Source: Actinomycetes bacterium (GTDB taxonomy: Bacteria > Armatimonadota > SYMT01). From it: 64,000 nucleotides of DNA. A program made the translations under genes and the position numbers. How positions within the stretch are numbered: the first letter of the stretch is position 1; each line of letters starts with the position of its first letter. The DNA is taken from NCBI GenBank assembly GCA_031426395.1, contig JANPLG010000182.1, forward strand, positions 6,984 to 70,983. The letters run 5' to 3'. Below, one piece after another: positions 1 to 64,000 of the stretch. Below the pieces are notes generated by a model. The model was given only the letters and a program-made list of their open reading frames with translations. It had not been told where the DNA came from and ran no database searches.

Positions 1-38
1 TGATGCTCATCTCCGGACCTCACTTCCGGACCTGCTCT

Positions 39-1361
<1,323 letters not shown>

Positions 1362-1367
1362 CTCTGG

Positions 1368-1973
1368 TTACCCCGTCCCTGCTGCGCCAGATGCTGCGCC
1401 AGATGCTGCATGTGCCGCCTTCTGGGCGGATGGATGGGCCTTCTCCGGCGTGAAGACAGCGTTGTAAAGATTCTCTTCGACCACACCGCGCTCGTGCTTC
1501 GACTTCAGCTCATCGATGAGCTGGAGGGCTTCGTCCGGGGAGATCTTCATCTTTTCAATGAAGATCCCGTTCACCTGGACCGCCGGTGCGAGGTCGCAGC
1601 GGGCGCTGCACTCCACCGCTTTGAGGGTGAACAGCCCGTCCGTGCTGGTCTCACCGATGTGGATGCCGCACTTCTTCTCCAATGCATCCACCACCTGATG
1701 GGCACCTAAGAGCGCGCAGGAGACGTTCTGGCAGACCTCCACCAAGTACTTCCCGATGGGGGCCTTGTGGTACATCACGTAGAAGCTCATCATCGACTGA
1801 ACGTCGGCGGCTTCCATTCCCATGACCTCGGCAACGTCCTTCACCGCTTCCGGTGGAATCCAGCCGCCGCACTCTTCCTGGGCGATGTAGAGAGCGGACC
1901 CCAGCGCCGAACGGCTCACCGGGTATCGCGCCATCTGTTCTCGAATTGCGTCTCTAGCCTTGTCCGAAAGCAT
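1368..1973 (-). CDS. nuoE: NADH-quinone oxidoreductase subunit E (24-kDa subunit, 2Fe-2S thioredoxin-like)
   Basis: 201-aa ORF with the CxxxxC...CxxxC 2Fe-2S pattern typical of NuoE, immediately upstream of nuoF. The Ala/Gly-rich C-terminal tail is unusual. Confidence 0.9.
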   Translation of the reverse strand: MLSDKARDAIREQMARYPVSRSALGSALYIAQEECGGWIPPEAVKDVAEVMGMEAADVQSMMSFYVMYHKAPIGKYLVEVCQNVSCALLGAHQVVDALEKKCGIHIGETSTDGLFTLKAVECSARCDLAPAVQVNGIFIEKMKISPDEALQLIDELKSKHERGVVEENLYNAVFTPEKAHPSAQKAAHAASGAASGAAGTG

Positions 1974-1992
1974 GGGTTAGCTCTGTGGTTTC

Positions 1993-2123
1993 AACCGCCA
2001 AGACGCCAAGAGCGCCAAGGTTAAGAAGAAGAATCGATTGCCAGGAAGCGGTCTGCTGAATGCGGCACGTCTTGTTCCTGTCGCTCTTAAGATCCTCTTG
2101 GCGTCCTTGGCGCCCTGGCGGTT
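1993..2123. repeat. Long imperfect inverted repeat in the nuoD-nuoE spacer (arms about 1993-2020 and 2094-2123)
   Basis: Arm 1 AACCGCCAAGACGCCAAGAGCGCCAAGG and the reverse complement of arm 2 AACCGCCAGGGCGCCAAGGACGCCAAGAGG agree at most positions. They are about 75 nt apart inside a polycistronic operon. Confidence 0.5.
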
Positions 2124-2133
2124 AGTCTCAAAA

Positions 2134-3306
2134 TCAGCGGTCGATCTCGCCGAGGACGATGTCGAGGCTGCCGATGACGGCGACGGTGTCCGCGACCATT
2201 TCGCCCTGCACGATGTAGGGAAGCGCTTGAAGATTGTAGAAGCTCGGCGGCCGCACCCGCACCCGGTACGGCTTCTCGCTGCCGTCCGAAACCACGTAGA
2301 AGCCGAGCTCGCCCTTGGGGGATTCGATGCTGGCGTAGGCCTCGCCGGGCGGGACCGGGAAGCCGCGGGTCACCAGGATGAAGTGGTGGATCAGCGCTTC
2401 CATGTCCGTGAACACCCGTTCCTTGGGCGGCAGGACGATCTTTGGGTCGTCAGCGTTGAAGTCGCCTTCCGGCATCGTCTCCAGGCACTGCTCAATGAGG
2501 CGGAGGCTCTCCCGCATCTCCCCCATCCGCACGCGATAGGAGTCGAATACGTCCGAGTTCTCGCCGACCTGCACGTCAAAGGTGTAGTTCTCGTAGCCGC
2601 AGTACGGGTGGTCCTTGCGCAGGTCCATCGGCACGCCGGTGGCGCGGAGCCTGGGGCCGGTGACGCCGTAACGGAGGCAGTCCGCCGCGCTGATCACGCC
2701 GATACCGACGGTCCGTTCGCGCCAGATCGGGTTCTCGTCCAGGAGCGCCCAGTACTCGTCCAGGCGGTCCGGCAGGATGCCGAGGAACTTGGCGATCTTC
2801 TCTTCCGCGGTATCCGGCAGGTCCAGGGCCACCCCGCCGATGCGGATGTAGGAAGGCGTGAGGCGGGCGCCGGCGATCTCCTCAAAGAAGTTGAGGATCA
2901 TCTCCCGCTCGCGGAAGCAGTAGAAGAAAACGGACATCGCGCCGATGTCCATGGCGTGGGTGCCGAGCCAGAGCAGGTGACTCGCGATCCGCTGGATCTC
3001 GGACATCAGGATGCGGATGGTGTTGGCACGCGGAGGCAGCTTCAACCCGAGCAACTTCTCAACCGCCAGGCAGTACGCCAGGTTGTTGTTCATCGCGGAG
3101 AGATAGTCCATCCGGTCCGTGATGGTGATGGCCTGCTGGTACGGCTCGTTCTCCATCGACTTTTCCATGCCGGTGTGGAGATAGCCGATGTGCGGCACGC
3201 ACTTGATGACGGTCTCGCCATCCAGCTCAAGCACCAGCCGCAGCACCCCGTGGGTGGACGGGTGCTGAGGCCCCATATTGAGGGTGAGCGTTTCGGTAGA
3301 AGCCAT
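2134..3306 (-). CDS. nuoD: NADH-quinone oxidoreductase subunit D (49-kDa subunit)
   Basis: 390-aa ORF with NuoD-like sequence throughout (MGPQHPSTHGVLRL...), conserved operon position. Confidence 0.9.
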   Translation of the reverse strand: MASTETLTLNMGPQHPSTHGVLRLVLELDGETVIKCVPHIGYLHTGMEKSMENEPYQQAITITDRMDYLSAMNNNLAYCLAVEKLLGLKLPPRANTIRILMSEIQRIASHLLWLGTHAMDIGAMSVFFYCFREREMILNFFEEIAGARLTPSYIRIGGVALDLPDTAEEKIAKFLGILPDRLDEYWALLDENPIWRERTVGIGVISAADCLRYGVTGPRLRATGVPMDLRKDHPYCGYENYTFDVQVGENSDVFDSYRVRMGEMRESLRLIEQCLETMPEGDFNADDPKIVLPPKERVFTDMEALIHHFILVTRGFPVPPGEAYASIESPKGELGFYVVSDGSEKPYRVRVRPPSFYNLQALPYIVQGEMVADTVAVIGSLDIVLGEIDR

Positions 3307-3355
3307 TAGGAAAGTTGATGCGGCAGTTGCAGGAGTGGCTCTGGGTGCCAGCGCG

Positions 3356-3910
3356 CTAGAGGGCGTCTCGAACGTCGTTCAGGAGGATCACCGGCCGCTT
3401 GCCGACGATCGGGTAGTCCTTGCGGAGCGGATGTCCGTCCCAGTCATCGGGAAGCTCGATGCGCCGCAGGTCCGGGTGACCGTCGAAGCGGACGCCGAAG
3501 AGATCGTACACTTCCCGCTCGGCCCAGTCTGCGGAGACAAAGACGTCACTAGCGGTGGCCACGGTCTCGTTTTCCGCAAGCTGCACTTTGAGGAAGAGGC
3601 GCTGCTTGCGGCTGAGCGAGTAGAGATTGTAAATCATTGTGAAGCGCCGCTCTTCGTAGGGGCGGTCCACGCAGGTGAGGTCGGCGAGGTACGGATAATC
3701 GCTGTTCCGGTCGTCACGGAGTAGCTTCAGCACCGGCACCAGCGCCTTCGGCTTGAGGTAGAGCCAGTATTGCTCGCGCACCGCGTCTTCTTCGACGCGC
3801 AGGATGGCATCGGGAATCGCCTTGCGGATCCGGTCGATGTCTCCCAGAACGGGGTTCACCTTCGGAGCGGGGGCTTCGACAGCCGGCGTGGTTGCTTCGG
3901 TTTCCGACAT
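3356..3910 (-). CDS. nuoC: NADH-quinone oxidoreductase subunit C (30-kDa subunit)
   Basis: 184-aa ORF of NuoC size and sequence, between nuoB and nuoD. Confidence 0.85.
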   Translation of the reverse strand: MSETEATTPAVEAPAPKVNPVLGDIDRIRKAIPDAILRVEEDAVREQYWLYLKPKALVPVLKLLRDDRNSDYPYLADLTCVDRPYEERRFTMIYNLYSLSRKQRLFLKVQLAENETVATASDVFVSADWAEREVYDLFGVRFDGHPDLRRIELPDDWDGHPLRKDYPIVGKRPVILLNDVRDAL

Positions 3911-3954
3911 AAAGTAAAGGCTTTCGGCTTCCCATCGCGGGGAGCCGGCGCAGG

Positions 3955-4479
3955 CTAGGCGGCGACGCTGTTCTCGTCCAGAATGCGACCCTTGCGCTTG
4001 ATCTTCTTCTGAAGCTGCAGGATGCCGTAGATCAGGCTCTCGGGGCGCGGCGGGCAGCCGGGGATGTAGACGTCCACCGGCACGATCTCATCCACACCTT
4101 GCACGATGGCGTAGTTGTTGAAGATGCCATTGCCGGTGGAAGCGCAGGCACCCATGGCAATCACCCATTTCGGCTCAGGCATTTGGTCGTAGATCTGCTT
4201 CAGCACGGGGGCCATCTTCTGGCTCACCCGACCGGCGACGATCATCAAATCCGCCTGGCGCGGCGAGGCGCGGAACACTTCGGAGCCAAAGCGGGCCACG
4301 TCATAGCGGGAGGCACCGATGGCCATCATCTCAATGGCGCAGCACGCCAAGCCGAAGGTGAGCGGCCAGATGGAGTTGGCGCGCACCTGGCTCACCAGGT
4401 CGTCCAGGCGCGCCAGCAGGAACCCCTGCTGCCCGGCCTGCTGACCCAGCTTCCCGTTGACGACCGTTGTCACTCCCAT
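3955..4479 (-). CDS. nuoB: NADH-quinone oxidoreductase subunit B (20-kDa PSST subunit); start trimmed to the internal ATG (MGVTTVV...)
   Basis: The CCAIEMM...GCPP Fe-S motifs identify NuoB. The ORF's N-terminal 73 codons overlap nuoA and have unlikely composition. The trimmed start overlaps the nuoA stop by 10 nt. Confidence 0.85.
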
Positions 4480-4853
4480 TCGAATGCTCCCCGCTTCCAG
4501 ATGTACACGTAACCCACCACCAGGATGGCAACGAAGATCGCCATCTCGATCAGCCCGAAGATGCCCAGCCACCGGTGGACGGTCGCCCACGGGTAGAGGA
4601 AGATCGCTTCGATGTCGAAGAGAATGAACAGCATCGCGACCAGGTAGAACTTGATGCTGAACCGCGCGCGCGCCTCTCCCGTGGGCGTGATGCCGCACTC
4701 GTAAGGCTGCGTCTTCACCCGATCCGGCTTGCCGAGGCGAAAAAACTTGCTGATGATCTGCGGCAGGATGGCCATCACGGTGGCCAGGCCGACGGAGACC
4801 GCGATCAGGATGCCGGCAAAGAGGTATTGGCTGGAGTCGCTGGGCGGTGGCAT
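4470..4853 (-). CDS. nuoA: NADH-quinone oxidoreductase subunit A (membrane subunit)
   Basis: 127-aa ORF with three TM helices and the conserved PYECG motif, first gene of the operon. Confidence 0.85.
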
Positions 4854-5028
4854 GGTTTCGGGTCGCGAGGGCTGCCCGTCCTTACGGCTGCGAGCACCTT
4901 CGTCTCTCTACGTGAATTTTATCACAAGGAGCCGCCAGAAGTTTCAGCCGGACGGTCTCATTCATCTCGGGGCTAGGATCGCTGCGCGCGGACCTCCCGA
5001 GGCCGTGGAAGCATATCTCCGCCGGGTG

Positions 5029-5146
5029 CGGGTTTCCGGTTCCTTGTTTCAGGTTCCCGGTTCCCGGTTTCAGGTTTCCTGTTCCCTGTTTCCTGTTCCC
5101 GGTTTCAGGTTCCCTGTTCCCTGTTCCCGGTTTCCTGTTTCCCGTT
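5029..5146. repeat. Tandem heptamer array (KGTTYCM), about 16 units
   Basis: Direct read: ggtttcc ggttcct tgtttca ggttccc ggttccc ggtttca ... It lies about 180 bp upstream of nuoA on the minus strand. Confidence 0.8.
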
Positions 5147-5390
5147 AGGTGTGAGGCGGTGACGGTTGCGGGTTTGCAGGAGCGGTGCTTGGGGTGATGG
5201 CGGACCTAGCGGTGACTGGTTGCCAGAGTGTGGGGTGGTCGGCATTCTCGGAAAAACATACCGGGGGGGGCACCACCACCACCTCTGGGGCGAGGGAGCG
5301 ACACGGCGAAGGGGCGACGGAGTTGCCTGGGTCTCGGAGTGGTGTACGGATGTGCGGGGAGGTGCGGCCGGTCGGTTCTCGGTCAGGGTT

Positions 5391-5815
5391 CCGGGTAACG
5401 CGCTGGATTGGCGTGTTGCGCCCCAGGACGATGCCCTGGGCTACCTCATTGCGCCCCTTCAGGGCTGGGGAGGTTACCGTCCGCGTTCCCAGGGCGATGC
5501 CCTGGGCTGGGGTATTGCGCCCCGTTGGGGCTGGTGGTGTGGGACGCTGGGTGAAGCCGTAGAGCGTGGGGGCACTGGAGTGACGGGGTTGCCTGGTTCC
5601 GAAGTGGTATACGGCTGTCCAGTGGGGTGTTGCGGGACGGTTCGCGGCCGCCGGAATCCAACTGATGCGCTGGATTGGCGTGTTGCGACCCAGGGCGGTG
5701 CTCTGGGCTACCTTATTGCGCCCCTTCAGGGCTGGGGAGGTTGCCGTCCGCGTTCCCAGGGCGGTGCCCTGGGCTGGCGTATTGCGCCCCGTTGGGGCTG
5801 GTTGCCAGGGTCGGG
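5391..5815. repeat. REP-like repeat cluster: two copies of a ~145-bp unit, each with two GC-rich hairpins (CCCAGGGCGRTGCCCTGGG)
   Basis: Hairpins at 5422-5440, 5488-5506, 5697-5715 and 5756-5774. The nested sub-repeat ATTGCGCCCC(N)GGGGCTGG recurs. The cluster sits in a ~1.5-kb noncoding gap (4854-6408) that also holds G-tracts at 5263-5270 and 5908-5921. Confidence 0.7.
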
Positions 5816-6408
5816 GAACTGAACGGTGAGGCGTGGGGGCGGTGGTTGGTGGCTGTTGTGCGAGTGCGGCCACACTATTACCGAGGCGCTCAGATCGGGA
5901 ATTGAATGGGGGGAGGGGGGGTCCTTCTCCTTGGGGTGCCGGTGAGCCAGGTGGCGGACGGCGTGGCGGGGAGCGGTGCTGCGGAGTGGTGGTGCGGCGA
6001 CATTCCTCTTCTCCAGCGGTTGCGTGGGGATGATTTCCCTGAACGCTAAGTGGCTGGGAGAGGGGTGCTGTCCGACGGGGATTGCGGGCGCCCGTGTCCG
6101 CTTTCGTAATCGTCGTCACCTCATTCTCGGACTGCGGGGCGGCCGTCCCGGGCGTGGAAACCGTCTCCTTCGGGGGTCCAGTCGTACCTGGCCTGGGCGT
6201 AGGTCTCGCTCCGTCAGGTGGCTGACGGCCGATGGGGTCGCTGTCCCGGTGCGGGACGGGCGTGCCTGGACCCCCGCGAAGTACGGGCACCTTCGCAGTA
6301 AGATTGCCAGGCGAGGGTGACGGAGTCTCCGAGGGTGGAACGCTGCTCCTTCTTACCACGACCTCTTCAATTACTTTCAGCGGTCGCACCCCGAGCAGTA
6401 CCTGATCC

Positions 6409-8694
6409 TTGCCCCATCCCCCGGGCCAAGGCCGTGGTAAGCTTGAGGGTCCCTACGCGCTTGAGCTGGGGCGGTCGATTCCAGCAAGGCCCATAGCCGT
6501 GTCCCTGCCTGATTGGTACGAAAACGCGCTCGTTCTCCTCCACCTGGAGCACAACTACTCCCCTTCCGACCAGCCGTCGGCGCTGGGTGGGCTGGATATG
6601 GAGGAGATGCGCGAGGTCCTGGACCGCGTGCGTCCTGAGGTGATCGAGGTGACCGCGAAGGGCGCGGCTGGCTACGTCCCCTACCTCTCGCGCTACGGCA
6701 ACTGCCTGCCGCTGGTGGCCGACGCGGGCGCGCAGGACGTGCTGGCCCTCTGGCGGGAGCTGACCTCGCACCAGCACATCCGCTTTGTCCTGGGCTACAG
6801 CGGTCTGATCGACCACCGCGCCGCCTCGGAGCGGCCGGAGTGGCGGCGGCTCTCGATGCGGCACGACCCCTACCCCAACCGGGCGCTCTGCCCCAACAGC
6901 GGCTACGTGGATGAGCTGATGCTGCCGCAGTTGGAAGAGCTGGTTGAGTACTACCAGCCGGACGGCATCTGGCTGGATAACGACAACTGGACCGTCAGCC
7001 CCTGCCACTGCTCCGTCTGCGAGAGCGAGTACCAGATGCTGCACGGCCGGATGCCGCCGGACAACGCGCGGGACCCGTTCTGGCCGGAGTGGCTCCAGTT
7101 CCACCACGATAGCTTCGACCGCCACCTCAACCGCGTGGCCCGCTACCTGGAGAGCCGCCAGCCAGAGTTGATACTGACCTCCAACGGGACCGGGGCGCTG
7201 CATCATCCCGGCGCGGTGCCGATCAGCATCCGCCGCCTGACGCGCGATCTCTCCCCCGCCTATTCCCTCAAGCAGGCTGGCCTAGAAGCGCGGTTCCTCG
7301 ATGGCCGGGGCGTCCCGTTCGACTTGGGCACCTGGGTTACGTGCAGCGCGCGCCCTTTCCCGCAGGGTAAGACACCGGCCCTCCCCACTTATCCCAAGAC
7401 GGCCGCGCACCTGGAGCAGGAAGCAGGGGCGATCCTCGCCAGCGGGGGGCGCGTAACGCTCTGGCTGGAGCCGCGCCCGGATGATTCGCTCCCCCAGGCC
7501 GAGCTGGAGGTGGCCGAGGAAGCTGCCGCGTGGATTCGCGAGCGGGGGGAGTGGTCGACACGCACCACCAGTGCCGCCTACGTGGCCATCCTTCACAGCG
7601 AGGAGACGCACAGGAAGGCCGGCAATGGTCTCTACGATCCGGGGCCTTCGCTCGACCGTATTCGGGGCGCGCACCAGGCGCTAACGGAGCTGCGCCATCC
7701 GCACGACATCGTCAACGAGGCGGGGCTGCTGGCCCGGCTGGCGGAGTACCAACTGGTGGTGCTACCGGAGCAGGTCGCGCTCTCCCCTCGGGTGGAGGAT
7801 GCGCTGCGTGAGTGGGTCCGTTCCGGCGGCAAGCTGCTCGCTTCCGGTCGGGTGGCACCTCGACTCATCGAGGACCTGCCGACCTTCGCGCTGGAAGAGG
7901 TGCTGGGCATTCGCTGGACCGGTCGCCAGGAGCCGCAGAGCTGGACGGTGCTGAACGGCAAGCCGCTAAAGATCGGCGCGCCCTCCTACTCGGTCGCGCT
8001 CATCGGAGCGGAGATGCTGGCAGCTAATCTCGATCCGCAGCGACCCACCGCCGGCCGGGAGATGGCACTTCCCGCCGCCACGCGCTACGCCTACGGTGAG
8101 GGAGAAGGCTATTACCTCGCAAGCGACTTCTTCGCCGCCTACCACCGCCACCAATACCCCGGACTGCGCGACTTCCTCGGCATGATCCTGGAGAAAGCGC
8201 TCCCGCTGCCGCTGCTGCTCACCAATGCGCCGCCGAACATCGAGGTGACCGCGCGGCACGGCGAGGGATTCCTGGCGCTCCACTTCCTCAATCACGACCC
8301 GGGTAAGAGCCTCGGGCAGAACAGCGCGTTCATCGAGCGCGTGCCGCCGAATGAGCCGTTCACCGTCACCCTCACCATCTCGCTGCGCCCAGAGCTGGTG
8401 CGGCTGGAGCCGGGGGCACGGATTGTGGAGTGGACCTGGAACGCGGAGACGATGACGGCCTTCATCCCGCCCTTCGATGTCCACTCCGTTCTGGTGCTAA
8501 CCCTGCCGCCCGTGGTTGCCCCTGCAGAACCGACCGTCGATGCCCCTGCAGAACCGATCGTCGATGCCCCTGCAGAATCGACCGTCGAACATGTAACTGC
8601 CGACCAGGACGCTCCCGTCCCTGAGGATTCCCAGGTGCCGCTGACCGCTCTCCCAAACGAGGGGGAGGATCCGGCCGCACCTCCTCCCGCGTGA
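6409..8694 (+). CDS. Glycoside-hydrolase-like protein: GH29/GHL-type TIM-barrel N-domain plus a GATase1-like (GH42 trimerisation-like) middle domain; family uncertain, start uncertain
   Basis: YYQPDGIWLDNDNW resembles fucosidase/GHL catalytic motifs. AILHSEE...VLPEQVALS...GGKLLASG resembles the GH42 middle domain. The C-terminal linker has 3 x 24-bp tandem repeats (8521-8592, PAEPTVDA). Confidence 0.55.
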   Translation: MPHPPGQGRGKLEGPYALELGRSIPARPIAVSLPDWYENALVLLHLEHNYSPSDQPSALGGLDMEEMREVLDRVRPEVIEVTAKGAAGYVPYLSRYGNCLPLVADAGAQDVLALWRELTSHQHIRFVLGYSGLIDHRAASERPEWRRLSMRHDPYPNRALCPNSGYVDELMLPQLEELVEYYQPDGIWLDNDNWTVSPCHCSVCESEYQMLHGRMPPDNARDPFWPEWLQFHHDSFDRHLNRVARYLESRQPELILTSNGTGALHHPGAVPISIRRLTRDLSPAYSLKQAGLEARFLDGRGVPFDLGTWVTCSARPFPQGKTPALPTYPKTAAHLEQEAGAILASGGRVTLWLEPRPDDSLPQAELEVAEEAAAWIRERGEWSTRTTSAAYVAILHSEETHRKAGNGLYDPGPSLDRIRGAHQALTELRHPHDIVNEAGLLARLAEYQLVVLPEQVALSPRVEDALREWVRSGGKLLASGRVAPRLIEDLPTFALEEVLGIRWTGRQEPQSWTVLNGKPLKIGAPSYSVALIGAEMLAANLDPQRPTAGREMALPAATRYAYGEGEGYYLASDFFAAYHRHQYPGLRDFLGMILEKALPLPLLLTNAPPNIEVTARHGEGFLALHFLNHDPGKSLGQNSAFIERVPPNEPFTVTLTISLRPELVRLEPGARIVEWTWNAETMTAFIPPFDVHSVLVLTLPPVVAPAEPTVDAPAEPIVDAPAESTVEHVTADQDAPVPEDSQVPLTALPNEGEDPAAPPPA

Positions 8695-8713
8695 GTTGAC
8701 CTGAGCCGCTCCC

Positions 8714-9643
8714 ATGCCCGAGCTACCCGATATCGAGCTGTACCTTCACGCGCTTGAGTCCCGGGTGGTCGGGCAGGCGCTGCGGGAGGTGCGGCCAGGC
8801 AACCCGTTCCTGCTGCGGACGGTCGACCCGCCCCTGCGCGAGGTCGCGGACCGCGTGGTAGTCGCAGTTAGCCGGATTGGGAAGCGGATCGTTATTGAGC
8901 TACAGGGGGAGCTACAAGGCGAGGTCTTCCTGGTCATCCACTTGATGATCGCGGGGCGTTTTCAGTGGAAAGTGGTCGGCGCCAAGCTCGGCAAGCCGCT
9001 CTGCACCTTTGTCTTTGACACAGGTACGCTCGTGCTCACGGAAGCGGGCTCCAAGCGGCGGGCCTCCCTGCATCTGGTGCGTGGACGCGCCGCGCTGGCG
9101 GCCTTCGACCGTGGCGGGCTGGAGGTACTGGACGCATCGCCCGAAGAGTTCGCTGCGGCACTTCGGCGCGAGAACCACACGCTGAAGCGGACGCTCACCG
9201 ATCCGCGGCTCTTCTCCGGCATCGGCAACGCCTACTCGGATGAGATCCTGCACCGCGCCCGGCTCTCGCCCTTCCTTCAGACGAAGCACCTGGACGAAGT
9301 GCGGACGGCGTGCCTCTACGCCGCCACGCGGGGCGTGCTGCGCGAATGGACCGAGCGCCTTCGCGGGGAGGTCGGCGACGGCTGGCCGGTTAAGGTGACC
9401 GCCTTCCGCCCGGAGATGGCGGTCCATGGCCGCTACGCCCAGCCCTGCCCCGTGTGCGGTAGCCCCGTGCAGCGGATTGTCTACGCGGAGAACGAGTGCA
9501 ACTACTGCGCCACCTGTCAGACCGGTGGCCGCGTCCTCGCCGACCGCGCCCTCTCCCGGCTGCTGGGAGAGGACTGGCCGCGTAACCTGGAGGAGCTGGA
9601 GGAACGGGGTATCCTGCCCCGGAAGGCGGCGGAGCGCGGTTGA
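8714..9643 (+). CDS. Fpg/Nei-family DNA glycosylase/AP lyase (formamidopyrimidine-DNA glycosylase or endonuclease VIII)
   Basis: N-terminal MPELPDIE with catalytic Pro2/Glu3, H2TH region and a C-terminal CxxC...CxxC zinc finger (CPVCGSP...CNYCATCQ). Confidence 0.8.
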   Translation: MPELPDIELYLHALESRVVGQALREVRPGNPFLLRTVDPPLREVADRVVVAVSRIGKRIVIELQGELQGEVFLVIHLMIAGRFQWKVVGAKLGKPLCTFVFDTGTLVLTEAGSKRRASLHLVRGRAALAAFDRGGLEVLDASPEEFAAALRRENHTLKRTLTDPRLFSGIGNAYSDEILHRARLSPFLQTKHLDEVRTACLYAATRGVLREWTERLRGEVGDGWPVKVTAFRPEMAVHGRYAQPCPVCGSPVQRIVYAENECNYCATCQTGGRVLADRALSRLLGEDWPRNLEELEERGILPRKAAERG

Positions 9644-9720
9644 CCGGACTGGTCAGGCTGCGATGGAGAGCTTGAGAGATAGAGGGATGGAGAGACCCTG
9701 ACGTTGCCGTTCCCCACACC

Positions 9721-9769
9721 GCATTCCGCATTCCGCATTCCGCATTCCGCATTCCGCATTCCGCATTCG
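9721..9769. repeat. Tandem heptamer array (GCATTCC) x7 between convergent genes
   Basis: Seven perfect GCATTCC units, 78 nt after the fpg stop and 10 nt before the hemQ stop. A degenerate copy sits at 60969-61010. Confidence 0.85.
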
Positions 9770-9779
9770 ATGGTCTGGT

Positions 9780-10529
9780 CTACAGGTGCGCGTCCAGCTC
9801 TTCCGGCTTGACGCGGTAGCCCAGGAGGAACTGGCCGAACTCCGCGTAGACCGCGCTCACTTCGTCGAAGCGCATCTCGTAGACCAGCTTCTTGAACTGG
9901 ATCAGGTCGTCCGAGAAGAGGGTGACGCCCCATTCCCAGTCGTCCAGGCCCACGGAGCCGCCGATCATCTGCTGCACGATGCCGAAGTATTTGTGCCCGA
10001 TGGTGCCGTGGCTCTTCATCTGCCGGCGGCGCTCCTCCATCGGCAGCATGTACCAGTTCTTGTCCTCGCCCCGCTTCTTGTTCATCGGGTAGAAGACCAT
10101 GTAGCGCTTGTCCGGCACCACGAACTTGAGGCGCGCGCGGACGAACGGCGCGTCCATGGGGTTCTCGATCACACCCCGGCTGCGAATCTCGTAGAGGCTG
10201 AGCTCCGTGGCGGCGATGTAGGAGTAGGTCTCCGTGGTGTAGTCCGCCAGCCGCGTCCGGGCGAAGGCCCGTTCCAGCGCGCTGATCTCCTCCAGCGTGG
10301 GGCGCAGGTGGAGGAACATCAGGTCGGCCTTGTGCCCGATGATGCTGTAGAGGGCGCTCGACCCCTCGGGCGCGTCCGCGTGAGCTTCCGAAGCGCGAAG
10401 GAACTCCACGGCTTCGGACACGACTTCGGCGCGGTCAGCGGTGGAGAGCGCCTTCCAGCGGGGCCAGTCCAGCCGGCGGAACGTGTGGAGTGTGTACCAC
10501 CCTTCAAGCGTTTCAGGTACTTCCTGCAT
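9780..10529 (-). CDS. hemQ: Chlorite dismutase-family protein (HemQ/ChdC coproheme decarboxylase-like)
   Basis: 249 aa with family-typical blocks (WYTLHTFR, IGHK...MFLHL...), size typical of HemQ. Confidence 0.8.
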   Translation of the reverse strand: MQEVPETLEGWYTLHTFRRLDWPRWKALSTADRAEVVSEAVEFLRASEAHADAPEGSSALYSIIGHKADLMFLHLRPTLEEISALERAFARTRLADYTTETYSYIAATELSLYEIRSRGVIENPMDAPFVRARLKFVVPDKRYMVFYPMNKKRGEDKNWYMLPMEERRRQMKSHGTIGHKYFGIVQQMIGGSVGLDDWEWGVTLFSDDLIQFKKLVYEMRFDEVSAVYAEFGQFLLGYRVKPEELDAHL

Positions 10530-10577
10530 TCACAACTCTCCTCATCTCGGCACTCGCCCCTTCAGGCTCCTACTCGT

Positions 10578-10601
10578 AATCCTAATCCTAATCCTAATCC
10601 T
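10578..10601. repeat. Tandem hexamer (TAATCC) x4 in the divergent hemQ/amidohydrolase promoter region
   Basis: Direct read: taatcctaatcctaatcctaatcc. Confidence 0.7.
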
Positions 10602-10763
10602 ACTCAAAGCCCCGAGCCGCAGCCGATCTTCCGCCACGAGGCTGCGAATCGTCCCGCCTGCCTACTGTGGTCACGCAGGGATCGAGCTGCGTGAGGTCAA
10701 ACCAGCCATTATCAATCCACTCCCATCGCCGTTGACCAATGGGGAGCGGACAGCGGGGGCCCC

Positions 10764-11609
10764 ATGCCAATCATCGATGCCCACAGCCATCTCTGGACGC
10801 CGGATACCCTGCGTTATCCTCTGGCTCCCAGCTTCGCGAAGGCTGATATGAAGCCGCCGAGCTGGACGGACGCCGAGCTGCTGGCGCACTGCCGACCAGC
10901 GGGCGTGGCGCGGGTGGTCCTGATCCAGATGAGCTTTTACGGGTGGGACAACAGCTACATGCTGGACCGGATGCGTGCCCATATGAAGGGGGGCAAGCCC
11001 GGGGTGTTCGGTGGCGTGGCGGTCATCGACTGGACGGCGGAGAAGCCGGATTTGGCAATGGCGGAGATGGCTCGCGGAGGAGTGCGGGGGTTCCGCGTGC
11101 GCCACACGGACCCGCCGGCCGAGCGCTGGCTGGAAACACCGGGCTTCGAGCGCATGTTCCGCTATGCCGCCGACCACGGCCTAACGATCTGCCCGCTGAT
11201 GGACCCGCGCGGCCTGCCTTCACTGACGCGCATGTGCGCCAAGCACCCGAAAACCACGGTGGTGATCGACCACTTCTGCCGGATTGGCCTGGACGGCGAG
11301 ATCCGGGAACGAGACGTGGACGCCCTCTGCGCGATGGCGCGGTTTCCACGGGTCCACGTCAAGATTTCCGCCTTCTAGGCTCTGGGCAAGAAGAAGCCGC
11401 CCCATGAGGACCTGGAGCCGATGATCCAGCGGCTCCACGGATCGTTCGGCGCGAAGCGGCTGATGTGGGGCAGCGACTGCCCCTTCGCCGTGGACAATGA
11501 GCATTACTGCGACAGCCTCTCCCTGGTGCGTGACGGCTGCCCCTGGCTGCCCGCCGAGGACCGGAAGGAGCTGCTCTACCGCACGGCGGAGCGCCTCTTC
11601 TTCAAGTGA
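10764..11609 (+). pseudogene. Amidohydrolase-2 (TIM-barrel metal-dependent hydrolase) gene interrupted by one in-frame TAG at 11376-11378
   Basis: ORFs 10764-11378 and 11421-11609 are in the same frame. Read through, the sequence gives KISAF*ALGKKKPP...MWGSDCPF, a contiguous amidohydrolase_2 C-terminus where a Tyr codon (TAC/TAT) would be expected. Confidence 0.6.
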
Positions 11610-12366
11610 GATCCGGGAGTGCGGCCAAATCGGGCAATGCGGCAAGATCCGCCATCATACTGAGCCGCAGGCCGCGCACATTCTGCTCCAACTGTTGCAG
11701 GCGGTAGAGCCGCGCCGACCGATCGTCTTCATCCCGTTGATCCGCAGGACAGGGAAAGTCGCGGGTCACACTTCGCAGCGGCAGCCCGAGCCGGATGCAG
11801 AGCCCCATGAGCCAGGGCCGCCAGCCCCAGCCAAGATCGAGGGGCGCGGCTTCGAGAAGGGCGCAGAGGTGGCGGTCGATGAGGAGCGGGCCGTAAAGCA
11901 GGTCGCACACCGTTCCGAGCCACGGTGCGGCGAGTTGGTTGAAGTGCCGCTCCGCGCTCCGCTGGCCCGCCGGGAAGGTAGAGAAGCTCTCCTCGTCCCT
12001 GGCGGCCATGACCATGCCGTGGTCCGCAACGGTTATCACGGGATCGCACACGAACGGCGCGATGCCGTGGATGAAGAAGTCGCCCTTGTCCGGCTCCGTG
12101 TAAAGAACCCAAGCGGAAGAGAGGCGAGCGGCCTCCCGAAGGGACGCCCGCACCTGTCCAACAAGGCCGATGTCGTCTGCGCGGCGTGGCGCAAGCGTTA
12201 GTCCGGGGAGTTGGGACAGCCGTTCGAGCCACTCCGGCGGAGAGCCGGCATCGGCGGCGATCACGGTCCAGCCCATCTCGGAGAGGACCGCCAGCGAATC
12301 GTGGAGCAGCTTCCCCTCATCGGGAGTGCGGGCCCAGGTGATGGTGGCGATAACTGGTTTCGGCAC
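11602..12366 (-). CDS. Hypothetical protein (possible nucleotide-diphospho-sugar transferase-like fold)
   Basis: 254-aa ORF with reasonable composition. No motif I can name confidently. Overlaps the end of the amidohydrolase locus by 8 nt. Confidence 0.45.
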   Translation of the reverse strand: MPKPVIATITWARTPDEGKLLHDSLAVLSEMGWTVIAADAGSPPEWLERLSQLPGLTLAPRRADDIGLVGQVRASLREAARLSSAWVLYTEPDKGDFFIHGIAPFVCDPVITVADHGMVMAARDEESFSTFPAGQRSAERHFNQLAAPWLGTVCDLLYGPLLIDRHLCALLEAAPLDLGWGWRPWLMGLCIRLGLPLRSVTRDFPCPADQRDEDDRSARLYRLQQLEQNVRGLRLSMMADLAALPDLAALPDLT

Positions 12367-12403
12367 GAGTTGGTGTGAAGTGAGTCGTGAGTGGTGACGG
12401 GCG

Positions 12404-13247
12404 TTACCGGGTCAATTGGTCGCTGGTGACCGTGGGGCACCAGTGGCGCTCGATGTGCTGGACCACCAGCTCTGTTCCGCGGTCGTGGCTCACCTGGGGG
12501 CGCATGCGCGGGTTGTACATCGTGTCGGTGAGGTCCCGCACCAGGACGCAGCGGATACCGGCGCGGGTCATCTGCTTGATGGCGAAGGTGCGGTGAAGCA
12601 CGCAGAAATTGGTGTGGACCCCCATGACCAGCAGGTTGCGGATGCCGCGCTGCTTGAGCAGGCTGTAGACCTCCGGCCCCTTGTCTGAGATGAAGTCCTC
12701 GTCCGCGACGCGCAGGGCGGGGTGCTGGCGGGTCCAGGCGCGGTGATTGCGGCACTGGGGCTCGTCGTCACAGCCGCCGTCGCTGTCGTCGATGGGCAGC
12801 GGCGGGTCGGGGAGGGTTGTGACGGGGACGTCGACTTTCGGTAGCCCGATCATCCGCTTTCGCTGGGGTGCGTCCTGGTAGAACGCCATGGTGTCCGATG
12901 GGGCGTGGATGATCGTCACCCCCTTGCGCCGCGCTGATTCCACCACCGGGTTCATGCGCTTCGCGATCTCGCCGCAGCGGCGGGCGGCGGAGGCGCACCA
13001 GTGGTTGTCCCACATATCGCAGATCAGGAGAGCGGTCTCGGAGGCGGGGAACCGCTGCTCCAGGGTGACCGGAACCCACTCCGGACTTCCCTTGAAGGGC
13101 TGGATCTCCGTCCGCATCTTCAGGTTGAGCATGGTCGAACGTCCGTCGGCAGCTTCCGAGACGGCGGCTGACTGGACCGCCAGCCCCACGAGGAGCGTCA
13201 ATCCCACAGCAAGCCCGCCACGTGCCAGCAGCTTTGCAGCCCGCATC
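12404..13247 (-). CDS. Secreted isochorismatase-family cysteine hydrolase; start set at MRAAKLL... (signal peptide) with a GGAGG RBS
   Basis: LICDMWDNHW...VMGVHTNFCVLHT is the isochorismatase-like catalytic Cys region. The N-terminal 69 codons of the full ORF look like spurious extension. Confidence 0.75.
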
Positions 13248-13456
13248 ACCCACCTCCTCGCCGTCTGGAGACCGCCGTTCAAAGAGCGGCAATCCCCCGT
13301 TCTAGGCGACGGGCTGAGCAACCTGCGGAAAGAGTTGGAGGTATTCGTCCGCATCCATCTCGGCGCCCTTACACTGGCAACACTCAAGATCGCACGGCTG
13401 GAGGGCCTGCTGCAGGGCTTCCTCGCGTGCCGCTTGAAGCGGCTTGTCGCCAAGGG

Positions 13457-13920
13457 TCACCAACGAATGGCACGCGCCGCACCGAGCGCGGTTGCCGCAT
13501 CTTGGAACCGTCCCCCCTGGACATGGAGGTCCGCCACCCCTTCCAGCCACTCGGCCAACCCGGAGTCAGAGCGGGGCTTGAGGAACATGGGAAGGCTTTC
13601 GCTCAGCCCTTCCACGGCATCGTCCAACCGCCCAAGGGATGCGAGCGCGCGTGACCGGACCAGGATGGAGAAGCCGAGGCCGGTCGGCTCATCCATCTCA
13701 CGGCGAATACGAAGCGAAGCTTCGGCGTGGTGAAGCGCTGCCTCGGGATTCCCCTGCGCTCACTCCTCTCCACCAATCTGGGCCGTGAAGCCGCTTTGAA
13801 GCAAGCACGTGGCGGTGCCCCAGCGGTCGCCAAGCTGTTGGAAGATGGCCGCAGCCTGGTCAATGTCGTCGACATGACCTGCGCTCTGCAGAAAGAACTG
13901 TACCTTCGTACTTGAACCCG
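13457..13920 (-). pseudogene. Decayed, frame-shifted fragment of a TPR-repeat regulator gene (resembles the C-terminus of the SARP-family regulator at 37646-40942)
   Basis: Two minus-strand frames give TPR-like peptides (…AGHVDDIDQAAAIFQQLGDRWGTATCLLQSG… and …AQGNPEAALHHAEASLRIRREMDEPTGLGFSILVRSRALASLGRLDDA…). There is no credible start and no complete ORF. Confidence 0.3.
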
Positions 13921-13944
13921 GCCAAAAGAACCACTGATCGCACG

Positions 13945-13976
13945 GTGGTTCGGTAGTTCGGTAGTTCGGTAGTTCC
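13945..13976. repeat. Tandem octamer (GGTWGTTC) x4
   Basis: Direct read: ggtggttcggtagttcggtagttcggtagttc. Confidence 0.7.
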
Positions 13977-14117
13977 CTTGCCCTTCAATGTCAGTCACGC
14001 TAACCCGTCGAAGTCTGTTGCTTTCTAACATTGCTCGGCATGCGCTCCACTTCGCCCCATAAGCGCTACAGCCAGCTACATGCTCTCATCGTAGACCTAT
14101 CAGGTAGGGGCAGAGGG

Positions 14118-15620
14118 TCACTTTGGCTCGCTTCTCAACGCCGTCTCCCCCTTCGCGCTGACCGTTGCCTCCGCAGTACGGGCGCTTGAGCCCGCCAGGG
14201 TGACCCGGTACCGGCCGGGCCGCAGCGAGGTGTACCGCGCCACACCCTCGGCATCCGTCTCAAGATGGGTCCACCGGATGCCGCTCCAGCGCCCCGCCTC
14301 CTGAAGCTGCAATCCAATGCGCACCCGCGATCTGGCAGGAAGCCCGCGAATGACCAACGTCCCGCCGCCGGTTGCCTGGAACGAACGGGTCGGCTCCTGG
14401 CCTTCCGGGATCACTCCCGGCGGGAGATCACCGTCCACGCTCCGTGTCCAGAGCTCTTCGGGAGGCAGGTCAAGGTCACCCATCTCAAATACATGCCGAT
14501 CCGTGCTGGGCCGCACCTCGGCGTACCGATAGATGAGGGACTGGATTCGCTCCGTGACACCGCTGTAGATCGCCAGGTTGGAAAGGCGTCCGGGGATGGG
14601 ATTCCGATTGCCGCGTCGGACGTTCCAGGGCCAGTAGAACCGGCCGGAGGCGCCCTGCAGGATCGGAGCAACCCAGGGAGTCCGCTCCACGCTCTCCACA
14701 GAGAGGTGGTCGCCGCAGCGGATGTTGGTGTGGACCATCCACGCTTCTTCGTCGGCCCGCAGCGCCTCCCGCTCCTCCGGCGGGACCCGGCCCGCCACGG
14801 CGATCTCCACTGTGACATCGCCGGCGGTCTTCTCGGAGTTCGCCTGGGTCAATGGCAGGACGAATTCCGCTCGCTGGATCTTGACCTCTTCCTTGGGGAA
14901 CACCACGGTGACCTTCCGGAGCCTGCGGGACTCCTTCCCAAGCCACCCCAATTCGGCGACGGCGTTGTACTCCTGCCTCCGCACCCGTGTTCGGAAGGAG
15001 GACCGCACATCAAGGGGGGCCGCGTAATCCCAGCCGGCCGTGTCCACCGCACGCACCATGCACTCCCGGGAGATCTCTTCGGGACGCTCGAAATCGACCT
15101 GAAGGAAGAGGGTGCCGCTGTGCCCCAGCACTTGTTCCGGCAATCCCTTCCGGCTGCGGAGGTGCTTTGTCACGGCCAACCGGAACTTGCTGATGACGAT
15201 TTCCCGCCCTGCCAGTATCTCCGGGTCCGGTTTTGCCGGCTCGATGGGGAACTGCCGCGAGGGGTAGAAGGGGTATCCTCCGTGGCTGCTGTCGCCACGC
15301 CGGATGCTGTAGGCCTTCTCCAGATCCGCGAGGACCATGGAGAGCTGCGCGCCGGACCAGGAAAGGTCGACGCGGGGCCCCGTATCCGACCCCTCGTAGC
15401 GAATCTGCATCGGGATGCCGGTCTCACGGGAGAGCGCCAGCAGCGCCTCTCGAACGGTGGCCTTCTCCAGCCGCAGGGTGACCCTGGGCGGGGCGGCGCT
15501 GCCCGCCGTTGCGGATGCCAGCAGCCCCAGCAGCACGAGCGACGCCACTGCGCACCACCGCCGGAGCAGGTAGGGAGCTTGCAATCGGAGTTTCACCTGG
15601 CGGAGCGGCATCAGGCGCAT
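14118..15620 (-). CDS. Hypothetical secreted protein (signal peptide; C-terminal beta-sandwich, carboxypeptidase-regulatory-like)
   Basis: 500-aa ORF with a hydrophobic N-terminal leader. The C-terminal ...LRPGRYRVTLAGS... resembles CarboxypepD_reg-type domains. No catalytic motifs recognised. Confidence 0.5.
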   Translation of the reverse strand: MRLMPLRQVKLRLQAPYLLRRWCAVASLVLLGLLASATAGSAAPPRVTLRLEKATVREALLALSRETGIPMQIRYEGSDTGPRVDLSWSGAQLSMVLADLEKAYSIRRGDSSHGGYPFYPSRQFPIEPAKPDPEILAGREIVISKFRLAVTKHLRSRKGLPEQVLGHSGTLFLQVDFERPEEISRECMVRAVDTAGWDYAAPLDVRSSFRTRVRRQEYNAVAELGWLGKESRRLRKVTVVFPKEEVKIQRAEFVLPLTQANSEKTAGDVTVEIAVAGRVPPEEREALRADEEAWMVHTNIRCGDHLSVESVERTPWVAPILQGASGRFYWPWNVRRGNRNPIPGRLSNLAIYSGVTERIQSLIYRYAEVRPSTDRHVFEMGDLDLPPEELWTRSVDGDLPPGVIPEGQEPTRSFQATGGGTLVIRGLPARSRVRIGLQLQEAGRWSGIRWTHLETDAEGVARYTSLRPGRYRVTLAGSSARTAEATVSAKGETALRSEPK

Positions 15621-16120
15621 CAGGCCTCCTCATCGCCGCGCATCGTGATCGGTCCGCAATTGGGCGGCAGCCAATCTATGAAGCGCTGAGCGATAGGAGG
15701 TCACAATCCACGGCCCGGTTTCTTGTCTCTTGGTTTCCACCTGGGCCAGTACGAACCCCTGATCACGCCCCCAGAACCCCGACAGGCTCGCTGGTATCCA
15801 TCCAGCCCACAGACCCCTCTGTTGCGATCGTTGCATTCTGAATTCTGCATCCTGAATTCCTAGCCCTGATCACGGATAGCACCCTGGCGGCCCGCAGTTT
15901 CCGGCGATACCGGGCGAGGGTAGACCTCGCCGGGCGGCAGGCGTAGCCCTGGGCGCGGATGGACCGTCGGATGTTCCACGGAACCTGGTGGATGGATCGG
16001 TGGCCTTACACGTATCTAAGACTAGGCAACCGTAGCACGCGCGTAGGGGGTTCCCCTGGCAACTCGCGAGGCGCGCGGAGCCAGGCAAGTCGCTTCCCTC
16101 TTTCCTGATCGAGGTCACTC

Positions 16121-17272
16121 GTGGCTACGGCATCCGTTTCACAGGCAGACTGGTCCCTCCACCGCAAGGGGTTCATCGACCAGGAACGGCACAAGGAGAA
16201 GATCAAGGAGGCCATCAAGAACAACCTCCACGAGATCGTCTCCCGGGAAGACATCATCCTGTCCGACGGCCGTAGGGTGGTGAAGGTCCCCATCCGCAAC
16301 CTGGAGCAATACAAGTTCCGATTCGATGACAACAAGGGGGAGCGCGTCGGCCAGGGGCAGGGCGGCACGAAGGTCGGCGATGTGATCGGCCGCGATCCCT
16401 CTCCGGGCCAGGGGAAGGGCAAGGGCGAGGCGGGCGACCAAGCCGGAGTCGACTACTTCGAGGCGGAGGTGAACGTCGACGAACTGGCGGCGCTCATCTT
16501 CGAGGACCTCGGCCTGCCGAACCTGGAGGAGAAGCGGAGCCAGCAGTTGGAAGCGGAGGCGGTCCAGTTCACGGACATCCGGCGGACCGGCATCCTCTCC
16601 AACCTCGATAAGCGGCGCACCATCCGGGAGAACATCAAGCGGAACGCTATGAAGGGCAGCGCCCGCTTCGGCGACGTGCGCAACGAGGACCTCCGATTCA
16701 AGACCTGGGAGCCGACCATCCGGCACGAGTCGAACGCGGTCATCATCGCCATGATGGACGTCTCCGGCTCCATGGGGGAGTTCGAGAAGTACATCGCCCG
16801 CAGCTTCTACTTCTGGATGGTGCGCTTTCTCCGGACCAAGTACCAGAACGTGGAGATCGTCTTCATCTCCCACCACACGGAAGCGAAGATCGTCACCGAG
16901 GAAGAGTTCTTCACCAAGGGAGAGAGCGGCGGCACCCGGGTCAGCAGCGCCTACGCCCTCGCGATGGACGCCATCCAGAACCGCTACCCCGCCAGCGACT
17001 GGAACATCTACCCCTTCCACTTCAGCGACGGCGACAACATGTTCAGCGACAACCGCGTCTGCGTGGACCTGGTCAACCGCCTCCTCACCGTCTGCAACCT
17101 CTTCGGCTACGGGCAGATCAAGCAGGGCTGGTATCCCGCCGGCACCCTGATGAGCGTCTACAGCCAGGAGATCGACAACGACAAGTTCGTGGCGGTCACC
17201 ATTGAGGACAAGGAAGACGTCTATCCCGCGCTGCGCAAGTTCTTCGCTGTGAGGGATCCCATCCCCGCGTAG
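16121..17272 (+). CDS. yeaH: YeaH/YhbH-family protein (DUF444, vWA-like; partner of PrkA and SpoVR), GTG start
   Basis: 383 aa, characteristic N-terminus (…KGFIDQERHKEKIKEAI…), Gly-rich central segment and vWA-like MIDAS region (MMDVSGSM). Confidence 0.85.
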   Translation: MATASVSQADWSLHRKGFIDQERHKEKIKEAIKNNLHEIVSREDIILSDGRRVVKVPIRNLEQYKFRFDDNKGERVGQGQGGTKVGDVIGRDPSPGQGKGKGEAGDQAGVDYFEAEVNVDELAALIFEDLGLPNLEEKRSQQLEAEAVQFTDIRRTGILSNLDKRRTIRENIKRNAMKGSARFGDVRNEDLRFKTWEPTIRHESNAVIIAMMDVSGSMGEFEKYIARSFYFWMVRFLRTKYQNVEIVFISHHTEAKIVTEEEFFTKGESGGTRVSSAYALAMDAIQNRYPASDWNIYPFHFSDGDNMFSDNRVCVDLVNRLLTVCNLFGYGQIKQGWYPAGTLMSVYSQEIDNDKFVAVTIEDKEDVYPALRKFFAVRDPIPA

Positions 17273-17283
17273 CCGCCGGGGTC

Positions 17284-17324
17284 CAATTTGCAATTCTCAA
17301 TTGACAATTGCAAATTGACAATTC
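17284..17324. promoter_or_regulatory. AT-rich element with CAATTG/TTGCAA palindromes and two TTGACA hexamers in the yeaH-spoVR spacer
   Basis: Direct read: caatttgcaattctcaattgacaattgcaaattgacaatt. It shares the 12-mer AATTGCAAATTG with the element upstream of asnS (26221-26266). Confidence 0.4.
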
Positions 17325-17371
17325 GGAGTCGGGCTTACTTTCCCCAGATCATCCACCCACCACTCACCAAG

Positions 17372-20041
17372 ATGAACACCGAACTGGATCAGCTCACCCA
17401 GGCCATTGAGGAGATCTGGGAAGCGGGCACGGCCACCACCGGCCTCGACCCCTTCCCGATCCACTTTGAGATTGTGCCGGCCAGCGTGATGTATGAGGTC
17501 GGCGCGTACGGGGTGCCGGGGCGCTTCTCCCACTGGACCCATGGGAAGGCGTTCCACCAGATGAAGACCATGTATGACTATGGTCTTTCCAAGATCTATG
17601 AGCTGATCATCAACACCAACCCGGCGCAGGCGTTCCTGATGGAGGGGAACAGCCTGATCCAGAACAAGCTGGTGATCGCGCACGTCATCGGGCATTCGGA
17701 CTTCTTCAAGAAGAACGTCTATTTCTCCCACACGGACCGCCAGATGGCGGAGACCGCAGGCGTCACCGCAGAGCGCATCCGCGCCTACGAGCGGGAGCAC
17801 GGCGAGCGCGAGGTGGAGCAGTTCCTGGACGCCGTCCTCGCCATCCAGGAGCATATCGATCCGAACCTGCGGGTGGTCCGTGGTCCCCATAACCCGGCGG
17901 CTCCGGTGCCTGCCCGGGCGGGTGACTACGACGACCTGCTGGGCGCAAAGCCAGAAGTGAAGAAGCCACTTGACCAGGATGGTCGGACGCTCATGGCACC
18001 GGAGAAGGACCTTCTCCACTTCCTGATGCACCACTCGCCCATCTTGAACCGCAACGAAGACAAGTGGAAGACGGACATCCTCAGCATCGTCCGAAACGAG
18101 ATGCTCTACTTCCTGCCGCAGATGCAGACGAAGACGATGAACGAGGGCTGGGCCTGCGCGACCGGCGAGAGTCTGTTGGCCACGGAGAATGGTTTACTTC
18201 GCTTCAGCGATCTTTACGAGCAACGGCGCAAGATCAAGGTGGGGGGAGGCGGCGCTGGTGCGGTGCACCAGATTACGGACTTCCACCACGAGAGCCAGGT
18301 ACCCACGCTGCGAATCACCACCCGCCGCGGATACACCATCGAAGGGGCGTTGCGGCACCGCGTGCGAATGGCGGACGGCTCCTGGAGTTTCCTCGAGGCA
18401 TGTCAGCAGGGCGACGCCATCGCGCTTGCGATGGGTACCGAGGTTTGGGCTCAGGAACCTGTTCCCCTAACCTGTGAAGCGGCACCCAAAGATGTGACCC
18501 TGCACGACGTTGCGGAGGCGGCAGGAACGTCGCTTTGGACCGTCCTTCGCTTCCGGGATGGCATGAAGACGCGCAAGGACGTTGAGATCGCTCAGGCGCT
18601 CACCACCTTAGGCTATGTGGATGGCCGCGAGGGAAAGGTCATCCCCAGTAGGCGCGAGCTTACCCCACCTGCTCATTTGAATGAGGCGATGGCCCATGTT
18701 CTTGGTAGCTTTGTTGGCGACGGAAACGTCACCAAGTCGGGAATTTGCATTACCTGTGGCGACGAGGATTATGCGCGGTCACTGGCCGACCTTGCAGGCA
18801 ACGTCTTCGGGATTCCGGTCACTCTTCGCGATGATGCCACCACCACCGGTCCTCGCTTCAGGATCGAACTCCACTCAAGAGATCTGCTGCGTCTGCTTGA
18901 GAACCTCGGGATCGACCTGAAGGCTAAGGCACCGGGGAAGTCCGTGCCCTGGTGCGTCCTGCAGTCGCCGCGCCCGGTGGTGGTGGCATTCCTCGCTGGA
19001 TACTTCGATGCGGATGTCTATGCGGGAGAGCACGGGATCATCCTGAGTTCCGCGAGTTCGGAGTTGGTGCGCACAGTACAGATCCTGCTCCTGAACTTCG
19101 GCATTCTCTCCACGCAGCGCCGAAAGCCGGATGGCTGCACGCACCTCGAGATCAAAGGAAGGTCTGCAGAGCGGTTCGTGAGCGAAGTCGGATTCCGCAT
19201 GGAGCGAAAGCAACGAGCGGCGGAGACCTATGTTCGGGAACGACGCTGGTTCAAGCGAGAGGATCCCATTGATGAGATTGTGAAGATCGAGGTCGGGACA
19301 GCGGACGTCTTCGACATCACCGTGGATGAGGTCCATGCCTACGTTGCGAATGGCCTTGTACACCACAACAGCTACTGGCACAGCCGCATCCTCCGGGAGA
19401 TGGACATCACCCCGGAGGAGCACATCGAGTTCACGCGGCTCCACTCCAGCGTGCTCTCCCCCTCGCCGCGAGGGACCTCCATCAACCCCTACTACGTCGG
19501 GTTCAAGATCTTCGAGGACATCGAGCGACGCTGGAACGGCGACCTCACCCCGGACGAGCGTCGCGAGTACCGGGAGCAGAACCACGGCCGCGAGTGGCCC
19601 CACCAGGGCCGTGGCCGCGCCAAGATGTTCGAAGTTCGAGAGTTGGAGAACGACGTCTCCTTCCTGCGGAACTACCTCACCAAGGGGCTGGTGGATGAGC
19701 TGGACATGTACATCTACCGGAAGGAAGGCGATGAGTGGGTGGTGGTGGAGAAGGACTGGCGGCGCATCCGCGACATGATCGTGGAGAGCATGACCAACTT
19801 CGGCTACCCGTACCTCACGGTGGAGGATGGTGATTACCACCGCGCCCAGGAGCTATACCTCAAGCACAACTTCGATGGGCGCGAGCTGGATCAGCACTAC
19901 GCCTTCCGCACCATGCGCTACATCCACCGCCTCTGGGGCCGCCCCATCCACCTGGAGTCGCTGGTGGACGGCCAACCCACCGTCTGGACCTTCGACGGCG
20001 AGAGGGAGCTGGTGGACGGCATCGCACCGGGGGCGGACTGA
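17372..20041 (+). CDS. spoVR: SpoVR-family protein containing an in-frame intein (extein 17372-18154 + 19370-20041)
   Basis: SpoVR-like N- and C-terminal regions (…HWTHGKAFHQMKTMYDYGLSKIYEL…, …SYWHSRILREM…). Start set at MNTELDQ, because the upstream 28 codons cover the AT-rich repeat. Confidence 0.85.
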   Translation: MNTELDQLTQAIEEIWEAGTATTGLDPFPIHFEIVPASVMYEVGAYGVPGRFSHWTHGKAFHQMKTMYDYGLSKIYELIINTNPAQAFLMEGNSLIQNKLVIAHVIGHSDFFKKNVYFSHTDRQMAETAGVTAERIRAYEREHGEREVEQFLDAVLAIQEHIDPNLRVVRGPHNPAAPVPARAGDYDDLLGAKPEVKKPLDQDGRTLMAPEKDLLHFLMHHSPILNRNEDKWKTDILSIVRNEMLYFLPQMQTKTMNEGWACATGESLLATENGLLRFSDLYEQRRKIKVGGGGAGAVHQITDFHHESQVPTLRITTRRGYTIEGALRHRVRMADGSWSFLEACQQGDAIALAMGTEVWAQEPVPLTCEAAPKDVTLHDVAEAAGTSLWTVLRFRDGMKTRKDVEIAQALTTLGYVDGREGKVIPSRRELTPPAHLNEAMAHVLGSFVGDGNVTKSGICITCGDEDYARSLADLAGNVFGIPVTLRDDATTTGPRFRIELHSRDLLRLLENLGIDLKAKAPGKSVPWCVLQSPRPVVVAFLAGYFDADVYAGEHGIILSSASSELVRTVQILLLNFGILSTQRRKPDGCTHLEIKGRSAERFVSEVGFRMERKQRAAETYVRERRWFKREDPIDEIVKIEVGTADVFDITVDEVHAYVANGLVHHNSYWHSRILREMDITPEEHIEFTRLHSSVLSPSPRGTSINPYYVGFKIFEDIERRWNGDLTPDERREYREQNHGREWPHQGRGRAKMFEVRELENDVSFLRNYLTKGLVDELDMYIYRKEGDEWVVVEKDWRRIRDMIVESMTNFGYPYLTVEDGDYHRAQELYLKHNFDGRELDQHYAFRTMRYIHRLWGRPIHLESLVDGQPTVWTFDGERELVDGIAPGAD
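18155..19369 (+). mobile_element. Intein (405 aa) with a LAGLIDADG homing-endonuclease domain, inserted in SpoVR between NEGWA and SYWH
   Basis: Block A CATGESLL, with Cys1 following extein ...MNEGWA. LAGLIDADG motifs LGSFVGDGNV and LAGYFDADVYAG. Block F VFDITVDEVHAYVANG. Block G ends LVHHN followed by +1 Ser. Confidence 0.85.
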
Positions 20042-20252
20042 CCGCCGTCCGTGAGCGAAGATCTCATGCGTCTACGAGCCGCCATCGGAGATGGCTTCGC
20101 CGCCCCAAGGGCGACGGTCCTGCGGTTGGACGAGCCAGAGAATCGCATTCGAAAGAATTGCGGCTTTTCTCGGGTTTGACCAGGCGCCGACGGGGTTATC
20201 ATGGAGTCAGAAGGATTAAGCGTGTTACTCCTTCTTGATCAGCCAGTGCTTG

Positions 20253-20283
20253 GCCGCCCGCAAGGGCGGCTTTTTTCTTTTTC
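20253..20283 (+). terminator. Rho-independent terminator downstream of spoVR
   Basis: GCCGCCCG-CAA-GGGCGGC hairpin followed by TTTTTTCTTTTTC. Confidence 0.7.
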
Positions 20284-20420
20284 TGCCGGGGAGACGCTCC
20301 CCTCTGACAGCTAGACGGACCACGGCAGCGCAAGGTTCCAAGGCGCAGAACCCGTCGCAGAGTCGGCGCTGGTGCGTCCCGTGACGCAGCGGCACCCGCA
20401 ATTCGCAATCCGTAATCGCC

Positions 20421-22259
20421 TCACTCAGCGCGGGCGGCAGGGGTGATGGAGAGCGTCAGTCGGTCCTGCTTGCGAAGAACCACCAGCTTGACCGGCACGT
20501 TCGGCCGCAGGTCGCCCAGGATCTCGGTGTACTCCTGGACGTTGCGGATCTTCCGTCCCGCTATCTCCACCAGAATGTCGCCGGCCCGTACTCCGGCCTT
20601 CTCCGCGGGGCCGCCGGTGCGGACGCCGGAGAGCGCCACGCCTTCCACGTTCTCCCCGTAATCCGGAATGGTGCCGAGGAAGACCCGGAAGCGGCTGCTC
20701 TGGCTGGGCACCGCGTCCGGAAGCTTCACGAACGCAGGCCGCGACGCGTGCTTGCTGACGCCGGAGAGCACATCCGCGACGTACTTCAGGATGCGTACCT
20801 CCCCCTCCACGTTGATCTTGTCCCAGGTGTCCGTGGGCCGATGGTAGTCCGTGTGGATCCCGGTGAAGAAGAAGAGCACCGGGATCTCCTTGATGTAAAA
20901 CGACTGCTGGTCGCTCCCCCCGAAGGGCGCGCTGGTGTCCAGCTTCGGCTTCAGCGTGCTGCTCTTGCCCGCGTCGGCCAGGATTTCGTCCCAGGCCGGG
21001 GAGCTCTTCGCGCCGACCACGAACAGCGAGTCATTGCGGAGCCGCCCGATCATGTCCATGTTGAGCATGGCCACCACCTTCGGGAGCGGGACGGTGGGCT
21101 GCTTGGTCCAGTGGGCCGAGCCGAGTAGGCCGATTTCCTCGCCACTGTAGCCCATGAAAAGAATGCTCCGACCAATCCAGCTCCGGTTCGCGGCAAAGTA
21201 CTGCGCCAGCTCCAGGACGCCCGTGGTGCCGGAGGCGTTGTCGTCCGCGCCGAAGTGGATGGAGGGCTCCCGGCTCTCCGCCAGTGAGTGCTCCCCACCC
21301 ATCCCGAGGTGATCGTAGTGGGCGCCGACCACCACGTACTCATCCTTAAGGCGGGGGTCGGAGCCTTCCAGCATGCCGATCACGTTGCGCGTGGGCGCCT
21401 GCTGCCGGGCCAGGTCGACCTTCAGCGTGGCGGTGGCATTCGGGATCGGGAAGCTCTGGTTCTGGCCGTGGGCAATCATCACCTGAACATCGCGCACGGT
21501 CTTCTGGGTGGGAGCCAGCAGCTTCTCGATGAACGACGCCTTGACGGTGGCGGCGGGGATGCCGGCGTCGGTGGCATCGGAGGCGCCGCGCCAGTCGCCC
21601 AGGTCCTCCGGCTTCTCTGAAAGCGGGCCGGTCACCAGCAGCACGCCCGCCGCGCCCTTCTCACGCGCGGTCATCGTCTTCCGCAGCAGCGAGGCAAAGG
21701 GTGCCAGCTTGCCGTTCGGGTCGTTGTCCGGCGTATGGCGAAGGACCACCACCACCTTGCCCTTGACGTTGACACCCTTGTAGTCGTCATGGCCCAGGTC
21801 CGGCTTGCTGATCCCGTAGCCGGCAAAGAAGAGGGGGCCGGTCGCCGCGCCGTTGCTGGAGAAGACGAGCGGCTTGAAGGCGGTCTGGAACGCCGGCTTG
21901 GAAACCTGCTTCCCCTGCTTGAGGAGGAGGGCGTTGCCCGGACCCGGCTTGATCCCGGTAAAGACCTTGAAGCTTTGGAAGTAGGTGCCGTTCTCCCCTG
22001 CCGGCTTCAAACCAGCAGCACTGAATCGTTCCGCCAGGTACTCCGCGGTCTGGTCGTTACCTGCGGTGCCGGACCCGCGACCGGAGAGATCCGGTGACGC
22101 TAGGTACTTTAGGTGCGCTGTGACCTCAGACGCCGTGATCTCCGGGTTGGCGATCTCCTCCGCCCTCGGGGGGGCCGCGAACACGGTGCCGCCCACAGCC
22201 AGCAGGGCCAGCGTGGTCACGCCAGCGGAGAGCGAAAGGTAGGGCAGGTGCGGTCGCAT
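20421..22259 (-). CDS. Secreted M28-family aminopeptidase with PA domain and C-terminal PDZ domain
   Basis: Signal peptide. M28 metal-binding blocks (HYDHLG..., GADDNASG, SGEE..GLLGS). C-terminal PDZ-like GVRAGDILVEIAG. Confidence 0.8.
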   Translation of the reverse strand: MRPHLPYLSLSAGVTTLALLAVGGTVFAAPPRAEEIANPEITASEVTAHLKYLASPDLSGRGSGTAGNDQTAEYLAERFSAAGLKPAGENGTYFQSFKVFTGIKPGPGNALLLKQGKQVSKPAFQTAFKPLVFSSNGAATGPLFFAGYGISKPDLGHDDYKGVNVKGKVVVVLRHTPDNDPNGKLAPFASLLRKTMTAREKGAAGVLLVTGPLSEKPEDLGDWRGASDATDAGIPAATVKASFIEKLLAPTQKTVRDVQVMIAHGQNQSFPIPNATATLKVDLARQQAPTRNVIGMLEGSDPRLKDEYVVVGAHYDHLGMGGEHSLAESREPSIHFGADDNASGTTGVLELAQYFAANRSWIGRSILFMGYSGEEIGLLGSAHWTKQPTVPLPKVVAMLNMDMIGRLRNDSLFVVGAKSSPAWDEILADAGKSSTLKPKLDTSAPFGGSDQQSFYIKEIPVLFFFTGIHTDYHRPTDTWDKINVEGEVRILKYVADVLSGVSKHASRPAFVKLPDAVPSQSSRFRVFLGTIPDYGENVEGVALSGVRTGGPAEKAGVRAGDILVEIAGRKIRNVQEYTEILGDLRPNVPVKLVVLRKQDRLTLSITPAARAE

Positions 22260-22869
22260 GAAGCGCGTCTCCGGAGGGGCGGGCCGGACAGCGCCGCGTT
22301 TCGGGGATTCTATCCGCAGGCGGGTTGTCGGACCAAGGCTCCGCTATGTGAGCCAGAAACGCAGGTCGCAATGCTACGCGCACGGACGCGATTGCGGCAC
22401 GGGTGTGGACTAAACCGCGGAGACGCCGAGGACGCTGAAAGCGGGCATGCAAGAAGTCAGCGGAGCAGAGAGTTTCACCTCCTACGTCAACCGCTCTTCG
22501 GAGCGACCGGCCAGTTCTCCAATGGAGTTGTCTGCAGTGCTGACGGTCAGAATTCTGTCGGCCCGCGAATACATCCTGGGTCGGTTGCGCAGTGATCCGT
22601 TACCAGCCACCGTGCGACCGCAGGGCCAGCCGACAATCGGACCTCTCCAACTCTCTACAACAACTCCGTGCCTTCTCCATGTCTCCGTGTCTCCGTGGTT
22701 GCGGTCTTTCCGCTGTGCGTCCTCCGCGTCCTCGGCGGTTAATACCGGCACGGATGGACAAGTCGGCGGCCAGGAACACGTCGCTTACGGGTAGAGGGGT
22801 TGCTGTTTTGCTTGAGGTCCGATCGGGTACTACCGGCACACAGGTCTCCCCGCTGTACCGGTCCCCCTG

Positions 22870-23068
22870 ATGTACCCTAATCCCATTACTTCACTCCGCT
22901 TTCGCGCGTCGGCTTCGCCGGCCTTCCTCGTAGCCTTCCTTTCCGCTCTCACGCTCTCTGTCCAGGTCACGCCGGGGATCGCCGCCAATCCCGGCACGCC
23001 CTCTTGGACGACCCCACTCGCGGAAGGCGTTCAGCCGCTGGCGGGGTTCTCCCGCACATGCGGTGATT
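22870..23068 (+). pseudogene. Probable 5' fragment (signal peptide) of a secreted beta-propeller gene disrupted by the ISL3 insertion
   Basis: ORF MYPNPITSLRFRASASPAFLVAFLSALTLSVQVTPGIAANPGTPSW... is in the same frame (mod 3) as the 3' fragment at 25007-26211, and the intervening element is a multiple of 3 long. Confidence 0.35.
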
Positions 23069-25006
23069 CTAGTTGAATTGGACTCTTCGGTTCCGAAAAC
23101 CTGGCCCAGCGTTAAGCCCGCTGAGCCCGAATCGCAGTTCCCCCAACCCCGCTCAGCCGCCCAGTGGGAGGACGCGGGCCTGCAGGCTTGACAGCCCTCC
23201 TCGCCCGTACATCGTTCGTTTGATGGCCTTGAGGCGGTTCACGGTGCCCTCCAGCACGCCGTTGCTCCAGGGCTCCACCAATCCCGTGAGCACCGCGCTC
23301 CAGTCCTGCCGGAGGCCGGTGCAGAAGGACTTCAGCGGGCCGATCCCGCTGGCCCTCACGCGCTCGATCCACTGCTCGAGCGCGCGGGCCAGCGCCTCAC
23401 GCCCCAGCGGCTCCTCGCCGGTGTTCCCCCGCTCCCGGGCCAGCAAGCGAAGGAATTCGAGAGCCAGTTCCGTTGCCCGCCGCGCCTTGGGCGCCTGAAG
23501 GAAGAACTCCGCGGCGAAGATCGCCGCCCGGGCCGCGCGCCCGGACTTCGGGGACGGCTTGCCCAGGCCGGCGTGGAGGAGGCTCCACATCGCGTCCTTC
23601 AGCCGCCGGGCCTTGGCCGGCGGCGGCTTGGCCGGGTGGCGGGGCGGGCGGACCCCTCCCGCCGCCACAAGCGCGCGCCAGCGCCGGCGGACCCACTTCT
23701 CCACTGCGGAAGGGCCGTCCGGATAGCCCAGGGCCTGGAGCTCCCGCCACAGCTCCCCCGGTCCCCGGCACCCTTCCTCCCACCGGCGCTCGAGGCGCGG
23801 CAGATGGGGCGTCAGGGCCGTCGGCGCCGCGCGGTAGTCCTTCCTCTCGCGGAACGCGTCGCTGGCCATGAGGCGCGTGGCCGTCACGTGGTGGATGCCC
23901 AGCGCCTGGGCGATATGCTCCGCATCGGAGCCGCAAGCTTGCAGGCGCTTGACGGCTTGATACAGATCCAGGCGACGCTGGCGGCTGGCCCTGCTCCGCT
24001 CCCGCTCCGGCCCCGAAGAGCCATAACCGGGGAACCCATCATCCTGCTCCTGCTCCTGCTCCTGCCCCGGGGCCGGTGCCGAGCTCACCGCTCCGCCCGG
24101 GAGCGCCGACGCTGCGGGGGCCGCCGTTGATCCTGCTTCCTCCTGCCGAGCCAACCGCTCCGCCCGGGTGGCGGCCTCGATGGCGGCGGCCCACTGGCCC
24201 TCCTCCTGCCGGAGGTGGTCCAGCAGGGCCTGGGTCACTCCCTGCGCCAGATGGAACGGATCCGATCCCTGCGCGGACTGCGGCGCGCCCTCCCGGATCG
24301 CGGCGGCGTAGGTCTTGCTCCCGTCGCGGCTGACATGCTTGATCTCCGGGTGCCCGCGAAGCCAGGCGGCCAGCGTGGCCTGCTCACGATCCGGCAGGAG
24401 GCCGATCGGCTCATGGGTGTCGAGATCCACCAGCAGCGTGCCGTGGCGCCTCCCTTTGGCGAACGCGAAGTCATCCACCCCGAGGTGCGTCACCTTCCGC
24501 GCCGCCGCGCCGCGGTGGGAGAGGCTCCGCTGGAGTTCGCGGAGGACGGTGTCCGGGCTCACGCCAAAGCCCAGCTCGGCGGAAACAACCGCCCCGCGCT
24601 CTCCGCCCAGGCTGTGGCCGAGCAGCCGGAGCCATTTCACCACGTCGCACGCCCGGCGGCCATGGGGGGCGAGGAAACCGGGCAGCCGCTCGGTGAAGAT
24701 CCGCTGCGGGCACGTGGGGACATGGCAGAACCACTTGCGCGACTCGATGTCGGCGCGGAGGGGACAGCCGGCCCACGGGCGCAGCACGGCCACGCGGCGG
24801 TACCGGCTGTGGACCTTGGTGGAAAGCTGGTGGCAGCGCGGGCAGGCGGCTGCGGCGCGGCGGGTGGCGACGTCCAGGCGCAGGGCGCCATCGATCACGA
24901 AGGCTCGCAAGACGCGGACAAGCTCGGGCGCCGGATGCAGGGCAGGGGGTTGCATGCCTCCCCTTTCCCGCCTTGACACTTCTTGACACTGAGTCTCACC
25001 AACTTG
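23069..25006 (-). mobile_element. ISL3-family insertion sequence (about 1.94 kb), approximate ends
   Basis: Contains the ISL3 transposase ORF. Imperfect terminal inverted repeats at 23069-23090 (CTAGTTGAATTGGACTCTTCGG) and 24985-25006 (reverse complement CAAGTTGGTGAGACTCAGTGTC). It interrupts a beta-propeller gene. Confidence 0.55.
23153..24979 (-). CDS. ISL3-family transposase (608 aa, with a low-complexity Ala/Pro/QEQEQEQ insertion)
   Basis: N-terminal zinc-ribbon CPRCH, DDE region (HLGVDDFAFAKGRRHGTLLVDLDTHEPIGLLPDRE) and C-terminal ISL3 signature WSNGVLEGTVNRLKAIKRTMYGR. Confidence 0.85.
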   Translation of the reverse strand: MSRRERGGMQPPALHPAPELVRVLRAFVIDGALRLDVATRRAAAACPRCHQLSTKVHSRYRRVAVLRPWAGCPLRADIESRKWFCHVPTCPQRIFTERLPGFLAPHGRRACDVVKWLRLLGHSLGGERGAVVSAELGFGVSPDTVLRELQRSLSHRGAAARKVTHLGVDDFAFAKGRRHGTLLVDLDTHEPIGLLPDREQATLAAWLRGHPEIKHVSRDGSKTYAAAIREGAPQSAQGSDPFHLAQGVTQALLDHLRQEEGQWAAAIEAATRAERLARQEEAGSTAAPAASALPGGAVSSAPAPGQEQEQEQDDGFPGYGSSGPERERSRASRQRRLDLYQAVKRLQACGSDAEHIAQALGIHHVTATRLMASDAFRERKDYRAAPTALTPHLPRLERRWEEGCRGPGELWRELQALGYPDGPSAVEKWVRRRWRALVAAGGVRPPRHPAKPPPAKARRLKDAMWSLLHAGLGKPSPKSGRAARAAIFAAEFFLQAPKARRATELALEFLRLLARERGNTGEEPLGREALARALEQWIERVRASGIGPLKSFCTGLRQDWSAVLTGLVEPWSNGVLEGTVNRLKAIKRTMYGRGGLSSLQARVLPLGG

Positions 25007-26211
25007 GCGGGAGAGCCCTGGCGGTGGCCGCCGACCGTTCCGGGAATGCGATGGTCGCCGGCGACCGTCTCCTCGGCCCCGGCCGCTCGGGCCTGTTCGT
25101 TGCCTCGTTCAATGGCGCGGGCCGGGAGCGATGGACGGTGACGGAACCCGGCCAGCCCTGGTCGGGGGCGCAGGCGCGAGCGGCGGTGGTGGAACCTGGC
25201 GGCGATGTTCTCGTTGTAGGGGTGCTCGGCGTCACGCAGAGCGCTGAGATGGTGGTGGCGCGCTACGACGGCACCACCGGCGCCCGCGAGTGGCTGCGCG
25301 CTGTGGAGACGGTCACCCCGGAAGGCCCCACCGATGGCGGGGCGGGAAACTCGTTGGTTCTCGACGGCAATGGCGGGGTCCTGGCCGGAGGCTACGTGAC
25401 GGTCGGGGGCTCTCCCCGGGCGGCGGTCGCGAAGCTGGACGCCGCCACCGGCGAAATGCGGTGGACCTGGACCGGCGCAGTGGGTGAGGCACGGTCGGTG
25501 GCCGTGGGCCGACGAGCGGTCTTTGCGGTCGGCACGTCCTTCGCCGTCTGCCTCAACCCCGCGACGGGTGCCTCTTCCTGGACTGCAACCCTCCCCAGGG
25601 GAACGGCGTCGAGCGCTTCCGGTGCGGGCCGGCCCTACCTCCGTTCCGTGGTGGTGGACCGGAGCGGCACGGTGGTGGTGAGCGGCGCACTCCGCAACTC
25701 GGAAGAAGATACGCGGGCCTTCTACGTCGCCGGGCTTGAGCCGACCGACGGCCGGGTCCGCTGGCAGCAGAGTGGCCCGTCTGTCTGGGGCGCGGAGATG
25801 GCGGTCAAGGCGGTGGCGGATTCCGGGGGCAGTGTTTATCTGGGCGGGCGGATGCGCCAGTCGCCGACAGTGATGCGCCTCCGCCCGAACGGTGGCAGCA
25901 GCGTCTGGTCACGCCGACCGTGGACTCCAGACGGCGCACCGGACATGGCCACCGGTGTTCTCGACATTGCCGCGGATGACGGCTGCGTCTACGCCGCCGG
26001 CGCCGATGGCGCGGACCGCTTCCTGGTCACGGCGCTGAACACCAGCGGCAGCCCCAAGTGGCGCAGCGACCTCGGACCCGGCCGCGCGGTGGCCATCGCT
26101 CCCGCCATTGGGGATCGGCTCTTTGCGGTCGGCCGGCAGATGGTGAATGGTACGTCCAGCACGGTGCTGGTCGCGTATGGCAAGACCAAGGTGAGCGCCT
26201 CTCGGCGATAG
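25007..26211 (+). CDS. 3' portion of a PQQ-like beta-propeller repeat protein, 5'-truncated by the IS insertion
   Basis: Repeated G-rich blades (…AVAADRSGNAMVAG…, …LVLDGNGGVLAGG…, …VVDRSGTVVVSG…, …DIAADDGCVYAAG…). No credible native start, because the ORF track's Met lies inside the IS end. Confidence 0.5.
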
Positions 26212-26225
26212 GACGTGTGTGCCCA

Positions 26226-26266
26226 GTTTGCAAACTGAAAATTGCAAACTGAAAATTGCAAATTGG
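26226..26266. promoter_or_regulatory. AT-rich tandem repeat (TTGCAAACTGAAAA x2 + TTGCAAATTGG) with the 10-bp palindrome GTTTGCAAAC, upstream of asnS
   Basis: Direct read. It shares AATTGCAAATTG with the spoVR upstream element. It lies 117 nt upstream of the asnS start in a GC-rich genome. Confidence 0.4.
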
Positions 26267-26382
26267 GGGAGGCGCGAGGGGCGCTTCGGGAGGTGGCCTC
26301 CGAGGAGTGGTATCATTGAAGGCAAGCAGCCCCAGGCAGCGGGCAGCCCAACCCCTCCATCCTTCCGACTACACCCACGCCC

Positions 26383-27774
<1,392 letters not shown>

Positions 27775-27869
27775 CGCACTCGCTCCCTGATGGTCGGACA
27801 TCTGACCCCTCCGCACCCGCACTGCACGGGTCCCTCTATCCCGCCCTCTCTCCCTCTCTCCATCTCAAA

Positions 27870-28808
27870 TCAACGGGGACGGCTGGCGAGCTGGATGGGT
27901 GACCGCTTCAACAAGAGGTACTGCGGCACCATCAGGAGCGCCACCAGCAGCGCCGGGACGATCCCTGAATAGCCCCCTGCCAGCGTAGCGGAGAGCAGGG
28001 TGAACCCGAGGAACCCGTACTGGACTGCTTCGAGAGCGGCAGGTCGGCGAGGGTCGACTGCGGCGTTCACGAAGCGCGGGTAGGCGAGGATCACGAGCCC
28101 GATGAGAAACGGGAGGGCCTCCCACGGCCGGTTGAAGCCGCTCCTCGCCGCGAAGATCAGGGCCGAGGCCGCCGCCGCCAGGTGGACGAGCGCCACAAAG
28201 CTGGTGGTCGGGGGCGCACCCGGCTGGCGGCTGACGCGCACCATCGCCCATCCCGCCGCATAGAGCCCTACTGCCGCCACCGCCGGAACGTAGCGCGGGA
28301 GCAGGTCCGGTGCCACCGAGAGACCGACCGCCAGGTTGAGAGCGTGTGCCGCTCCCAGGGTCAGGAACCCCACCCCCCACACTCGCCGGGTGACCGCCGC
28401 GTAAAGGATGACTGCCATCGCGGTCATGAGTGCGAATGCAAGGGCCTGCAGCCCACCGGTGGCGGTGAGGAGCAGCCCGATCGGCAGGAGCACCCACGCT
28501 GCTTTCCACGCCACGCCAGGCTCCACTCGGCCGGAGGGGAGCGGTCGGTCCGGATGCTCCGCCAGATCCGCGTCCCGATCAAAGTAGTGGCCGAAGCAGG
28601 CCCCGGCCCCGAAGAGGCAGGCGCTCCCCATTGCGGTCACGAACGGCGGAAGCGACAGGACGAACGAAACCGAGAGTCCGCCCGCGAGGCACTCTGCTGC
28701 GGCAACCAGCGCCAGCGGGGCATTGAGGAGCGTCAGGAAGTCGTCCTGGAGGCGGGGACCCGGTGGCGGCTTGCCGGACGGCCTGGTGCTGGCGGGGAGC
28801 AACGGCAT
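27870..28808 (-). CDS. UbiA-family aromatic/heme prenyltransferase (integral membrane); start set at MPLLPAS
   Basis: DRDADLAEHPDRPLPSGRV matches the UbiA-superfamily Asp-rich motif, with multiple TM helices. The upstream 129 codons of the ORF look spurious. Confidence 0.7.
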   Translation of the reverse strand: MPLLPASTRPSGKPPPGPRLQDDFLTLLNAPLALVAAAECLAGGLSVSFVLSLPPFVTAMGSACLFGAGACFGHYFDRDADLAEHPDRPLPSGRVEPGVAWKAAWVLLPIGLLLTATGGLQALAFALMTAMAVILYAAVTRRVWGVGFLTLGAAHALNLAVGLSVAPDLLPRYVPAVAAVGLYAAGWAMVRVSRQPGAPPTTSFVALVHLAAAASALIFAARSGFNRPWEALPFLIGLVILAYPRFVNAAVDPRRPAALEAVQYGFLGFTLLSATLAGGYSGIVPALLVALLMVPQYLLLKRSPIQLASRPR

Positions 28809-29051
28809 AGGTGAGAGCGGAGTGAGGGCGGTGCGACGGACCTGCGTTCCTACCCATGATACGCGCCGGGAACGCCCGGTGAAGGCTGCTGGGAGGCGCT
28901 CATCCCCAGGACGGGAAGGATCACCGATGACTGATGAAAGTGGGGAAGGAAAGCGCCCCAGCGAACGTGGAACAGGCCCCAACGTGGCAGCCGGGCCGAG
29001 GTTCCTTCTCTTGGCTCCTTCCCTTGAGGCCCGCACCGCGCGGAGCGAATC

Positions 29052-29417
29052 ATGCAGCGGCAGAGCAACGATCCCGGTAGTGTGGAGATGGCGCTGGTGG
29101 ATGGCGCGCCCCAAATCCGTCTCCGGGGCGAGTGCGACCTTGCCACGGCCCCGGCGCTCCAGCAACAGGTAGCGGGCCTGGTTCGCGAAGGGCACACTCG
29201 GCTGGTGTTCGACCTCCAGCAGGTCACCTTCATGGACAGCAGCATCCTGCGGTCGTTCCTCACCGCGCGCCGCGACCTCCAGCCCACCGGCGGCGAGGTG
29301 GTGCTGCTCTGCCGGCCGGGCTTCGTGCGGCGGCTGCTGTCGCTGCTGGAACTGGACCAGTTGGTGCGCGTCTGCACCCCGGAGGAATGGCGGAAGTCGG
29401 TCGCAGCAGTGAACTGA
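29052..29417 (+). CDS. STAS-domain protein (anti-sigma-factor antagonist, SpoIIAA-like); start 29052 or 29088
   Basis: …LVFDLQQVTFMDSSILRSFL… is the typical STAS core with the phosphorylatable Ser region. Confidence 0.7.
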   Translation: MQRQSNDPGSVEMALVDGAPQIRLRGECDLATAPALQQQVAGLVREGHTRLVFDLQQVTFMDSSILRSFLTARRDLQPTGGEVVLLCRPGFVRRLLSLLELDQLVRVCTPEEWRKSVAAVN

Positions 29418-29421
29418 CGAT

Positions 29422-29720
29422 CCATTGCGGATTTCGGATTTCGGATTTCGGATTTCGGATTTCGGATGCGGGTTGGCTGGAGGCAGGGCGTTGCTTCATC
29501 TTCGTCTTCTCCGCTCGACGGGCCGGTCGCTGGAAAACCCCGTGGACCGTCACTCTGGGCGTCCCCACCCTGCCGGCGCGCGGACTCACTGCCCTCCCAG
29601 AGTCCACCCGGATCCGTGCTCAGCGTCGAAACAGTCCCTCTGCTGCTCGGTGGCCACGGGCGACCGTGACCGGATTGGGACGCGGATTGGGACGCGGATT
29701 GGGACGCGGATTGGCTCGAG
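29422..29720. repeat. MITE-like element, subfamily A copy (5' TIR CCATTGCGG(ATTTCGG)4-5 GATGCGGGTTGGCTGG; degenerate 3' end with a (CGGATTGGGACG)x3 array at 29672-29716)
   Basis: The 5' 55 bp are near-identical to the 5' end of the 59857-60098 element. The internal region is homologous but diverged (…GGACTCACTGCCCTCCCAGAGTCCACCCGGATCCG…). Confidence 0.5.
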
Positions 29721-29940
29721 ACCCGGTGACGCTGTCGGCAATCGCTAGGTGGGTGCGGGCGGGACGCCCGCGCTCCCAGTCTCTCCATCCCTCTATCTCT
29801 CCTTCTCTCCATCGCATAATGATCGGTCCTTGGTCCGGCGGCCCCCGTGCGGGTTTGACGCGGACGCCTATCAGGTATGAGTGGCTGGCAACCGTGCGCT
29901 CCTAGAGGGACAGCTTCCACCGCCGGCACGCCGCCAGAAC

Positions 29941-30025
29941 AGACATGATGATTGCGCAGATGGATGCGCAGATGATTGCGCAGATGGATACGCAGATGGA
30001 TGCGCGGATGGATGCGGATCGACTG
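29941..30025. repeat. 12-bp tandem repeat (GCGCAGATGGAT-like) x~7, in frame with and upstream of the flippase start
   Basis: Direct read: gatgattgcgcagatggatgcgcagatgattgcgcagatggatacgcagatggatgcgcggatggatgcg. It would translate as (AQMD/AQMI)n. Confidence 0.7.
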
Positions 30026-30118
30026 ACGTCGCCGGACGAGCCTCGAGAGACAGTAGGGACTGCGCCCGTTGCCGCGGCCGGCGCAACGCTCGCCAGTGAG
30101 GTGAGTGAAGGTCCGGGC

Positions 30119-31570
30119 ATGGCCCGGCGGGTGGCGGGCAACTCGATCTGGCTGATCGGGCAGCCCCTGCTGCTGAACGTGCTCTCCATCGCCAGCACCG
30201 CTTACATCTCGCGGAAGCTGGGAGCGGACGGCTACGGCATCTTTAACCTCGGCCTGGCCGAAGCGACCCTCTTCGCCCCGATCTGCAACCTGGGGCTCAG
30301 GGCAGTGATGGTCCGCAAGATCTCCAGCGATCGCGACCAGGCGGAACATGCCACCGCCGTCTTCGGGATGCTCCGTCTCCTGACCTGCTGCTTCGCGACC
30401 CTGCTCGCACTAGTCTGGCTGCTGCGCCCGGGCGTCGACCTCCCGGTGCGGCTGGTCGGCATGGCGGTGGTGGTGTGCGTCATCCTGACCGGCGCGGGGC
30501 AGGTGGCGGTCGACCTGGCCCAGGGTTACGAGCGTTCGCGGCTCGGGGCGCAGCCGCAGTTGGTCGGCGGGATCGTTCTGACGGTCTGCTCCGTGCTGGC
30601 GCTGGTGCTGGGGTGGGGACTGCCGGGGTTTGTCGCGGCCTACGTGCTGGGCGCCGCGCTCCAGTTCGTCTTACTGGTCAGGATGGTCCGCCGCAACTTC
30701 TTCCCACCACGGGTGCACTGGGACCTGCCGCAGATGCGCGCCTACGCGATGGAAGCGCGCCCCTTCGCGCTCAAGAGCGTCATCGGCACCAACACCCAGC
30801 CGGGCGTGCTGGACGTGGTCATCCTGGGAATGTTTGCCACCCAGGGTACGGTGGGAGCCTACGCCGCAGCGATTGGGCTCGTCTCCCGGCTCCTGATCAT
30901 CCCGCTGGGTGTGGGTGACGCGCTCTACCCGGCCATCGCAGGCAGCATTGGCAAGGACACCGCCGCGACGCAGCGCGAGGCTCGGCGGGTGCTGACGCTT
31001 CTGCTCCTGGTGACCCTCCCCGTTGCCGTGGGAATCGGCATGACCGCGCCGACCGTCTTGAACATCCTCTTCGGTCGGGAGTACGTCTCAGCCGCGCCCG
31101 CCATGCAGATCGCCGTGCTGCTGCTTCCGCTCAACGGCCTCTCCTACGCCCTCAACGAGTGCCTCAGCGCCGCGCATCGGCAGAACGACGTAGCAAAGCT
31201 GACCGTAGCGGGCGGTGCGCTGCTGCTGGTGCTGTTCGCCGTCTTCATTCCGATCATGGGAATCCTGGGCGCGGCGCTGGCGCTGGTGGCACGCGATGCG
31301 CTGATGCTTCCGTTCCGACTGCGGGTGTTCCGGGTGGTCCTTGGCCAGCCGCTCCGCCGAAGCGACCTCTTCAGGCTGGCCGTGGCATCCGGGCTTATGG
31401 CGATCCCGCTGGCCCTGGCACCTGGCATCTCCAATACTCCCGCTACCGTGGGAGTGGGACTCCTCAGCCTGGCCGTCTACGGCAGCGTGGCGATTCTACT
31501 GGGGCTGGTCCCCGGAGTGAGGCTCCCGCGATCTGGGGCCGGAACCGCCGCAGCTTCACCTGCTGGCTGA
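30119..31570 (+). CDS. Polysaccharide/oligosaccharide flippase (Wzx/MOP-superfamily, polysaccharide biosynthesis protein family); start set at MARRVAG
   Basis: About 12-14 TM helices, typical N-terminus (…NSIWLIGQPLLLNVLSIASTAYISRKLGADGYGIF…), GAAGG RBS at the chosen ATG. Confidence 0.75.
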   Translation: MARRVAGNSIWLIGQPLLLNVLSIASTAYISRKLGADGYGIFNLGLAEATLFAPICNLGLRAVMVRKISSDRDQAEHATAVFGMLRLLTCCFATLLALVWLLRPGVDLPVRLVGMAVVVCVILTGAGQVAVDLAQGYERSRLGAQPQLVGGIVLTVCSVLALVLGWGLPGFVAAYVLGAALQFVLLVRMVRRNFFPPRVHWDLPQMRAYAMEARPFALKSVIGTNTQPGVLDVVILGMFATQGTVGAYAAAIGLVSRLLIIPLGVGDALYPAIAGSIGKDTAATQREARRVLTLLLLVTLPVAVGIGMTAPTVLNILFGREYVSAAPAMQIAVLLLPLNGLSYALNECLSAAHRQNDVAKLTVAGGALLLVLFAVFIPIMGILGAALALVARDALMLPFRLRVFRVVLGQPLRRSDLFRLAVASGLMAIPLALAPGISNTPATVGVGLLSLAVYGSVAILLGLVPGVRLPRSGAGTAAASPAG

Positions 31571-31592
31571 CGCGTCACCATCTCGACACCCG

Positions 31593-32444
31593 CTATTCCG
31601 TGGAGGCGATGGCATACTCGCCCTCCCGCTGCTCGATGCGGAGGACGCTGCGCTCCGGTTCGTGGTCGAGCACCAGCAGCCAACCCTCGCGGGCGGCTCG
31701 GGCGAGGAACGCCTGCTTGGAGAGGAGCGCCTCGTAAGGGAGGAGGTCGTAGGCCATCCCCCAGAAGGGCCGGAGGTGATGGACCGTTGGCACCACGTCC
31801 GCCGGATAGGCGAGGGTCTGGCCCCCGCTCTCCAGGAAGACGGTCTGAAGGGCGCGGGTGTGGCCGGGCGTCACTTCCACGCGAATTCCTGGCAAGACCT
31901 CACCGTCGCCGTCAAGAAGCTGAAGGCGGCCGGACTGCTCTAGCGGTGCCAGATTCTCCGGCCGGTACGACACGCGCATGTGGCTCCGGTTGGCCACCGC
32001 GTCCTCCCACTCCAGCCGCTGCACGAGGTAACGGGCGCGGGGGAAGGAGGCAATGGGCACGGCGGTGCCCCCGTCCGCCTCCTGCGGAAGCCGACTGGCC
32101 CCACCGCAGTGGTCCATGTGAAGGTGCGTGAGGAGAACCATGGTCACGTCCTCCGGCCTCACGCCCAGGGCGTCCAGGTTCTCCAGCAGCGGCTCCCCAG
32201 GCTGCAGCGCGAGCTGGTCCCGCTCCTTGGCAGAGAACTTTCCGCCGTTCCCGGCATCCACTAGCACCACCTCGTCACCGGTGCGGATGAGCAAGCAATT
32301 AGTTTGGAGCGTCACCCGGCCGCGCTCATCCGGCGGAGAGTAGCGCGACCACACTGGTCGTGGAAGCACTCCGAACATGCCGCCACCGTCGAGACGAAAA
32401 GTCCCACCGCTCACCACCGCCACGTCCATCTCACCGATGCGCAT
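31593..32444 (-). CDS. MBL-fold metallo-hydrolase
   Basis: HxHxDH motif (LTHLHMDHCGG) plus downstream His/Asp ligands. Confidence 0.75.
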   Translation of the reverse strand: MRIGEMDVAVVSGGTFRLDGGGMFGVLPRPVWSRYSPPDERGRVTLQTNCLLIRTGDEVVLVDAGNGGKFSAKERDQLALQPGEPLLENLDALGVRPEDVTMVLLTHLHMDHCGGASRLPQEADGGTAVPIASFPRARYLVQRLEWEDAVANRSHMRVSYRPENLAPLEQSGRLQLLDGDGEVLPGIRVEVTPGHTRALQTVFLESGGQTLAYPADVVPTVHHLRPFWGMAYDLLPYEALLSKQAFLARAAREGWLLVLDHEPERSVLRIEQREGEYAIASTE

Positions 32445-32783
32445 CGCTCAAAACCTCTCACACCGGCGACGGGTCACTCGCCCCCAGAACCATAGCCAGC
32501 GGCCTCGCGCCGCGTTCGATCACGGTAGCAGTCTCGGTAGCCGTGCCCCCGCTTGGGGTGCGTTCACTCCGAAGTGCGGGCACCGTCACCGGGAGTCACA
32601 GAACGCCAGGGGGTTTACGGTCCACCAAGCCCCCCACCGTGATCGAACGCGGCACGAGGCCGCTGGCTATGGTTGGGGGCGGGAGGTGGTCCCCAGTCGG
32701 AGCGGTCAACCAACTCTTGTCCCCAATCCAGAATCCATACACACGGGCAAGCATTGGCACGCAATCCGAAATCCGCAATCGAC
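32445..32783. repeat. MITE-like element, subfamily B copy with a long internal hairpin (CCATAGCCAGCGGCCTCGCGCCGCGTTCGATCAC ... GTGATCGAACGCGGCACGAGGCCGCTGGCTATGG) and a heptamer 3' TIR (…GCACGCAATCCGAAATCCGCAATCG)
   Basis: Arms about 34 bp with one mismatch, roughly 150 bp apart. The 3' end is homologous to the 3' TIR of the 59857-60098 element, and the core is homologous to 46653-46983. Confidence 0.6.
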
Positions 32784-33545
32784 TCACTCATCCGGGGGTA
32801 GGTCGTCCTCATCGTCGGCGGACAAGACGGCGTTGACCGCCTTGGCGGCAACCTGCCAGCCAAAGCCGCGCCGTATCAGCATGGCGGCCAGCTTCTTGCG
32901 CGCTTCACGCGGCTCCTCGCTGCTCAGCCGCCCTGCCCGCTTCTGCGCCACCTCCACCGCTAGCCGGAGTTGGGCGTCGTCATCCAGGGGCGCGAGGGCT
33001 TCCTGGATCGTCTCCTTGTCCACGCCCTTGCTCCGGAGCTCGGCGGCCAGGCGGACCGGACCCATGGCGCGGCTGCCGGTGCGGCCGGCCACCCACGCCT
33101 CGCTGAACTCCTGGTCGTTCAGGAATCCCCCGCGCGTCAACGATTCGAGGACCTCGACCACCAGCTCCGCCTCGTATCCCTTTCGCTCCAGCCGCTGACG
33201 CAGCTCCTCTCGACTCCGGGCTCGGTACCCGAGGAGATGGAGGGCGCTCTCCTTAGCACGGCGCCACTCCTCCGCGTGCGCCAGCCGCTCCAGCGCAACG
33301 ACATCCACCTTCCGCCCCACCCGCAGTCCTTCTGCCACGGCCACGTCCACATGGACGCCTATGGCAAAGTGACCATCCACGAACACGCTGATCCGCTCCG
33401 GCCGTCGGACCTGCGGCTCAAGGGACGTGATGAGGGATGGCGTTGGATCGGGGTCAGTGCTCAAACGGTGGCCGCCCTGCTGCCTAGGTGAGATCCCAAC
33501 CCTCAATGCCGAAATGGTCCGCATAGGCCTGCGCACGGGCGGCAA
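32784..33545 (-). CDS. recX: RecX-family regulatory protein (start uncertain; possibly M8 of the ORF)
   Basis: Three-helix-repeat RecX architecture (…ALHLLGYRARSREELRQRLERKGYEAELVVEVLESL…). Confidence 0.7.
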   Translation of the reverse strand: MPPVRRPMRTISALRVGISPRQQGGHRLSTDPDPTPSLITSLEPQVRRPERISVFVDGHFAIGVHVDVAVAEGLRVGRKVDVVALERLAHAEEWRRAKESALHLLGYRARSREELRQRLERKGYEAELVVEVLESLTRGGFLNDQEFSEAWVAGRTGSRAMGPVRLAAELRSKGVDKETIQEALAPLDDDAQLRLAVEVAQKRAGRLSSEEPREARKKLAAMLIRRGFGWQVAAKAVNAVLSADDEDDLPPDE

Positions 33546-34353
33546 TCGCCACCGGGCCGGTCACCAGGACTCCGATGAAACAGGCAATCACGCCCAGGCC
33601 GGCAACAAGCTGGATTACGACTGCGGCAACCATAAACATCACCGGGTTACGCCGGAAGACCATCCAGGAGACCTTGAAAGCATCAATGGCGTCCCCGTTT
33701 CGTGCCGCCAGGTGCGGATAGACGAAGAAGGTGGCACCCCCTACCACTGCCGATGCAATGATCCCGGCTGCCATGCTCATCAATTGCGACACGAGTTGGA
33801 GAGCGGTTGAGGCACCTCCCGAATTGTTGTTATCAACCGCAAGCATAATCCCGAGGCCAGGCAGCTCCAGGACGAACCGGAGAGCAAAGCTCGCGATCAC
33901 GATGAGGAGCGTCGCAAGAAAGGCGTTGCCGAAGCGCCGGAAGCCATCGAAGAGGTTCCCGACTTCGACACGGCCATAGCTCATCTTCCGATAGGTGAGC
34001 ATGACCATTCCGACTTGCATTGCCCCGCCGGCGATGCCGCAAGAGGCTAACGAGACCAGGCCCATGAGCAGCGCGGCCATAGCATATGTCACCACATCTG
34101 ACGAGACATGCGACCAGCCAAGGGAAAGCCAGCGGCCGATATCCACTGTGCCGGTGCCGGCGAACCGCGCATCGGCATAGGTCGCCGTTCCTCCGGCCGC
34201 CTGGAGCTGGCCCAGCTTCTGATCACGGCACGGTCCGCAGTGACGCTGGCCCAGGAACTCCACCAGGCAGGCGTCGCAGAAGGGGCGGCCGCAGTTGACG
34301 CACGTCGCAGCGGCATCCGAGAAGGGATGGTTGATGCAGGGAGTGATGCTCAT
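33484..34353 (-). CDS. Membrane protein with N-terminal double zinc-ribbon (CxxC…CxxC…HCxxC) and a multi-TM C-terminal domain
   Basis: 289 aa, MSITPCINHPFSDAAATCVNCGRPFCDACLVEFLGQRHCGPCRD then at least 5 TM helices. Paralog of the next gene. Confidence 0.6.
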   Translation of the reverse strand: MSITPCINHPFSDAAATCVNCGRPFCDACLVEFLGQRHCGPCRDQKLGQLQAAGGTATYADARFAGTGTVDIGRWLSLGWSHVSSDVVTYAMAALLMGLVSLASCGIAGGAMQVGMVMLTYRKMSYGRVEVGNLFDGFRRFGNAFLATLLIVIASFALRFVLELPGLGIMLAVDNNNSGGASTALQLVSQLMSMAAGIIASAVVGGATFFVYPHLAARNGDAIDAFKVSWMVFRRNPVMFMVAAVVIQLVAGLGVIACFIGVLVTGPVAIAARAQAYADHFGIEGWDLT

Positions 34354-34790
34354 AGCGGTGGGGGAGACGAGGAGGCACTGACGAGATCGGTCGGTCGCGG
34401 GCGTCCTTCGAAGGCGTCAAGTTCGCGCAGCCGGGTGCTCTCCCGGTGTAGGGACCGGTTGGTCATGACGCCGACCCACGCCATGAACGCCGAAAGGACG
34501 AAGAGAGAAAGCCCATAGAGCAACGTCCCGGTGACCATCCCTCCCAGCCCAAACGCAAAGCCTACGAAGCCGATGCCGATGAGCGTCCCGCCGGCCCAGA
34601 AGAGCCTGCGGGGGACGGTCGGCGCCCCACCTCGCTCCAACCGGTCAACCTTGCGATCGCGGCACGGTCCGCAGCCGGTTGAGCCAAGGATCTCAACGAC
34701 ACAGTCTGCGCAATAGTTACGGAAGCAGCCGTGACATTGCTGGGGTGCTGGCTGATTCCGCCCACAGTCGCAGATCTTGCCCAGCATCAC
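34350..34790 (-). CDS. Membrane protein with N-terminal zinc-ribbon, shorter paralog of 33484-34353 (4-nt ATGA overlap, same operon)
   Basis: CDCGRNQPAPQQCHGCFRNYCADCVVEILGSTGCGPCRD then 2 TM helices. The Cys pattern is shared with the neighbour. Confidence 0.6.
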   Translation of the reverse strand: MMLGKICDCGRNQPAPQQCHGCFRNYCADCVVEILGSTGCGPCRDRKVDRLERGGAPTVPRRLFWAGGTLIGIGFVGFAFGLGGMVTGTLLYGLSLFVLSAFMAWVGVMTNRSLHRESTRLRELDAFEGRPRPTDLVSASSSPPPL

Positions 34791-35051
34791 GTCGCCTCGG
34801 TGTTATGGTCGGCGGCCTGATCGTCCTCTCGGTCCCTGGGAGTGGCAACCCGAGTGCACGGGGCAACGAACACAACATTGCTACCCGCTTGGTAGCGGAG
34901 GTAGTACTTGCCGCGAACGCCGCCCCGCAGTTCAGCGCGACCGTACTCCGCGCGGATATCGTCCTCTTCTTCAGTCCGAGTCTTTCGCATCGATCTGTAG
35001 GGTGAGCGCCACCTACTTCGAACCCTGCTACTCGCAGTTCGACTTCCGTAC

Positions 35052-36707
35052 CTACACCTCCAGGATCACGGGCACCACCATCGGCCGACGGCCGGTCAAC
35101 TGTTGGAAGAGCTTGTTGACCGTGCGCCGCACATCCTGCCGGATGGCGCCCCAGTCCCGACCGCCCTCTTCCGGCAGAGATTCCAGGAACTGGAGCACGC
35201 GCTCCTTGGCCCGGTCGTAGACCACTTCCTGCTCCGTGGTGAGTACCGCACCGCGTGAGATGCAGTCCGGCCCGGCAATGACCCGTCCGGTGCTGCGGTC
35301 CACGGTGCAGACCACCACGAAGATGCCGTCCTGCGAGAGGTGGTACCGGTCCCGGAGCACCTCGTCCTCGATGTCGCTGATGCCGGTGCCGTCCACAATC
35401 ACGACCCCGGAGGCTACCTTCTCCGTGATGACCGCTTCCTCTCGGTCCAGCTCCAGCACGTCGCCGTTCTGCAGCTTGATGACCGTGTAGCCCATCTTCT
35501 CGCCCATGCGGCGCCACAGTTCCTGGTGCCGGTACTCACCGTGGACCGGGATGATGTAAGAGGGGCGGGTGAGGTTGGCCATCATCTTCAGCTCTTCCTG
35601 GTTTCCATGCCCGGAGACGTGGATGCGCGGGTAGAGCGGCGTGTGGATGACGTTGGCGCCCTGCCGGAAGAGGTTGTTGATGACTCGCCAGACGGTATCC
35701 TCATTCCCCGGAATGGCGGTGGAGGAGAGGATGACAGTGTCGCCCGCCTGGATCTTCACCTGGCGATGGTCGTTCATCGCCATGCGGGTCAGCGCGGAGA
35801 GCGGCTCCCCCTGACTGCCGGTGCTGATGATCGCGATCTCGTGCGGCGGGTAGAGGTTCACGTCATCCAGGCGGATCATCGTGTCTTCGCCGACCTTCAG
35901 GTACCCCAACTCCCGCGCCACTTCCACGTTGCTCAGCATGCTGCGGCCGGCGAGGGCCACGCGGCGGCCGTGCTTCCTCGCAACATCGATCACCTGCTGG
36001 ACGCGCCAGAGGTTGGAGGAGAAGGTGGCGACCAGCACCCTGCCGGGGGCGTCCTTGAACACCTGGTCCAGCGCCTCGCCCACCACCTGCTCGGAGGGGA
36101 CGTAGCCGGGCTTGTCCACGTTGGTGGAGTCGGTCACCAGGGCCAGCACGCCCTCCGCGCCAGCACGGGCCAGCGCGCCGAGGTCCGCAGGCTTGCCGTC
36201 CACCGGGGTCTGATCGAATTTGAAGTCGCCGGTGTGGACCACGTTGCCGGCGGCGGAGCGCAGCACCAGGCTCACGGAGTCCGGGACGCTGTGGTTGACG
36301 TGGACAAACTCCACGTTGAACGGTCCCACCTGCACCCGCTCTCCAGCGTCCACGAGGTGCCAGTCGGTATCGGCCCAAAGGCCATGCTCGTGGAGCTTGC
36401 GCCGGATCAGGCCCAGGGTCAGCCGGGTGGCCCAGATGGGGACCGGGAGCTGCTTCAGGACGTACGGCAGCGCGCCGATGTGGTCTTCATGAGCGTGGGT
36501 GAGGACGAACCCCAGCACGCGATCGCGGTTCTCCAGCAGGTAGGAGATGTCGGGAATGAGGATGTCGACCCCAAGCTGGTGGTCTTCCGGGAACATGAGC
36601 CCGCAGTCAACAACCAGGATCTGGCCGTCGACCTCATAGGCCGTCATGTTCTTGCCGATTTCGGTGGCGCCGCCCAATGGGATGATGCGTAGACGAGAGG
36701 ATGGCAT
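35052..36707 (-). CDS. rnj: Ribonuclease J (beta-CASP metallo-beta-lactamase RNase)
   Basis: 551 aa. HAHEDH motif, beta-CASP and C-terminal domain, strong family resemblance throughout. Confidence 0.9.
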   Translation of the reverse strand: MPSSRLRIIPLGGATEIGKNMTAYEVDGQILVVDCGLMFPEDHQLGVDILIPDISYLLENRDRVLGFVLTHAHEDHIGALPYVLKQLPVPIWATRLTLGLIRRKLHEHGLWADTDWHLVDAGERVQVGPFNVEFVHVNHSVPDSVSLVLRSAAGNVVHTGDFKFDQTPVDGKPADLGALARAGAEGVLALVTDSTNVDKPGYVPSEQVVGEALDQVFKDAPGRVLVATFSSNLWRVQQVIDVARKHGRRVALAGRSMLSNVEVARELGYLKVGEDTMIRLDDVNLYPPHEIAIISTGSQGEPLSALTRMAMNDHRQVKIQAGDTVILSSTAIPGNEDTVWRVINNLFRQGANVIHTPLYPRIHVSGHGNQEELKMMANLTRPSYIIPVHGEYRHQELWRRMGEKMGYTVIKLQNGDVLELDREEAVITEKVASGVVIVDGTGISDIEDEVLRDRYHLSQDGIFVVVCTVDRSTGRVIAGPDCISRGAVLTTEQEVVYDRAKERVLQFLESLPEEGGRDWGAIRQDVRRTVNKLFQQLTGRRPMVVPVILEV

Positions 36708-36861
36708 ACGGTATCAAGGATACACCATCGGCTGGACGGGCAAGCTATGGGAATGCTCTGGATCTGTGACGGTTGGATGCTCCAATGGGAGCCTCCGGTT
36801 TGGACGACCTCCCAGCGGTTTGCACGGGACAGCGGTTGATTGGGTCGAGTAGAATCCGCTT

Positions 36862-37104
36862 ATGAGAGCCACAGTCTGGAAGCCGGAGTATACGGCCCGA
36901 GCTGAAGAGTTCTGGCGGGAGTATCAGGAGCGGATCAACCTCTCGGAACTCGCGGGGCAAGTAGCCGCCATTGATCCTGTCACCGGACTGGCTGTGAACG
37001 AACCCGATGCATCTGAATGGGAGGCGTTGGGTTCGTTTTGGCATGGGTGGCGGCCTCAATTGGATGGAGCATTCAGTGATGAGCAACGTTCCTACGGGCG
37101 ATGA
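36862..37104 (+). CDS. Small hypothetical protein (80 aa), overlaps the next gene's start by 26 nt in another frame
   Basis: Non-repetitive composition. Lies in the divergent region from rnj. No clear SD. Confidence 0.3.
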   Translation: MRATVWKPEYTARAEEFWREYQERINLSELAGQVAAIDPVTGLAVNEPDASEWEALGSFWHGWRPQLDGAFSDEQRSYGR

Positions 37105-37447
37105 GCTGGTCCGGCCGTTCCTGCCCACACGGGACTTCGAGCTGTCCAAGCGCTTCTATGAGGCGCTTGGCTTTGAGAAGGTCCTGGACGGGGAGGTGGC
37201 GATCTTCAGCGCGGGCTCCGGCGGCTTCATCCTGCAGCGCTACTACCAGCAGGTTTGGGCAGAGAACTGCATGCTGCAGTTGATGGTCGATGACCTGGAT
37301 GCGTGGTGGGCGCACATCCAGGCGTTGGAGCTTGTGGCGCAATTTGGCGTAGCGCCTCCCAAGCCGCCCGCGATGCAGCCCTGGGGACTCCGCGTGGCCT
37401 ACCTGATTGATCCGGCCGGGGTGCTCTGGCATGTGGCCCAGCGGTAG
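37079..37447 (+). CDS. VOC-family (glyoxalase/bleomycin-resistance-fold) protein; start set at MSNVPTG
   Basis: …LSKRFYEALGFEKVLDGEVAIF… paired beta-alpha-beta-beta-beta module typical of the VOC superfamily. Confidence 0.65.
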   Translation: MSNVPTGDELVRPFLPTRDFELSKRFYEALGFEKVLDGEVAIFSAGSGGFILQRYYQQVWAENCMLQLMVDDLDAWWAHIQALELVAQFGVAPPKPPAMQPWGLRVAYLIDPAGVLWHVAQR

Positions 37448-37645
37448 AAACGGCGGTCTAAGCACAACCTCTCGATCGCACGCTACGCGACAGCGCGACC
37501 CCTACCGTCACCTCCGCCTCTTGGGTCGGTCGGGTTCAAGTGGATCTCTTGAGGTTCACCTCGTCCGTGAGAAACCCGTCGCACCGTTTGCTGGAGACGG
37601 GAGCACGAGCGATCGGGGCTCAAATGGGTTCCCGGAGGGCCGCAA

Positions 37646-40600
37646 GTGGACCGAGGAACGGGCGAGGAGTTTGCAGAAAACGTTGCAGTCGTTCCTATCC
37701 ATTTCACTTCTGACCATTTCACTTCCGATTGTCCCCTTGCTGTGACGGATCCACGCTGCCAGATTGATTTGCTGGGCGCACTGCGCGTGGTGCGCGGCGC
37801 GGAGTCGGTCACCCGCTTTTCCACGCGGAAGAATGCCGCGCTGCTGGCCTACCTGGCGCACCGCCTGGGACGACCGCAGCCGCGAGAAGCCCTGATCGAT
37901 CTGCTATGGCCGGACGCCGATCTCGAACTGGGGCGCCGCAGCCTGCGGACCGCCCTGACCAGCCTCCGGCACCAGTTGGAGCCGCCTGGGGTGCCGCAGG
38001 GCTCCGTCCTGCTTGCGGACCGCGCCACCGTTGCCCTGAACCCTGCAGTAGTCACCACGGATATCCGCGCCTTTGAGGCGGCACTGGCCTCCGCGAAGAG
38101 CGCAAGCCGGATCGAGGAGAAACGACAGCGGCTTTCCGACGCCCTGACGCACTACGGCGGCACGCTCCTTCCCGGTCACTACGAAGAGTGGGTCCCCTCA
38201 GAAGCGGCGCGCCTTTCGGAGCTGCACCTGGGGGCGCTGCGCGAGCTGACCGGCATTCTAGAGCAGTGCGGCGATCTTTCCGGCGCGCTGCAGCACGCAC
38301 GACAGGCGGTCACCGTGGAGCCGCTGCGGGAAGCGCCGCACGGGGAGTTGATCCGGCTCCTCATCCAGAGCGGCCAGGAACCCGAGGCGCGGCGTCAGTG
38401 GGCGGCTCTTGGGACGCTTCTCCGTGAGGAGCTGGGCACCGTTCCTAGCGCATCCCTCCAGAAGTTGGTCGATGGCTGGCTCCAGTCTGGACCGGCCCCC
38501 GCTCCCGCAACGCTGCGGACCGGCCTGCCGCCGGTGAGCGCGGCTCAGGCATTCCCCATAGACCCAGGGTCGGCTCCCCCGGAGATGCCACCCCTACCTT
38601 CGGAGTGGACGCGCTTCTTCGGTCGCGTGGACGAACTGGGCCGCCTGCGGCAATGGCTGGCCGCAGCTGCGGTAGCGGAATCGGGGGAGCGGCTAGTTAC
38701 CCTCAGTGGGCCCGGCGGCGTGGGCAAGACCCGGCTGGCGCTCCGCCTTGCGTCCGCGCTTAGGGAAGAGTACGGGGGCCGCGTGGTCTGGGTGGCCCTT
38801 GCAGATCTCTCGGACCCGCGCCTCATCCCGGACGCGCTGGCCCGGGCCCTAGGGCTGCCGCCGGCGCAGGGCGATCCTCTGGCCCAGGTGGCGGAGTTCC
38901 TGGGGGATGGCCCGTGTCTGCTGGTGGTGGACAACCTGGAACAGCTCGGCGCAGGCGCTGCCCCAAGCGTGCAGAGCCTGCTGTCCCGCCTCCCGCAGAG
39001 CCGCATCCTTGCGACTTCCCGCACGCGCCTATTGCTGCCCGGTGAGCGGGAGTTTCCGCTGACTCCTCTCCCCGTTACTCCAGACGGGGAGTCGACAGGG
39101 GAAGGGGAACTTGCTCAGGTTGCGGGATTGCCGAGCGTTCAGTTGTTCGTCGACCGCGCCCAGGCGGTCCGGCCGGACTTTCAGGTCACCGCGCGCAACG
39201 CCGGCGATTTGGTCCGCCTGGCCACGCGGCTGGAAGGAATCCCCCTAGCACTGGAGCTGGCAGCAGCGCGTGCCTCGGTGCTCACGCCGGCGCAGATGGT
39301 GGAGCGGCTGGAGCACCGCCTTGAGTGGCTGGAGACGCGGAAGGCCGACCGCCCCGAGCGCCACCGAAGCATGCGGGCGGCCGTTGAGTGGAGCTACGAA
39401 CTGCTGGGGGCCGGACTCCGAGGGCTGTTCCGCCGCCTGGCCGTCTTCCGCGGCGGTTGGTCGCTGGGGGCAGCGGAAGCGGTGGCTGTGGACGCCTCCC
39501 TCACAGCAGTACTCTCCCCCCTCGACGCGCTGGCGCAGCTTCGGGCCTCGTCGCTCGTCCAGGTGGACGCTCCCGCCACGTCCGGCGCGGAGCCCCGCTT
39601 TCGGATGCTGGAATCGCTGCGCGAGTTCGCTCTGGAGCAGCTCTCACCGGAGGAGCTGACCGCCGCCTACCAAGCCCACCTTGGGTGTTTCCTCGACCAG
39701 GCGGAGGAAGCGGCCGCGGCGATGGACACGCCCGGCCAGCAGGAAGCGATGGACCTCCTGGAATCCGAGCGGGACAACCTGCGTGCGGCGCTGGCATGGT
39801 CGCGCGAGGCCGAGCCGCTCCTGGCACTCCGATTGGCTGGCGCCCTTGGCCGCTTCTGGCGCGTGGGCGGCTATCAGCGGGAAGGTTTCGAATGGCTGGA
39901 ATCCGTGCTCGCCACCACCGAGCGGGAGGCCACGGCCAGGGAGCTCCAATCCGGGGACGCGCTCCGTTGGAAGGCCCGCGCGCTGCATGGAGCAGGCGGG
40001 ATCGCTTTTGATCGCTTGGACTATCCTGCGGCTGAACGCTACTTCAATAGTGCCGTTTCCCTCTGGGAAGCACTCGTGGAATGGGAGCAGGCCGGCATGA
40101 GCCGGGTCGGGCTGGCCATGATGCACTACCAACTCGGCGACCTCCAGCGATCCCGAGAGCAGTACGAGAAGCTGGTGCCACTGGTCAGGGAGGGCTCCGA
40201 CCTCTCCCTCCGCGCCCGCGTCATCGGCGGGCTAGGGCAGATCGCCTACATCCTCCAGGATGCGGATCCGGAGCCGCTATACCTGGAGGCCCTCGCCTGC
40301 CAGCAGGAGCGGGGCAACGTCCAGGGCCAGGGGGCGCTCTACCACGCGCTCGGCAATCTTTTCGAGCGGAACGGCGACCGGCTGGAAGCACGGCGTCACC
40401 ACGAGCTGGCCCTTGCGTGCCGGAAGGAGGCGCGATTCCGGCAGGGCATCATCTACTCCCACTTCAGCCTCTCCGCGCTGGCGAGTGGCGAGGGTGACTT
40501 CGAGCGGGCCCGGCCCCACTGCGAAGAGGGGCTTCGCCTGGCTCGCGAGATCGGGGATGAGTGGTCGATCGGCATGGGACTGAAGTGGCTCGCCAGCATC

Positions 40601-40942
40601 CACCAGGGTGCCGGGGAGTATGCCGAAGCGGAGCGGCTCTGCCGGGAGGGCCTGCGCCTCCAATGGAAGGCGCGGGACATGCAGCATATGTCCTACCTGC
40701 TGCGCGGGCTGGCGGATGCGGCGTTGGCCCTGGGCCGATTGGAGAATGCGGTGACCCTCCACGCTGCCACCGACCTGCTCCAGTCCGAGCTTGGCGGAGC
40801 GATGTCGACCGCTCCTCCGGTCGCCAGCAACCTGCGCGAGGAGGCCCGGAGCCGGCTGGGCGACCGCCGCTACGATGCGGCCACGGAGCGCGGGACCCGG
40901 ATGCCGATTGAAGAGGTGGTCCAACTCGCGCTTGAAGGGTAG
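37646..40942 (+). CDS. SARP/AfsR-like transcriptional regulator: OmpR-type winged-helix + BTAD + NB-ARC ATPase (LSGPGGVGKTRLA) + C-terminal TPR repeats; alternative GTG start at 37742
   Basis: IDLLGALRVV...LLAYLAHRLGRPQPREALIDLLWPD (wHTH), BTAD region (…GHYEEWVPSEAARLSELHL…LIRLL…), P-loop and GxP (LVVDNLEQL) of NB-ARC, several TPR-like repeats. Confidence 0.8.
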   Translation: MDRGTGEEFAENVAVVPIHFTSDHFTSDCPLAVTDPRCQIDLLGALRVVRGAESVTRFSTRKNAALLAYLAHRLGRPQPREALIDLLWPDADLELGRRSLRTALTSLRHQLEPPGVPQGSVLLADRATVALNPAVVTTDIRAFEAALASAKSASRIEEKRQRLSDALTHYGGTLLPGHYEEWVPSEAARLSELHLGALRELTGILEQCGDLSGALQHARQAVTVEPLREAPHGELIRLLIQSGQEPEARRQWAALGTLLREELGTVPSASLQKLVDGWLQSGPAPAPATLRTGLPPVSAAQAFPIDPGSAPPEMPPLPSEWTRFFGRVDELGRLRQWLAAAAVAESGERLVTLSGPGGVGKTRLALRLASALREEYGGRVVWVALADLSDPRLIPDALARALGLPPAQGDPLAQVAEFLGDGPCLLVVDNLEQLGAGAAPSVQSLLSRLPQSRILATSRTRLLLPGEREFPLTPLPVTPDGESTGEGELAQVAGLPSVQLFVDRAQAVRPDFQVTARNAGDLVRLATRLEGIPLALELAAARASVLTPAQMVERLEHRLEWLETRKADRPERHRSMRAAVEWSYELLGAGLRGLFRRLAVFRGGWSLGAAEAVAVDASLTAVLSPLDALAQLRASSLVQVDAPATSGAEPRFRMLESLREFALEQLSPEELTAAYQAHLGCFLDQAEEAAAAMDTPGQQEAMDLLESERDNLRAALAWSREAEPLLALRLAGALGRFWRVGGYQREGFEWLESVLATTEREATARELQSGDALRWKARALHGAGGIAFDRLDYPAAERYFNSAVSLWEALVEWEQAGMSRVGLAMMHYQLGDLQRSREQYEKLVPLVREGSDLSLRARVIGGLGQIAYILQDADPEPLYLEALACQQERGNVQGQGALYHALGNLFERNGDRLEARRHHELALACRKEARFRQGIIYSHFSLSALASGEGDFERARPHCEEGLRLAREIGDEWSIGMGLKWLASIHQGAGEYAEAERLCREGLRLQWKARDMQHMSYLLRGLADAALALGRLENAVTLHAATDLLQSELGGAMSTAPPVASNLREEARSRLGDRRYDAATERGTRMPIEEVVQLALEG
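37700..37725 (+). promoter_or_regulatory. Direct repeat CATTTCACTTC x2 (15-bp spacing) just upstream of the probable GTG start of the SARP regulator
   Basis: Direct read: catttcacttctgaccatttcacttc. Confidence 0.2.
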
Positions 40943-41103
40943 GCTGCCGCCTGGAGAAGGCCAGACCCTGCCTGGGACCGGGAGGCGGTGACGGACCGCG
41001 CTACTTCGCCCGCTGGATGACACCGCTTTGCCGGTGGAGGAGAGCGCATCAGTTTGACCGACGCTCCCCTCCACCATGCACTTCGCTTTGAGTCCGCCTG
41101 CTG

Positions 41104-43023
41104 TCAGCGGGTCAAGGTGGCGTTGCGTGTGGTGGCACCGCCCGCCGTGACCACCACCTCGCCCACTTCCAGCGGGTTGTAGCCAGACTTGCTGAACTTC
41201 AGCCGGTATGTGCCGGCCGGCAGCTCACCAAGGAGGTACTCTCCACTAACGTTGGTGAAGACCGTCCGACCGGTCACGGGTCCAGCCAGGATCTCGACTT
41301 TCACCTCCGCGAGGGCATCCTCACCGGAGTTGCGCACGCGTCCGGTAATCCGCCCAAGGGACGGCTGCTCCACCGGCTGCAGGGTGACGTTCAACTCCCG
41401 CGCCTGGCCCGCGGTGAGCACAATCACCTCGGTATCAACCGAACGGTAGCCCTCGCGGGAGAAGCGGATGCGGTAGGAACCCGCCGTGAGTTCCTCGAGC
41501 GCGTAGTCGCCCTCGCCGTTGGCAAACGCCGACTTGAGCACCGGCCCCGCGATGATCGTCGCTCTGGCTTCCGCGATTCCCGCGCCCTGCGGGTTACGAA
41601 TCCGACCGAAGATCCGGCCCCGCGTCGGCTCCTCCGCGCGCAGAACGAAGTTGCGTTCCGTGACCCGGCCGGCGATCACCGTGGCTGCCGCCGTGGATGA
41701 GCGGAAGCCCGCCTTGCTGGCCGTCAGGGTGTGGCCCCCCGGCTCCAGCTCGTTAAGCTCGTAGCGGCCCTCCTCATTCGTGAGGGTTGACCGCCCTTCC
41801 TGGATGGCAACCGTGGCACCAGGGACTGCCGCCCCGCTCCCGTTGGTCACCCTGCCGACGATGCGGCCGAACTGCGAGCCTTCCGTTCGCAGGAGGAAGG
41901 AAACGGAGCGGTTCTGACCCGCCACCACCGGCGTTTCACGCGTTTGCGGAAGGTAGCCGTCCTTTGAGGCCCGGAGGGCGTAGTTTCCCGGAAGCAGCTC
42001 TTCCAGGCGGTAGCGTCCCTCGCCGTCGGTGACGGAACTTCGAATGGTTGGGCCAGCAATCACAGTAACAGTGGCACCAGCAATTGGCCGCCGGTCAGCA
42101 TCGGTGACGGTACCGGAGACGGTGCCGAAGCGAGGCTCCTCGCCGCGACGCACGGTGAAGTCGACGCGGCGCTCCTGGCCGGCTTCCACGCGGATGCCGC
42201 CCGCTTCCGCAGCCCGGTAGCCGTCTGCGGTCACCCGGAGCGAGTACAACCCTGGCACCAGGGGAGCGAGGGTGTACCTGCCCTCCGCGTCCGTGCCGAT
42301 CTCGGCGATGGTGGGACCGGCGGTGATCCTGACTGTAGCACCGGAGACTGGCTGGCCCTCGCCATTCTTGACGACACCGAAGATGGCGCCGACCGGGTCC
42401 TCACCGAGCGAATCCAGCTCCACCCGGATCTCAACGACTCTTCCGGCTCGCACTTCCAGCCCCTCCCGAATCCGGGTAGCGTGCCCCGCCGTGCTGAAGG
42501 TGAGAGCATAGACTCCAGGCCGAAGCCCGCGGAGCTCGAAACGTCCCTCCCGGCCGGAGGTCGCCCGCCCGTCCGAGGGTCCACTCAGAATCTCAATGCG
42601 CGCTCCGACAATCGCTCGGCCACCGGCTCCCCGCACGGAACCGACGATGGCACCCGTATCCGGGACCCGTTCCGGCACCAGCGCGAAGTCGACTCGCGTG
42701 GTCTCTCCCTCAGCCACGGTCAGCGGTCCCTGCTCAGCAACGCGATGGCGCGGTGCCTGCACCCGGAGGCCGTAGCCGGTGCCGGTCGGGACTTTCTCAA
42801 AGAGGTAGGTCCCATCCTCGCGCGATTGGACCGTTCGGGCGCGGTCTCCTTTGGAAAGGCGAACCGATGCGCCCGGAATCGCCTTGCCGGCGGTGTCTCG
42901 AATGGTGCCGGCCACACTGCCGGTGCCTGGCCCGCTCTCGGCGCGCGCGGGCGCGGGGGAAGCAAGGGAGATGAGGGAGAGCGCCATGAGCGCCATGGAA
43001 CGGATGAAAGAGCGTCGCATACG
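41104..43023 (-). CDS. Secreted protein composed of about 7 tandem carboxypeptidase-regulatory-like (CarboxypepD_reg/Cna-B-like) beta-sandwich domains
   Basis: Signal peptide. Repeated ~85-aa units (GxVxD..G.PIxGAxVxL…TDxEGRYxLxxLxPGxYxLxxSKxGY…). Confidence 0.7.
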   Translation of the reverse strand, partial: RMRRSFIRSMALMALSLISLASPAPARAESGPGTGSVAGTIRDTAGKAIPGASVRLSKGDRARTVQSREDGTYLFEKVPTGTGYGLRVQAPRHRVAEQGPLTVAEGETTRVDFALVPERVPDTGAIVGSVRGAGGRAIVGARIEILSGPSDGRATSGREGRFELRGLRPGVYALTFSTAGHATRIREGLEVRAGRVVEIRVELDSLGEDPVGAIFGVVKNGEGQPVSGATVRITAGPTIAEIGTDAEGRYTLAPLVPGLYSLRVTADGYRAAEAGGIRVEAGQERRVDFTVRRGEEPRFGTVSGTVTDADRRPIAGATVTVIAGPTIRSSVTDGEGRYRLEELLPGNYALRASKDGYLPQTRETPVVAGQNRSVSFLLRTEGSQFGRIVGRVTNGSGAAVPGATVAIQEGRSTLTNEEGRYELNELEPGGHTLTASKAGFRSSTAAATVIAGRVTERNFVLRAEEPTRGRIFGRIRNPQGAGIAEARATIIAGPVLKSAFANGEGDYALEELTAGSYRIRFSREGYRSVDTEVIVLTAGQARELNVTLQPVEQPSLGRITGRVRNSGEDALAEVKVEILAGPVTGRTVFTNVSGEYLLGELPAGTYRLKFSKSGYNPLEVGEVVVTAGGATTRNATLTR

Positions 43024-43281
43024 CCTAACTCCATATCGGATCAACGTAGGAAGAGGAGTCGTGCTGATTTCGTGAGCGAGCTTCTGGTTGCTCGCTAAAC
43101 CGTAGACGGTAAGACTTCTTAGGGTGTTCCGAAAACTTTGGGCTGGGGCAGCCTGCTAACGGCTCTCTTCCACGGAGGGGCGCGCAGAAGGTGGCATACC
43201 GCTGTGGCGTAAAGTTTCGTTGACGGATTGAACTTCCTCACGATAGGCTTCCACCAACGCTTTGCAGGACAAAGTAGACTT

Positions 43282-43965
43282 ATGGCCGGCATCTCCACCC
43301 ACGAAGCAGAAGAGACCCTCTCCGTCATCCGAACGTTGATGGAGCGCGGAACCCGCTACACCAACCTTTCCGGTTACGCGGGAATTGGCGTGGGCCTGGT
43401 CGCGCTGGGCGGCTGCTGGCTCCGAGCCGCGTTCAACACCCCGTTCGTGGCTACCTGGCTGGGAGTGCTGGCGGTGGCGTGCGCCGTGAGCGTCTTCTTC
43501 ACCGCCGTCATGGCCCACGCCAACGAAGAGCCGCTCTGGACGCGGCAGGCACGGACCGTAGTACTCTCCTTGCTTCCCTCGCTGGCGGCGACCCTCATCC
43601 TGACCGTGGTGCTGGCCCGCGCCGGACAGGAGGCGCTGCTCCCCGGGGTGTGGATGCTGCTCTGGGGCGTCGGCGCGCTGGCGATGAGTTTTTTCACACC
43701 GCTGGCTTTGACCTTGCTGGGCGTCTCCTTCATGGGTGCGGGCACGCTCACCCTGCTCCTCAGTCCTACCGGAAGCGCTTCTGGCACCAACGCACTCTCT
43801 ACTGACGCTCTCACCATGGGCCTCACCTTCGGCGCGATCCACCTTGTTTACGGCGGTGCGCTGATGGCTCTCAAGCAGACCCGGCGTTCACGCGCCGCCT
43901 CAGCGGGCTCCGCCGGCACAGGTTCAGGCCCCGGGAAAGGACAGGCGTACGCCACCGATGTCTAG
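43282..43965 (+). CDS. Hypothetical integral membrane protein (5-6 TM); start set at MAGISTHE
   Basis: Hydrophobic segments throughout. 8-nt overlap with the downstream wHTH regulator suggests an operon. Confidence 0.5.
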   Translation: MAGISTHEAEETLSVIRTLMERGTRYTNLSGYAGIGVGLVALGGCWLRAAFNTPFVATWLGVLAVACAVSVFFTAVMAHANEEPLWTRQARTVVLSLLPSLAATLILTVVLARAGQEALLPGVWMLLWGVGALAMSFFTPLALTLLGVSFMGAGTLTLLLSPTGSASGTNALSTDALTMGLTFGAIHLVYGGALMALKQTRRSRAASAGSAGTGSGPGKGQAYATDV

Positions 43966-44341
43966 AGTAGACACCATCGAGAAACTGGACCGGATCATCC
44001 ACGAGCGCGGACGCCTGGCGATTATGTCGCTGCTGGCGACCACGGAGTCGATGAGCTTCAAGGAGCTGAAGGAGACGCTGGGGATGACGGACGGCAACCT
44101 CAGCGTCCATATGCGCACGCTGGAGGAGATCGGCTACGTGGCCGTGGAGAAGAGCTTCGTCAACCGCAAGCCGCGCACCGACTTCAGCCTCACGCCGGAT
44201 GGTCGCCAGGCCTTCGCGGGTTACCTGGAGACCTTGGAAGAGATTGTCCGGGAGTCCCGTCCGGCCACGCAGAAGCCGGAAGAGCCGCGTCGAACGGTCG
44301 GCTCGCCTCGCCTGACGCCGGGGATGGCGGGCGCCGGTTAG
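43958..44341 (+). CDS. Winged-helix transcriptional regulator (HTH_34/PadR-ArsR-like)
   Basis: …MSFKELKETLGMTDGNLSVHMRTLEEIGYVAVEKSF… matches the LxxHLxxLEEAGYV pattern of the HTH_34 family. Confidence 0.7.
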   Translation: MSRVDTIEKLDRIIHERGRLAIMSLLATTESMSFKELKETLGMTDGNLSVHMRTLEEIGYVAVEKSFVNRKPRTDFSLTPDGRQAFAGYLETLEEIVRESRPATQKPEEPRRTVGSPRLTPGMAGAG

Positions 44342-44420
44342 CGCGACGGTCGCTCCTACGGTCAGATTTAACGTTCAACCCACTGTGGCGGCTCCGATGA
44401 GCCGCCATAATTGGAACTAG

Positions 44421-44450
44421 TTGCTTTGCTTTGCAAAGTGCTTTAAGGAG
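44421..44450 (+). promoter_or_regulatory. Element upstream of ispH: direct repeat TTGCTTTGC x2 and the 10-bp palindrome CTTTGCAAAG (44429-44438) abutting the AAGGAG RBS
   Basis: Direct read: ttgctttgctttgcaaagtgctttaaggag. The TTGCAA core is shared with the spoVR and asnS upstream elements. Confidence 0.35.
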
Positions 44451-44457
44451 TCTCGAG

Positions 44458-45330
44458 ATGCAGGTAGTACTCGCCGAGAGTTATGGGATGTGCTTCGGAG
44501 TTCGGGACGCGGTTGCGCTGGCGCTGAACTCCCCGTTCCGTACGGAGTTGACGGTTCTGGGACAACTGGTCCACAACCCGGAGGTCCTCCGTCGCCTGGA
44601 CGCGGCGGGGGTGAGGACCGCAGCCGGCATCCACGCCGGCGCCGCTACTCCGCACGTGATGATCACCGCCCACGGCGCTTCGCGACGGGCGGTGGCGGAA
44701 CTGCGCGACCGTGGCCACATAGTTCACCAGGCCACCTGCCCGTTGGTGACCCACGCGCACCGGATGCTGGACCGGCTGGTGGCGCAGGGGTTCTTCCCCG
44801 TCATCATCGGCAAGCCGGACCATGTGGAAGTCCAGGGGCTCATCGGTGACCTGGATGAGTGCGCGGTGATTGAAAGCGAGGCCGATCTCCACCTGCTGGC
44901 CGGTAAGGCACGCCTCGGCATCGTGAGCCAGACCACGCAGCCGCCGGACTTGGTCTGCGAGCTGGTCGCGGCGGTGCGGGCCTCCTACCCTGATGCGGAA
45001 GTCCGCCACCTGGACACCGCCTGCCAGCCGACCAAGGAACGGCAGGAAGCCGCGCGCCGCCTCGGATTCCAGTGCGAGGTGGTGATTGTGGTGGGCGGTC
45101 GCAACAGCAACAACACCCGTCACCTTGTCAAGACGTGCGAGGCCGGCGGCGCGCGGGCCTACCAGGTGGAATCGGCGGACGACCTCCGGTCCGAATGGCT
45201 GGCCGGTGTGAAGATGGTTGGCCTGACTGCCGGGACTTCCACCCCGGATGAGGTGATCGACGCCGTTCATAAGGCCTTACTCCAGGCCGCTGATCCTGGC
45301 GTCCGTGCCCAGCTCGCCACCTCGGCCTGA
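44458..45330 (+). CDS. ispH: 4-hydroxy-3-methylbut-2-enyl diphosphate reductase
   Basis: Three conserved Cys (CFGV..., TCPLV, TACQ) and SNNT motif. AAGGAG RBS 8 nt upstream of the chosen ATG. Confidence 0.9.
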   Translation: MQVVLAESYGMCFGVRDAVALALNSPFRTELTVLGQLVHNPEVLRRLDAAGVRTAAGIHAGAATPHVMITAHGASRRAVAELRDRGHIVHQATCPLVTHAHRMLDRLVAQGFFPVIIGKPDHVEVQGLIGDLDECAVIESEADLHLLAGKARLGIVSQTTQPPDLVCELVAAVRASYPDAEVRHLDTACQPTKERQEAARRLGFQCEVVIVVGGRNSNNTRHLVKTCEAGGARAYQVESADDLRSEWLAGVKMVGLTAGTSTPDEVIDAVHKALLQAADPGVRAQLATSA

Positions 45331-45342
45331 GGAGGAACCTCC

Positions 45343-45498
45343 ATGCGCACTGTTTTCTACCTGGCCCTCGCCTTCTGCCTTCAACCTATCGTCACCTGGA
45401 GAGTGGGTGGTGCCGCGCGTGCGGCCAGATCCCGGAAGCCGCGATTCCACAAGTCCGGCGCGGCTCGATTCCGTCGCCTGACCTCTACCCTTGAGTAG
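45343..45498 (+). CDS. Small ORF (51 aa) with a very strong RBS directly after the ispH stop: hydrophobic N-terminus, Arg/Lys-rich C-terminus
   Basis: GGAGGAACCTCC-ATG; peptide MRTVFYLALAFCLQPIVTWRVGGAARAARSRKPRFHKSGAARFRRLTSTLE. It falls below the 60-aa cut-off of the ORF track. Confidence 0.35.
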   Translation: MRTVFYLALAFCLQPIVTWRVGGAARAARSRKPRFHKSGAARFRRLTSTLE

Positions 45499-45563
45499 TC
45501 TCTTTTCGCATCAAATCGGGCACGGCGGTTTAGAACGGAACCTTCCTTGGCGATAGGCGTTCT

Positions 45564-45878
45564 ATGAGCAAAGAGAGCCTGCGTCACTGGAGACCAGGCA
45601 GCCAAAAGAACGCCATGCAATGCTGTAAGTCGGTCCCAACGCCGGTCATCCCGGCAATGCTTTCGGCCCGCCCTCACCGAGAGGGCGAGATCGCCGCCGT
45701 GGTGATCGCGCCAGTCCTGCTGGCCGCAGTCGCCGTGGCTGGCTCGGACCTGGTGCTGCTCATTGCGCTGGTTGCGGGCAGCATCGCTTGCCTGACCCTT
45801 GGTGCGGGGTTTTTCCTCGTGCTTGCCAGTCTGGCGGGTCTTGTCTTCCATATCTGGAGAAGCCAGCGGACTGCTTGA
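45564..45878 (+). CDS. Small hypothetical membrane protein (104 aa, 2 TM)
   Basis: Two long hydrophobic helices (IAAVVIAPVLLAAVAVAG…LIALVAGSIACLTLGAGFFLVLASLAGLVF). Confidence 0.35.
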   Translation: MSKESLRHWRPGSQKNAMQCCKSVPTPVIPAMLSARPHREGEIAAVVIAPVLLAAVAVAGSDLVLLIALVAGSIACLTLGAGFFLVLASLAGLVFHIWRSQRTA

Positions 45879-46012
45879 ATCGCAGACTCTGGATCCTTGT
45901 GCGGGATTCTCGAAGTCGCGGCATACCTTGGTGGATAATGGAACAGTGCTCCGGGAGCTGAAGCCCGCTTGCGCAGGCAGGCTGACCTTGCCGCTCCCCT
46001 CTGATTTGAGCA

Positions 46013-46651
46013 TTGAACCGAGGATCGATGAGCTTCGAGCTGCCGCCGCTCTCCACTGACCCAGCACCGACCGCGCCGCAAGGGGGCGAAGGCCCAAGTG
46101 CATCAGAACCAGGCGAAAGCCCTAGCGCACCCGAACCAGGGAAGCTGACGCCCGTAGCGGCCAGATCGGTTTTCAAGTCGTGGCCGCTGGCGGCGCAGAC
46201 GGCGGTCGGCTGCGGTTCGGGATGCGCGGTGCTGGCTCTGATGCAGCTGTTCCTGGTCTGGGGGGCGCTGGCCGTAACGGCCCATATCCGTCCACCCGAC
46301 GGCCTGGAAATTGATGCCGTGCATCCGAAGGTCGTGAAGGCGGGAGTGAAGTTTCCCCTCACCCTGGAGGTCAGGAACCGGGGCGGGGAGAGCTTCACCG
46401 TCCAGAACGTGATCGGACGGGCGTCACTGCTGGAAAAGCTTACCCTTTCCAACCCACGGCCCACCCCGAAGGAAGAAGCCAACCTGGCGGGCCAGGCCTC
46501 CTGGAGCTACGTGGAGAAGGTGCCGGTGGGCGGCACCTGGAAGCTCCAGTTCGACGCGAAGGCGAGCGAGCCGGGCGACATCAGCGAGCGGATGGACGTC
46601 CAGGTGAACCTTGCGCCCAACCCGGTGCGCATCCGCCTGAAAGTAGAGTAA
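46013..46651 (+). CDS. Hypothetical membrane-anchored protein (Pro/Glu-rich N-terminus, one TM, beta-rich C-terminal domain)
   Basis: 212-aa ORF with coherent composition. No motif recognised. Confidence 0.45.
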   Translation: MNRGSMSFELPPLSTDPAPTAPQGGEGPSASEPGESPSAPEPGKLTPVAARSVFKSWPLAAQTAVGCGSGCAVLALMQLFLVWGALAVTAHIRPPDGLEIDAVHPKVVKAGVKFPLTLEVRNRGGESFTVQNVIGRASLLEKLTLSNPRPTPKEEANLAGQASWSYVEKVPVGGTWKLQFDAKASEPGDISERMDVQVNLAPNPVRIRLKVE

Positions 46652-46652
46652 G

Positions 46653-46983
46653 CGGGATTTCGAATTTCGAGTTTCGGATTTCGAGTTGGGGACGGTGAGG
46701 CATCCGTTTTGTCGGGCGGATTCAATTCGCCATAGTCAGCAGCCTTGTGCTGCGTTCGATCACGGCGGCCGGCGTGTGACCCCACCGCACCCTCGCCCGC
46801 CATCCGCGATCCGCCTTCGCGCGACAGGTCAGGTGCAGAGACCAGCCGACTACCGTCATCGAACGCGGCACAAGGCCGCTGGCTATGGGCTGTGGCCGAT
46901 GACTGGCCGTATGACCTGATGAGCCTGCCTGGCAACACGGAGTCCGTCACCGTCCCCAACCCGAAACTCGAAATCCGCAATTG
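46653..46983. repeat. MITE-like element, subfamily B, full-length with about 35-bp heptamer-built terminal inverted repeats
   Basis: 5' GCGGGATTTCGAATTTCGAGTTTCGGATTTCGAGTTGGGGACGG. 3' reverse complement CAATTGCGGATTTCGAGTTTCGGGTTGGGGACGG. Internal long hairpin CCATAGTCAGCAGCCTTGTGCTGCGTTCGATCAC…CATCGAACGCGGCACAAGGCCGCTGGCTATGG. It sits exactly between the convergent stops of 46013-46651 and pyrD. Confidence 0.65.
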
Positions 46984-46988
46984 AGTGG

Positions 46989-47921
46989 TCAGTGGCCGCC
47001 GGGAGCGTTCCCGCGCGCCACACCGATGATCTCCCGCACGTCTGCAATGCCCTCGCAGCGCAGCCATTCCTCAAGGCCATCGATCACTTCCGGGATGGCG
47101 GTGGGATTGAAGAAGTTGGCCGTGCCGACCTGGACGGCGGTTGCGCCTGCCATCAGGAACTCCACGGCGTCCCGCCAGTTGGTGATCCCGCCGATGCCGA
47201 TCACCGGGATGCTCACGGCGCCCGCCACCTCGTAGACCATGCGGAGGGCCACCGGCTTCACGGCTGGCCCGCTCAGACCGCCGGTCCGGTTCCCGAGGAG
47301 CGGCCGGCGGTGGTCGATGTCGATCGCCATTCCCACCAGCGTGTTGATCAGGCAGATGGCATCCGCGCCGCCCGCCTGCGCCGCCCGCGCCAGGGCGACC
47401 ACGTCCGTGGTATTGGGGGAGAGCTTGGGGATCAGGGGCAGCCGGCAGACCGCCCGGCAGGCCGCCACCGTCTCCTCCACCGCCTGCGGCACCACGCAGA
47501 ACTCCGCCCCGCCCCGGCCCACGTTGGGGCAGGAGAGGTTAAGCTCGATGGCGGTGACGCCCTCCGCCGCTGCCAGCGCGGCGCATGTGTGGGCGTACTC
47601 CTGAATGGAGTTGGCGGAGACGTTCACGAAGATCGGGACACCCAGCTCGCGAATGCGCGGCAGTATGCCTTCCAGGAACCCCTCCAGGCCCGGATTCTGT
47701 AGTCCGATGGCGTTCAGCATCCCGCCCGGCGTCTCCGCGATCCGCTGGTAAGGATTGCCGGGACGAGGCCGTGGGGTGACCGCTTTCCCTACGAGCGCGC
47801 CCAGGCGGCGAAGGTCCCAGAAGCGCGCGTACTCCTCGCCCCAGCCGAAGCAGCCGGAAGCGGACATCACCGGGTTCTTCAAGGGAATGCCGGCAATCTC
47901 AACCGCAAGGGATGGGGTCAT
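46989..47921 (-). CDS. pyrD: Dihydroorotate dehydrogenase (class 1 catalytic subunit); start set at MTPSLAVEIAG
   Basis: FMN-binding TIM barrel with the active-site Cys (LSCPNV) and typical blocks (…NPVMSASGCFG…, …IPVIGIGGI…). Confidence 0.85.
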   Translation of the reverse strand: MTPSLAVEIAGIPLKNPVMSASGCFGWGEEYARFWDLRRLGALVGKAVTPRPRPGNPYQRIAETPGGMLNAIGLQNPGLEGFLEGILPRIRELGVPIFVNVSANSIQEYAHTCAALAAAEGVTAIELNLSCPNVGRGGAEFCVVPQAVEETVAACRAVCRLPLIPKLSPNTTDVVALARAAQAGGADAICLINTLVGMAIDIDHRRPLLGNRTGGLSGPAVKPVALRMVYEVAGAVSIPVIGIGGITNWRDAVEFLMAGATAVQVGTANFFNPTAIPEVIDGLEEWLRCEGIADVREIIGVARGNAPGGH

Positions 47922-48088
47922 CAACAAGGGCGAAGGGGCTGGATGAGGGGTCGCTGAGTGCAAGGGAAGGTCCGTGGGTCGCGCCGGGGATCAGGGCAGT
48001 TTTAGCCGGTTCTGGCCGAAGTGGCTCAGTTGTTGCTCACGCCGCCTTCGTCTCGAACCGGGTGTGGGCGCCACCTTCCGGAATCGCG

Positions 48089-49306
48089 TCACTCCGGCTC
48101 GTGATCTCTGAAGCGCCTACGAATCACCACCGCCGCCCGAAGGTGACCGAGATCCATGGTTCGACTCATCAAGCTCTTTAGGCGATGGATGAGCCGCGAG
48201 CCCCTGCCCTGGCGCTTCGGCAAGGCGAAATCACCTTCTGACTGCCCGTCTTGCACTTCGGCAACCTGGGCGGAAGGAACTGCTGGAAAGAGAAGCCGGA
48301 GAAGATCTCGCGGCCCGCTGGCACTCAGGCTTTCGATCAGCCCGTCAGGCCGATCGTAAGATGACCATTCCACTGCATAGCGGGCAAGATCCGCGATCGG
48401 AAGGCGGTGCTTCCGAATCGGAGCCGTGGCGGCGGAAGGCAGCGAGACGAGCCCTAGATGCTCCACGACACCCAGCATCACCGCCAGATCAGCCGCAGCG
48501 TTCGCCCCCTCGGCTCTAGCCCAGGCGACGTCCCAATCAAGGGTCGGATGAGCAGACAGCAGGGCCGCGACGTCCAGGTAGCTCCGCAGCGGGACCATCA
48601 GCTGATGACGGGCAGTGTGCACGGCCAGGATCAAGAGGTGGTCTTCAGCACTAGGCACCCGGAACTTTCTAGCACTACCATCCAGCGGCGCGACGGATCG
48701 CTCCAGGATTCCGGGCACGTCCATCTTGACCCCTGCTGCTGCCGGAGCGAGATCCCAGTGAAGTTCCACCAGAATGCTGTCCTTGCGAGCGAACGACCAG
48801 TGGTAATGGTTCTCAAGCAGATACTCGCGGCTATGCCCCAAGCAATCGCTCTGCCACTCATACCCAAGGCTCTCGAGCGCTTTGCAACCAGCATCCCTGT
48901 TCGAGGGGTGGACCAGAACGTCCAGGTCACCAAATCGACGCATTCCTCGGTAAGGATACTCGTGGAAAGCAAGCGCTCCACCCTTGACCACCACCGCGCG
49001 GATTCCGCACTCCTCAAGGGCTGAGCCAAGCTCCACCAGTTGGTTGAGAGCGTTGTCGGCCCGGAGTTCCCCAATGCGAGACTGCTGCCTCAAATGGCTG
49101 GAAGCCACCGGATCACATTCGAGGAATCCTGCTCGTCGGCCGTGATCGAGAAGGCTGGCGAGCCCGTGGAGCTCGATCGACGCGAAATCCGAGGGTGTCA
49201 GACCGAGTGGCTGCAACCCCGTTGAAGCTTCGGCGCGAACCACGCTGGCGAGGCGAGGCAGAACAGGTCGGAGCCGCTCCACGAGCGACTGGTCAATGGC
49301 TGGCAT
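48089..49306 (-). CDS. Nucleotidyltransferase-family protein (NTP_transf_5-like, 'uncharacterised nucleotidyltransferase'); last gene of the putative peptide-modification cluster
   Basis: 405 aa. NTase-fold motif RFGDLDVLVHPSNRD (hG[GS]…D.D). Translationally close (22 nt) to the upstream peptidase gene. Confidence 0.65.
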   Translation of the reverse strand: MPAIDQSLVERLRPVLPRLASVVRAEASTGLQPLGLTPSDFASIELHGLASLLDHGRRAGFLECDPVASSHLRQQSRIGELRADNALNQLVELGSALEECGIRAVVVKGGALAFHEYPYRGMRRFGDLDVLVHPSNRDAGCKALESLGYEWQSDCLGHSREYLLENHYHWSFARKDSILVELHWDLAPAAAGVKMDVPGILERSVAPLDGSARKFRVPSAEDHLLILAVHTARHQLMVPLRSYLDVAALLSAHPTLDWDVAWARAEGANAAADLAVMLGVVEHLGLVSLPSAATAPIRKHRLPIADLARYAVEWSSYDRPDGLIESLSASGPRDLLRLLFPAVPSAQVAEVQDGQSEGDFALPKRQGRGSRLIHRLKSLMSRTMDLGHLRAAVVIRRRFRDHEPE

Positions 49307-49328
49307 CGAATGGCGGCCCTTTCAGAGG

Positions 49329-49730
49329 TCAGGTGAGAAGGGAACGCACTCGCCTGTGAAGCGCCCACCAAGAGAAGCGCAGTCGCATCAGGATCGTCGG
49401 CTTAGCCACGTGAGAGACGACGCCCACCAGCGATTCCCACGGAAAAGGCGGGTCCGGATGCGGGTTGGCGTCCCCCTGGCAGTGGATAGTGGCAGGCTTG
49501 CCTTCTGCGTCCAGTTCAATCCGCGTGAGGCGGTGGACGATCAGGCGGGAGCCGGAGAGGTAGGCGACTGGCGCACCTTCCCTGGCCAGTTCGGGATCGC
49601 ATCGGATGGTGACGGTGCTTCCCACCGGAATGAACGGGACCATGCTGCCGGTGCTCACCGTGACCCGCATCTCGTCGCGCGTGTCCATCATCAGGCGGCA
49701 GAACGCATCAAGATGGAGTGCGGAATCCAT
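49329..49730 (-). CDS. S24/S26-like (signal-peptidase/LexA-fold) peptidase; start set at MDSALHL (the longer ORF start would overlap the kinase by 82 nt)
   Basis: TGSMVPFIPVGSTV matches the SM(x)PT(L/I) nucleophile motif. The position of the general-base Lys reads …LIVHRLTRI…, which may be a His in place of Lys. Confidence 0.5.
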   Translation of the reverse strand: MDSALHLDAFCRLMMDTRDEMRVTVSTGSMVPFIPVGSTVTIRCDPELAREGAPVAYLSGSRLIVHRLTRIELDAEGKPATIHCQGDANPHPDPPFPWESLVGVVSHVAKPTILMRLRFSWWALHRRVRSLLT

Positions 49731-49756
49731 TGTAGAAAGTAGTGGTCGACTCACCG

Positions 49757-50752
49757 TCAATGAGACCGCACCGCCAGAGCCCCGACCTTCCGCAGCACCA
49801 ATCGGGCAGTATCCACCGGTTCTCCAGAGGTCAAGCAAAAGCTGGGGAAGCGATCAGCGACACGAGCACACAGGTCAATCTGCTCGACGAAGCTGAGCTT
49901 GCCGCAGACCGTCGGCGAAAGCCTCCGAAGGGTTTCGCTTGCTGTCAGTGGCACCATGCTGGCTGCTTGCGCGAATCCCTGCATGAAGATGAAGACTGCC
50001 GATTTCGTTGGAAGTGGCCGGTCAGGAGAGTCAACCGCAGCAATGAGCTTCCGCTCTCCAGGACGGACCTGCACCCAGTTGTCTGGGGGAGCGTCCGCAC
50101 CAAGAAGCGCAACCCCTCCTTCACGGAGAAGTGGCGGTCGACAGATTGGCACCAGTTCAAGGCTGTCTCGCCTCAGGAAGAGGGAGTCGTCGCCAAAGTA
50201 AACAGCGCCTTCCCGATGCAAGGCCGATGCAAGTGTGGACTTCCCGGAGCGGCTCGGTCCCAAAAGAACGAGGGCCACATCGCCAACTGCCAAGGTGGCC
50301 GCGTGGAGAAGAACAACGGGAAGCAGGTCCAGAGTTAGGCTTGCCAGGCATCTGGCGAGATAGTTGCCCCACTGAAACTCGTCCGTGAAAACAAAAGTCT
50401 CCGCTTGCGTGTGGAAGATTGTCTCTACTGATTCACCGACTGCTGCTCCGGAATCAACCCACTGGACGGTGCCTGAGGAACTAGGGGGGCGTGGAGTCAC
50501 GCTGCTCCACATTGGATTGTCCATCAGGAGAGAGACCGACACACTCATACCGGCAACCATCAGGCGAAAAGAGCGATGCCCTTCTTCGTCACGGCCGATT
50601 TGGACTTCACACGACGGGCAATCCTGCTCCCCATCGTCGTCAATGCGCCATCCCTTTGGCATCGCGCGGCCGATGTACTGCTCGAAGTCACGGCTAGACT
50701 CAAAAACCAGGAGGACGTGGATGGGACCGAAAGCAATGCGGTGAGTGTGCAA
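49757..50752 (-). CDS. HprK-related P-loop kinase (HPr kinase C-terminal-domain-like); apparent TTG start
   Basis: LLHAATLAVGDVALVLLGPSRSGKSTLASALHREGAVYFGDDSLFL aligns with the HprK core (…G..vli.G.SG.GKS.lAl.L…G..lv.DD). Confidence 0.7.
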   Translation of the reverse strand: MHTHRIAFGPIHVLLVFESSRDFEQYIGRAMPKGWRIDDDGEQDCPSCEVQIGRDEEGHRSFRLMVAGMSVSVSLLMDNPMWSSVTPRPPSSSGTVQWVDSGAAVGESVETIFHTQAETFVFTDEFQWGNYLARCLASLTLDLLPVVLLHAATLAVGDVALVLLGPSRSGKSTLASALHREGAVYFGDDSLFLRRDSLELVPICRPPLLREGGVALLGADAPPDNWVQVRPGERKLIAAVDSPDRPLPTKSAVFIFMQGFAQAASMVPLTASETLRRLSPTVCGKLSFVEQIDLCARVADRFPSFCLTSGEPVDTARLVLRKVGALAVRSH

Positions 50753-50887
50753 AGCGGTGTGCCTGGAACGGACACGTTGGGGCGGGCCGCAGGGATCGGC
50801 GGTCTGCGAACACCCGAACGGAAGCGGCTTCGAACCACGGACTTGCTTTGCCCCGGGTCTAGGAAACCACGATTCGGCTTGAGCGCC

Positions 50888-50930
50888 AAAAAGCGGGGGA
50901 AGACTAGTTCGAGCCAGTCTCCCCCCGCCC
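50888..50930 (-). terminator. Hairpin + U-tract terminator/attenuator immediately after the small peptide ORF (minus strand)
   Basis: Minus-strand read: GCGGGGGGA-gactggctcgaactagtc-TCCCCCGC-TTTTTGG. It lies 11 nt after the peptide stop and about 135 nt before the kinase start. Confidence 0.6.
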
Positions 50931-50940
50931 TGTCAGCTAC

Positions 50941-51039
50941 CTAGGGCACCTGCCCTGTAGGAACGGCCACTGCCTCCACCGACGTGGTGAGCTCCGCTTC
51001 GGTGCTGGTGGTGACTTCAGGCTTCTCGTAAGTTCCCAT
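50941..51039 (-). CDS. Candidate precursor peptide (32 aa): MGTYEKPEVTTSTEAELTTSVEAVAVPTGQVP
   Basis: ATG preceded by AGAGAAAGG. Rich in Thr, Ser, Glu and Val. Positioned as the first gene of the kinase/peptidase/NTase cluster and followed by a terminator hairpin. Below the ORF-track size cut-off. Confidence 0.4.
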   Translation of the reverse strand: MGTYEKPEVTTSTEAELTTSVEAVAVPTGQVP

Positions 51040-51103
51040 GCTGCTTGCCTTTCTCTAATGGGGGCTGGCCCTTACCCATTATGCCGCCCGCTTGCTGCGT
51101 GTG

Positions 51104-51137
51104 CTACCAGGATCAGAATTCACCCTGATCCTGGTAG
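51104..51137. promoter_or_regulatory. Perfect 13-bp inverted repeat (CTACCAGGATCAG-aattcacc-CTGATCCTGGTAG) between the DUF11 gene stop and the peptide ORF; candidate operator, with a CATAAT -10-like hexamer downstream
   Basis: Direct read. The stem is perfectly palindromic, with no U-tract on either strand. Confidence 0.4.
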
Positions 51138-51147
51138 CGCGGATTCG

Positions 51148-53940
51148 CTAGAAGCCTTCGCCCTCGGGGTGGATTCGGAAGGTGTAGACATCCTGACAAG
51201 CATTGCGGTACTCGCCCACCGCGTTGTAGGCATAGGCCCCGCGGACCATCTGGAAGTCCGCCCTTACGCGCGCCATCCATCCGGCCGGGTAGGTGTTGGC
51301 GGCCGGCGCAGGATCACCGGTGCTGGCGATGTCCACGGGAGGAAGGACCGTGAAGGTGCCAACCTGCTGAGTGGCGCCGTTCTGGTTGAGCGAGATGTAG
51401 TTCAGCTTGTGGTTGAATGCTGTTCCAGGCCCGTCGAACGGCTGCAAGAACACCACCGAGGTGTCGAACGGCCTTCTGATGATGTTGTCACCGTCGTTGT
51501 AGCCCTGTTCCACCGCAACCTGATTGACGAACGTACAGGAGTTCCAGTTCACGTCCGAAACGAACGCAGAGGTGAGGTAGACCCAGATCTCGCGTCCGGG
51601 GCCAAAGGTCCCCAGCTCGGGTCGATAGGGGATCTGCCCTACGAACTTGAAGGTCTTGCCTGCGCTGCCGAACCGGAAGGCCGGGTTCGCCAGATCGGCG
51701 GCGGTCATGGTTGCGCCGCCTACGTTCAAGTTGGAGTAGGATGCGGCATCCGAGAAGTAGGCCTCGCCGCAGAGCATCTCGACAGCGCGGTAGGCCACCG
51801 GCAGCGGGGAGACGGGGATGTCACCCAGGTTCTGGTCCGGGCCAACCGTGAAGGCACCCGTGGTGGTGATGATCCGGTTGGCGGCGGTGATCCGCACCCG
51901 GTAGCTGCCTGCGCCCACGCCGGTGAATGAGAAGTTGCCCGTGACGAGGTCAGAGGTCACCGAGGCGACCACCAGGCCGGTGCCGGCATCCAGCAGCTCC
52001 ACCAGCTTGCCCTTGAGGGGACCGCCCGGAGCGTCGAACAGGCTCACCAGGGTGGGCTCGTTGTAGGCGCTCGGGGGTCCGCAGATGGGGCGGCCGGTGA
52101 TGGCGTAGGTGGGGACGTCCGCGCGAAGGAACAGGGTAGCGTCAACTTCGGCGGTGCAGCCGTAGCCCGCGATGCCGCTGATCAGTCCCAGGAAGTTGAA
52201 CGTCGTGCCGGCTGGCGTGGATGTCGGAACCGTGAACTGAGCGGAGAAGCTCTTAACCCCGGAGCCAACGGCAACATCACCGATCTGAAGGGTCTCGGAA
52301 CCAAGTCCGCCATCGCCCGCAAGCACCAGGATCACGCTGCGGAGGTCCGCATCGCCATTGTTCTGGTACGTGCCGTGGACGGTGAAGGTCTGGCCGGGCA
52401 GCAGGGTGCCGGTGATGGGGGTAAGGCGAAGATCGAGCGAAGGGCTGATCACCTGCAGGTTGCCGTTGCCAGAAGCGGCAACCGGTCCGCCAGACACAGC
52501 TTCCGTGCCGGAAACCGGCAGCGTCACGATGCCCGTGTTGTTCGGGCCATTCACCTTGACCGTCACCGAAACGTAAGCGTTGGGGGCCAGGGAAGTGGTG
52601 CTCAGTGCGCCGACCACGAAGCTTCCGGCACCCGTGGTGCTGGTAGGGGTCCCCGCCACCAGACCGTTCACCGTGGCTTCACCGGTGTTGGTGATGGTGA
52701 AGGTGAGGGTGGGAGAGCCGCCCGGCTTGGTGCAGACGTTGCTGCCCACAACGGCGAGGCCGGTGGTCAGCGAATCCGTGGTGGTGGTGGCCTGCGCGGT
52801 GATGTTTGCGCAGCCGCAGGCTTCCTTGGCCGTGCCGGTCAGGATGATGCTGCCATCCGAGCCGGTTCCGGTGTAGCTAACCACTACCTGGGCGGTCTCG
52901 TCGGGGGCGAGGGCGGTCTTGGTGGGAGCGCCGACCGTTGCCGTTCCGCCCGTAGCGCTGACCTGGAGCGCGAGGTTGGTGACCGCGACATCGCCACTGT
53001 TGGTGATGGTGTAGGTGACCTGCTTGGTGCCGCCCGTGGCAATGCTGATGGAGGCCGGGCCACTCACCAAAAGGCTCGGATGGGAAACCGTGGTGGTGAT
53101 CCCGCCGCTCACCGTCTTCACCGGGATGCTTCCGCCGAGCACCGCATCACCCCAGGTAGCGGTGACGCTGTTGACCTTGGTTGCCGATGCAGTGGTCACC
53201 GTGGTCGTGCGGGTGGCGGTGATGCAGGTGTTAGCCGCGATGGTGGCTGGCGTGGAGACGACACCGAAGGAGTCGGTGAGCACCACGTTGACCGCGCCGG
53301 TCTGGCCCGTGTTGCAGAGCTTGTAGGTATAGGTGATGGTCGAGCCGCTCACCACGCAGACGCGGTCCGCCATCACTTCCAGGGTGAGGCGTGCGGGGGC
53401 AGGAGTGGTGGTGCGGTCCGAGAAAAAGGTCTTGCCGCCGGGCCGAATCACGTGGAAGGTGAACTGCCACGCACTATCCGGGATGACTCGGTTGAAGGTC
53501 AGGGTGTGGAGCGTGGCCGGGAAGGATTCGCCCGGCTCCATGTTGGTATCGGGGATGCCGTTTGCGTTGTAATCCGGCCCGCCCTGGTAGTCCCACCATG
53601 AAGGATTGCCCGGCTTCGAGCTGCCGTTGGGGATGACGCTCATCGCGGTGGGCGAGACGCTTCCGCCGGTGGGGCCAACACCTACCAGCAGGCCCTTCAG
53701 GCCCGCAAGCGCGGGGGTGTTGCTGGGCACGGAGACCGCGAAGCCGTACTTGTACGTGCCGGCCGCTGAAGGAAGAAGGGTGGGGATGACGGTGGCGTAA
53801 CTGGACGCCGGCGGGTTGGTGATGTTGTTGCCGTACTGCGGGACCGCGTGCGCGGGCCTGGCGGCAAAAAGGGCGAAAGAGGAGACCGCCAGTGCCAGAT
53901 AGGCCGCTGGACGGGTTAACCGGGTCCACATTGCTGACAT
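51148..53940 (-). CDS. Large secreted protein with DUF11/CARDB-like conserved repeat domains (Thr/Gly-rich beta-sandwich repeats); start set at MSAMWTRL with an AAAGGA RBS
   Basis: Signal peptide (…AAYLALAVSSFALFAARPAHA). Repeated …VTYTITNSGDVAVTNLAL…, …TLTFTITNTGEATVNGL… motifs typical of DUF11. Confidence 0.7.
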   Translation of the reverse strand: MSAMWTRLTRPAAYLALAVSSFALFAARPAHAVPQYGNNITNPPASSYATVIPTLLPSAAGTYKYGFAVSVPSNTPALAGLKGLLVGVGPTGGSVSPTAMSVIPNGSSKPGNPSWWDYQGGPDYNANGIPDTNMEPGESFPATLHTLTFNRVIPDSAWQFTFHVIRPGGKTFFSDRTTTPAPARLTLEVMADRVCVVSGSTITYTYKLCNTGQTGAVNVVLTDSFGVVSTPATIAANTCITATRTTTVTTASATKVNSVTATWGDAVLGGSIPVKTVSGGITTTVSHPSLLVSGPASISIATGGTKQVTYTITNSGDVAVTNLALQVSATGGTATVGAPTKTALAPDETAQVVVSYTGTGSDGSIILTGTAKEACGCANITAQATTTTDSLTTGLAVVGSNVCTKPGGSPTLTFTITNTGEATVNGLVAGTPTSTTGAGSFVVGALSTTSLAPNAYVSVTVKVNGPNNTGIVTLPVSGTEAVSGGPVAASGNGNLQVISPSLDLRLTPITGTLLPGQTFTVHGTYQNNGDADLRSVILVLAGDGGLGSETLQIGDVAVGSGVKSFSAQFTVPTSTPAGTTFNFLGLISGIAGYGCTAEVDATLFLRADVPTYAITGRPICGPPSAYNEPTLVSLFDAPGGPLKGKLVELLDAGTGLVVASVTSDLVTGNFSFTGVGAGSYRVRITAANRIITTTGAFTVGPDQNLGDIPVSPLPVAYRAVEMLCGEAYFSDAASYSNLNVGGATMTAADLANPAFRFGSAGKTFKFVGQIPYRPELGTFGPGREIWVYLTSAFVSDVNWNSCTFVNQVAVEQGYNDGDNIIRRPFDTSVVFLQPFDGPGTAFNHKLNYISLNQNGATQQVGTFTVLPPVDIASTGDPAPAANTYPAGWMARVRADFQMVRGAYAYNAVGEYRNACQDVYTFRIHPEGEGF

Positions 53941-54622
53941 TCCTTTCCGCGGCTGGGGACCGCGGGTTTCTTGGTGCCGGGATTGGTTCCCAGTCGACCG
54001 GGCGTTTCGTGGGATGGAGCAGCGTTTGATCCGCCGGTAAGCGGGTGTCTGCTCGAGGCCACCTTCGATTTGCCGCTTGCCAAATCGGTGTGCACGCCAG
54101 GATGTCACGAAGCCCCCGTTTGGTCAACCTTCGATGGAGGTCGGGCTAGCTGCAGATCATCCTGTTGTCGGAGTTTGAACTGGGCGAAGGATGGATAAAG
54201 CTAAGCCCCCGCCGCAGTCCATTCTCGCCGACTTTCTTAGATAACGGTACGAAGCACCTAGCCAAGTACTATCGAGGGCAGGAGTGCCTCTGATGCCGCC
54301 CTCGCAGGGTCCGGGCCAACCGATCGGATTCCTGGCCACCCGGATACCTCTGGACATGGTGAAGGGCTCGCTTCCGGTTAGAAGGCGAAGCCTTGATTCA
54401 ATCGAGGAAGCGGGGGTGGTCAGAACTCTCGCCAGCCGCGAAGCTGGAACAGGCGGGGCATGGGGGATCAGACTTCATTCGCAATGGATGGGAGAGAACT
54501 AGATCAGCCACCCAGATTGCGGGGCAGGGAACTCCGACTTGCAACGTGAACGAACGTCCAAGAACCGGGTGGCTGACGGTTCCCGCTCTGACTCACGGCT
54601 CTCCACAGAGTGAGGTGACGGT

Positions 54623-56872
54623 ATGCGTAGACTCGTCCGGCTGGCCCTCGTCCTTCTTGGCCTCGCGGCGCCTTTGCTGGGCAGCAGCCAGCCCACCATC
54701 GCCGCCCGCGCCCGGCCGCGAATCTCGCCAAGGGCGGTGGAGACGCAGTGGGTGGTCCGCTTCCGCCCCACCCTCACGCAGAGCGCCCGCACCATGCTGC
54801 ACCAGCGGGCGCGGGCGCGGGTGCTTGGAGTGATTCCGCAGCTTGGCACGCAGACGGTCCAGCTCCCCTCCGCCGAAGCCGCCCGGATCTACGCTGCCAG
54901 CCCAGACGTGCTCTACGTCGAGCCGAATCGCCTCCGCAAGCTGCTCCTCGCCCCGCCCAACGATCCCGCCTACAACGAGCTGGACACCCTGACTCCCCTC
55001 GATCCGGACCAGGCCACCTGGTACGAATGGGACGCCCGGACCATCCAGCTCGCTGAGGCCTGGGAGCGCTTTCCGAACCGGTACTACACCGCCTCGGGCG
55101 GGAAGGGGTCGGACAAGGTGCGCATCGCTGTGGTCGATACGGGCATCGACTACACGCACCCTGACTTTGCCAACGCCGGGGGCAACTCGACTAACAGCGC
55201 GCAGGGCGGGCAGCTCGCCCGATCGCTCGACCGCACCCTCCTCAATGGAGCGGTAACGCCGGACGCGGTGGACGACTACGGCCATGGAACCCACGTCACC
55301 GGAATCGCGGCGGCGGCGACGAACAATGGGCGGGGAGTCACCGGCAACGGCTACAACGCGGAGGTGGTCTCGCTCAAGACCGTCGATGCCGCCGACAACG
55401 GCACCTCGGACGACATCGCGCGGGCGATTGTCTACGCCGCCGACAACGGCTGCCTCATCGTCAACCTCTCCCTGGGTCTGTACGAGTACTCCCAGGTGGA
55501 GCAGGACGCTGTGAACTACGCCTGGAACAAGGGCACCCTTTGCATCGCGGCCGCCGGTAACGATGGCGTGGACAACAAGCCGCTCTACCCCGCTGCGCTG
55601 GACAAGGTGCTGGCGGTCTCAGCCACCTCGGCGCAGGATGCCCTGACCACTTATTCCACCTACGGGGCGAACGTGGGCGTCGCCGCTCCCGGCGGGGATT
55701 TCGATTTCAACGCGATGTGGTTCGTCTGGATCTACAGCACGATGCCGACCTACTACGTCACGCTGAACGATCCCAGCGTCTTTGGCGCGGAGATGAACTA
55801 TTCCTACCTCCAGGGCACGTCGATGGCGTGCCCGCAGGTAGCAGGCGTTGCCGCCCTGTATGCCGGCAAGATGGGATACACGCAGGCGACACCCAATGTC
55901 TGCCTCAAGATCTGGCAGGCCCTGCAACGGGGCGCGGACGACATTGCGGGCACATCCAACGGCGGCTGGACCCCCTACTACGGCTTTGGCCGCCTGAACG
56001 CCTTCCAAGTTCTCACCCTGGACGAGAACCCGAACCCGCGCGAGGCAACGGTCGGCTGCATCACGGGCCAAGTGCGGTACCGCGGCACGCGCGTCCCAAA
56101 CGCGGTGATCACCGCCGTTCCCGAGGTCGGCGGCGCAGGCGGTGAGGGGAACTCGCGCGCGGATGGCGGGTATCGCATCGCCAACGTCCGAGCCGGAACC
56201 TACACGGTCTCGGCCAGCGTCTTCGGAGAGGAGCAGACGGTGGCGGGCGTCGAGGTGACGGCGGGCTGCGATGTTCCGGGCATCGTCTTCAACATCGGCG
56301 GAGGGGGCGGCGGCAATCCGCCTCCGGTGCCCGACGGCCTCGGCGCGGTAGGACGCTCCGCCTCGCGCATCGACGTGAGCTGGGATGACGTGACCGGCGA
56401 AACCGGCTACCGCCTGGAACGTCGCACCAGCACGGGCACCTGGAGCCTCGCCGCGAACCTCGCCGCCAACACCGCCCAGTTCACCGATACGGGCCTGGCC
56501 CGGATGACCGAGTACTGGTACCGCATCCGCGCCAACAACTCGCATGGTGCCTCCGCGGACTCCAGCGAGGTCAGCGCCTGGACCCTGGATATCCGCCCCA
56601 CTGCACCCAACCGCCTGAGGGCCGTCGCCACCTCCGGCACCCAGGTGAACCTCACCTGGCGGGACCGGAGCAGCAACGAGACGGGCTTCCGGATCGAGCG
56701 CAAGGGTCCGCGAGGGGGCTATGGCAGCCTGGCCACCACGGAGGCCAACGCCATCTCCTTCAGCGACACCACCACCCAACCGAAGAGCCGCTACACCTAC
56801 CGGCTCCGGGCGTACAACAGCGCGGGCAACTCAGCCCCCGTGGAGGCCACCGTCACCACCCGTGCCCGGTGA
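54623..56872 (+). CDS. Secreted subtilisin-like serine protease (S8) with C-terminal carboxypeptidase-regulatory-like and fibronectin-III-like domains
   Basis: Catalytic triad blocks VVDTGIDYTHPDF, HGTHVTGIAAA, GTSMACPQVAGVAALY. Signal peptide. GAGGTG RBS. Confidence 0.85.
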   Translation: MRRLVRLALVLLGLAAPLLGSSQPTIAARARPRISPRAVETQWVVRFRPTLTQSARTMLHQRARARVLGVIPQLGTQTVQLPSAEAARIYAASPDVLYVEPNRLRKLLLAPPNDPAYNELDTLTPLDPDQATWYEWDARTIQLAEAWERFPNRYYTASGGKGSDKVRIAVVDTGIDYTHPDFANAGGNSTNSAQGGQLARSLDRTLLNGAVTPDAVDDYGHGTHVTGIAAAATNNGRGVTGNGYNAEVVSLKTVDAADNGTSDDIARAIVYAADNGCLIVNLSLGLYEYSQVEQDAVNYAWNKGTLCIAAAGNDGVDNKPLYPAALDKVLAVSATSAQDALTTYSTYGANVGVAAPGGDFDFNAMWFVWIYSTMPTYYVTLNDPSVFGAEMNYSYLQGTSMACPQVAGVAALYAGKMGYTQATPNVCLKIWQALQRGADDIAGTSNGGWTPYYGFGRLNAFQVLTLDENPNPREATVGCITGQVRYRGTRVPNAVITAVPEVGGAGGEGNSRADGGYRIANVRAGTYTVSASVFGEEQTVAGVEVTAGCDVPGIVFNIGGGGGGNPPPVPDGLGAVGRSASRIDVSWDDVTGETGYRLERRTSTGTWSLAANLAANTAQFTDTGLARMTEYWYRIRANNSHGASADSSEVSAWTLDIRPTAPNRLRAVATSGTQVNLTWRDRSSNETGFRIERKGPRGGYGSLATTEANAISFSDTTTQPKSRYTYRLRAYNSAGNSAPVEATVTTRAR

Positions 56873-56912
56873 GAGCAGCACGTGGCACGGGCACATAGGC
56901 CGTGAAGCTCCG

Positions 56913-57212
56913 CTATTCGCTAAGCAACTCCACCCACGTCTCCGACTGGTGCAACCGGAGCGCCAGGGCTTCAAGGTCCGGCAGGGTGCGTCGCTCAAGG
57001 TCAGCCCTCACCGTGGCGTTCACCAGACCCAACCGCGGCTCTCCCATTAGCAGGATGAGCCGCCGCACCTCTTCGACGCGGCCCAGCGAGAGGCCCTCGG
57101 AGAGACCTACGGAAAGGCCTTTTGTGAGACCCTTCTCGAAGCCCACCGCTTCACCTTCCTCAAGGATGGCCTGGTAAGTGGTCGATTCCTTCATCTTACG
57201 AACCCTCTGCAA
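56913..57212 (-). pseudogene. Stand-alone duplicated copy of the 3' ~300 bp (DUF4351-like C-terminal domain) of the adjacent Rpn-family gene, with a 16-aa Gly/Leu/Ser repeat insertion
   Basis: MKESTTYQAILEEGE…RVEEVRRLILLMGEPRLG…LALRLHQSETWVELLSE matches MKESTTYRAILEEGE…RVEEVRRLILLMGEPRFG…LALRLHQSETWGELLSA of the upstream gene. Confidence 0.5.
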
Positions 57213-57242
57213 GAGGTTCCTGGCGAACTCCTTGCGGAAAGC

Positions 57243-58121
57243 CTAAGCGGAGAGGAGTTCGCCCCATGTCTCCGACTGATGCAGCCGGAGCGCCAGGAGT
57301 TCGAGTTCCTCCAGGGCGCGTCGCTCCAATTCGGCCCGAACCGTGGTGCCCGCCGGTCCGAACCGCGGCTCGCCCATAAGCAGGATCAGCCTTCGCACCT
57401 CTTCGACTCTGCCCTTCTCCAGGCCCCTGACTTCACCCTCCTCAAGGATGGCTCGGTAAGTAGTCGATTCCTTCATTGCGCGGACTCCCTTTAGCAGATT
57501 CCTGGCGAACCCTCTGGGGTAACGCAGCCCTAGAAGAATATACGTGGAAACCCAGAACTCGGCCGCATCGGAGGGCGTGAGTTGGTCGTTGACGCGCACT
57601 TCCATCGCGCGTACCACGGCGGGCAGCGCGCCGGAATGAACGGCGGCAAGCGGGGCTAGGGGAAGGGTGCCGATGCCGCCCTTGAGCAAGTCGTCCACGG
57701 CGGTTTGCCATAACCTGCGCACCGAATAGCGCCAGACGATGCTGGTAGGCAGGACCGGCGGCTGTCGGGTCCACTCGCCGGTCAGATGGGGACCATCGGC
57801 TTCCTTCCGGAGCAGGAGGACGACGCTGTGCACCGGAAGATCATGCCGCTCGTCCAGGAGGACGTTGTAGCGCAGCATCCTTCGCGGCAGGCCCTCGTCC
57901 CGGGAGGCCTGCAACTCCAGGTGGAGGAGCCAGGGCTGTGGCTCCTCCAGTCGTAGCACCTTGTCCGCCGCGCCTGAGACGGTCGCGATGTCCGCGTCCA
58001 CCATCCGGACCGGACCCGATGGCCGGACCCCAAGCTGGGCGAGCCAGTCCTCGGGGTGGGCTTCAATGAGGTGCTTGAGGGTCGCGTCGAAGAGCCTGGC
58101 CATGAGGATTGCTTCCTGCAC
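57243..58121 (-). CDS. Rpn-family recombination-promoting nuclease / putative transposase (PD-(D/E)xK, YhgA-like) with a C-terminal DUF4351-like domain
   Basis: 292 aa, family-typical N-terminus (…FDATLKHLIEAHPEDWL…) and conserved acidic residues of the nuclease core. Confidence 0.65.
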   Translation of the reverse strand: MQEAILMARLFDATLKHLIEAHPEDWLAQLGVRPSGPVRMVDADIATVSGAADKVLRLEEPQPWLLHLELQASRDEGLPRRMLRYNVLLDERHDLPVHSVVLLLRKEADGPHLTGEWTRQPPVLPTSIVWRYSVRRLWQTAVDDLLKGGIGTLPLAPLAAVHSGALPAVVRAMEVRVNDQLTPSDAAEFWVSTYILLGLRYPRGFARNLLKGVRAMKESTTYRAILEEGEVRGLEKGRVEEVRRLILLMGEPRFGPAGTTVRAELERRALEELELLALRLHQSETWGELLSA

Positions 58122-58289
58122 CTAATACGACAACGCAGGCACCCTGTTCCTGCTTAACGTCTTCAATTCAAGGAGGGATTGCTCGGTGTGTAAGCCTCAA
58201 CGCAGGACTGCTCCGCTGCTCCGGCACTTGGATTGTCGAGTATGACGTAACGTGAGGGTCAAGCTGTCTCCTTTGGAGCGAGCGGATGA

Positions 58290-59855
58290 TTGCGGCCGTC
58301 GATGGATACAAGCGAGAGGGCAGGCTGTACCACGCAGGGGGTGACGGAAGTGGCGCTTGACGGATTGGAGACAACCTACCGGGAACTGGAGCTGGCCCTG
58401 CGTGCGCGGGTTCCGCTGATCGCCCTCGTCACGGTGGAGGAGCAGCGGGCCGAGGAGCGGCTTCTCCAGCCGCTCGCCCGGGACTGGCGCGAGGGGCGGC
58501 TCCTCGCCTGGTCCACCACCCGTGGCTTCCAGACGCTGCCTGCGGACCCGCTCGAGGAGCCACAGCGCTTCTCAGCGCCGGACCCGCCCTCCGCGCTGGA
58601 GTTCATCGCGCAGCACGAAGAGCCGGCGCTGTTCGTCCTCAAGGACTTCCACCACTACCTGGAGAGCGCGGTCGTCCTCCGACGCCTCCGCGAGCTCTTC
58701 ATGGAGCTGCCGCATACCGGCAAGCAGATCGTCTTCCTCGGTCCCCGCTTCCGCGTGCCGGAGGATCTTGAGAAGGAGGTCCAGATCATCGACCTCCCCC
58801 TCCCGGCGCTCCCGGAGCTGGCGGCGCTCCTCGACTCCCTGGCGGATGCCGTGAAAGGCGAAGTGGCCCTCACCCCGGCGGGCCGCGAGCGGTTTCTCAA
58901 AGCCTCACTCGGCTTCACGCTCTCAGAGGCGGAGACCGTGCTGGCCAAGGCGATTGTCCGCGACGGTGCCCTCACCGACGCCGGGGTGGACCTCATCCTG
59001 GCGGAGAAGCAGCAGATCGTGCGTCGCAGCGGCTTCCTGGAGTACTACACGGCTGAGGAGACGCTGGACGATGTGGGCGGTCTCGCGGGCCTGAAGCGCT
59101 GGCTCGCCACCCGTGAGGATGCCTTCACCGAAGACGCCCGCGCCTACGGGCTGCCGGTGCCGAAGGGCGTCCTTCTGCTGGGTGTCCAGGGCGGCGGAAA
59201 GAGCCTGGTGGCGAAGGCTATCAGCCGGGCGTGGCAGATGCCGCTCCTGCGCCTCGATCTCGGCCGCGTCTTCGGCAAGTACATCGGCGAGAGCGAGGCG
59301 GCGATCCGGCGCGCCATCCGTTCCGCGGAGAGCGTCTCCCCCTCCATCCTCTGGATCGATGAGATTGAGAAAGGCTTTGCCGGCGCCACCGTCGAGGCGC
59401 ACGACACCGGCGTGAGCGCCCGCGTCCTCGGGACCTTCCTCACCTGGATGCAGGAGAAGCGGAAGCCGGTCTTCGTGATCGCCACGGCCAACCAGATTCG
59501 GAACCTCCCGCCGGAACTGCTGCGCAAGGGCCGTTTCGACGAGCTCTTCTTTGTCGACGTGCCGGATGAGCGGGAGCGCGAGGAGATCTTCGCCGTCCAC
59601 CTGCGGAAGCGCGGCCGCGTGCCGGCCAGCTTCAACCTCCGGGCGCTGGCGGCCCGCACGGACGGCTTCACCGGCGCCGAGATCGAGCAGGTGGTGAACG
59701 AAGCGCTCCACGCCGCCTACGCGGATCACCGCCGGGAGATCACCCAGGCCGACCTCGAGCAGGCAGCCGGCGAAGTAATCCCCCTCGCCGTCACGATGAA
59801 GGAGTCGGTGGCCGCCATGCGCTCGTGGGCCGCCAACCGGGCAAGACGAGCCTGA
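58290..59855 (+). CDS. AAA+ ATPase (Ycf46-like family); alternative GTG start at 58341
   Basis: Walker A GVQGGGKSL(V)AKA, Walker B ILWIDEIEK, second region of homology, Arg finger. The N-terminal …LRARVPLIALVTVEEQRAEERL… is typical of Ycf46-like proteins. Confidence 0.75.
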   Translation: MRPSMDTSERAGCTTQGVTEVALDGLETTYRELELALRARVPLIALVTVEEQRAEERLLQPLARDWREGRLLAWSTTRGFQTLPADPLEEPQRFSAPDPPSALEFIAQHEEPALFVLKDFHHYLESAVVLRRLRELFMELPHTGKQIVFLGPRFRVPEDLEKEVQIIDLPLPALPELAALLDSLADAVKGEVALTPAGRERFLKASLGFTLSEAETVLAKAIVRDGALTDAGVDLILAEKQQIVRRSGFLEYYTAEETLDDVGGLAGLKRWLATREDAFTEDARAYGLPVPKGVLLLGVQGGGKSLVAKAISRAWQMPLLRLDLGRVFGKYIGESEAAIRRAIRSAESVSPSILWIDEIEKGFAGATVEAHDTGVSARVLGTFLTWMQEKRKPVFVIATANQIRNLPPELLRKGRFDELFFVDVPDEREREEIFAVHLRKRGRVPASFNLRALAARTDGFTGAEIEQVVNEALHAAYADHRREITQADLEQAAGEVIPLAVTMKESVAAMRSWAANRARRA

Positions 59856-59856
59856 T

Positions 59857-60098
59857 CAATTGCGGATTTCGGATTTCGAGTTTCGGATTTGGATGCGGGT
59901 TGGCTGGTTGTGGGAATCCGTATCGTCTCTTCCGGTGCGTGGACTCAACGCTCGATTCGAATCCACCCGGACCCGCACTGCGGGTGGCCAGTCCGAAGAG
60001 GGACTGCTCCGTCACGCAGTCTCGCGAAAGGCGGCTCATCTGGTGAGACGGTCGTTGTCGCACGCAACTCGAAATCCGAAATCCGAAATCCGAAATTG
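59857..60098. repeat. MITE-like element, subfamily A, full-length (242 bp) with ~30-bp heptamer TIRs, between convergent stop codons
   Basis: 5' CAATTGCGGATTTCGGATTTCGAGTTTCGGATTTGG. 3' reverse complement CAATTTCGGATTTCGGATTTCGGATTTCGAGTTGCG. It starts 2 nt after the AAA-ATPase stop and ends 10 nt before the Lon-N gene stop. Confidence 0.65.
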
Positions 60099-60108
60099 TC
60101 GGTGGCCG

Positions 60109-60810
60109 TCAGTTGAGGCAGACCTGAGAGGGGTCCACCCGCAGCCGGTGGGCCTGGGTCTGCTCCTGTCCCACCTTGCGCGCTCGCTCCGTACCCGCCT
60201 TCAGCAACTCCAGTTCCCGTTCCAGCCGCTCCTGCACCGACTGCATCTCTAGTAGCGCCTGCCGCTCCGCCGGATCGCCCTGGAGCACCGCGCCTACCAG
60301 GTAGGAGAGTTGCAGCGGCTCCTCCGGAAGATCCAGCTCCTGATACTCAAGGCCGTTCGCGGAGAGAATGGCGATGATGTAATCCTCCACCCCCTTCTTC
60401 ACCTGCGCCGAGAGCGGCCCAGGCGCATCCGCTGCCTCGTCCGGCAAGAACTCCACCTCGGCCTCGGCGAACGGCTGGTCCAGGAGCAGCTTGCGGATCC
60501 GAAAGCGACGCCGGCCCACCGTGTTCAGATTCCAGCGCCCATCTCCCAGGGGCACGCTGGCGACGATCTCGCAGGTAGTGCCCACGAGGTGGGGGTCCGC
60601 CGGAGTTCCCACTTCCTGCCCGGTGGAGATGAGGCAGACGCCGAAGGTGCGGTCGCCCTCCAGGCAATGGCGGGTCATCAACTGGTAGCGCGGTTCAAAG
60701 ATGTGGAGCGGCAGCGCCATTCCCGGAAAGACCACCACGTTCAAGGGGAAGATCGGAATCCGCTGCTGTCCGGTAGCCTGTCCATCTGCCTGTTCAGTTG
60801 CCTGTTGCAT
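60109..60810 (-). CDS. Stand-alone Lon N-terminal (LON substrate-binding) domain protein; start set at MQQATEQ
   Basis: …IPIFPLNVVVFPGMALPLHIFEPRYQLM… is the Lon-N signature. The upstream 237 codons of the ORF overlap greA antisense and a heptamer repeat and are rejected. Confidence 0.65.
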   Translation of the reverse strand: MQQATEQADGQATGQQRIPIFPLNVVVFPGMALPLHIFEPRYQLMTRHCLEGDRTFGVCLISTGQEVGTPADPHLVGTTCEIVASVPLGDGRWNLNTVGRRRFRIRKLLLDQPFAEAEVEFLPDEAADAPGPLSAQVKKGVEDYIIAILSANGLEYQELDLPEEPLQLSYLVGAVLQGDPAERQALLEMQSVQERLERELELLKAGTERARKVGQEQTQAHRLRVDPSQVCLN

Positions 60811-61104
60811 GACCTGTTCCGCCCGCTCGAGCGGGATCCTTACCGCATACGGGTCGATAAAGCTGTCCCCGCTGACTCGTTGTAACCAGTGACGGGCAGC
60901 GGCGGAACGTGAGCCCCGGCAAGCCCCATCTGCGGCGCAGCGGAAAGGCACCTGGACTGCGGACAACTGCATCCGCATTCCGCATTCCGCGATCCACATT
61001 CCGAAATCGCCGACCCGGTTCGTGGTAACATGAACGGACCTCGTCCAAACCCTCTCTGCGCCGCGTCCGCGCCGCGCCCTCGTTCCCGCTATAGGAGCCC
61101 CAAG

Positions 61105-61605
61105 GTGCAGAACCTTCAAAAGGGAAAGTACTACGTCACCGTCCGAGGCGGCGCGGCGCTGGAAAAGGAATTCGAGGACCTGCAGCGGAAGCGGGGCGAG
61201 ATTGCGGAGAACATCCGAAAGGCGAAAGCCTTCGGCGACCTCAGCGAGAACTTCGAGTACCACGAAGCCAAGCGTGAGCAGGGATTCATGGAGGGGCGGA
61301 TCTCCCAGCTTAAGATCATCGTCCCCAACATGGCCATCGTCTACCCCGAACAGGTGACGCCGGACAGCGTGGGGTTCGGCTCCATGGTCACCGTGCGCGA
61401 GGACACCGGTGAGGACACTGGCGAGGAGTGGGAATTCACCATCGTCGGGCCGCTGGAGGCCGACCCCATGGAGGACCGGATCTCCTATGAGTCGCCGCTT
61501 GGCGAGGCCCTCTGGGGCCACAAGGCGGGGGAGACGGTGAGCGCCAACGTCCCCGCCGGCGTGGTGACCTACGAGATCATCGCCCTCCGTGTCTACAACG
61601 GCTAA
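61105..61605 (+). CDS. greA: Transcription elongation factor GreA (GTG start, AGGAG RBS)
   Basis: N-terminal coiled-coil with acidic tip (…KAFGDLSENFEYHEAKREQ…), C-terminal FKBP-like domain. Confidence 0.85.
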   Translation: MQNLQKGKYYVTVRGGAALEKEFEDLQRKRGEIAENIRKAKAFGDLSENFEYHEAKREQGFMEGRISQLKIIVPNMAIVYPEQVTPDSVGFGSMVTVREDTGEDTGEEWEFTIVGPLEADPMEDRISYESPLGEALWGHKAGETVSANVPAGVVTYEIIALRVYNG

Positions 61606-61639
61606 CCCCCGGTTAATCCCTTCACGTCCGTTTCAAGAA

Positions 61640-61685
61640 CGGCGGGCAGAGACGGCACGTGGCCGGTCCGCCCGCCGCTTTTTAT
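61640..61685 (+). terminator. Probable rho-independent terminator after greA
   Basis: CGGCGGGC…(22-nt loop)…GCCCGCCG followed by CTTTTTA. Confidence 0.5.
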
Positions 61686-61844
61686 GGTCAGACTGATGCC
61701 GAATTTCGCTCGACGAAGCCGCGCTGATATCAGTACGGGCAGGCCAGGGTGAGTGCATGGCGGGCGACAGAATGAGGCGCGGAGCCGCAGGCAGTCCTGG
61801 CGGCCCACTGACGACTGACCGGCACCGGCAGGACCCTTTACCCG

Positions 61845-62030
61845 CTACTTCGCCAGCAGCTTTTCCTGGTTCGCAAGGATCTGCTGCTGGTTGGTGACGA
61901 TCTCCCGCTGGTTGGAGAGGATCTCATTCAGCTTGCCCTGGTTGGACTCCAGCGTCTTCTGGTTGGAGAGGATGGTGGCCTGGTTCTCCAGGATCACCTT
62001 CTGGTTGGCAAGAATGTCTTCGGTGGACAT
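61845..62030 (-). CDS. Small heptad-repeat protein (61 aa; ILxNQxx repeated ~8 times), encoded by 21-bp tandem DNA repeats
   Basis: MSTEDILANQKVILENQATILSNQKTLESNQGKLNEILSNQREIVTNQQQILANQEKLLAK, with a weak RBS. It may be real (coiled-coil) or a translated DNA repeat. Confidence 0.3.
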   Translation of the reverse strand: MSTEDILANQKVILENQATILSNQKTLESNQGKLNEILSNQREIVTNQQQILANQEKLLAK

Positions 62031-62155
62031 GGGTGAGCTGCTTTCTGAACGTTGGGTGACAGCATGAGGGGGAATGCCCCCGGTTGATTGTAAAGCGCCC
62101 TTCCCCTCGCCTACCGTTAGAGATGGTTAATCCGCCATCAGCAGTCACGCGTGAG

Positions 62156-62641
62156 TCATTGCTGGCCCGCCCGCAGGTCGCTCACCACTCCGTCCATCCG
62201 CTCACCGTGGGGAGTGAAGCGGAGCCGTCGGCTATCTCCCTCATCGTACTCCAGGGCAATCTCCAGGCGCTCCGGCGGCAAGGCAGGCGCGATGCGCTCC
62301 GGCCACTCCACCAGGACCACGCCGCCGCTGCGGAGCAGGTCGTCCCAGCCCAGGTCGACCAGCTCATCCAGGCTGGCGACACGATAGGTGTCCAGGTGCC
62401 ACAGCGGGAGCCGACCGGCGTTCTGCTGCACCAGGGCGAAGGTGGGACTGCAGACCGGGTCGATCACCTCCAGCCCCAGCCCGATTCCTTGGGCGAGGAC
62501 CGTCTTGCCCGCGCCGAGCGTGCCGGAGAGGCAGACCACGTCGCCCTCCTGAAGCAGCCAGCCTAGCCGCTCACCCAGGGCGCGCGTGTCCTCCGCGCTG
62601 CGGGTGGTGATCTCCCAGGCTCCCGTCTGCGTCTCTCCCAT
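62156..62641 (-). CDS. tsaE: tRNA threonylcarbamoyladenosine biosynthesis protein TsaE (YjeE ATPase)
   Basis: Walker A GTLGAGKT, …SPTFALV… motif, size 161 aa. Confidence 0.8.
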   Translation of the reverse strand: MGETQTGAWEITTRSAEDTRALGERLGWLLQEGDVVCLSGTLGAGKTVLAQGIGLGLEVIDPVCSPTFALVQQNAGRLPLWHLDTYRVASLDELVDLGWDDLLRSGGVVLVEWPERIAPALPPERLEIALEYDEGDSRRLRFTPHGERMDGVVSDLRAGQQ

Positions 62642-62688
62642 TCACCCATTCTCCCCTTCGCTTGATCGCACCATCCACTCCCAGCCGG

Positions 62689-63561
62689 TCACCGCCCTGA
62701 ACCAGAGGGTCCTGCCAGGAAGCGGTAGATCATTTGGCTGAAGCGCGCCATCGCCAGCTCTGCTCGCGGCTGCGACCCCACGTCCCGCAGGAACACCGCC
62801 ACCGCATACCTTGGGCCGACCGGCGGCTCCACGAACGCCACGTCGTTGACCGCGCCGCCCCAGGTGCCGGTCTTGTTGCCGCATGTTGCTTCCTGCGGGA
62901 GACCGGTGGGGAGGCGTGACCGGCGGGTCTGGGCGAGGAGCATGGTCCGCAGCTCCTGGGACGCAGACGCGCTCACCGCCTTGCCCCGGGAGATCTGCAG
63001 CATCATCCGCGTGACTTCCGCCGCCGAGGTGGGATTGTCCTTGCCGCGCGCCAGCTCCCCGAAACGCCGCTCCAGCCGTGTGACCCGGTAGCCGTGCTCC
63101 CGCAACCAGGCGGCGATGGCCGGCTTCCCAAGTCGGCCGATCAGCGCATCTGCGGAGGCGTTACTGCTCACGGTCAGCGCCGCGCGCAGGTGGGCGAGGT
63201 CCTCTGGGGTGCGCTTGAGCCGATCATCGTGCCATGCCTGCTCCAGCGCCAGCGCGAGCGGCACCTTCGCAATGCTGGCGGCCGGGACGGATCGGTCACC
63301 GGCCACGCCTGCGGTGACGCCCTCCTCGGAGCCATCGTCCACGCGGACGTGGACCGCCGCGCTGCCGGGCAGCTTCTTCACCTCCCGCTTGAGGAGCGCT
63401 TCGAGCGCCGTGCGGTCCACCAGCGGCCGGGGCGACCCCATCGGGCGCGGCATAGCTTTCGGCGTCACCGGGGCGGCGGTCGGTGCCGGAACGCAGCCGC
63501 CCACGGAGGCGAGCGAGACAATCGCGAGCATGGCCAGCTTTGCCCGGACCTTTCCAGCCAT
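62689..63561 (-). CDS. Class A beta-lactamase-family serine hydrolase, lipoprotein signal
   Basis: SxxK (SIAKV), SDN-equivalent (SSN), KTG, lipobox (…SLASVGGC). Confidence 0.7.
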   Translation of the reverse strand: MAGKVRAKLAMLAIVSLASVGGCVPAPTAAPVTPKAMPRPMGSPRPLVDRTALEALLKREVKKLPGSAAVHVRVDDGSEEGVTAGVAGDRSVPAASIAKVPLALALEQAWHDDRLKRTPEDLAHLRAALTVSSNASADALIGRLGKPAIAAWLREHGYRVTRLERRFGELARGKDNPTSAAEVTRMMLQISRGKAVSASASQELRTMLLAQTRRSRLPTGLPQEATCGNKTGTWGGAVNDVAFVEPPVGPRYAVAVFLRDVGSQPRAELAMARFSQMIYRFLAGPSGSGR

Positions 63562-63579
63562 TGCAGTAATCCCTTCGCG

Positions 63580-64000
63580 CTACAGCAGGACTTTCCCGCC
63601 CATCATGGTCCCGCCGGTCGTGCTCCCGACCGCCGTTCCCTTGAGGGCCTGGACGCAGTAGTTCAGATAGAGCCGGAAGTGGCGGTCGTAGGTGGCCCAG
63701 GTCCAGGGTACCCCATCCTGCTCCTTGATGGGGTGCAACTGCCGCCGGGCGAGCGTTTCCCGCACCACCTCCACCGGGTCTCCCGGCGGTGCTTGCCCGT
63801 CGCGGAAGAAGAAAGGGTCGCTCAGCAGCAGCGAGCCGCCCGGACGCAGGAGGCGCGCCGCTTCGTCCATCGGCCCCTCGATTCCCACGATATCGATCAC
63901 GTTGCAGGAGAGGACGGCGTCGAAGAGGCCGGTGGGGAAGGGAAGCTGCGCGCAGTCCCCCACCACGAACTCCGCGTTGGCGGCGTGGATGGCCTGGACC
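63580..64000 (-). CDS. Class I SAM-dependent methyltransferase, partial (C-terminal part; start lies beyond the window end)
   Basis: …LLRPGGSLLLSD… post-motif region of the MTase fold. The ORF is open at the window edge. Confidence 0.55.
   Translation of the reverse strand, partial: VQAIHAANAEFVVGDCAQLPFPTGLFDAVLSCNVIDIVGIEGPMDEAARLLRPGGSLLLSDPFFFRDGQAPPGDPVEVVRETLARRQLHPIKEQDGVPWTWATYDRHFRLYLNYCVQALKGTAVGSTTGGTMMGGKVLL

What the first reader, a model, noticed from the sequence alone, without database searches (positions are those of the whole stretch)
46653..46983. MITE-like element with terminal inverted repeats made of tandem heptamers (subfamily B, full-length)
A ~330-bp noncoding element is bounded by ~35-bp inverted termini, themselves built from heptamer repeats (GATTTCG/CGAAATC, ending CAATTG). 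It contains a long internal hairpin with ~32-bp arms (CCATAGTCAGCAGCCTTGTGCTGCGTTCGATCAC … CATCGAACGCGGCACAAGGCCGCTGGCTATGG). It sits precisely between two convergent stop codons. A homologous core is found at 32445-32783, and the same TIR type flanks a different core at 59857-60098 and 29422-29720. Two MITE subfamilies sharing TIRs imply a cognate transposase somewhere in the genome. Alternatively these are structured sRNA genes.
Basis: seen in the sequence. Interest (0 to 1): 0.6.

Follow-up and report, generated by a model that had tools for sequence, protein, structure and literature searches.

The report
Heptamer-armed palindrome between convergent genes
A real 331-base non-coding palindrome sits between two genes, but its "transposon ends" are a common, unexplained type of bacterial seven-base repeat array found in many phyla and phages, so it is an old dispersed repeat and not a proven transposon.

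Summary
Window 46653-46983 is a non-coding nested palindrome that fills the gap between two convergent stop codons. It folds into one rod-like hairpin (about -188 kcal/mol, z about -10).

The MITE reading is only partly supported. I found no target-site duplication and no cognate transposase. Copies are only about 70% alike, and two of the four copies lack a second inverted end.

The "TIRs" are convergent arrays of tandem heptamers (CGGATTK type). The same arrays occur in at least 12 bacterial phyla and in phage contigs. They have a modal length of four units, a fixed outer register and a strict inward polarity (69 pairs against 3). Their loops are unrelated to one another.

They match the unexplained heptameric intergenic repeats described in Xanthomonas and Nostoc. 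These arrays lack the GGG tracts needed for a canonical three-tetrad quadruplex, which was the explanation offered there for four units.

The interior is a lineage-specific long hairpin. Its 36-bp basal stem is nearly identical in a paralogue at 32477-32685.

Best reading: an old, non-autonomous dispersed palindromic cassette nested in a heptamer-array hairpin. If transcribed, it probably acts as a 3'-end RNA hairpin. The mechanism of spread is inferred, not shown.

The parts
46649..46651 (+). Stop codon (TAA) of the upstream + strand ORF 46013-46651. This is a hypothetical protein with no Pfam hit and GC3 of 0.78.
46653..46702 (+). Left arm. It has five tandem heptamers (CGGGATTT CGAATTT CGAGTTT CGGATTT CGAGTTG, 46653-46688) and then GGGACGGTGAGG. 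It pairs with the right arm.
   Evidence: I2-I5; period 7, 46657-46684
46730..46888 (+). Inner long hairpin (the 'core'), with arms 46730-46791 and 46827-46888. The 36-bp basal stem (46730-46765 / 46853-46888) is nearly identical to the stem of the copy at 32490-32525 / 32637-32672.
   Evidence: (I1)
46943..46983 (+). Right arm. It reads TCCGTCACCGTCCCCAAC and then CAACCCG AAACTCG AAATCCG CAATTG. These are three heptamers in the inverted orientation plus a partial outer unit.
46989..47963 (-). Convergent gene, pyrD-like dihydroorotate dehydrogenase. Its stop codon lies at 46989-46991.
   Evidence: P0001 100% identical
32445..32783 (-). Diverged paralogue of the element. It has a long hairpin (arms 32477-32570 / 32592-32685). 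It carries a heptamer array on one side only (32760-32781, with decayed units at 32721-32739). It lies between the recX stop (32784) and the start of an MBL-fold hydrolase gene (32444), on their sense strand.
   Evidence: I1; the start codon matches the database sequence P0121, which aligns at 100% identity and coverage
59856..60098 (.). Second family. Convergent heptamer arms (59863-59890 and 60064-60097) surround a 170-nt core. It sits between the convergent stops of an AAA ATPase (59855) and a LON-N-domain protein (60109).
   Evidence: (I3-I5)
29422..29720 (+). Homologue of the 59xxx core (68% over 134 nt). It has a left array (CGGATTT x5, 29428-29462). On the right it has a 12-mer array in the same orientation (29671-29714). 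It has no inverted end and is not structured.
9719..9768 (-). Solitary array of the same class, (CGGAATG) x7 on the minus strand. It ends 11 nt from the stop of the minus-strand gene 9780-10529.
20396..20417 (-). Solitary three-unit array (CCGCAAT type) that abuts the stop of the minus-strand gene at 20421.
60972..61003 (-). Solitary array (TCCGCAT x4.6). It lies upstream of, or within the N-terminal extension of, ORF 60109-61521.

Best explanation
The tract is a two-layer, non-coding palindromic cassette that occupies the whole spacer between two convergent genes.

Outer layer: two convergent arrays of tandem heptamers (CGGATTT/CGAGTTT type). They belong to a widespread class of intergenic heptamer arrays with these properties:
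- units close to xGGAxTx;
- a modal length of four units plus a partial outer unit ATTK, giving arms of about 32 bp;
- the G+T-rich strand always running 5'->3' towards the centre.

Inner layer: a lineage-specific hairpin of about 160 nt. The sequence of its 36-bp basal stem is conserved in a second copy 14 kb away.

Most likely it is an old, non-autonomous dispersed repeat that behaves like a MITE or REPIN. Array-flanked cores were copied from one intergenic spacer to another. The ubiquitous heptamer arrays probably served as portable homology or recognition arms (gene conversion, or an unknown array-recognising enzyme). A DDE transposase that leaves target-site duplications is less likely.

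If either convergent gene reads into it, the RNA folds into a single, very stable rod. That rod would act as a barrier to read-through and to 3'->5' exonucleases.

Shown: the anatomy, non-coding status, repeat families, class membership, absence of TSD and transposase, and patchy distribution.

Inferred: the copying mechanism and any RNA-level effect.
For: Anatomy and significance.

Non-coding.

Paralogous families that include the array-core junctions.

The conserved basal stem is a genuine repeat. Two independent short-read contigs from SRR20217183 break exactly in it. L122 ends at ...GCCGCGTTCG and L165 starts at GAACGCGG....

The arms belong to a general class:
About 9 hits would be expected by my own arithmetic. 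It also hit 37 viral stretches.
- Convergent pairs: 69 against 3 divergent in bacteria, and 23 against 2 in viral contigs.
- Unit count peaks at 4, in 134 of 240 arrays.
- 207 of 287 arrays begin in the register ATTK.
- Period 7 dominates all tandem repeats in these loci: 405 arrays against 43 for period 6 and 36 for period 8.
- Arrays with unrelated unit sequences also form pairs of 4-5 units, with a G+T-rich 5' arm in 22 of 29.

All intergenic orientations are used, which fits selfish or neutral DNA rather than a terminator.

Relatives with 81-86% identical PyrD show no such arrays in 66 kb. The arrays were therefore gained or expanded in this lineage.

The same features (GGGANTN units, majority four units, 70-75 convergent pairs, about 90% intergenic, close to the neighbouring ORF) were reported for Xanthomonas (PMC4692102).
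Against: - Only two copies of each core were seen, at about 70% identity, so recent mobility is not shown.
- No empty site could be examined. Synteny downstream of pyrD and upstream of the MBL gene is not conserved in the available relatives.
- In other genomes the loops between arrays are unrelated. Only 1 homologous pair was found among 44 loops. The arrays themselves, not array-plus-core units, are therefore the recurrent entity. This fits in-situ origin or independent array formation as well as copying.
- The arms are only weakly mirrored at the variable unit position (0.736 against 0.676 +/- 0.026 for shuffled partners). Selection for a perfect hairpin is therefore weak.
- There are no transcription data.
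Confidence: 0.42

Rival explanations
1. Classical MITE: a deletion derivative of a DNA transposon. A DDE transposase encoded elsewhere in the genome binds the heptamer TIRs and moves it by cut-and-paste.
For: It has inverted ends of about 36 nt, is small and non-coding, and falls into two core families that share end type. The array orientation is strictly polar, as expected of transposon ends.
Against: - No TSD at any window copy or at 68 related hairpins.
- The number of units differs between the two ends (5 and 3).
- Half of the copies lack one end.
- Copies are about 70% identical.
- The window's ISL3 transposase has unrelated ends.
- Distant array pairs in other genomes enclose ordinary genes.
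- The same ends flank unrelated loops of 5-324 nt in many phyla.
Confidence: 0.13
2. In-situ simple-sequence evolution. The heptamer arrays arise and are kept locally by replication slippage or template switching (the slippage idea that PMC4692102 and PMC4679880 report from earlier work on simple sequence repeats). The 'element' is just an intergenic spacer that holds two such arrays and an unrelated hairpin. Nothing moves and nothing is selected.
For: Period 7 dominates tandem repeats whatever the unit sequence. Loops are unrelated. The arms are poorly mirrored. The arrays abut coding sequence, as if they expand until constrained. In Xanthomonas most arrays sit between the same genes in two species, with length variation.
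Against: - Pure slippage does not predict a sharp mode at four units, a fixed outer register (ATTK) or a 69:3 polarity.
- It does not predict the same unit family recurring at many loci and in many phyla.
- It does not predict 17/17 identity of the array-core junction in two loci of this window.
Confidence: 0.17
3. Functional cis-acting RNA: a giant 3'-UTR hairpin that terminates or insulates convergent transcription and protects both mRNAs. Alternatively, an independently transcribed structured sRNA.
For: - Extreme fold stability.
- Placement exactly between convergent stops, here and at 59856-60098.
- In the 32xxx copy the sense (minus) strand folds 17.6 kcal/mol better than the other strand.
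- Between the two copies the basal stem shows one compensatory change (T-A to C-G). My own reading of alignment A1 gives a 3:1 excess of G.U-compatible mismatches in the orientation 46xxx(+)/32xxx(-).
- Phage contigs carry such hairpins between co-directional genes.
Against: - No Rfam match.
- No promoter-like site and no U-tract terminator.
- The class polarity puts the U-rich arm 5' and the A/C-rich arm 3', which is the opposite of an intrinsic terminator.
- Related hairpins are as common in divergent as in convergent spacers.
- The 29xxx copy is unstructured.
- Only two sequences are available for covariation.
Confidence: 0.18
4. Protein-binding heptad arrays. Each array of about four contiguous 7-bp units is a binding platform for a protein that polymerises with one subunit per heptad, on DNA (ribbon-helix-helix type, as for omega/ParB of pSM19035) or on single strands (Csp/S1 type). 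The palindrome is then two such platforms facing each other.
For: - The sequence is conserved (xGGAxTx) rather than the pairing.
- Sharp register and a modal four units.
- Omega/ParB needs at least four contiguous heptads for activity (PMC9499535).
- CspB binds one protein per heptamer, as reviewed in PMC4679880.
Against: Heptamer arrays with quite different unit sequences show the same architecture in the same genomes. No single sequence-specific protein fits that. No candidate gene was identified, and the density of sites is very high (several per 8 kb).
Confidence: 0.1

Closest known systems
Heptameric intergenic simple-sequence repeats GGGAATC (Xanthomonas) and GGGGA(C/T)T (Nostoc), Rehm et al. 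2015 (PMC4692102). The cyanobacterial STRR heptamers are related (recalled from memory; the primary papers were not read).
   Same: Tandem 7-nt units with the same conserved positions: GGGANTN there, CGGATTK/CGGAATG here, i.e. xGGAxTx. Most arrays have four units. About 90% are intergenic and close to the neighbouring ORF. Many occur as convergent pairs, one on each strand. They are spread over the genome next to housekeeping genes. No function is known.
   Different: The units here carry GG, not GGG. The canonical three-tetrad quadruplex proposed there to explain the four-unit preference therefore cannot form, yet the preference persists. Here the arrays bracket a 250-nt interior with its own conserved hairpin and a paralogue. 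The distribution shown here spans many phyla and phage contigs.
TAACTGA heptamer direct repeats of Beggiatoaceae, Cyanobacteria and Bacteroidetes (MacGregor 2015, PMC4679880)
   Same: Short intergenic heptamer arrays of 2-6 copies lie next to gene boundaries. Their patchy cross-phylum distribution suggests horizontal spread, with no mechanism known.
   Different: Those are almost all direct arrays in sense orientation just upstream of start codons, with only one inverted pair among 170 sets. Here convergent pairs dominate and there is no bias relative to gene orientation.
MITEs, for example the Correia/NEMIS elements of Neisseria (own knowledge)
   Same: Size of 100-350 bp, non-coding, inverted ends, intergenic, able to form long RNA hairpins, and present as several subfamilies.
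   Different: MITEs have a fixed TIR sequence, TSDs, many near-identical copies and a related autonomous IS. None of these was found here.
REPINs / REP-BIME elements mobilised by RAYT (Bertels and Rainey 2011, PMC3116915)
   Same: Two inverted conserved modules with a less conserved spacer form a hairpin in ssDNA or RNA. They are extragenic, lack TSDs, and singlets are interpreted as decayed doublets.
   Different: REP modules are themselves short palindromes specific to one RAYT and one lineage, with a fairly constant spacer. Here the modules are tandem heptamers, the spacer ranges from 5 to 324 nt, the same module occurs across phyla, and no RAYT was seen.
Omega (RHH ParB) heptad operators/parS of pSM19035 (PMC9499535)
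   Same: Contiguous 7-bp units in direct or inverted arrangements, with at least four units needed for function.
   Different: The unit sequence differs (own knowledge: WATCACW). There are only a few sites on one plasmid, and the binding protein is known. Here there are many chromosomal sites and no known protein. This is a resemblance in how it might work, not a membership.

Membership tests
MITE | Terminal inverted repeats | tested here: met
   36 nt at 83% at 46663-46698 / 46947-46982 and 29 nt at 90% at 59857-59885 / 60070-60098. Absent from the copies at 32445-32783 and 29422-29720.
MITE | Target-site duplication flanking the element | tested here: not met
   The flanks are GTAAG / AGTGG at 46xxx and CTGAT / TCGGT at 59xxx, with no direct repeat. 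None was seen at 68 related hairpins.
MITE | Many near-identical copies in the genome | tested here: inconclusive
   There are two copies of each core in 64 kb, at 67-72% identity. Short-read contigs break in the conserved stem, which is consistent with a repeat.
MITE | A related autonomous element with the same ends | tested here: not met
   The only transposase in the window is ISL3-type with unrelated ends. No transposase lies between distant arrays in L017 and L041. A genome-wide search was not possible.
MITE | No coding capacity | tested here: met
   Six-frame comparison of the copies shows no favoured frame.
REPIN / REP | Two inverted REP modules, each a short palindrome, with a spacer of conserved length | tested here: not met
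   The arms are tandem heptamers, not palindromic REPs. The spacer ranges from 5 to 324 nt. Definition from PMC3116915.
REPIN / REP | Association with a RAYT (TnpA-REP) gene | not testable with these tools
   Among the window ORFs scanned against Pfam (roughly the last 15 kb was only partly scanned), the only transposase-type hit was ISL3. The whole genome is not available.
Heptameric intergenic SSR class (GGGANTN type, PMC4692102) | Tandem 7-nt units with conserved G2 G3 A4 T6 | tested here: met
   The units are CGGATTT, CGGATTG and CGGAATG, with local variants CGAGTTT and CGAATTT.
Heptameric intergenic SSR class (GGGANTN type, PMC4692102) | Preference for four units; intergenic, next to an ORF end; frequent convergent pairs | tested here: met
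   134 of 240 arrays have four units. Outer edges lie a few nt from ORF ends. There are 69 convergent pairs against 3 divergent. In the finding itself the arms have 5 and 3 units.
Heptameric intergenic SSR class (GGGANTN type, PMC4692102) | G-quadruplex potential (four GGG tracts) | tested here: not met
   The units carry GG only, as seen directly in the sequence.
Any Rfam RNA family | Score at or above the family's gathering threshold | tested here: not met
   No hit at any of the four elements. The best sub-threshold hits are plant miRNA precursors, at 32.7 and 38.8 bits against thresholds of 168 and 124.
Intrinsic (Rho-independent) terminator | G+C-rich hairpin followed by a U-tract | tested here: not met
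   No terminator-like site lies in 46652-46988. The 3' arm is A/C-rich and is followed by CAATTGAGTGG.

The most novel reading that the evidence does not exclude
The heptamer arrays are not passive microsatellites. They are the product, or the recognition site, of a dedicated and horizontally transferable machinery. That machinery writes arrays of about 32 bp in fixed register, with the G+T-rich strand pointing inward, at the edges of intergenic spacers in many bacterial phyla and their phages.

One concrete version is templated, telomerase-like repeat addition to both 3' ends of a break, followed by joining. This would give exactly the observed head-to-head polarity, independent (poorly mirrored) arms, unrelated loops and solitary arrays. 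Cores such as the one at 46730-46888 would then be cargo captured or exchanged between such sites.
Probability: 0.1. Interest if true: 0.85.

Novelty: new variant of a known kind. Interest (0 to 1): 0.5.

Why it matters
Over-representation of heptamer repeats in bacterial intergenic DNA has been noted since 2007 and remains unexplained. PMC4692102 and PMC4679880 both say so.

This case and its relatives add constraints that any explanation must meet:
- a modal arm of four units even without GGG tracts, which argues against the canonical (three-tetrad) G-quadruplex rationale;
- a fixed outer register;
- a 69:3 inward polarity of the G+T-rich strand, which also holds for unrelated unit sequences;
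- presence in phage genomes;
- patchy distribution among close relatives.

These constraints make the question testable by phylogenetic profiling, pull-downs and population sequencing.

For annotation, it warns against calling such structures MITEs on the strength of 'shared TIRs' alone.

Tried and rejected
- Core search: the 21-mer GCRCRAGGCCGCTGGCTATGG gave one chance hit in JGI metagenomes, inside what reads as a PIN/VapC-like coding sequence (my reading, not scanned). It gave none in viral contigs. The cores matched none of the loci held at that point (L001-L127).
- Empty-site test: I fetched regions from relatives around PyrD (86%, 82%, 81% and 86% identity) and the MBL hydrolase (62%). 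In every case the neighbouring gene differs, so no orthologous spacer exists to compare.
- Exact-protein look-ups with the longest-ORF starts failed.
- Cognate transposase: the ISL3-family gene at 23153-24979 was examined and its ends are not heptameric. Distant array pairs in L017 and L041 enclose TPR, glycosyltransferase and unknown genes.
- Terminator idea: rejected on the missing U-tract, the wrong arm polarity and equal use of divergent spacers.
- CsrA-sponge idea (GGA every 7 nt): dropped because the arrays lie on either strand relative to transcription.
- Perfect-hairpin selection: only weak mirroring of the variable unit position.
- Coding potential: none.
- 6S-like or other known RNA: nothing in Rfam, even at E up to 5.
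- Comparison of near-identical phage contigs (L128 and L164): uninformative, because the hairpin region is identical.
- Literature searches for the exact repeat strings found nothing relevant.

Full report
**1. The observation**

The tract 46653-46983 is as described. It lies between the TAA stop of a + strand ORF (46013-46651; no Pfam domain, GC3 0.78) and the stop of a minus-strand pyrD-like dihydroorotate dehydrogenase (46989-47963; PF01180, E 6.9e-76). Only 1 nt and 5 nt of the spacer lie outside it.

The repeat finder gives terminal arms 46663-46698 / 46947-46982 (36 nt, 83%). It gives an inner inverted repeat 46730-46791 / 46827-46888 (62 nt, 76%). The arms are runs of heptamers. The left arm is CGGGATTT CGAATTT CGAGTTT CGGATTT CGAGTTG. 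The right arm is CAACCCG AAACTCG AAATCCG CAATTG. Both continue inward into a shared GTTGGGGACGGTGA.

The heptamer motif is far from chance, with 16 matches in the window against 0.16 expected. The whole tract folds into one rod-like hairpin, at -187.8 kcal/mol (z -10.0) on the + strand and -189.3 kcal/mol (z -8.9) on the - strand.

**2. The other copies**

The copy at 32445-32783 shares the long hairpin (arms 32477-32570 / 32592-32685). Overall identity is about 67-72%. The 36-bp basal stem is almost identical. It has a heptamer array on one side only. It lies between the recX stop and the start of an MBL-fold hydrolase gene, on their sense strand. The database sequence P0121 matches that ORF at 100% identity and coverage, so the start is confirmed.

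59856-60098 has good heptamer arms (29 nt, 90%) around a different core. It also sits between convergent stops.

29422-29720 shares that core (68% over 134 nt), including a 17/17 identical array-core junction. Its far side carries a 12-mer array in the same orientation, and the tract is not structured.

There are therefore two core families. Only two of the four copies have inverted ends.

**3. MITE tests**

- No target-site duplication flanks any copy.
- Copies are about 70% alike.
- The two ends of the finding have different unit numbers.
- The window's one transposase (ISL3 family, 23153-24979) has unrelated ends.
- The tract is non-coding. Six-frame similarity between copies is the same in all frames and on both strands.
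- No Rfam family matches. The only hits are plant miRNA-hairpin models far below threshold.
- There is no promoter-like site or U-tract terminator.

**4. What the 'TIRs' are**

I scanned one genome per species (GTDB) for ATTGCGGATTTCGRRTTKCG. My own arithmetic for 596 Gb gives about 9 expected by chance.

The hits come from Planctomycetota, Acidobacteriota, Nitrospirota, Verrucomicrobiota, Chloroflexota, Gemmatimonadota, Bacteroidota, 'Deltaproteobacteria', Sumerlaeia, Acidimicrobiia, Hydrogenedentota, Binatia and others. Thirty-seven stretches of IMG/VR viral contigs also carry it. One set of phage-like contigs has about six such hairpins per 12 kb between co-directional genes. One ORF in that set hits a head-tail adaptor family.

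In these loci the arrays show the following properties:

- **Polarity.** They occur as convergent pairs (CGGATTK)n ... (MAATCCG)n 69 times, and in the opposite order 3 times. In viral contigs the counts are 23 and 2.
- **Loop length.** Loops run from 5 to 324 nt, with a median of about 33.
- **Unit number.** It peaks sharply at four, in 134 of 240 arrays.
- **Register.** 207 of 287 arrays start in the same register, preceded by ATTK.
- **Position.** Outer edges lie within a few nt of an ORF stop or of an opposite-strand start.
- **Orientation.** All spacer types are used, divergent as often as convergent.
- **Loops.** They are unrelated, with one homologous pair among 44.
- **Mirroring.** The arms are only weakly mirrored at the variable unit position (0.736 against 0.676 +/- 0.026).
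- **Flanks.** No TSDs were seen. Distant array pairs enclose ordinary genes.

**5. The periodicity is more general than the sequence**

In the same 822 kb, period-7 tandem repeats number 405, against 43 for period 6 and 36 for period 8. About half have other unit sequences.

Twenty-nine inverted pairs with unrelated units also have 4-5 units per arm and short loops. In 22 of them the 5' arm is the G+T-rich one.

The window itself holds eleven period-7 arrays. A distant relative's spacer upstream of the MBL gene contains a hairpin whose arms, on my reading of the sequence, are four GTA-anchored heptamers.

By contrast, four relatives with 81-86% identical PyrD show no CGGATTK arrays in 66 kb. 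The distribution is therefore patchy even at short phylogenetic distance.

**6. Source organism**

PyrD and the MBL protein are identical to database entries from an NCBI contig of 71,930 bp and from Logan assemblies of SRR20217183. The nearest named homologues are Armatimonadetes/Armatimonadota MAG proteins.

Two short-read contigs of that run break in the conserved basal stem of the two core copies. This is expected of a repeated, palindromic k-mer.

**7. Comparison with the literature**

Rehm et al. 2015 (PMC4692102) described GGGANTN heptamer arrays in Xanthomonas. There are about 185 per genome. The majority have four units and about 90% are intergenic. They lie on average 28 nt from the neighbouring ORF. 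There are 70-75 convergent pairs, one on each strand. They described related GGGGAYT arrays in Nostoc. No function was found, and the four-unit preference was read as the minimum needed for a G-quadruplex.

In the same register, the units here (CGGATTK, CGGAATG) have the same conserved positions but only GG. The four-unit preference therefore cannot rest on canonical (three-tetrad) G4 formation.

MacGregor 2015 (PMC4679880) described TAACTGA heptamer arrays with a patchy cross-phylum distribution and no known mechanism. That paper also cites the earlier finding that heptanucleotide repeats are the most abundant class, and the polymerase-slippage idea.

REPINs (PMC3116915) resemble these elements in behaviour, but their defining features are not met.

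Omega/ParB of pSM19035 shows that a protein can read contiguous 7-bp units and need at least four of them (PMC9499535). This is a working analogy only.

**8. Interpretation**

The finding is best read as a composite: a lineage-specific long-hairpin core nested between two arrays of a widespread heptamer class. The two loci of each family share array, junction and core, so whole cassettes were copied between spacers at some time.

Without TSDs or a transposase, I think copying guided by the ubiquitous arrays is more likely than classical transposition. This could be gene conversion or an unknown array-recognising enzyme. That step is inference.

If the element is transcribed from the flanking genes, the RNA would form a very stable rod. 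The 32xxx copy folds 17.6 kcal/mol better on the sense strand. Between the copies, the basal stem shows one compensatory change and a 3:1 excess of G.U-compatible mismatches in the orientation 46xxx(+)/32xxx(-). These are weak hints of RNA-level constraint.

Rival readings remain open and are scored separately. They are a classical MITE, pure in-situ slippage, a functional RNA, and protein-binding heptad platforms.

**9. Verdict**

The MITE interpretation is partly supported. The element is a new variant of a known but unexplained kind of repeat. Its main value lies in the constraints it adds to the heptamer-repeat problem: four units without GGG tracts, fixed register, inward G+T polarity, presence in phages and patchy distribution.

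Noticed in passing
window 5422-5799 (within 4854-6408): Four matches to Rfam Acido-Lenti-1 RNA lie above the gathering score. They form two pairs 66 nt apart, and the pairs are 267 nt apart. They sit inside about 1.5 kb with no convincing gene. The only long ORF there, 5145-6389 on the minus strand, has no Pfam hit.
   Followed up: partly
window 5031-5144: The longest heptamer array in the window, (GGTTCCC/GGTTTCC) x16, has no inverted partner. It lies just upstream of the Acido-Lenti-1 copies.
   Followed up: no
window 17288-20041 (+): A SpoVR-like protein is interrupted by an intein with a LAGLIDADG homing-endonuclease domain (PF04293, PF14528, PF14890). It lies downstream of a DUF444 gene.
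   Followed up: no
window 23153-24979 (-): This is an ISL3-family DDE transposase ORF (PF01610). No clear terminal inverted repeats were found around it. GGACTCTTCGGTTCCGAAAA near 23081 may be one end.
   Followed up: partly
window 37646-40942 (+): This is a large BTAD + winged-helix + AAA + TPR regulator (SARP-LAL-like). That family is reported to bind heptameric direct repeats (title of PMC5930380; the 11-bp spacing of those sites is from my own knowledge). This is probably a coincidence.
   Followed up: no
L124:10989-11033 and L124:2-38: A relative (PyrD 81% identical) has a hexamer array (GGAGTA x7.5) in the 490-nt spacer after pyrD. It also has an octamer array (TGGCCGGT x4.6) and no CGGATTK arrays.
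   Followed up: partly
L128, L134, L142, L164 (IMG/VR contigs 3300002460_000314, 3300025326_000195, 3300002460_000292): These phage-like contigs (GC about 0.48) have about six heptamer hairpins per 12 kb between co-directional genes. All share the constant outer flank GAAGAATTG...CAATTCTTC. Hairpins within one contig are 95% identical to each other over 62-80 nt.
   Followed up: partly
L019 (Chloroflexia MAG DASVQO010000194.1), 692-6352: Nine convergent heptamer hairpins lie in 7 kb. They are built from AATTCTT/GAATTTA/TAGTGGT-type units, with 4-5.6 units per arm and loops of 12-20 nt. The architecture is the same but the unit sequences are unrelated.
   Followed up: partly
L168:3840-3930 (relative, MBL 62% identical): The spacer upstream of the MBL gene holds a canonical U-tract terminator. 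It also holds a separate hairpin whose arms are four GTA-anchored heptamers (GTAACGA GTAGTCC GTAATGC GTAGGCA), and a (GGATGAA-like) period-7 run.
   Followed up: no
L122 (end) and L165 (start), Logan contigs of SRR20217183: Both short-read contigs end at the same point of the conserved basal stem (…GCCGCGTTCG / GAACGCGG…) of the two core copies. This is an assembly break caused by the repeat.
   Followed up: yes

Follow-up and report, generated by a model that had tools for sequence, protein, structure and literature searches.

The first description of linear polyphosphorylated peptides (LPPs) appeared in May 2026 (Popov et al., Nat Commun 2026, PMC13381572). In Paenibacillus alginolyticus, the LPP cluster lppA-K-B-S-D-N encodes the precursor LppA, the kinase LppK, the recognition protein LppB, the peptidase LppS, the exporter LppD, and the nucleotidyltransferase LppN, and the core gene set of the family comprises SpI, RRE, HprK kinase, NTP transferase, and MsbA (PMC13381572). 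LppK polyphosphorylates Ser3 of the core, after which the leader is removed by the SpI-like LppS; Thr in the target position was not a substrate of LppK, in vitro cleavage of LppA by LppS required LppB, mutation of the LppS residues Ser29, H68, and D93 abolishes cleavage, and LppN had no detectable effect (PMC13381572). LPP precursors carry the motif YxxPxVLxHQxIxFETxxS followed by a variable C-terminus, and their clusters are located in capsule loci and stated to be restricted to Bacillota (PMC13381572).

Similar steps occur in phosphorylated lasso peptides such as paeninodin (PadeK) and pseudomycoidin (PsmK/PsmN), in which an HprK-superfamily kinase acts on a precursor whose [Y/W]xxP-type leader is read by a PqqD-like RRE, and in which fusion of the nucleotidyltransferase to the leader peptidase is also known. 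In pseudomycoidin, phosphorylation by PsmK is followed by hexose addition to the phosphate, for which PsmN, the one relative of the window nucleotidyltransferase with a characterised role, is required (PMC6993621). HprK-like and PqqD-like proteins are likewise paired in the HPr-rel-A system (TIGR04352 and TIGR04353, the PqqD family peptide chaperone) and in SynChlorMet (ScmC/ScmD), both uncharacterised.

The window, i.e., the whole 64-kb stretch of DNA analyzed here, contains a minus-strand gene cassette that, judging from its sequence, is quite likely to be a RiPP pathway for a small peptide, homologous to the LPP pathway. Its features are as follows.

48089-49306, minus strand: NTP_transf_5 nucleotidyltransferase (LppN/PsmN-type), 405 aa
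49329-49730, minus strand: soluble S26B-type (SipW/Sec11-like) serine peptidase (LppS-like), 133 aa in the reading that starts at ATG
49757-50752, minus strand: HprK/PEPCK-fold P-loop kinase (LppK-like), 331 aa, TTG start
50888-50930, minus strand: intrinsic-terminator-like hairpin with T5 run, immediately 3' of the peptide stop codon
50941-51039, minus strand: precursor peptide gene (LppA-like), 32 codons, translation MGTYEKPEVTTSTEAELTTSVEAVAVPTGQVP
51048-51055, minus strand: ribosome-binding site GAGAAAGG, 8 nt upstream of the peptide ATG
51078-51083, minus strand: CATAAT hexamer, 39 nt 5' of the peptide ATG
51103-51138, no strand assigned: perfect inverted repeat of 14 bp with an 8-nt loop (arms 51103-51116 and 51125-51138, 100% complementary)
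51148-54108, minus strand: large secreted protein, 986 aa, with Ig-like/DUF11 and CarboxypepD_reg-like domains (weak Pfam matches)

A sequence-only reading had described the 32-aa ORF with its ribosome-binding site, the hairpin, the kinase, the peptidase, and the nucleotidyltransferase, and all of them are present at these positions. Its statement that no product is known for such neighborhoods is outdated by the publication of the LPP family, which is more recent than most databases (PMC13381572).

Like LPP clusters, the cassette has a small precursor whose N-terminal leader is of the YxxPxV type and whose C-terminus is variable and rich in Gly/Pro/Asn, an HprK-like kinase adjoining the peptidase together with an NTP transferase and no macrolactam cyclase, and an archaeal-type, SipW-like soluble peptidase that begins with a helix and contains the triad Ser29/His/Asp93. 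On the other hand, the hosts of window-type loci are not Bacillota, gene orders differ, peptidase::NTase and peptidase::PqqD fusions occur, and the frequent upstream neighbor is a large secreted protein rather than a capsule locus. Unlike lasso clusters, the window has neither a lasso cyclase (C) nor a B2 cysteine protease, and a serine peptidase would remove the leader. The Asn-synthetase-like macrolactam cyclase and the transglutaminase-like B2 protease are absent from the genes flanking the cassette and from the related loci, and in the window core, no G/A/S/C start is followed by Asp/Glu at positions 7-9. No PqqD or radical-SAM gene was found either, in agreement with the sequence-only reading, which had set the locus apart from canonical lasso, sacti-, and thiopeptide clusters. 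Radical-SAM partners are also what distinguishes SynChlorMet/HPr-rel-A from the present family, and an S26-type peptidase or a window-type precursor does not define those systems.

Precursor peptide gene and regulatory elements

By sequence comparison, the small ORF, for which NCBI and Logan records already contain a gene call, is a conserved gene. Orthologues of 32-45 codons are present in loci L004, L005, L010, L011, L014, and L022 and share the motif Y-x-x-P-x-[VLIM]-[TS]-[TS]-x-T-E-x-E-L, behind which comes a tail of variable sequence rich in Gly and Pro. Among seven independent loci with kinase or peptidase homologues, the motif ORF accompanies the kinase in every one with upstream DNA included (6/6). 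These six precursor loci were reached via the kinase or peptidase and never via the peptide itself, and one additional locus was recovered by searching with the DNA motif, which matches once in the window (0 expected). Third positions vary in 20 of 20 motif codons (first positions in 12, second positions in 9), which indicates selection on the small ORF at the protein level.

The N-terminal part of the peptide is predicted by homology to be a leader with a YxxPxV recognition motif. Its Y-[EK]-K-P-E-V stretch is common to LppA sequences (e.g., VYKKPEVLNHQ...), whereas the second half of the leader reads TTxTExEL here and LxHQxIxFET in LppA. Compared with the LPP motif, the YxxPx[VLIM] half, the invariant Leu at the F(-3) position, and the variable C-terminus are present, but TTxTExEL..(V/I)E stands where LPP precursors have HQxI, FET, and Ser3. 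The leader/core boundary would fall somewhere between residues 19 and 25, and alignment with LppA predicts a cut after Thr19, giving the core SVEAVAVPTGQVP. Ser20 and Thr28 are the only hydroxyl residues past this site. The Ser3 acceptor of LppA, which is not conserved in the window family, aligns with Glu22, and none of the Ser positions is common to all family members; a C-terminal Ser of the lasso-kinase type occurs in one of eight family peptides (L004). Family precursors are 32-45 aa long with predicted cores of ~7-16 residues (~7-13 in the window), compared with 35-200 aa for LPP precursors and a 45-aa core in LppA.

Strong AAGGAGGTGA-like ribosome-binding sites at equal spacing precede the five orthologous small ORFs examined. 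The hairpin downstream of the peptide gene has a 17-bp stem and a 6-nt loop (50891-50930) followed by TTTTT, with a folding energy of -43.7 kcal/mol (z = -4.2; 0/200 shuffles as stable), and was not picked up by a simple terminator scan. Similar hairpins with T-runs lie downstream of the small ORF in L005, L010, and L014, and the peptide stop codon is located 10-20 nt upstream of the hairpin. The hairpin probably acts as an attenuator that yields a high precursor-to-enzyme ratio. Upstream, the inverted repeat, which had been counted as a 13-bp palindrome and in fact has 14-bp arms, begins 10 nt past the stop of the upstream gene and might serve as an operator or as a terminator-like hairpin that lacks a T-run. 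The previously noted CATAAT hexamer does lie upstream of the peptide and is a possible -10 element, although a consensus scan of 47900-51400 called no sigma-70-type promoter.

Kinase, peptidase, and nucleotidyltransferase

The true start of the kinase gene is the TTG at 50752, and public gene calls, which begin at the ATG at 50662, are wrong, since the 30 residues gained in this way match homologues in alignment and are modelled with confidence. The AlphaFold model (pLDDT 90) retrieved exclusively ATP-PEPCK and HprK/P structures in Foldseek, and the Walker A sequence is GPSRSGKST, with H150, K171, and D188 invariant across the subfamily. Among curated models, TIGR04352 and TIGR04353 score best for the kinase and for the RREs of related loci. 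The resemblance to HprK-related/PqqD neighborhoods noted earlier is real, although the scores are far under the cut-offs (28-40 bits vs. 200 for kinases, 21-33 vs. 35 for RREs). The window kinase itself matches TIGR04352 (HprK_rel_A) with an E-value of 2e-10 and 40 bits, and Hpr_kinase_C only weakly, far under the curated cut-off; some family kinases also have precomputed weak ScmC matches. The protein is HprK-like by family profile and modelled fold and a probable counterpart of LppK. A canonical HprK/P of the PTS was considered and rejected, as TIGR00679 (hpr-ser) scored 14.5 bits against a cut-off of 240 and PTS genes are absent from the window flanks. Nor do the kinase homologues cluster with HPr/PTS genes in the related loci; the lone PTS-linked match, L008 (Paracoccus), is an unrelated short HprK.

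The ORF of the peptidase begins mechanically further upstream, at 49838. Assignment to the S24/S26-type peptidases agrees with a TIGR02228 match (E-value 7e-10, under the cut-off) and with a structural model (pLDDT 93) that matches LexA, UmuD, SipA, SEC11, and SpsB, i.e., clan SF. The candidate catalytic residues S29, H66, and D93 are invariant in 32 homologues, and the GDAN motif (box E) is present. In an hhalign comparison of the family profile with LppS (97.9% probability, E-value 4e-13), these residues fall on LppS S29, H68, and D93. SipW/Sec11 signal peptidase I (S26B) has the same fold, Ser-His(-Asp) arrangement, and motifs (SM, HR, and GDxN), and the window peptidase differs from it by its short length of 133 aa, the coupling of its gene to a kinase gene, and a likely substrate that would be a leader peptide in the cytoplasm, not a Sec signal peptide. 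It has neither a membrane anchor nor a signal peptide and is therefore considered cytoplasmic. The LCELW motif of the subfamily occurs in 0 of 199 peptidases of the LPP dataset (PMC13381572).

The nucleotidyltransferase matches PF14907 (4e-43), the family to which it had been assigned. It is 30% identical over 376 aa (E-value 1e-40) to the NTase half of the peptidase::NTase fusion of L014 and is also related to the NTase of L022. No NTase was found in the 17 kb that make up L011.

Related loci and the upstream secreted protein

The related loci derive from soil and peat metagenomes. One of them lies in a 3.96-Mb genome with a gene type known mainly from Planctomycetota. In L004, L007, L010, L011, and L022, the reading frames of kinase and peptidase have 4-16 nt in common. 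A peptidase::NTP_transf_5 fusion occurs in L014/L016-L021 and a peptidase::PqqD fusion in P0198, which tie the peptidase, nucleotidyltransferase, and recognition protein together. A PqqD-type recognition protein is encoded in six of seven related loci (L004, L007, L010, L011, L014, and L022), and in L005/L006 the kinase directly follows the peptide with no PqqD in between. A tblastn search with five family RREs detected no PqqD/RRE in the whole 64-kb window, and profile comparison detected no RRE-like domain in the window kinase or NTase. An MsbA-like exporter (ABC transporter) is absent from the genes flanking the cassette and from the gene tables of the related loci.

The large protein encoded upstream of the peptide has a conserved C-terminal module of ~300 aa, and its true start is likely the internal MSAMWTRL..., which opens a signal-peptide-like stretch ending in AHA. 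Homologues are located directly 5' of the small ORF in L010 and L011/L012 (28-38% identity, E-values 3e-35 to 5e-41), and a 46-aa C-terminal remnant adjoins an IS66 transposase gene in L005. Accordingly, the protein is found upstream in four of seven independent loci (the window, L010, L011, and the remnant in L005), and in L010 only ~38 nt separate its stop from the peptide start. L004, L014, and L022 do not encode it and have other enzymes nearby (P450, unknown enzymes). The 986-aa gene probably belongs to the same transcription unit as the peptide gene.

Proposed pathway and alternative explanations

The analysis establishes the gene identities, folds, and conserved catalytic residues, the conserved precursor, and the linkage of the genes with its fusions; the chemical steps, cleavage site, and acceptor residue of the window pathway are assigned by homology to characterised systems. 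The peptide gene, probably co-transcribed with the secreted-protein gene, would yield an excess of the 32-aa precursor from its own ribosome-binding site and the attenuating terminator. With the N-terminal part (Y4-x-x-P7-x-V9 ... E16-L17) serving as leader, the HprK-like kinase may transfer at least one phosphate from ATP to a C-terminal hydroxyl, for which Ser20 and Thr28 are candidates; Ser is the likelier acceptor, given that LppK did not accept Thr in the target position. The Ser/His/Asp peptidase would then cut the leader after L17-T18-T19, which align with F-3, E-2, and T-1 of LppA, and release a 13-residue phosphopeptide, or one of 7-9 residues if cleavage takes place at VEA or AVA, nearby sites with small residues. 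Finally, the nucleotidyltransferase may decorate the phosphate further, similar to the PsmN-dependent hexose addition in pseudomycoidin. The order of Ser/Thr phosphorylation and leader removal suggested by the sequence-only reading matches the experiments on the homologous LPP system (PMC13381572).

Several observations run against an LPP-like reading. The RRE is missing from the window even though LppS needed LppB in vitro, no exporter was found, Ser3 is replaced, and the kinase and peptidase score under all curated cut-offs. The cassette could be a decaying or incomplete copy, derived from an LPP-like pathway, in which the recognition protein and any exporter are gone and no processed product is made any more. 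This would account for the absence of a PqqD gene that six of seven related loci retain and on whose counterpart LppS cleavage depends in vitro (PMC13381572), and the IS66 transposase gene beside the truncated remnant in L005 indicates that such loci get disrupted. However, the four ORFs are intact with all invariant catalytic residues, the ribosome-binding site and terminator are preserved, and L005/L006 likewise lack PqqD between peptide and kinase; moreover, the window is part of a genome, and the RRE may lie elsewhere. We consider a decayed copy unlikely.

Alternatively, no free natural product may be made, and the peptide, kinase, and peptidase may act on or with the upstream secreted protein, for instance when it matures, is anchored, or is regulated, or within the cell envelope or a biofilm matrix. 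The recurrence of this gene immediately upstream, the gap as short as 38 nt, and the lack of an exporter in any locus are in keeping with such a role, as are two further facts: biofilm matrix proteins are processed by SipW, to which the peptidase is most closely related among housekeeping enzymes, and LPP clusters reside in capsule loci. Yet three loci do without the large protein, no YxxP leader was seen in it, and the peptidase is cytoplasmic, which makes this role quite unlikely as a replacement for LPP-like peptide chemistry, with which it is also compatible. It is highly improbable that the small ORF is merely a cis-regulatory leader peptide governing the hairpin/T-run attenuator before the kinase-peptidase-NTase operon. 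The ORF is rich in Thr codons and directly followed by a terminator-like hairpin, as such a leader would be, but the conserved residues include the non-Thr residues Y, P, E, E, and L with all third positions free to vary, the motif is of the RRE-binding YxxPx[VLI] type and co-occurs with PqqD proteins, and the stop lies before the hairpin and not inside an alternative-pairing region.

Implications for the LPP family

While the LPP pathway in Bacillota is known, the sequences compared here point to divergent, fusion-bearing LPP relatives with minimal precursors outside Bacillota as the new element. We tentatively propose, at slightly less than even confidence, that they form an unrecognised non-Bacillota LPP branch making linear peptides of ~7-13 residues that are phosphorylated and possibly phosphoglycosylated, with some members, among them the window cassette, working without a cluster RRE or exporter, and that the branch is genetically coupled to a large secreted Ig-like/CarboxypepD_reg protein. 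Given such a branch, the RiPP toolkit of a kinase and a signal-peptidase-like module would be older and more mobile than thought. In public records, the cassette genes are mis-called or unannotated, with a wrong kinase start and sub-threshold family matches for kinase and peptidase. The window family offers much simpler substrates (a 32-aa precursor with Ser20 and Thr28) for studying the kinase, peptidase, and nucleotidyltransferase. The linked surface protein provides a concrete lead on function, and the coupling to it, if true, is a hint of a function at the cell surface or in a matrix and not of an antibiotic one.

Organization of the Cassette and Its Putative Precursor Gene

The sequence-only reading had proposed a RiPP-like peptide-modification cluster in which a small ORF, a hairpin with T-run, and genes for a kinase, a peptidase, and a nucleotidyltransferase (NTase) follow in series on the minus strand, and all of these elements were confirmed.

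Features of the cassette in the window
51103-51138: perfect palindrome, 14 bp, upstream of the small ORF
8 nt ahead of the ATG, minus strand: ribosome-binding site of the small ORF, GAGAAAGG
50941-51039, minus strand: small ORF, 32 codons, reads MGTYEKPEVTTSTEAELTTSVEAVAVPTGQVP
Between the small ORF and the kinase ORF, minus strand: hairpin, 17 bp with a 6-nt loop, then TTTTT
49757-50752, minus strand: kinase ORF, 331 codons from a TTG start
49329-49730, minus strand: peptidase ORF, 133 codons
48089-49306, minus strand: NTase ORF, 405 codons

The palindrome had been read as 13 bp and is one base pair longer, and the CATAAT hexamer described with it is present upstream of the small ORF; a consensus scan called no sigma-70-type promoter near the cassette. 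Folding of the window hairpin gave –43.7 kcal/mol (z = –4.2), and 0 of 200 shuffles were as stable. One flank of the cassette carries pyrD and ispH, and the other has genes for a secreted repeat protein (986 aa) and for an S8 subtilase. The cassette and flanking genes include neither a transporter nor a radical-SAM gene, and no gene for a lasso cyclase or B2 protease, which agrees with the earlier view that this is not a canonical lasso, sacti-, or thiopeptide cluster. A lasso-peptide reading was rejected: cyclase and B2 are missing, and no Asp/Glu acceptor is correctly spaced.

Looking up the genomic positions of kinase and peptidase homologues led to related loci, and a related small ORF was present in all six whose DNA includes the upstream part, as expected if the short ORF is conserved beside the kinase. 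One further locus (L014, the same population as L016-L021) was obtained with a DNA motif built from the related small ORFs.

Small peptides of the related loci
L004: MTYEKPEVTTYTEEELSAAVEAQGAGHGGGPLS
L005/L006: MINYETPSLSTYTEAELAASIEAVGPSDGVGGPPP
L010: MAIYEKPCVTTYTESELAASVSAHGLSVVVPDPG
L011-L013: ..LLSYDKPSVTTYTEAELAASIESLGASGAGGGP
L022, two copies: MTMYVAPSMTSYTEAELMAQMEAWGVSG...
L014, via the DNA motif in the JGI metagenome collection: ..AAYEKPAITTYTEAELLEAVEVWGLPGISGGSGPY

The motif matched once in the window, against 0 matches expected. A scan of metagenome contigs returned two contigs, a count that understates abundance because the pattern is too strict: the later-found L022 peptides (YVAPSM..) escape it. 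Ribosome-binding sites resembling AAGGAGGTGA precede five of the six small ORFs examined, and a strong hairpin with T-run follows four of them. The third position varies in every one of the 20 codons of the motif, compared to 12 first and 9 second positions, and pairwise differences comprise 123 synonymous and 102 non-synonymous changes. Both NCBI and Logan annotate the window ORF as a gene. The alignment of the small peptides matched nothing among PDB sequences. Judged from these sequence patterns, the small ORF is a conserved coding gene.

Kinase, Peptidase, and Nucleotidyltransferase

A word-index protein search with the window kinase returned only itself and one weak match, and the subfamily emerged only from an exhaustive HMMER search, which gave ~34 representative homologues (E < 1e-10; full-length 325-335 aa; 30-40% identity). 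His150, the Walker A residues G170-K171-(S)-T173, and Asp188 are invariant in their alignment. The AlphaFold model has high confidence (pLDDT 90.2, pTM 0.89) and matches nothing in the PDB other than ATP-dependent PEP carboxykinases and HprK/P. Public calls (NCBI, Logan) start the kinase at an ATG at 50662 (301 aa). The 30 residues absent from this call align with the homologues, and this alignment, together with the confident fold of residues 1-30, indicates a start at the TTG at 50752 (331 aa).

Profile checks suggested by the sequence-only reading were clear for the NTase, a PF14907 member (4e-43), and fell under the curated cut-offs for the kinase (TIGR04352 HprK_rel_A, 40 bits vs. 200) and the peptidase (TIGR02228 archaeal-type signal peptidase, 38.9 bits vs. 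51.85). More distant kinase relatives (P0046, P0055, P0072, and similar) are in many cases 380-400 aa long and carry the HprK-like domain in their second half. In at least P0046, a lasso-type PqqD domain lies at the N-terminus, which makes this protein a fusion of recognition protein (RRE) and kinase. All of them stay below the TIGR04352 cut-off, and HprK-like RiPP kinases are therefore largely uncatalogued. A genome-contig scan with an eight-sequence kinase pattern amounted to Walker A and was swamped by other P-loop proteins; it yielded an unrelated short HprK from Paracoccus, which adjoins PTS-Ntr genes, and a Streptomyces locus.

A profile search with the peptidase found 31 close homologues of 135-160 aa, which a gap separates from true signal peptidases. 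S29-M30, H66-R67, G86-D87, and D93 are invariant across the 32 sequences. The model (pLDDT 92.9) matches LexA, UmuD, lambda cI, SipA, human SEC11, and SpsB, and therefore has the clan SF fold, with no transmembrane segment evident in sequence or model. The annotated start differs between Logan (49691, 120 aa) and NCBI (49730, 133 aa).

In five loci, the coding regions of kinase and peptidase share 4-16 nt. The NTase was seen in the window, L014, and L022, and is fused to the peptidase in L014. Its neighborhood was rejected as a stand-alone diagnostic, since the NTase homologue P0005 sits within a polysaccharide locus. A PqqD-type recognition protein occurs in L004, L007, L010, L011, L014, and L022, and P0198 is a peptidase::PqqD fusion. 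None was found anywhere in the 64-kb window, as the sequence-only reading had stated for the cassette, and profile comparison ruled out an RRE domain hidden in the kinase or NTase. The RRE profile of the family lies at much the same distance from LppB, TbiB1, TfuB1, and PqqD.

Neighboring Genes and Other Features

Genes for a large secreted protein family (window 51148-54108, minus strand; L010 1-1563; L011 5768-7327; L005 1825-1965) lie repeatedly just upstream of the precursor gene. The proteins share a ~300-aa C-terminal module without Pfam assignment, in which PFDGPGTA.N, a PAG.MA.R motif, and a C-terminal C..F.F..HP(E/D) are conserved. The L005 copy is reduced to its final 46 codons and adjoins an IS66 transposase gene.

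L022 (5728-10456, in a 3.96-Mb genome) has two paralogous precursor genes, with cores WGVSGQQIISVG and WGVSGIGEAR; a cytochrome P450 adjoining its NTase suggests an extra cross-link or hydroxylation. Its PqqD gene, at 8753-9046, begins with TTG and is missing from the public gene call. In L014 (930-2965; also L016-L021), from a peat metagenome, two conserved genes (360 and 318 aa) without a Pfam match lie directly upstream of the precursor gene, and a further 44-aa ORF lies between precursor and PqqD; the extra genes may encode additional tailoring enzymes. A different HprK-like protein, P0002, is encoded within ~5 kb of an NTP_transf_5 gene in L002 (10001-19620), along with two B12-binding radical-SAM enzymes, a methyltransferase, and a GT2 glycosyltransferase. 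L002 is probably another uncharacterised RiPP-like cluster and was set apart from the cassette family as a distinct locus with B12-radical-SAM enzymes.

Elsewhere in the window, a 917-aa SpoVR-like protein (17288-20041, plus strand) has its SpoVR match split into two parts, also matches Intein_splicing (residues 332-694) and LAGLIDADG_3 (564-635), and appears to be interrupted by an intein with a LAGLIDADG homing endonuclease.

Further genes in the window
23153-24979, minus strand: ISL3 transposase
37646-40942, plus strand: SARP/AfsR-like regulator, 1098 aa (BTAD + AAA/NB-ARC + TPR)
41104-43044, minus strand: protein of seven CarboxypepD_reg repeats
54623-56872, plus strand: S8 subtilase with two fn3 domains and a fervidolysin-like prodomain; its gene and that of the large secreted protein are divergent

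Relationship to Linear Polyphosphorylated Peptides

A literature search on the YxxP leader motif led to the linear polyphosphorylated peptides (LPPs) described in, and stated to be restricted to, Bacillota (Popov et al., Nat Commun 2026, PMC13381572). Their core genes encode LppS, a SipW-like SpI peptidase; LppB, a discrete RRE; LppK, an HprK-like kinase; LppN, an NTP transferase; and LppD, an MsbA-like exporter. The LppA precursor motif is YxxPxVLxHQxIxFETxxS. LppK places several phosphates on core Ser3, and LppS cuts the leader after T-1, requiring LppB and preferring phosphorylated substrate; the LppS mutants S29A, H68A, and D93A are inactive, and LppN had no detectable effect (PMC13381572).

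Comparison of LppS (Supplementary Data, PMC13381572) with the peptidase profile of the cassette family gave 97.9% probability (E 4e-13, hhalign), and S29, H66, and D93 of the window peptidase align to LppS S29, H68, and D93. The window peptide shares Y-[EK]-K-P-E-V with LppA leaders such as VYKKPEVLNHQTIMFET|AQSWN.., and alignment on the Tyr places the invariant Leu17 of the cassette family on LppA F(-3) and Thr19 on T(-1).

The cassette family also differs from LPPs. The second half of the leader is unlike LppA, with Glu at the Ser3 acceptor position, and the predicted cores are much shorter than the 45 aa of LppA, with ~7-13 residues for the window peptide and at most ~16 for relatives. In four of seven independent loci (the window, L010, L011, and L005 with its IS66-associated remnant), the peptide gene directly follows a gene for a homologous large secreted protein. 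The LCELW motif of the peptidase subfamily occurs in 0 of the 199 peptidases in the LPP dataset. The paper also lists, but does not analyse, peptidases linked to an RRE in Acidobacteriota, Chloroflexota, and Myxococcota (PMC13381572). The main objections to an LPP-like reading are the RRE missing from the window and the exporter gene absent from every locus of the cassette family. The family's loci come from soil and peat metagenomes. In one of them, in a 3.96-Mb genome, an N_methyl/SBP_bac_10 gene lies nearby, a gene type known mainly from Planctomycetota.

In the best-supported reading, the small peptide is an LppA-like precursor, and the earlier proposal of Ser/Thr phosphorylation followed by leader removal is supported as an interpretation. 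The sequences and models establish what the genes encode, how they are linked, the enzyme folds, and the conservation of the catalytic residues and of the precursor; we infer the chemistry, acceptor residue, and cleavage site of the cassette from homology to the LPP system. The kinase would phosphorylate a hydroxyl residue on the C-terminal side of the leader, leader removal by the peptidase would follow, and the NTase may further decorate the phosphate; in pseudomycoidin, hexose addition to the phosphate requires the NTase PsmN (PMC6993621). An LppA-based cut after Thr19 would free SVEAVAVPTGQVP, possibly phosphorylated, and other candidate fragments start at V24 or V26. Cleavage after VEA or AVA, following the generic signal-peptidase -3/-1 rule, was given less weight because LppS cuts after F-E-T, against that rule. 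The cassette is a divergent, non-Bacillota variant of the recently described LPP family of RiPPs rather than a categorically new one, and it falls outside the stated range of that family, with several distinct features.

Follow-up and report, generated by a model that had tools for sequence, protein, structure and literature searches.

A conserved 32-codon gene next to an HprK-like kinase gene: a likely precursor of a linear phosphorylated peptide

A small ORF in front of a kinase operon

A minus-strand ORF of only 32 codons lies between the gene of a surface protein and the gene of an HprK-like kinase in a 64-kb stretch of DNA (the window). Is it the gene of a RiPP precursor, or a chance ORF in front of a terminator? 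A first-pass annotation had favored the precursor and noted a strong hairpin between the ORF and the modification enzymes. Translation confirmed the ORF, from the ATG at 51039-51037 to the TAG at 50943-50941 (50941-51039, 99 nt), and it is a called gene in two public gene sets. Its product, MGTYEKPEVTTSTEAELTTSVEAVAVPTGQVP, has the layout MGT-YEKPEVTTSTEAELTTSVEAVA-VPTGQVP, where residues 4-25 form a conserved leader block and residues 26-32 a variable tail. The Thr/Ser content, given before as 31%, was counted as 9 of 32 residues (28%). A Shine-Dalgarno-like AGAGAAAGG is found at 51048-51056 on the same strand, 8 nt 5' of the ATG. A sigma-70 promoter scan found no promoter, the sigma-70 consensus being uninformative for the host lineage.

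Conservation of the peptide in relatives

By itself a 32-codon ORF is not beyond chance; at the sequence level, it is conservation that raises this one above it. Homologous small ORFs were found in L004 (an Armatimonadota MAG locus, two copies), L019, L022, L057, L060, and L063, that is, in every relative locus with enough upstream sequence. With the window, this makes eight peptide genes in seven loci, each adjoining a kinase of the same subfamily. The homologues (E = 1e-9 to 1e-21) occur at syntenic positions only; in the fetched loci the peptide profile matches only ORFs beside genes of the kinase subfamily, and in a six-frame translation of the window its sole match is the 32-aa ORF (E = 4e-17; next E = 3). 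The family shares a block of 22 residues, Y-x-x-P-x-[VMI]-x-[ST]-x-[ST]-E-x-E-L-x3-[VMI]-[ED]-A-x-[GA], followed by a variable tail of 6-14 aa, and the window peptide retains all the conserved positions. A comparison with small ORFs near other HprK-like kinases had been suggested; once run, it showed Ser/Thr to be invariant at block positions 8 and 10. A hydroxyl residue is also present in the tail, at position 3 in only three of the eight peptides, at position 2 in three, and at positions 1 and 7 in one each.

The substitutions are of the coding type. Where residues are identical, 117 of 210 codon pairs differ, so that the changes are mostly synonymous; third positions differ at 0.61 per site versus 0.36 at positions 1 and 2, and identity is 0.47 in frame 0 versus 0.28-0.30 in the other frames. 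All the relatives have strong SD sites, GGAGGTGA or GGGGGTGA, where the window has AGAGAAAGG, and the window site (GAAAGG) is the weakest within the family. The first-pass annotation had named absence or lack of conservation of the ORF in syntenic relatives as the finding that would speak against it, and the opposite was observed. Judged from these alignments, the small ORF is a real, conserved, coding gene whose synteny holds, and it provides genome annotation with a concrete example of a real 32-codon gene under the usual size cut-offs.

Relatives of the locus were not easily retrieved. Queried with the kinase and with the NTP transferase, word-indexed homologue searches gave almost nothing but self. 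Scanning genomes for GKSTLSWAL brought up mainly distant HprK-like loci of the Sphingomonadales type, and L004 was the only subfamily member among the hits. The weak matches P0002 and P0005 led to unrelated clusters, L002 with tandem HprK-like kinases and radical SAM enzymes and L003 with a polysaccharide locus. A 36-aa "gene" in L061 was rejected as a precursor, being the tail of the PqqD gene.

Hairpins on both sides of the gene

A GC-rich stem-loop with a U5 run (50888-50931, minus strand) directly follows the precursor stop. Its stem core, GCGGGGGGA, begins 12 nt past the stop by our measurement, not 11 nt as first reported. In a 66-nt fold (-38.6 kcal/mol, z = -5.5, equalled by 0 of 200 shuffles) the main stem, 50890-50931, has 18 pairs including G.U and a 6-nt loop. 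The stem is exceptional and bears out the strong hairpin of the first-pass annotation; the terminator part of that claim is borderline, as the TTTTT at 50892-50888 is only 5 nt long and a consensus terminator scan did not list the site, probably because the short U-tract is partly paired into the stem (two or three U's can pair as G.U at its base). A separate 15-bp hairpin at 51103-51138 on the minus strand (-34.3 kcal/mol, z = -5.6, no U-tract) begins 10 nt past the stop of the upstream CLIPPER/DUF11 gene and on the 5' side sets the precursor gene apart.

A stem-loop directly past the precursor stop recurs in six of the eight family members (the window, both copies of L004, L022, L060, and L063). 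The U-run is seen in the window only, and the hairpins of the relatives mostly have no U-tract. This recurrence fits the idea of an insulator or attenuator, partial termination being inferred, and the stem-loop at 50888-50931 is probably a partial terminator or an mRNA-stabilizing 3' hairpin. Together with the conservation of the peptide and a gene set that matches that of the linear polyphosphorylated peptides (LPPs), it supports the proposal of a RiPP precursor insulated from its enzymes.

The downstream enzymes

Three genes follow on the minus strand. The first (49757-50662) encodes an HprK-like peptide kinase of the LppK/BsfK kind, 301 aa from its ATG; a TTG at 50752 is a possible upstream start. 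It matches TIGR04352 with E = 2e-10, and the family scores 40-46 bits against a cut-off of 200. Its P-loop is GPSRSGKST, and H120, G135, K141, S142, D158, and D159 align ungapped with the BsfK residues that mutagenesis showed to be important (PMC10368454). The AF2 model (pLDDT 83.9) has PEPCK and HprK/P as its only fold matches, a PDB sequence search gave P-loop matches only, and the precomputed Pfam label of the kinases is "ScmC (weak)". The identification of this gene as HprK-like, made from the sequence at first, was borne out at the level of motifs and fold.

The second gene (49329-49730) encodes a soluble serine peptidase of the SipW/Sec11 type (S26B), LppS-like. Its start codon is uncertain, the ORF being open up to 49838. 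It matches TIGR02228 with E = 7e-10 and 38.9 bits, below the 51.85 cut-off, and BLASTP against the published RiPP-type SpI enzymes, LppS included, gave 27-39% identity (E = 1e-8 to 1e-15). The motifs S-M-x-P, V-H-R, G-D-x-N, and D are invariant, with S65, H102, D123, and D129 shared by six orthologues, and a conserved N-terminal helix is present without a hydrophobic anchor. We predict a soluble, cytoplasmic enzyme that is the putative leader peptidase. The third gene (48089-49306) encodes an NTP_transf_5 nucleotidyltransferase, resembling the LppN/PsmN tailoring enzymes, whose match to PF14907 (E = 4e-43) is full length (profile positions 14-247 of 249). The family-invariant residues of kinase and peptidase are all intact in the window. 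The GC3 of the cassette is 0.61-0.70 versus 0.82-0.87 in its neighbors, which suggests a horizontally acquired island.

Three features had escaped the first-pass annotation: YxxPxV as a leader motif, a leader peptidase of the S26 type, and the lack of an RRE. PqqD is present in L061 and, directly 5' of the kinase, in L004, L019, L022, L057, L060, and L063; these PqqD proteins score 25-30 bits against TIGR04353 (cut-off 35). No PqqD/RRE was found in the 64-kb window (tblastn gave at best E = 0.4, a profile search E = 1.2), and L056, with the order kinase-peptidase-NTase, has no PqqD within 340 nt upstream. No ABC transporter was found among the Pfam-scanned ORFs near the cassette, which has pyrD on one side and the CLIPPER gene on the other; L019 and L057 have ABC-2 type transporters. 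With no local RRE or exporter, the window system either uses ones encoded elsewhere, works without them, or is impaired. Such natural RRE-less variants could serve to test the RRE dependence of the kinase and the peptidase.

Proposed function of the peptide

The small ORF is probably a translated gene for a linear phosphorylated RiPP precursor of the LPP type, since the gene set downstream matches the experimentally characterized LPP pathway (PMC13381572). The mechanism is drawn by analogy with the LppA/K/B/S and BsfA/K/B1 systems. The N-terminal 25 residues would be the leader, and their T-Y-E-K-P-E-V module would be a lasso/LPP-type RRE-binding motif. The kinase would phosphorylate, perhaps repeatedly, Ser/Thr near the start of a short C-terminal core, and Thr28, position 3 of the predicted core VPTGQVP, is the candidate site; the Ser/Thr residues that are invariant at block positions 8 and 10, Thr11 and Thr13 in the window, may instead be the real phosphate acceptors. 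The S26 peptidase would cut at or near the small-x-small junction A23-V24-A25 | V26, and the NTP_transf_5 enzyme may attach a sugar or a nucleotide to the phosphate. As no macrolactam synthetase was found among the scanned ORFs, the product is predicted to be linear. With a strong hairpin on either side, the 99-nt gene would be expressed as a unit of its own; the hairpin at its 3' end probably stabilizes the precursor mRNA and/or passes only part of the transcription into the enzyme genes.

If so, the same enzymatic logic (YxxP leader, HprK-like kinase, SipW-like leader peptidase, and NTP_transf_5) operates outside Bacillota, and precursor sequences with their motif become available for a clade without previously identified precursors. 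We also considered, as a speculative extension with a rather low chance of being right, a distinct non-Bacillota branch of phosphopeptide RiPPs that makes linear phospho- or glyco-phosphopeptides of about seven residues, is RRE-free in some genomes, and is functionally coupled to the isopeptide-bonded surface protein of the CLIPPER type. The kinase and the SipW-like peptidase would then read the leader directly where the RRE is absent, and the peptide would be, for example, a surface-associated or biofilm-related modifier or signal. If true, this would give the first functional handle on LPP-like peptides.

Alternative explanations

That the ORF arose by chance and the hairpin merely terminates the upstream DUF11/CLIPPER gene has two points in its favor: at 65% GC, chance ORFs of 32 codons are common, and the hairpin lies 217 nt 3' of the DUF11 stop, on the strand of that gene. 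A separate hairpin at 51103-51138 belongs to the DUF11 gene, so the one at 50888-50931 is not its terminator, and with homologues confined to syntenic positions and a clear coding signature this explanation is effectively refuted and extremely improbable. A short ORF with a strong hairpin and a U-run close behind it, all upstream of an operon in the same orientation, also recalls a cis-acting regulatory leader peptide with a classical attenuator, in which translation of the ORF sets how much transcription passes into the kinase operon and the peptide itself has no function. This we consider highly unlikely. The amino-acid sequence is conserved among relatives through mostly synonymous codon changes, the ORF has no runs of regulatory codons, the hairpin and the ORF do not overlap, and the MFE fold offers no alternative anti-terminator. 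The precursor gene is, moreover, tandem-duplicated in L004 and about 4 kb away from the enzymes in L019 and L057, with oppositely oriented genes between; it is therefore not a cis-acting uORF, and classical attenuation was rejected.

The peptide might also belong to a lasso pathway, as its precursor, or to the CLIPPER protein, as a small partner or as a substrate, with the kinase, peptidase, and NTase acting on something else; the S26 enzyme, for example, might serve the surface protein as its dedicated signal peptidase. The lasso RRE motif is YxxPxV, and kinases of the HprK kind as well as NTP_transf_5 enzymes are known to tailor lasso peptides. The secreted CLIPPER_2/DUF11-repeat surface protein (51148-53943, minus strand, by Pfam and NCBIfam matches) is encoded directly 5' of the peptide in four loci; its homology to the L057 protein extends over the full length (E = 8e-43), its C-terminal domain is conserved in L019 and L022, and SipW-type peptidases process dedicated secreted proteins, as SipW does TasA (cited in PMC13381572). 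Against this, neither an Asn-synthetase-like cyclase nor a B2 protease was found in the window or any relative locus, and Asn_synthase and Transglut_core were absent from the scanned window ORFs and from the called genes of L056, L057, and L060. With Tyr placed at -17 the core becomes VEAVAVPTGQVP, where none of positions 7-9 is Asp/Glu, and Thr at -2 is not conserved across the family; only one register offers Thr-2, Ala1, and Glu8 in the window, and in the relatives it leaves K, E, D, or V at position 1. The lasso peptide was thus rejected for want of a cyclase or B2 and because the core rules (a G/A/S/C start, an acidic residue at 7-9, Thr at -2, Tyr at about -17) fail. As for the CLIPPER protein, the S26 enzymes have no membrane anchor and hence cannot act at the outer face of the membrane like SipW, and peptide and kinase set occur together in seven of seven loci, two of which (L004 and L060) have no CLIPPER gene. 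We regard either role as very unlikely. A genuine LPP-type precursor in a decaying or inactive copy of the cluster, which has lost its RRE and exporter and makes no mature product here, is unlikely as well, though with somewhat more in its favor. The window has no PqqD where six relatives have it directly 5' of the kinase, LppS needs its RRE and does not cleave alone (PMC13381572), the SD is the weakest of the family, the GC3 is atypical, and published LPP clusters show frequent gain and loss (PMC13381572). Still, the invariant kinase and peptidase residues are intact, the NTP_transf_5 enzyme is full length, the peptide keeps every conserved family position, and L056 likewise has the three enzyme genes without a nearby PqqD. 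In some of the published LPP loci, RRE and precursor lie elsewhere in the genome, and BsfK has weak basal activity without its RRE (PMC10368454).

Comparison with known systems

LPPs were described in May 2026 from the lppAKBSDN cluster of Paenibacillus alginolyticus (Popov et al., Nat Commun 2026, PMC13381572), where they are called restricted to Bacillota. Their core set is SpI (TIGR02228), a PqqD RRE, an HprK kinase, and NTP_transf_5, the last being the "putative NTP transferase" of the paper's domain table; LppK phosphorylates core Ser3 and does not accept Thr at position 3, and LppS removes the YxxPxV leader (PMC13381572). The window locus shares with them the SipW-like archaeal-type signal peptidase (Ser/His/Asp, soluble, with an N-terminal helix), the HprK-like kinase, NTP_transf_5, the lack of a macrolactam cyclase, and, in its relatives, a discrete PqqD RRE. 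It also shares a short precursor whose N-terminus is conserved, with T-Y-x-x-P-x-V in it, and whose C-terminus is hypervariable, as well as adjoining cell-surface genes and signs of horizontal transfer.

The differences from the LPPs are several. The family lies outside Bacillota (L004 belongs to Armatimonadota), and RRE and exporter are both missing from the window copy. Past YxxPxV the leader reads xSxTExELxxxVEAxG here versus LxHQxIxFET|xxS in LPPs, and a profile of 14 published LppA aligns to the family peptides only over (T)YxxPxV (E = 0.001-1 in the set of eight). Since this part of the leader is unrelated to the LPP consensus, the LPP cleavage register is not transferable; an LPP-like register, 16 residues past Tyr at T19|S20, would yield a different core, SVEAVAVPTGQVP. 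The tails have 6-14 aa versus a 45-aa core in LppA, the exporter is of the ABC-2 type in relatives versus MsbA-like in LPPs, and the CLIPPER/DUF11 surface-protein gene is a syntenic neighbor. The peptidases, 27-39% identical to those of the LppS cluster, are as distant from the uncharacterized SSN cluster 3 of Popov et al. The window also contains Acido-Lenti-1 RNAs.

With the Bsf system of Bradymonas sediminis (PMC10368454) the kinase shares the H/G/K/S/D/D residues at identical spacing, offset by 28 from BsfK, and the peptide shares the YxxPx[LV] leader motif (YKKPQLT in BsfA, YEKPEVT in the window). BsfK phosphorylates core residue 3 and accepts Thr (PMC10368454). An NTP_transf_5 companion enzyme is common to the window and the phosphorylated lasso peptides (Bsf; paeninodin and pseudomycoidin, PMC8498205). 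Unlike these, the window locus has no cyclase and no B2 cysteine protease, its leader is predicted to be removed by a serine S26 peptidase, and its peptide cannot form a 7-9-membered macrolactam; nor does it have a C-terminal Ser, the acceptor of the paeninodin type.

The best-scoring curated models belong to the NCBIfam "HPr-rel-A system" (TIGR04352 kinase and TIGR04353 PqqD chaperone) and to SynChlorMet (ScmC/ScmD; PF27840), but the kinase and the relatives' RREs score far below the cut-offs (200 and 35 bits) and there are no radical SAM genes. Both systems are themselves uncharacterized, and literature on HprK-related kinases, ScmC, and RRE-Finder held nothing relevant. Finally, the peptidase has the S-M-x-P, H-R, and G-D-x-N...D motifs of SipW/Sec11 (S26B), and with A-x-[GA] the family peptides place small residues at the putative -3 and -1; in contrast to SipW/Sec11, enzymes of the window type have no transmembrane anchor, their substrate has no signal-peptide h-region, and in the relatives they are probably guided by the RRE.

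Conservation of the Small ORF

The 32-codon ORF was found on the minus strand where the first-pass annotation had placed it (ATG 51039-51037, TAG 50943-50941). It encodes MGTYEKPEVTTSTEAELTTSVEAVAVPTGQVP, a Shine-Dalgarno-like AGAGAAAGG lies 8 nt 5' of its ATG, and it is present as a called gene in two public gene sets. Thr and Ser make up 9 of its 32 residues (28%), not 31% as that annotation had given. Absence of the ORF from syntenic relatives had been named as what would speak against it. Of the loci fetched around members of the kinase subfamily, all that extend far enough upstream contain a homologous small ORF: two in tandem in L004, a Capsulimonadaceae MAG of the Armatimonadota, and one each in the relative loci L019, L022, L057, L060, and L063. 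Aligned on the Tyr, the family shares the block Y-x-x-P-x-[VMI]-x-[ST]-x-[ST]-E-x-E-L-x3-[VMI]-[ED]-[AGV]-x-[GA], followed by tails that differ in sequence and length (VPTGQVP, VSGQQIISVG, VSGIGEAR, SGVGVGASPTTNEE, APVPGLSI, AISVPPGP, ASGGGPYY, and FPTLPGAP). Run against the window translated in six frames, the family profile matched the ORF with E = 4e-17 (runner-up E = 3), and no other match was found there or in the 60+ fetched loci. Different codons are used in 117 of the 210 identical-residue codon pairs, the per-site difference between family members is 0.61 at third positions against 0.36 at positions 1 and 2, and identity is 0.47 in frame 0 and 0.28-0.30 out of frame. The Shine-Dalgarno site is near-perfect in every relative (GGAGGTGA or GGGGGTGA). 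Judged from these sequence comparisons, the small ORF is a conserved coding gene.

The tandem precursor copies of L004 (5167-5274 and 5514-5615) are 347 nt apart, each with its own Shine-Dalgarno site and 3' hairpin; their leaders differ at one residue and their tails are VSGQQIISVG and VSGIGEAR.

Hairpins

The 99-nt ORF has a hairpin on either side (50888-50931 and 51103-51138). The one past its stop (50888-50931, minus strand) has a GC-rich stem of 15-18 pairs and a 6-nt loop, then TTTTT, and lies ~10 nt past the stop; the first-pass annotation was right about the hairpin and slightly off in its distance, as the GCGGGGGGA core begins 12 nt past the stop and not 11. The 66-nt segment folds with -38.6 kcal/mol (shuffle mean -23.5; z = -5.5), and 0 of 200 shuffles were as stable. 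A simple terminator scan did not list this hairpin, probably because 2-3 of the 5 T's can pair G.U at the stem base: the stem is outstanding and the U-tract short. It is not the terminator of the upstream gene for a secreted DUF11/CLIPPER_2-repeat protein (51148-53943, minus strand), a reading that is ruled out since this gene has its own 15-bp hairpin directly past its stop (51103-51138; -34.3 kcal/mol, z = -5.6). A strong stem-loop directly 3' of the precursor stop was also found in L004a, L004b, L022, L060, and L063 (down to -48.9 kcal/mol), while L019 and L057 have a weak one or none; among the family loci compared, a U-run follows the hairpin in the window only. The probable role of the 3' hairpin is to keep the precursor mRNA stable and to restrict read-through to the enzyme genes, which would agree with the earlier argument from precursor:enzyme stoichiometry.

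Kinase, Peptidase, and Nucleotidyltransferase

The P-loop protein of 301 aa (49757-50662, minus strand) weakly matches HprK-related kinase A (TIGR04352, E = 2e-10) and HPr kinase models. A word-indexed database search gave almost no close relatives, and an exhaustive HMMER search a distinct kinase subfamily of ~30 cluster representatives (E = 1e-33 to 1e-16). The PDB matches of its AlphaFold2 model (pLDDT 83.9, pTM 0.83) were ATP-dependent PEP carboxykinases and HprK/P only, which have one common P-loop kinase fold. The catalytic core aligns without gaps to BsfK, the lasso-peptide kinase of Bradymonas sediminis characterised by experiment, with 37% identity over 43 residues (gene sequence as printed in PMC10368454). 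In this alignment H120/G135/K141/S142/D158/D159 correspond to BsfK H148/G163/K169/S170/D186/D187, which are important by mutagenesis (PMC10368454). The true kinase start may be a TTG at 50752. The ~225 nt that separate the hairpin from the kinase ATG (50663-50887, minus strand) seem non-coding; this is the position of the PqqD gene in relatives, and no PqqD remnant was detected in it.

The next small protein (49329-49730, possibly reaching 49838, minus strand) matches the archaeal-type signal peptidase I (TIGR02228, E = 7e-10). Six peptidase orthologues have invariant S-M-x-P, V-H-R, G-D-x-N, and D motifs, by sequence the Ser/His/Asp arrangement of Sec11/SipW (S26B), and a conserved N-terminal helix; no hydrophobic anchor was found in the six. 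They are 27-39% identical to published RiPP-associated SpI peptidases including LppS (E = 1e-8 to 1e-15). A full-length NTP_transf_5 nucleotidyltransferase of 405 aa follows (48089-49306, minus strand; PF14907, E = 4e-43). In relatives a PqqD-like RRE, akin to BsfB1, to LppB, and to the RREs of SSN cluster 3 of PMC13381572, is encoded directly 5' of the kinase.

Genomic Surroundings

The pyrD and ispH genes lie beyond the three enzyme genes. GC3 in the kinase-peptidase-NTase cassette (48089-50752) is 0.61-0.70, lower than the 0.82-0.87 of the pyrD, DUF11, and S8 protease genes on its flanks, which suggests a horizontally acquired island. The gene for the large CLIPPER/DUF11 surface protein immediately precedes that of the precursor in the window, L019 (34-381), L022 (10-186), and L057 (302-4015); the protein's conserved C-terminal domain of ~200 aa (…GWMA…F.IHPEGE) matches no Pfam family.

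Elsewhere in the window, a SpoVR-like protein (17273-20041, plus strand) has an apparent intein, with Intein_splicing and LAGLIDADG_3 domains separating its N-terminal from its C-terminal SpoVR part, and an ISL3-family transposase ORF (23153-25108, minus strand) lies in the most GC-rich segment (72% GC, 24-26 kb). Among the fetched loci, L060 (2014-9732) belongs to the family as a variant cluster that also has a cytochrome P450, an acyltransferase, a further 58-aa ORF, and two proteins (358 and 326 aa) without Pfam match; these additional genes suggest extra tailoring chemistry. The uncharacterised RiPP-like cluster of L002 (8001-17038) is a different one, in which the search for a family peptide was negative; its two tandem HprK-like kinases are accompanied by NTP_transf_5, a methyltransferase, a glycosyltransferase, and a pair of B12-binding radical SAM enzymes.

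Proposed Pathway

Residues 1-25 would be the leader, with T3-Y4-E5-K6-P7-E8-V9, the sole stretch of the peptide aligning with LppA leaders, as the RRE-binding module. Cleavage by the S26 peptidase is proposed at or near the conserved-variable boundary. Small residues stand at its -3 and -1 positions throughout the family (A-x-[GA]), in agreement with the classical signal-peptidase rule. For the window the predicted core is VPTGQVP with Thr28 at position 3, and the kinase would phosphorylate a hydroxyl close to the tail start. NTP_transf_5 may decorate the phosphate by analogy with PsmN, which does so in pseudomycoidin (PMC8498205). Ser or Thr stands at tail position 3 in only three of the eight tails; the Ser/Thr residues that never vary, at block positions 8 and 10, could be the acceptors instead, and a register like that of linear polyphosphorylated peptides (LPPs), 16 residues past the Tyr, would yield SVEAVAVPTGQVP.

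The cassette of the window has neither an RRE gene nor an exporter gene, unlike the core set of published LPPs, and no PqqD, lasso cyclase, or B2 protease gene was found in the 64 kb of the window. This could mean a cluster in decay, which we consider unlikely. L056, a relative locus, has no PqqD within 340 nt 5' of the kinase, and in some published LPP loci the RRE and precursor are elsewhere in the genome (PMC13381572), so that a split cluster is plausible.

Comparison with Published Systems

LPPs were defined by Popov et al. (Nat Commun, May 2026, PMC13381572). In the core gene set LppS is the SipW-like archaeal-type signal peptidase, LppB the discrete RRE, LppK the HprK-like kinase, and LppN the NTP transferase, whose role is unknown in that paper; an MsbA-like pump completes the set. 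The domain table lists TIGR02228, PqqD, and NTP_transf_5 (PMC13381572), models that also match in the present family. LppK polyphosphorylates core Ser3, and LppS cuts the leader after T-1 only if it is presented by LppB, preferring phosphorylated precursor (PMC13381572). In the related Bsf lasso system core residue 3 is likewise the target of BsfK, which takes Thr as well and shows low activity when its RRE is absent (PMC10368454). Given the enzyme families found, an LPP-type cluster is the best reading of the four-gene unit, on sequence, and the small ORF would be its LppA-like precursor; this supports the RiPP-precursor interpretation of the first-pass annotation.

The differences are several. 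LPP precursors have a conserved N-terminal YxxPxVLxHQxIxFETxxS and hypervariable C-termini (PMC13381572), and the present leaders differ beyond YxxPxV; the T3-V9 module also resembles BsfA YKKPQLT. Family tails have 6-14 aa against 45 aa for the LppA core, relatives have ABC-2 type exporters in place of the MsbA-like pump, and the CLIPPER/DUF11 neighbour of the precursor sets the window, L019, L022, and L057 apart. LPPs were stated to be Bacillota-only (PMC13381572), whereas L004 is from Armatimonadota. In the window there are four Acido-Lenti-1 RNA motifs (RF01687) in two pairs (5422-5466, 5488-5532, 5689-5733, and 5755-5799, plus strand), all exceeding the gathering score; they hint that the contig could stem from Acidobacteriota or Lentisphaerota. 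The supplementary table of PMC13381572 does include SSN cluster 3, with SpI homologues of Acidobacteriota, Myxococcota, and Chloroflexota, some of them accompanied by RREs, their precursors marked 'ND' and the clade not analysed there; the present peptidases are about equally distant from SSN clusters 1 and 3. The locus is thus a variant of the recently described LPP kind and not a new class. From its genes it is predicted to take LPP-like chemistry outside the Bacillota. It also adds a precursor family, with its motif, for a clade that had not been studied, and loci of this type offer natural RRE-less variants.
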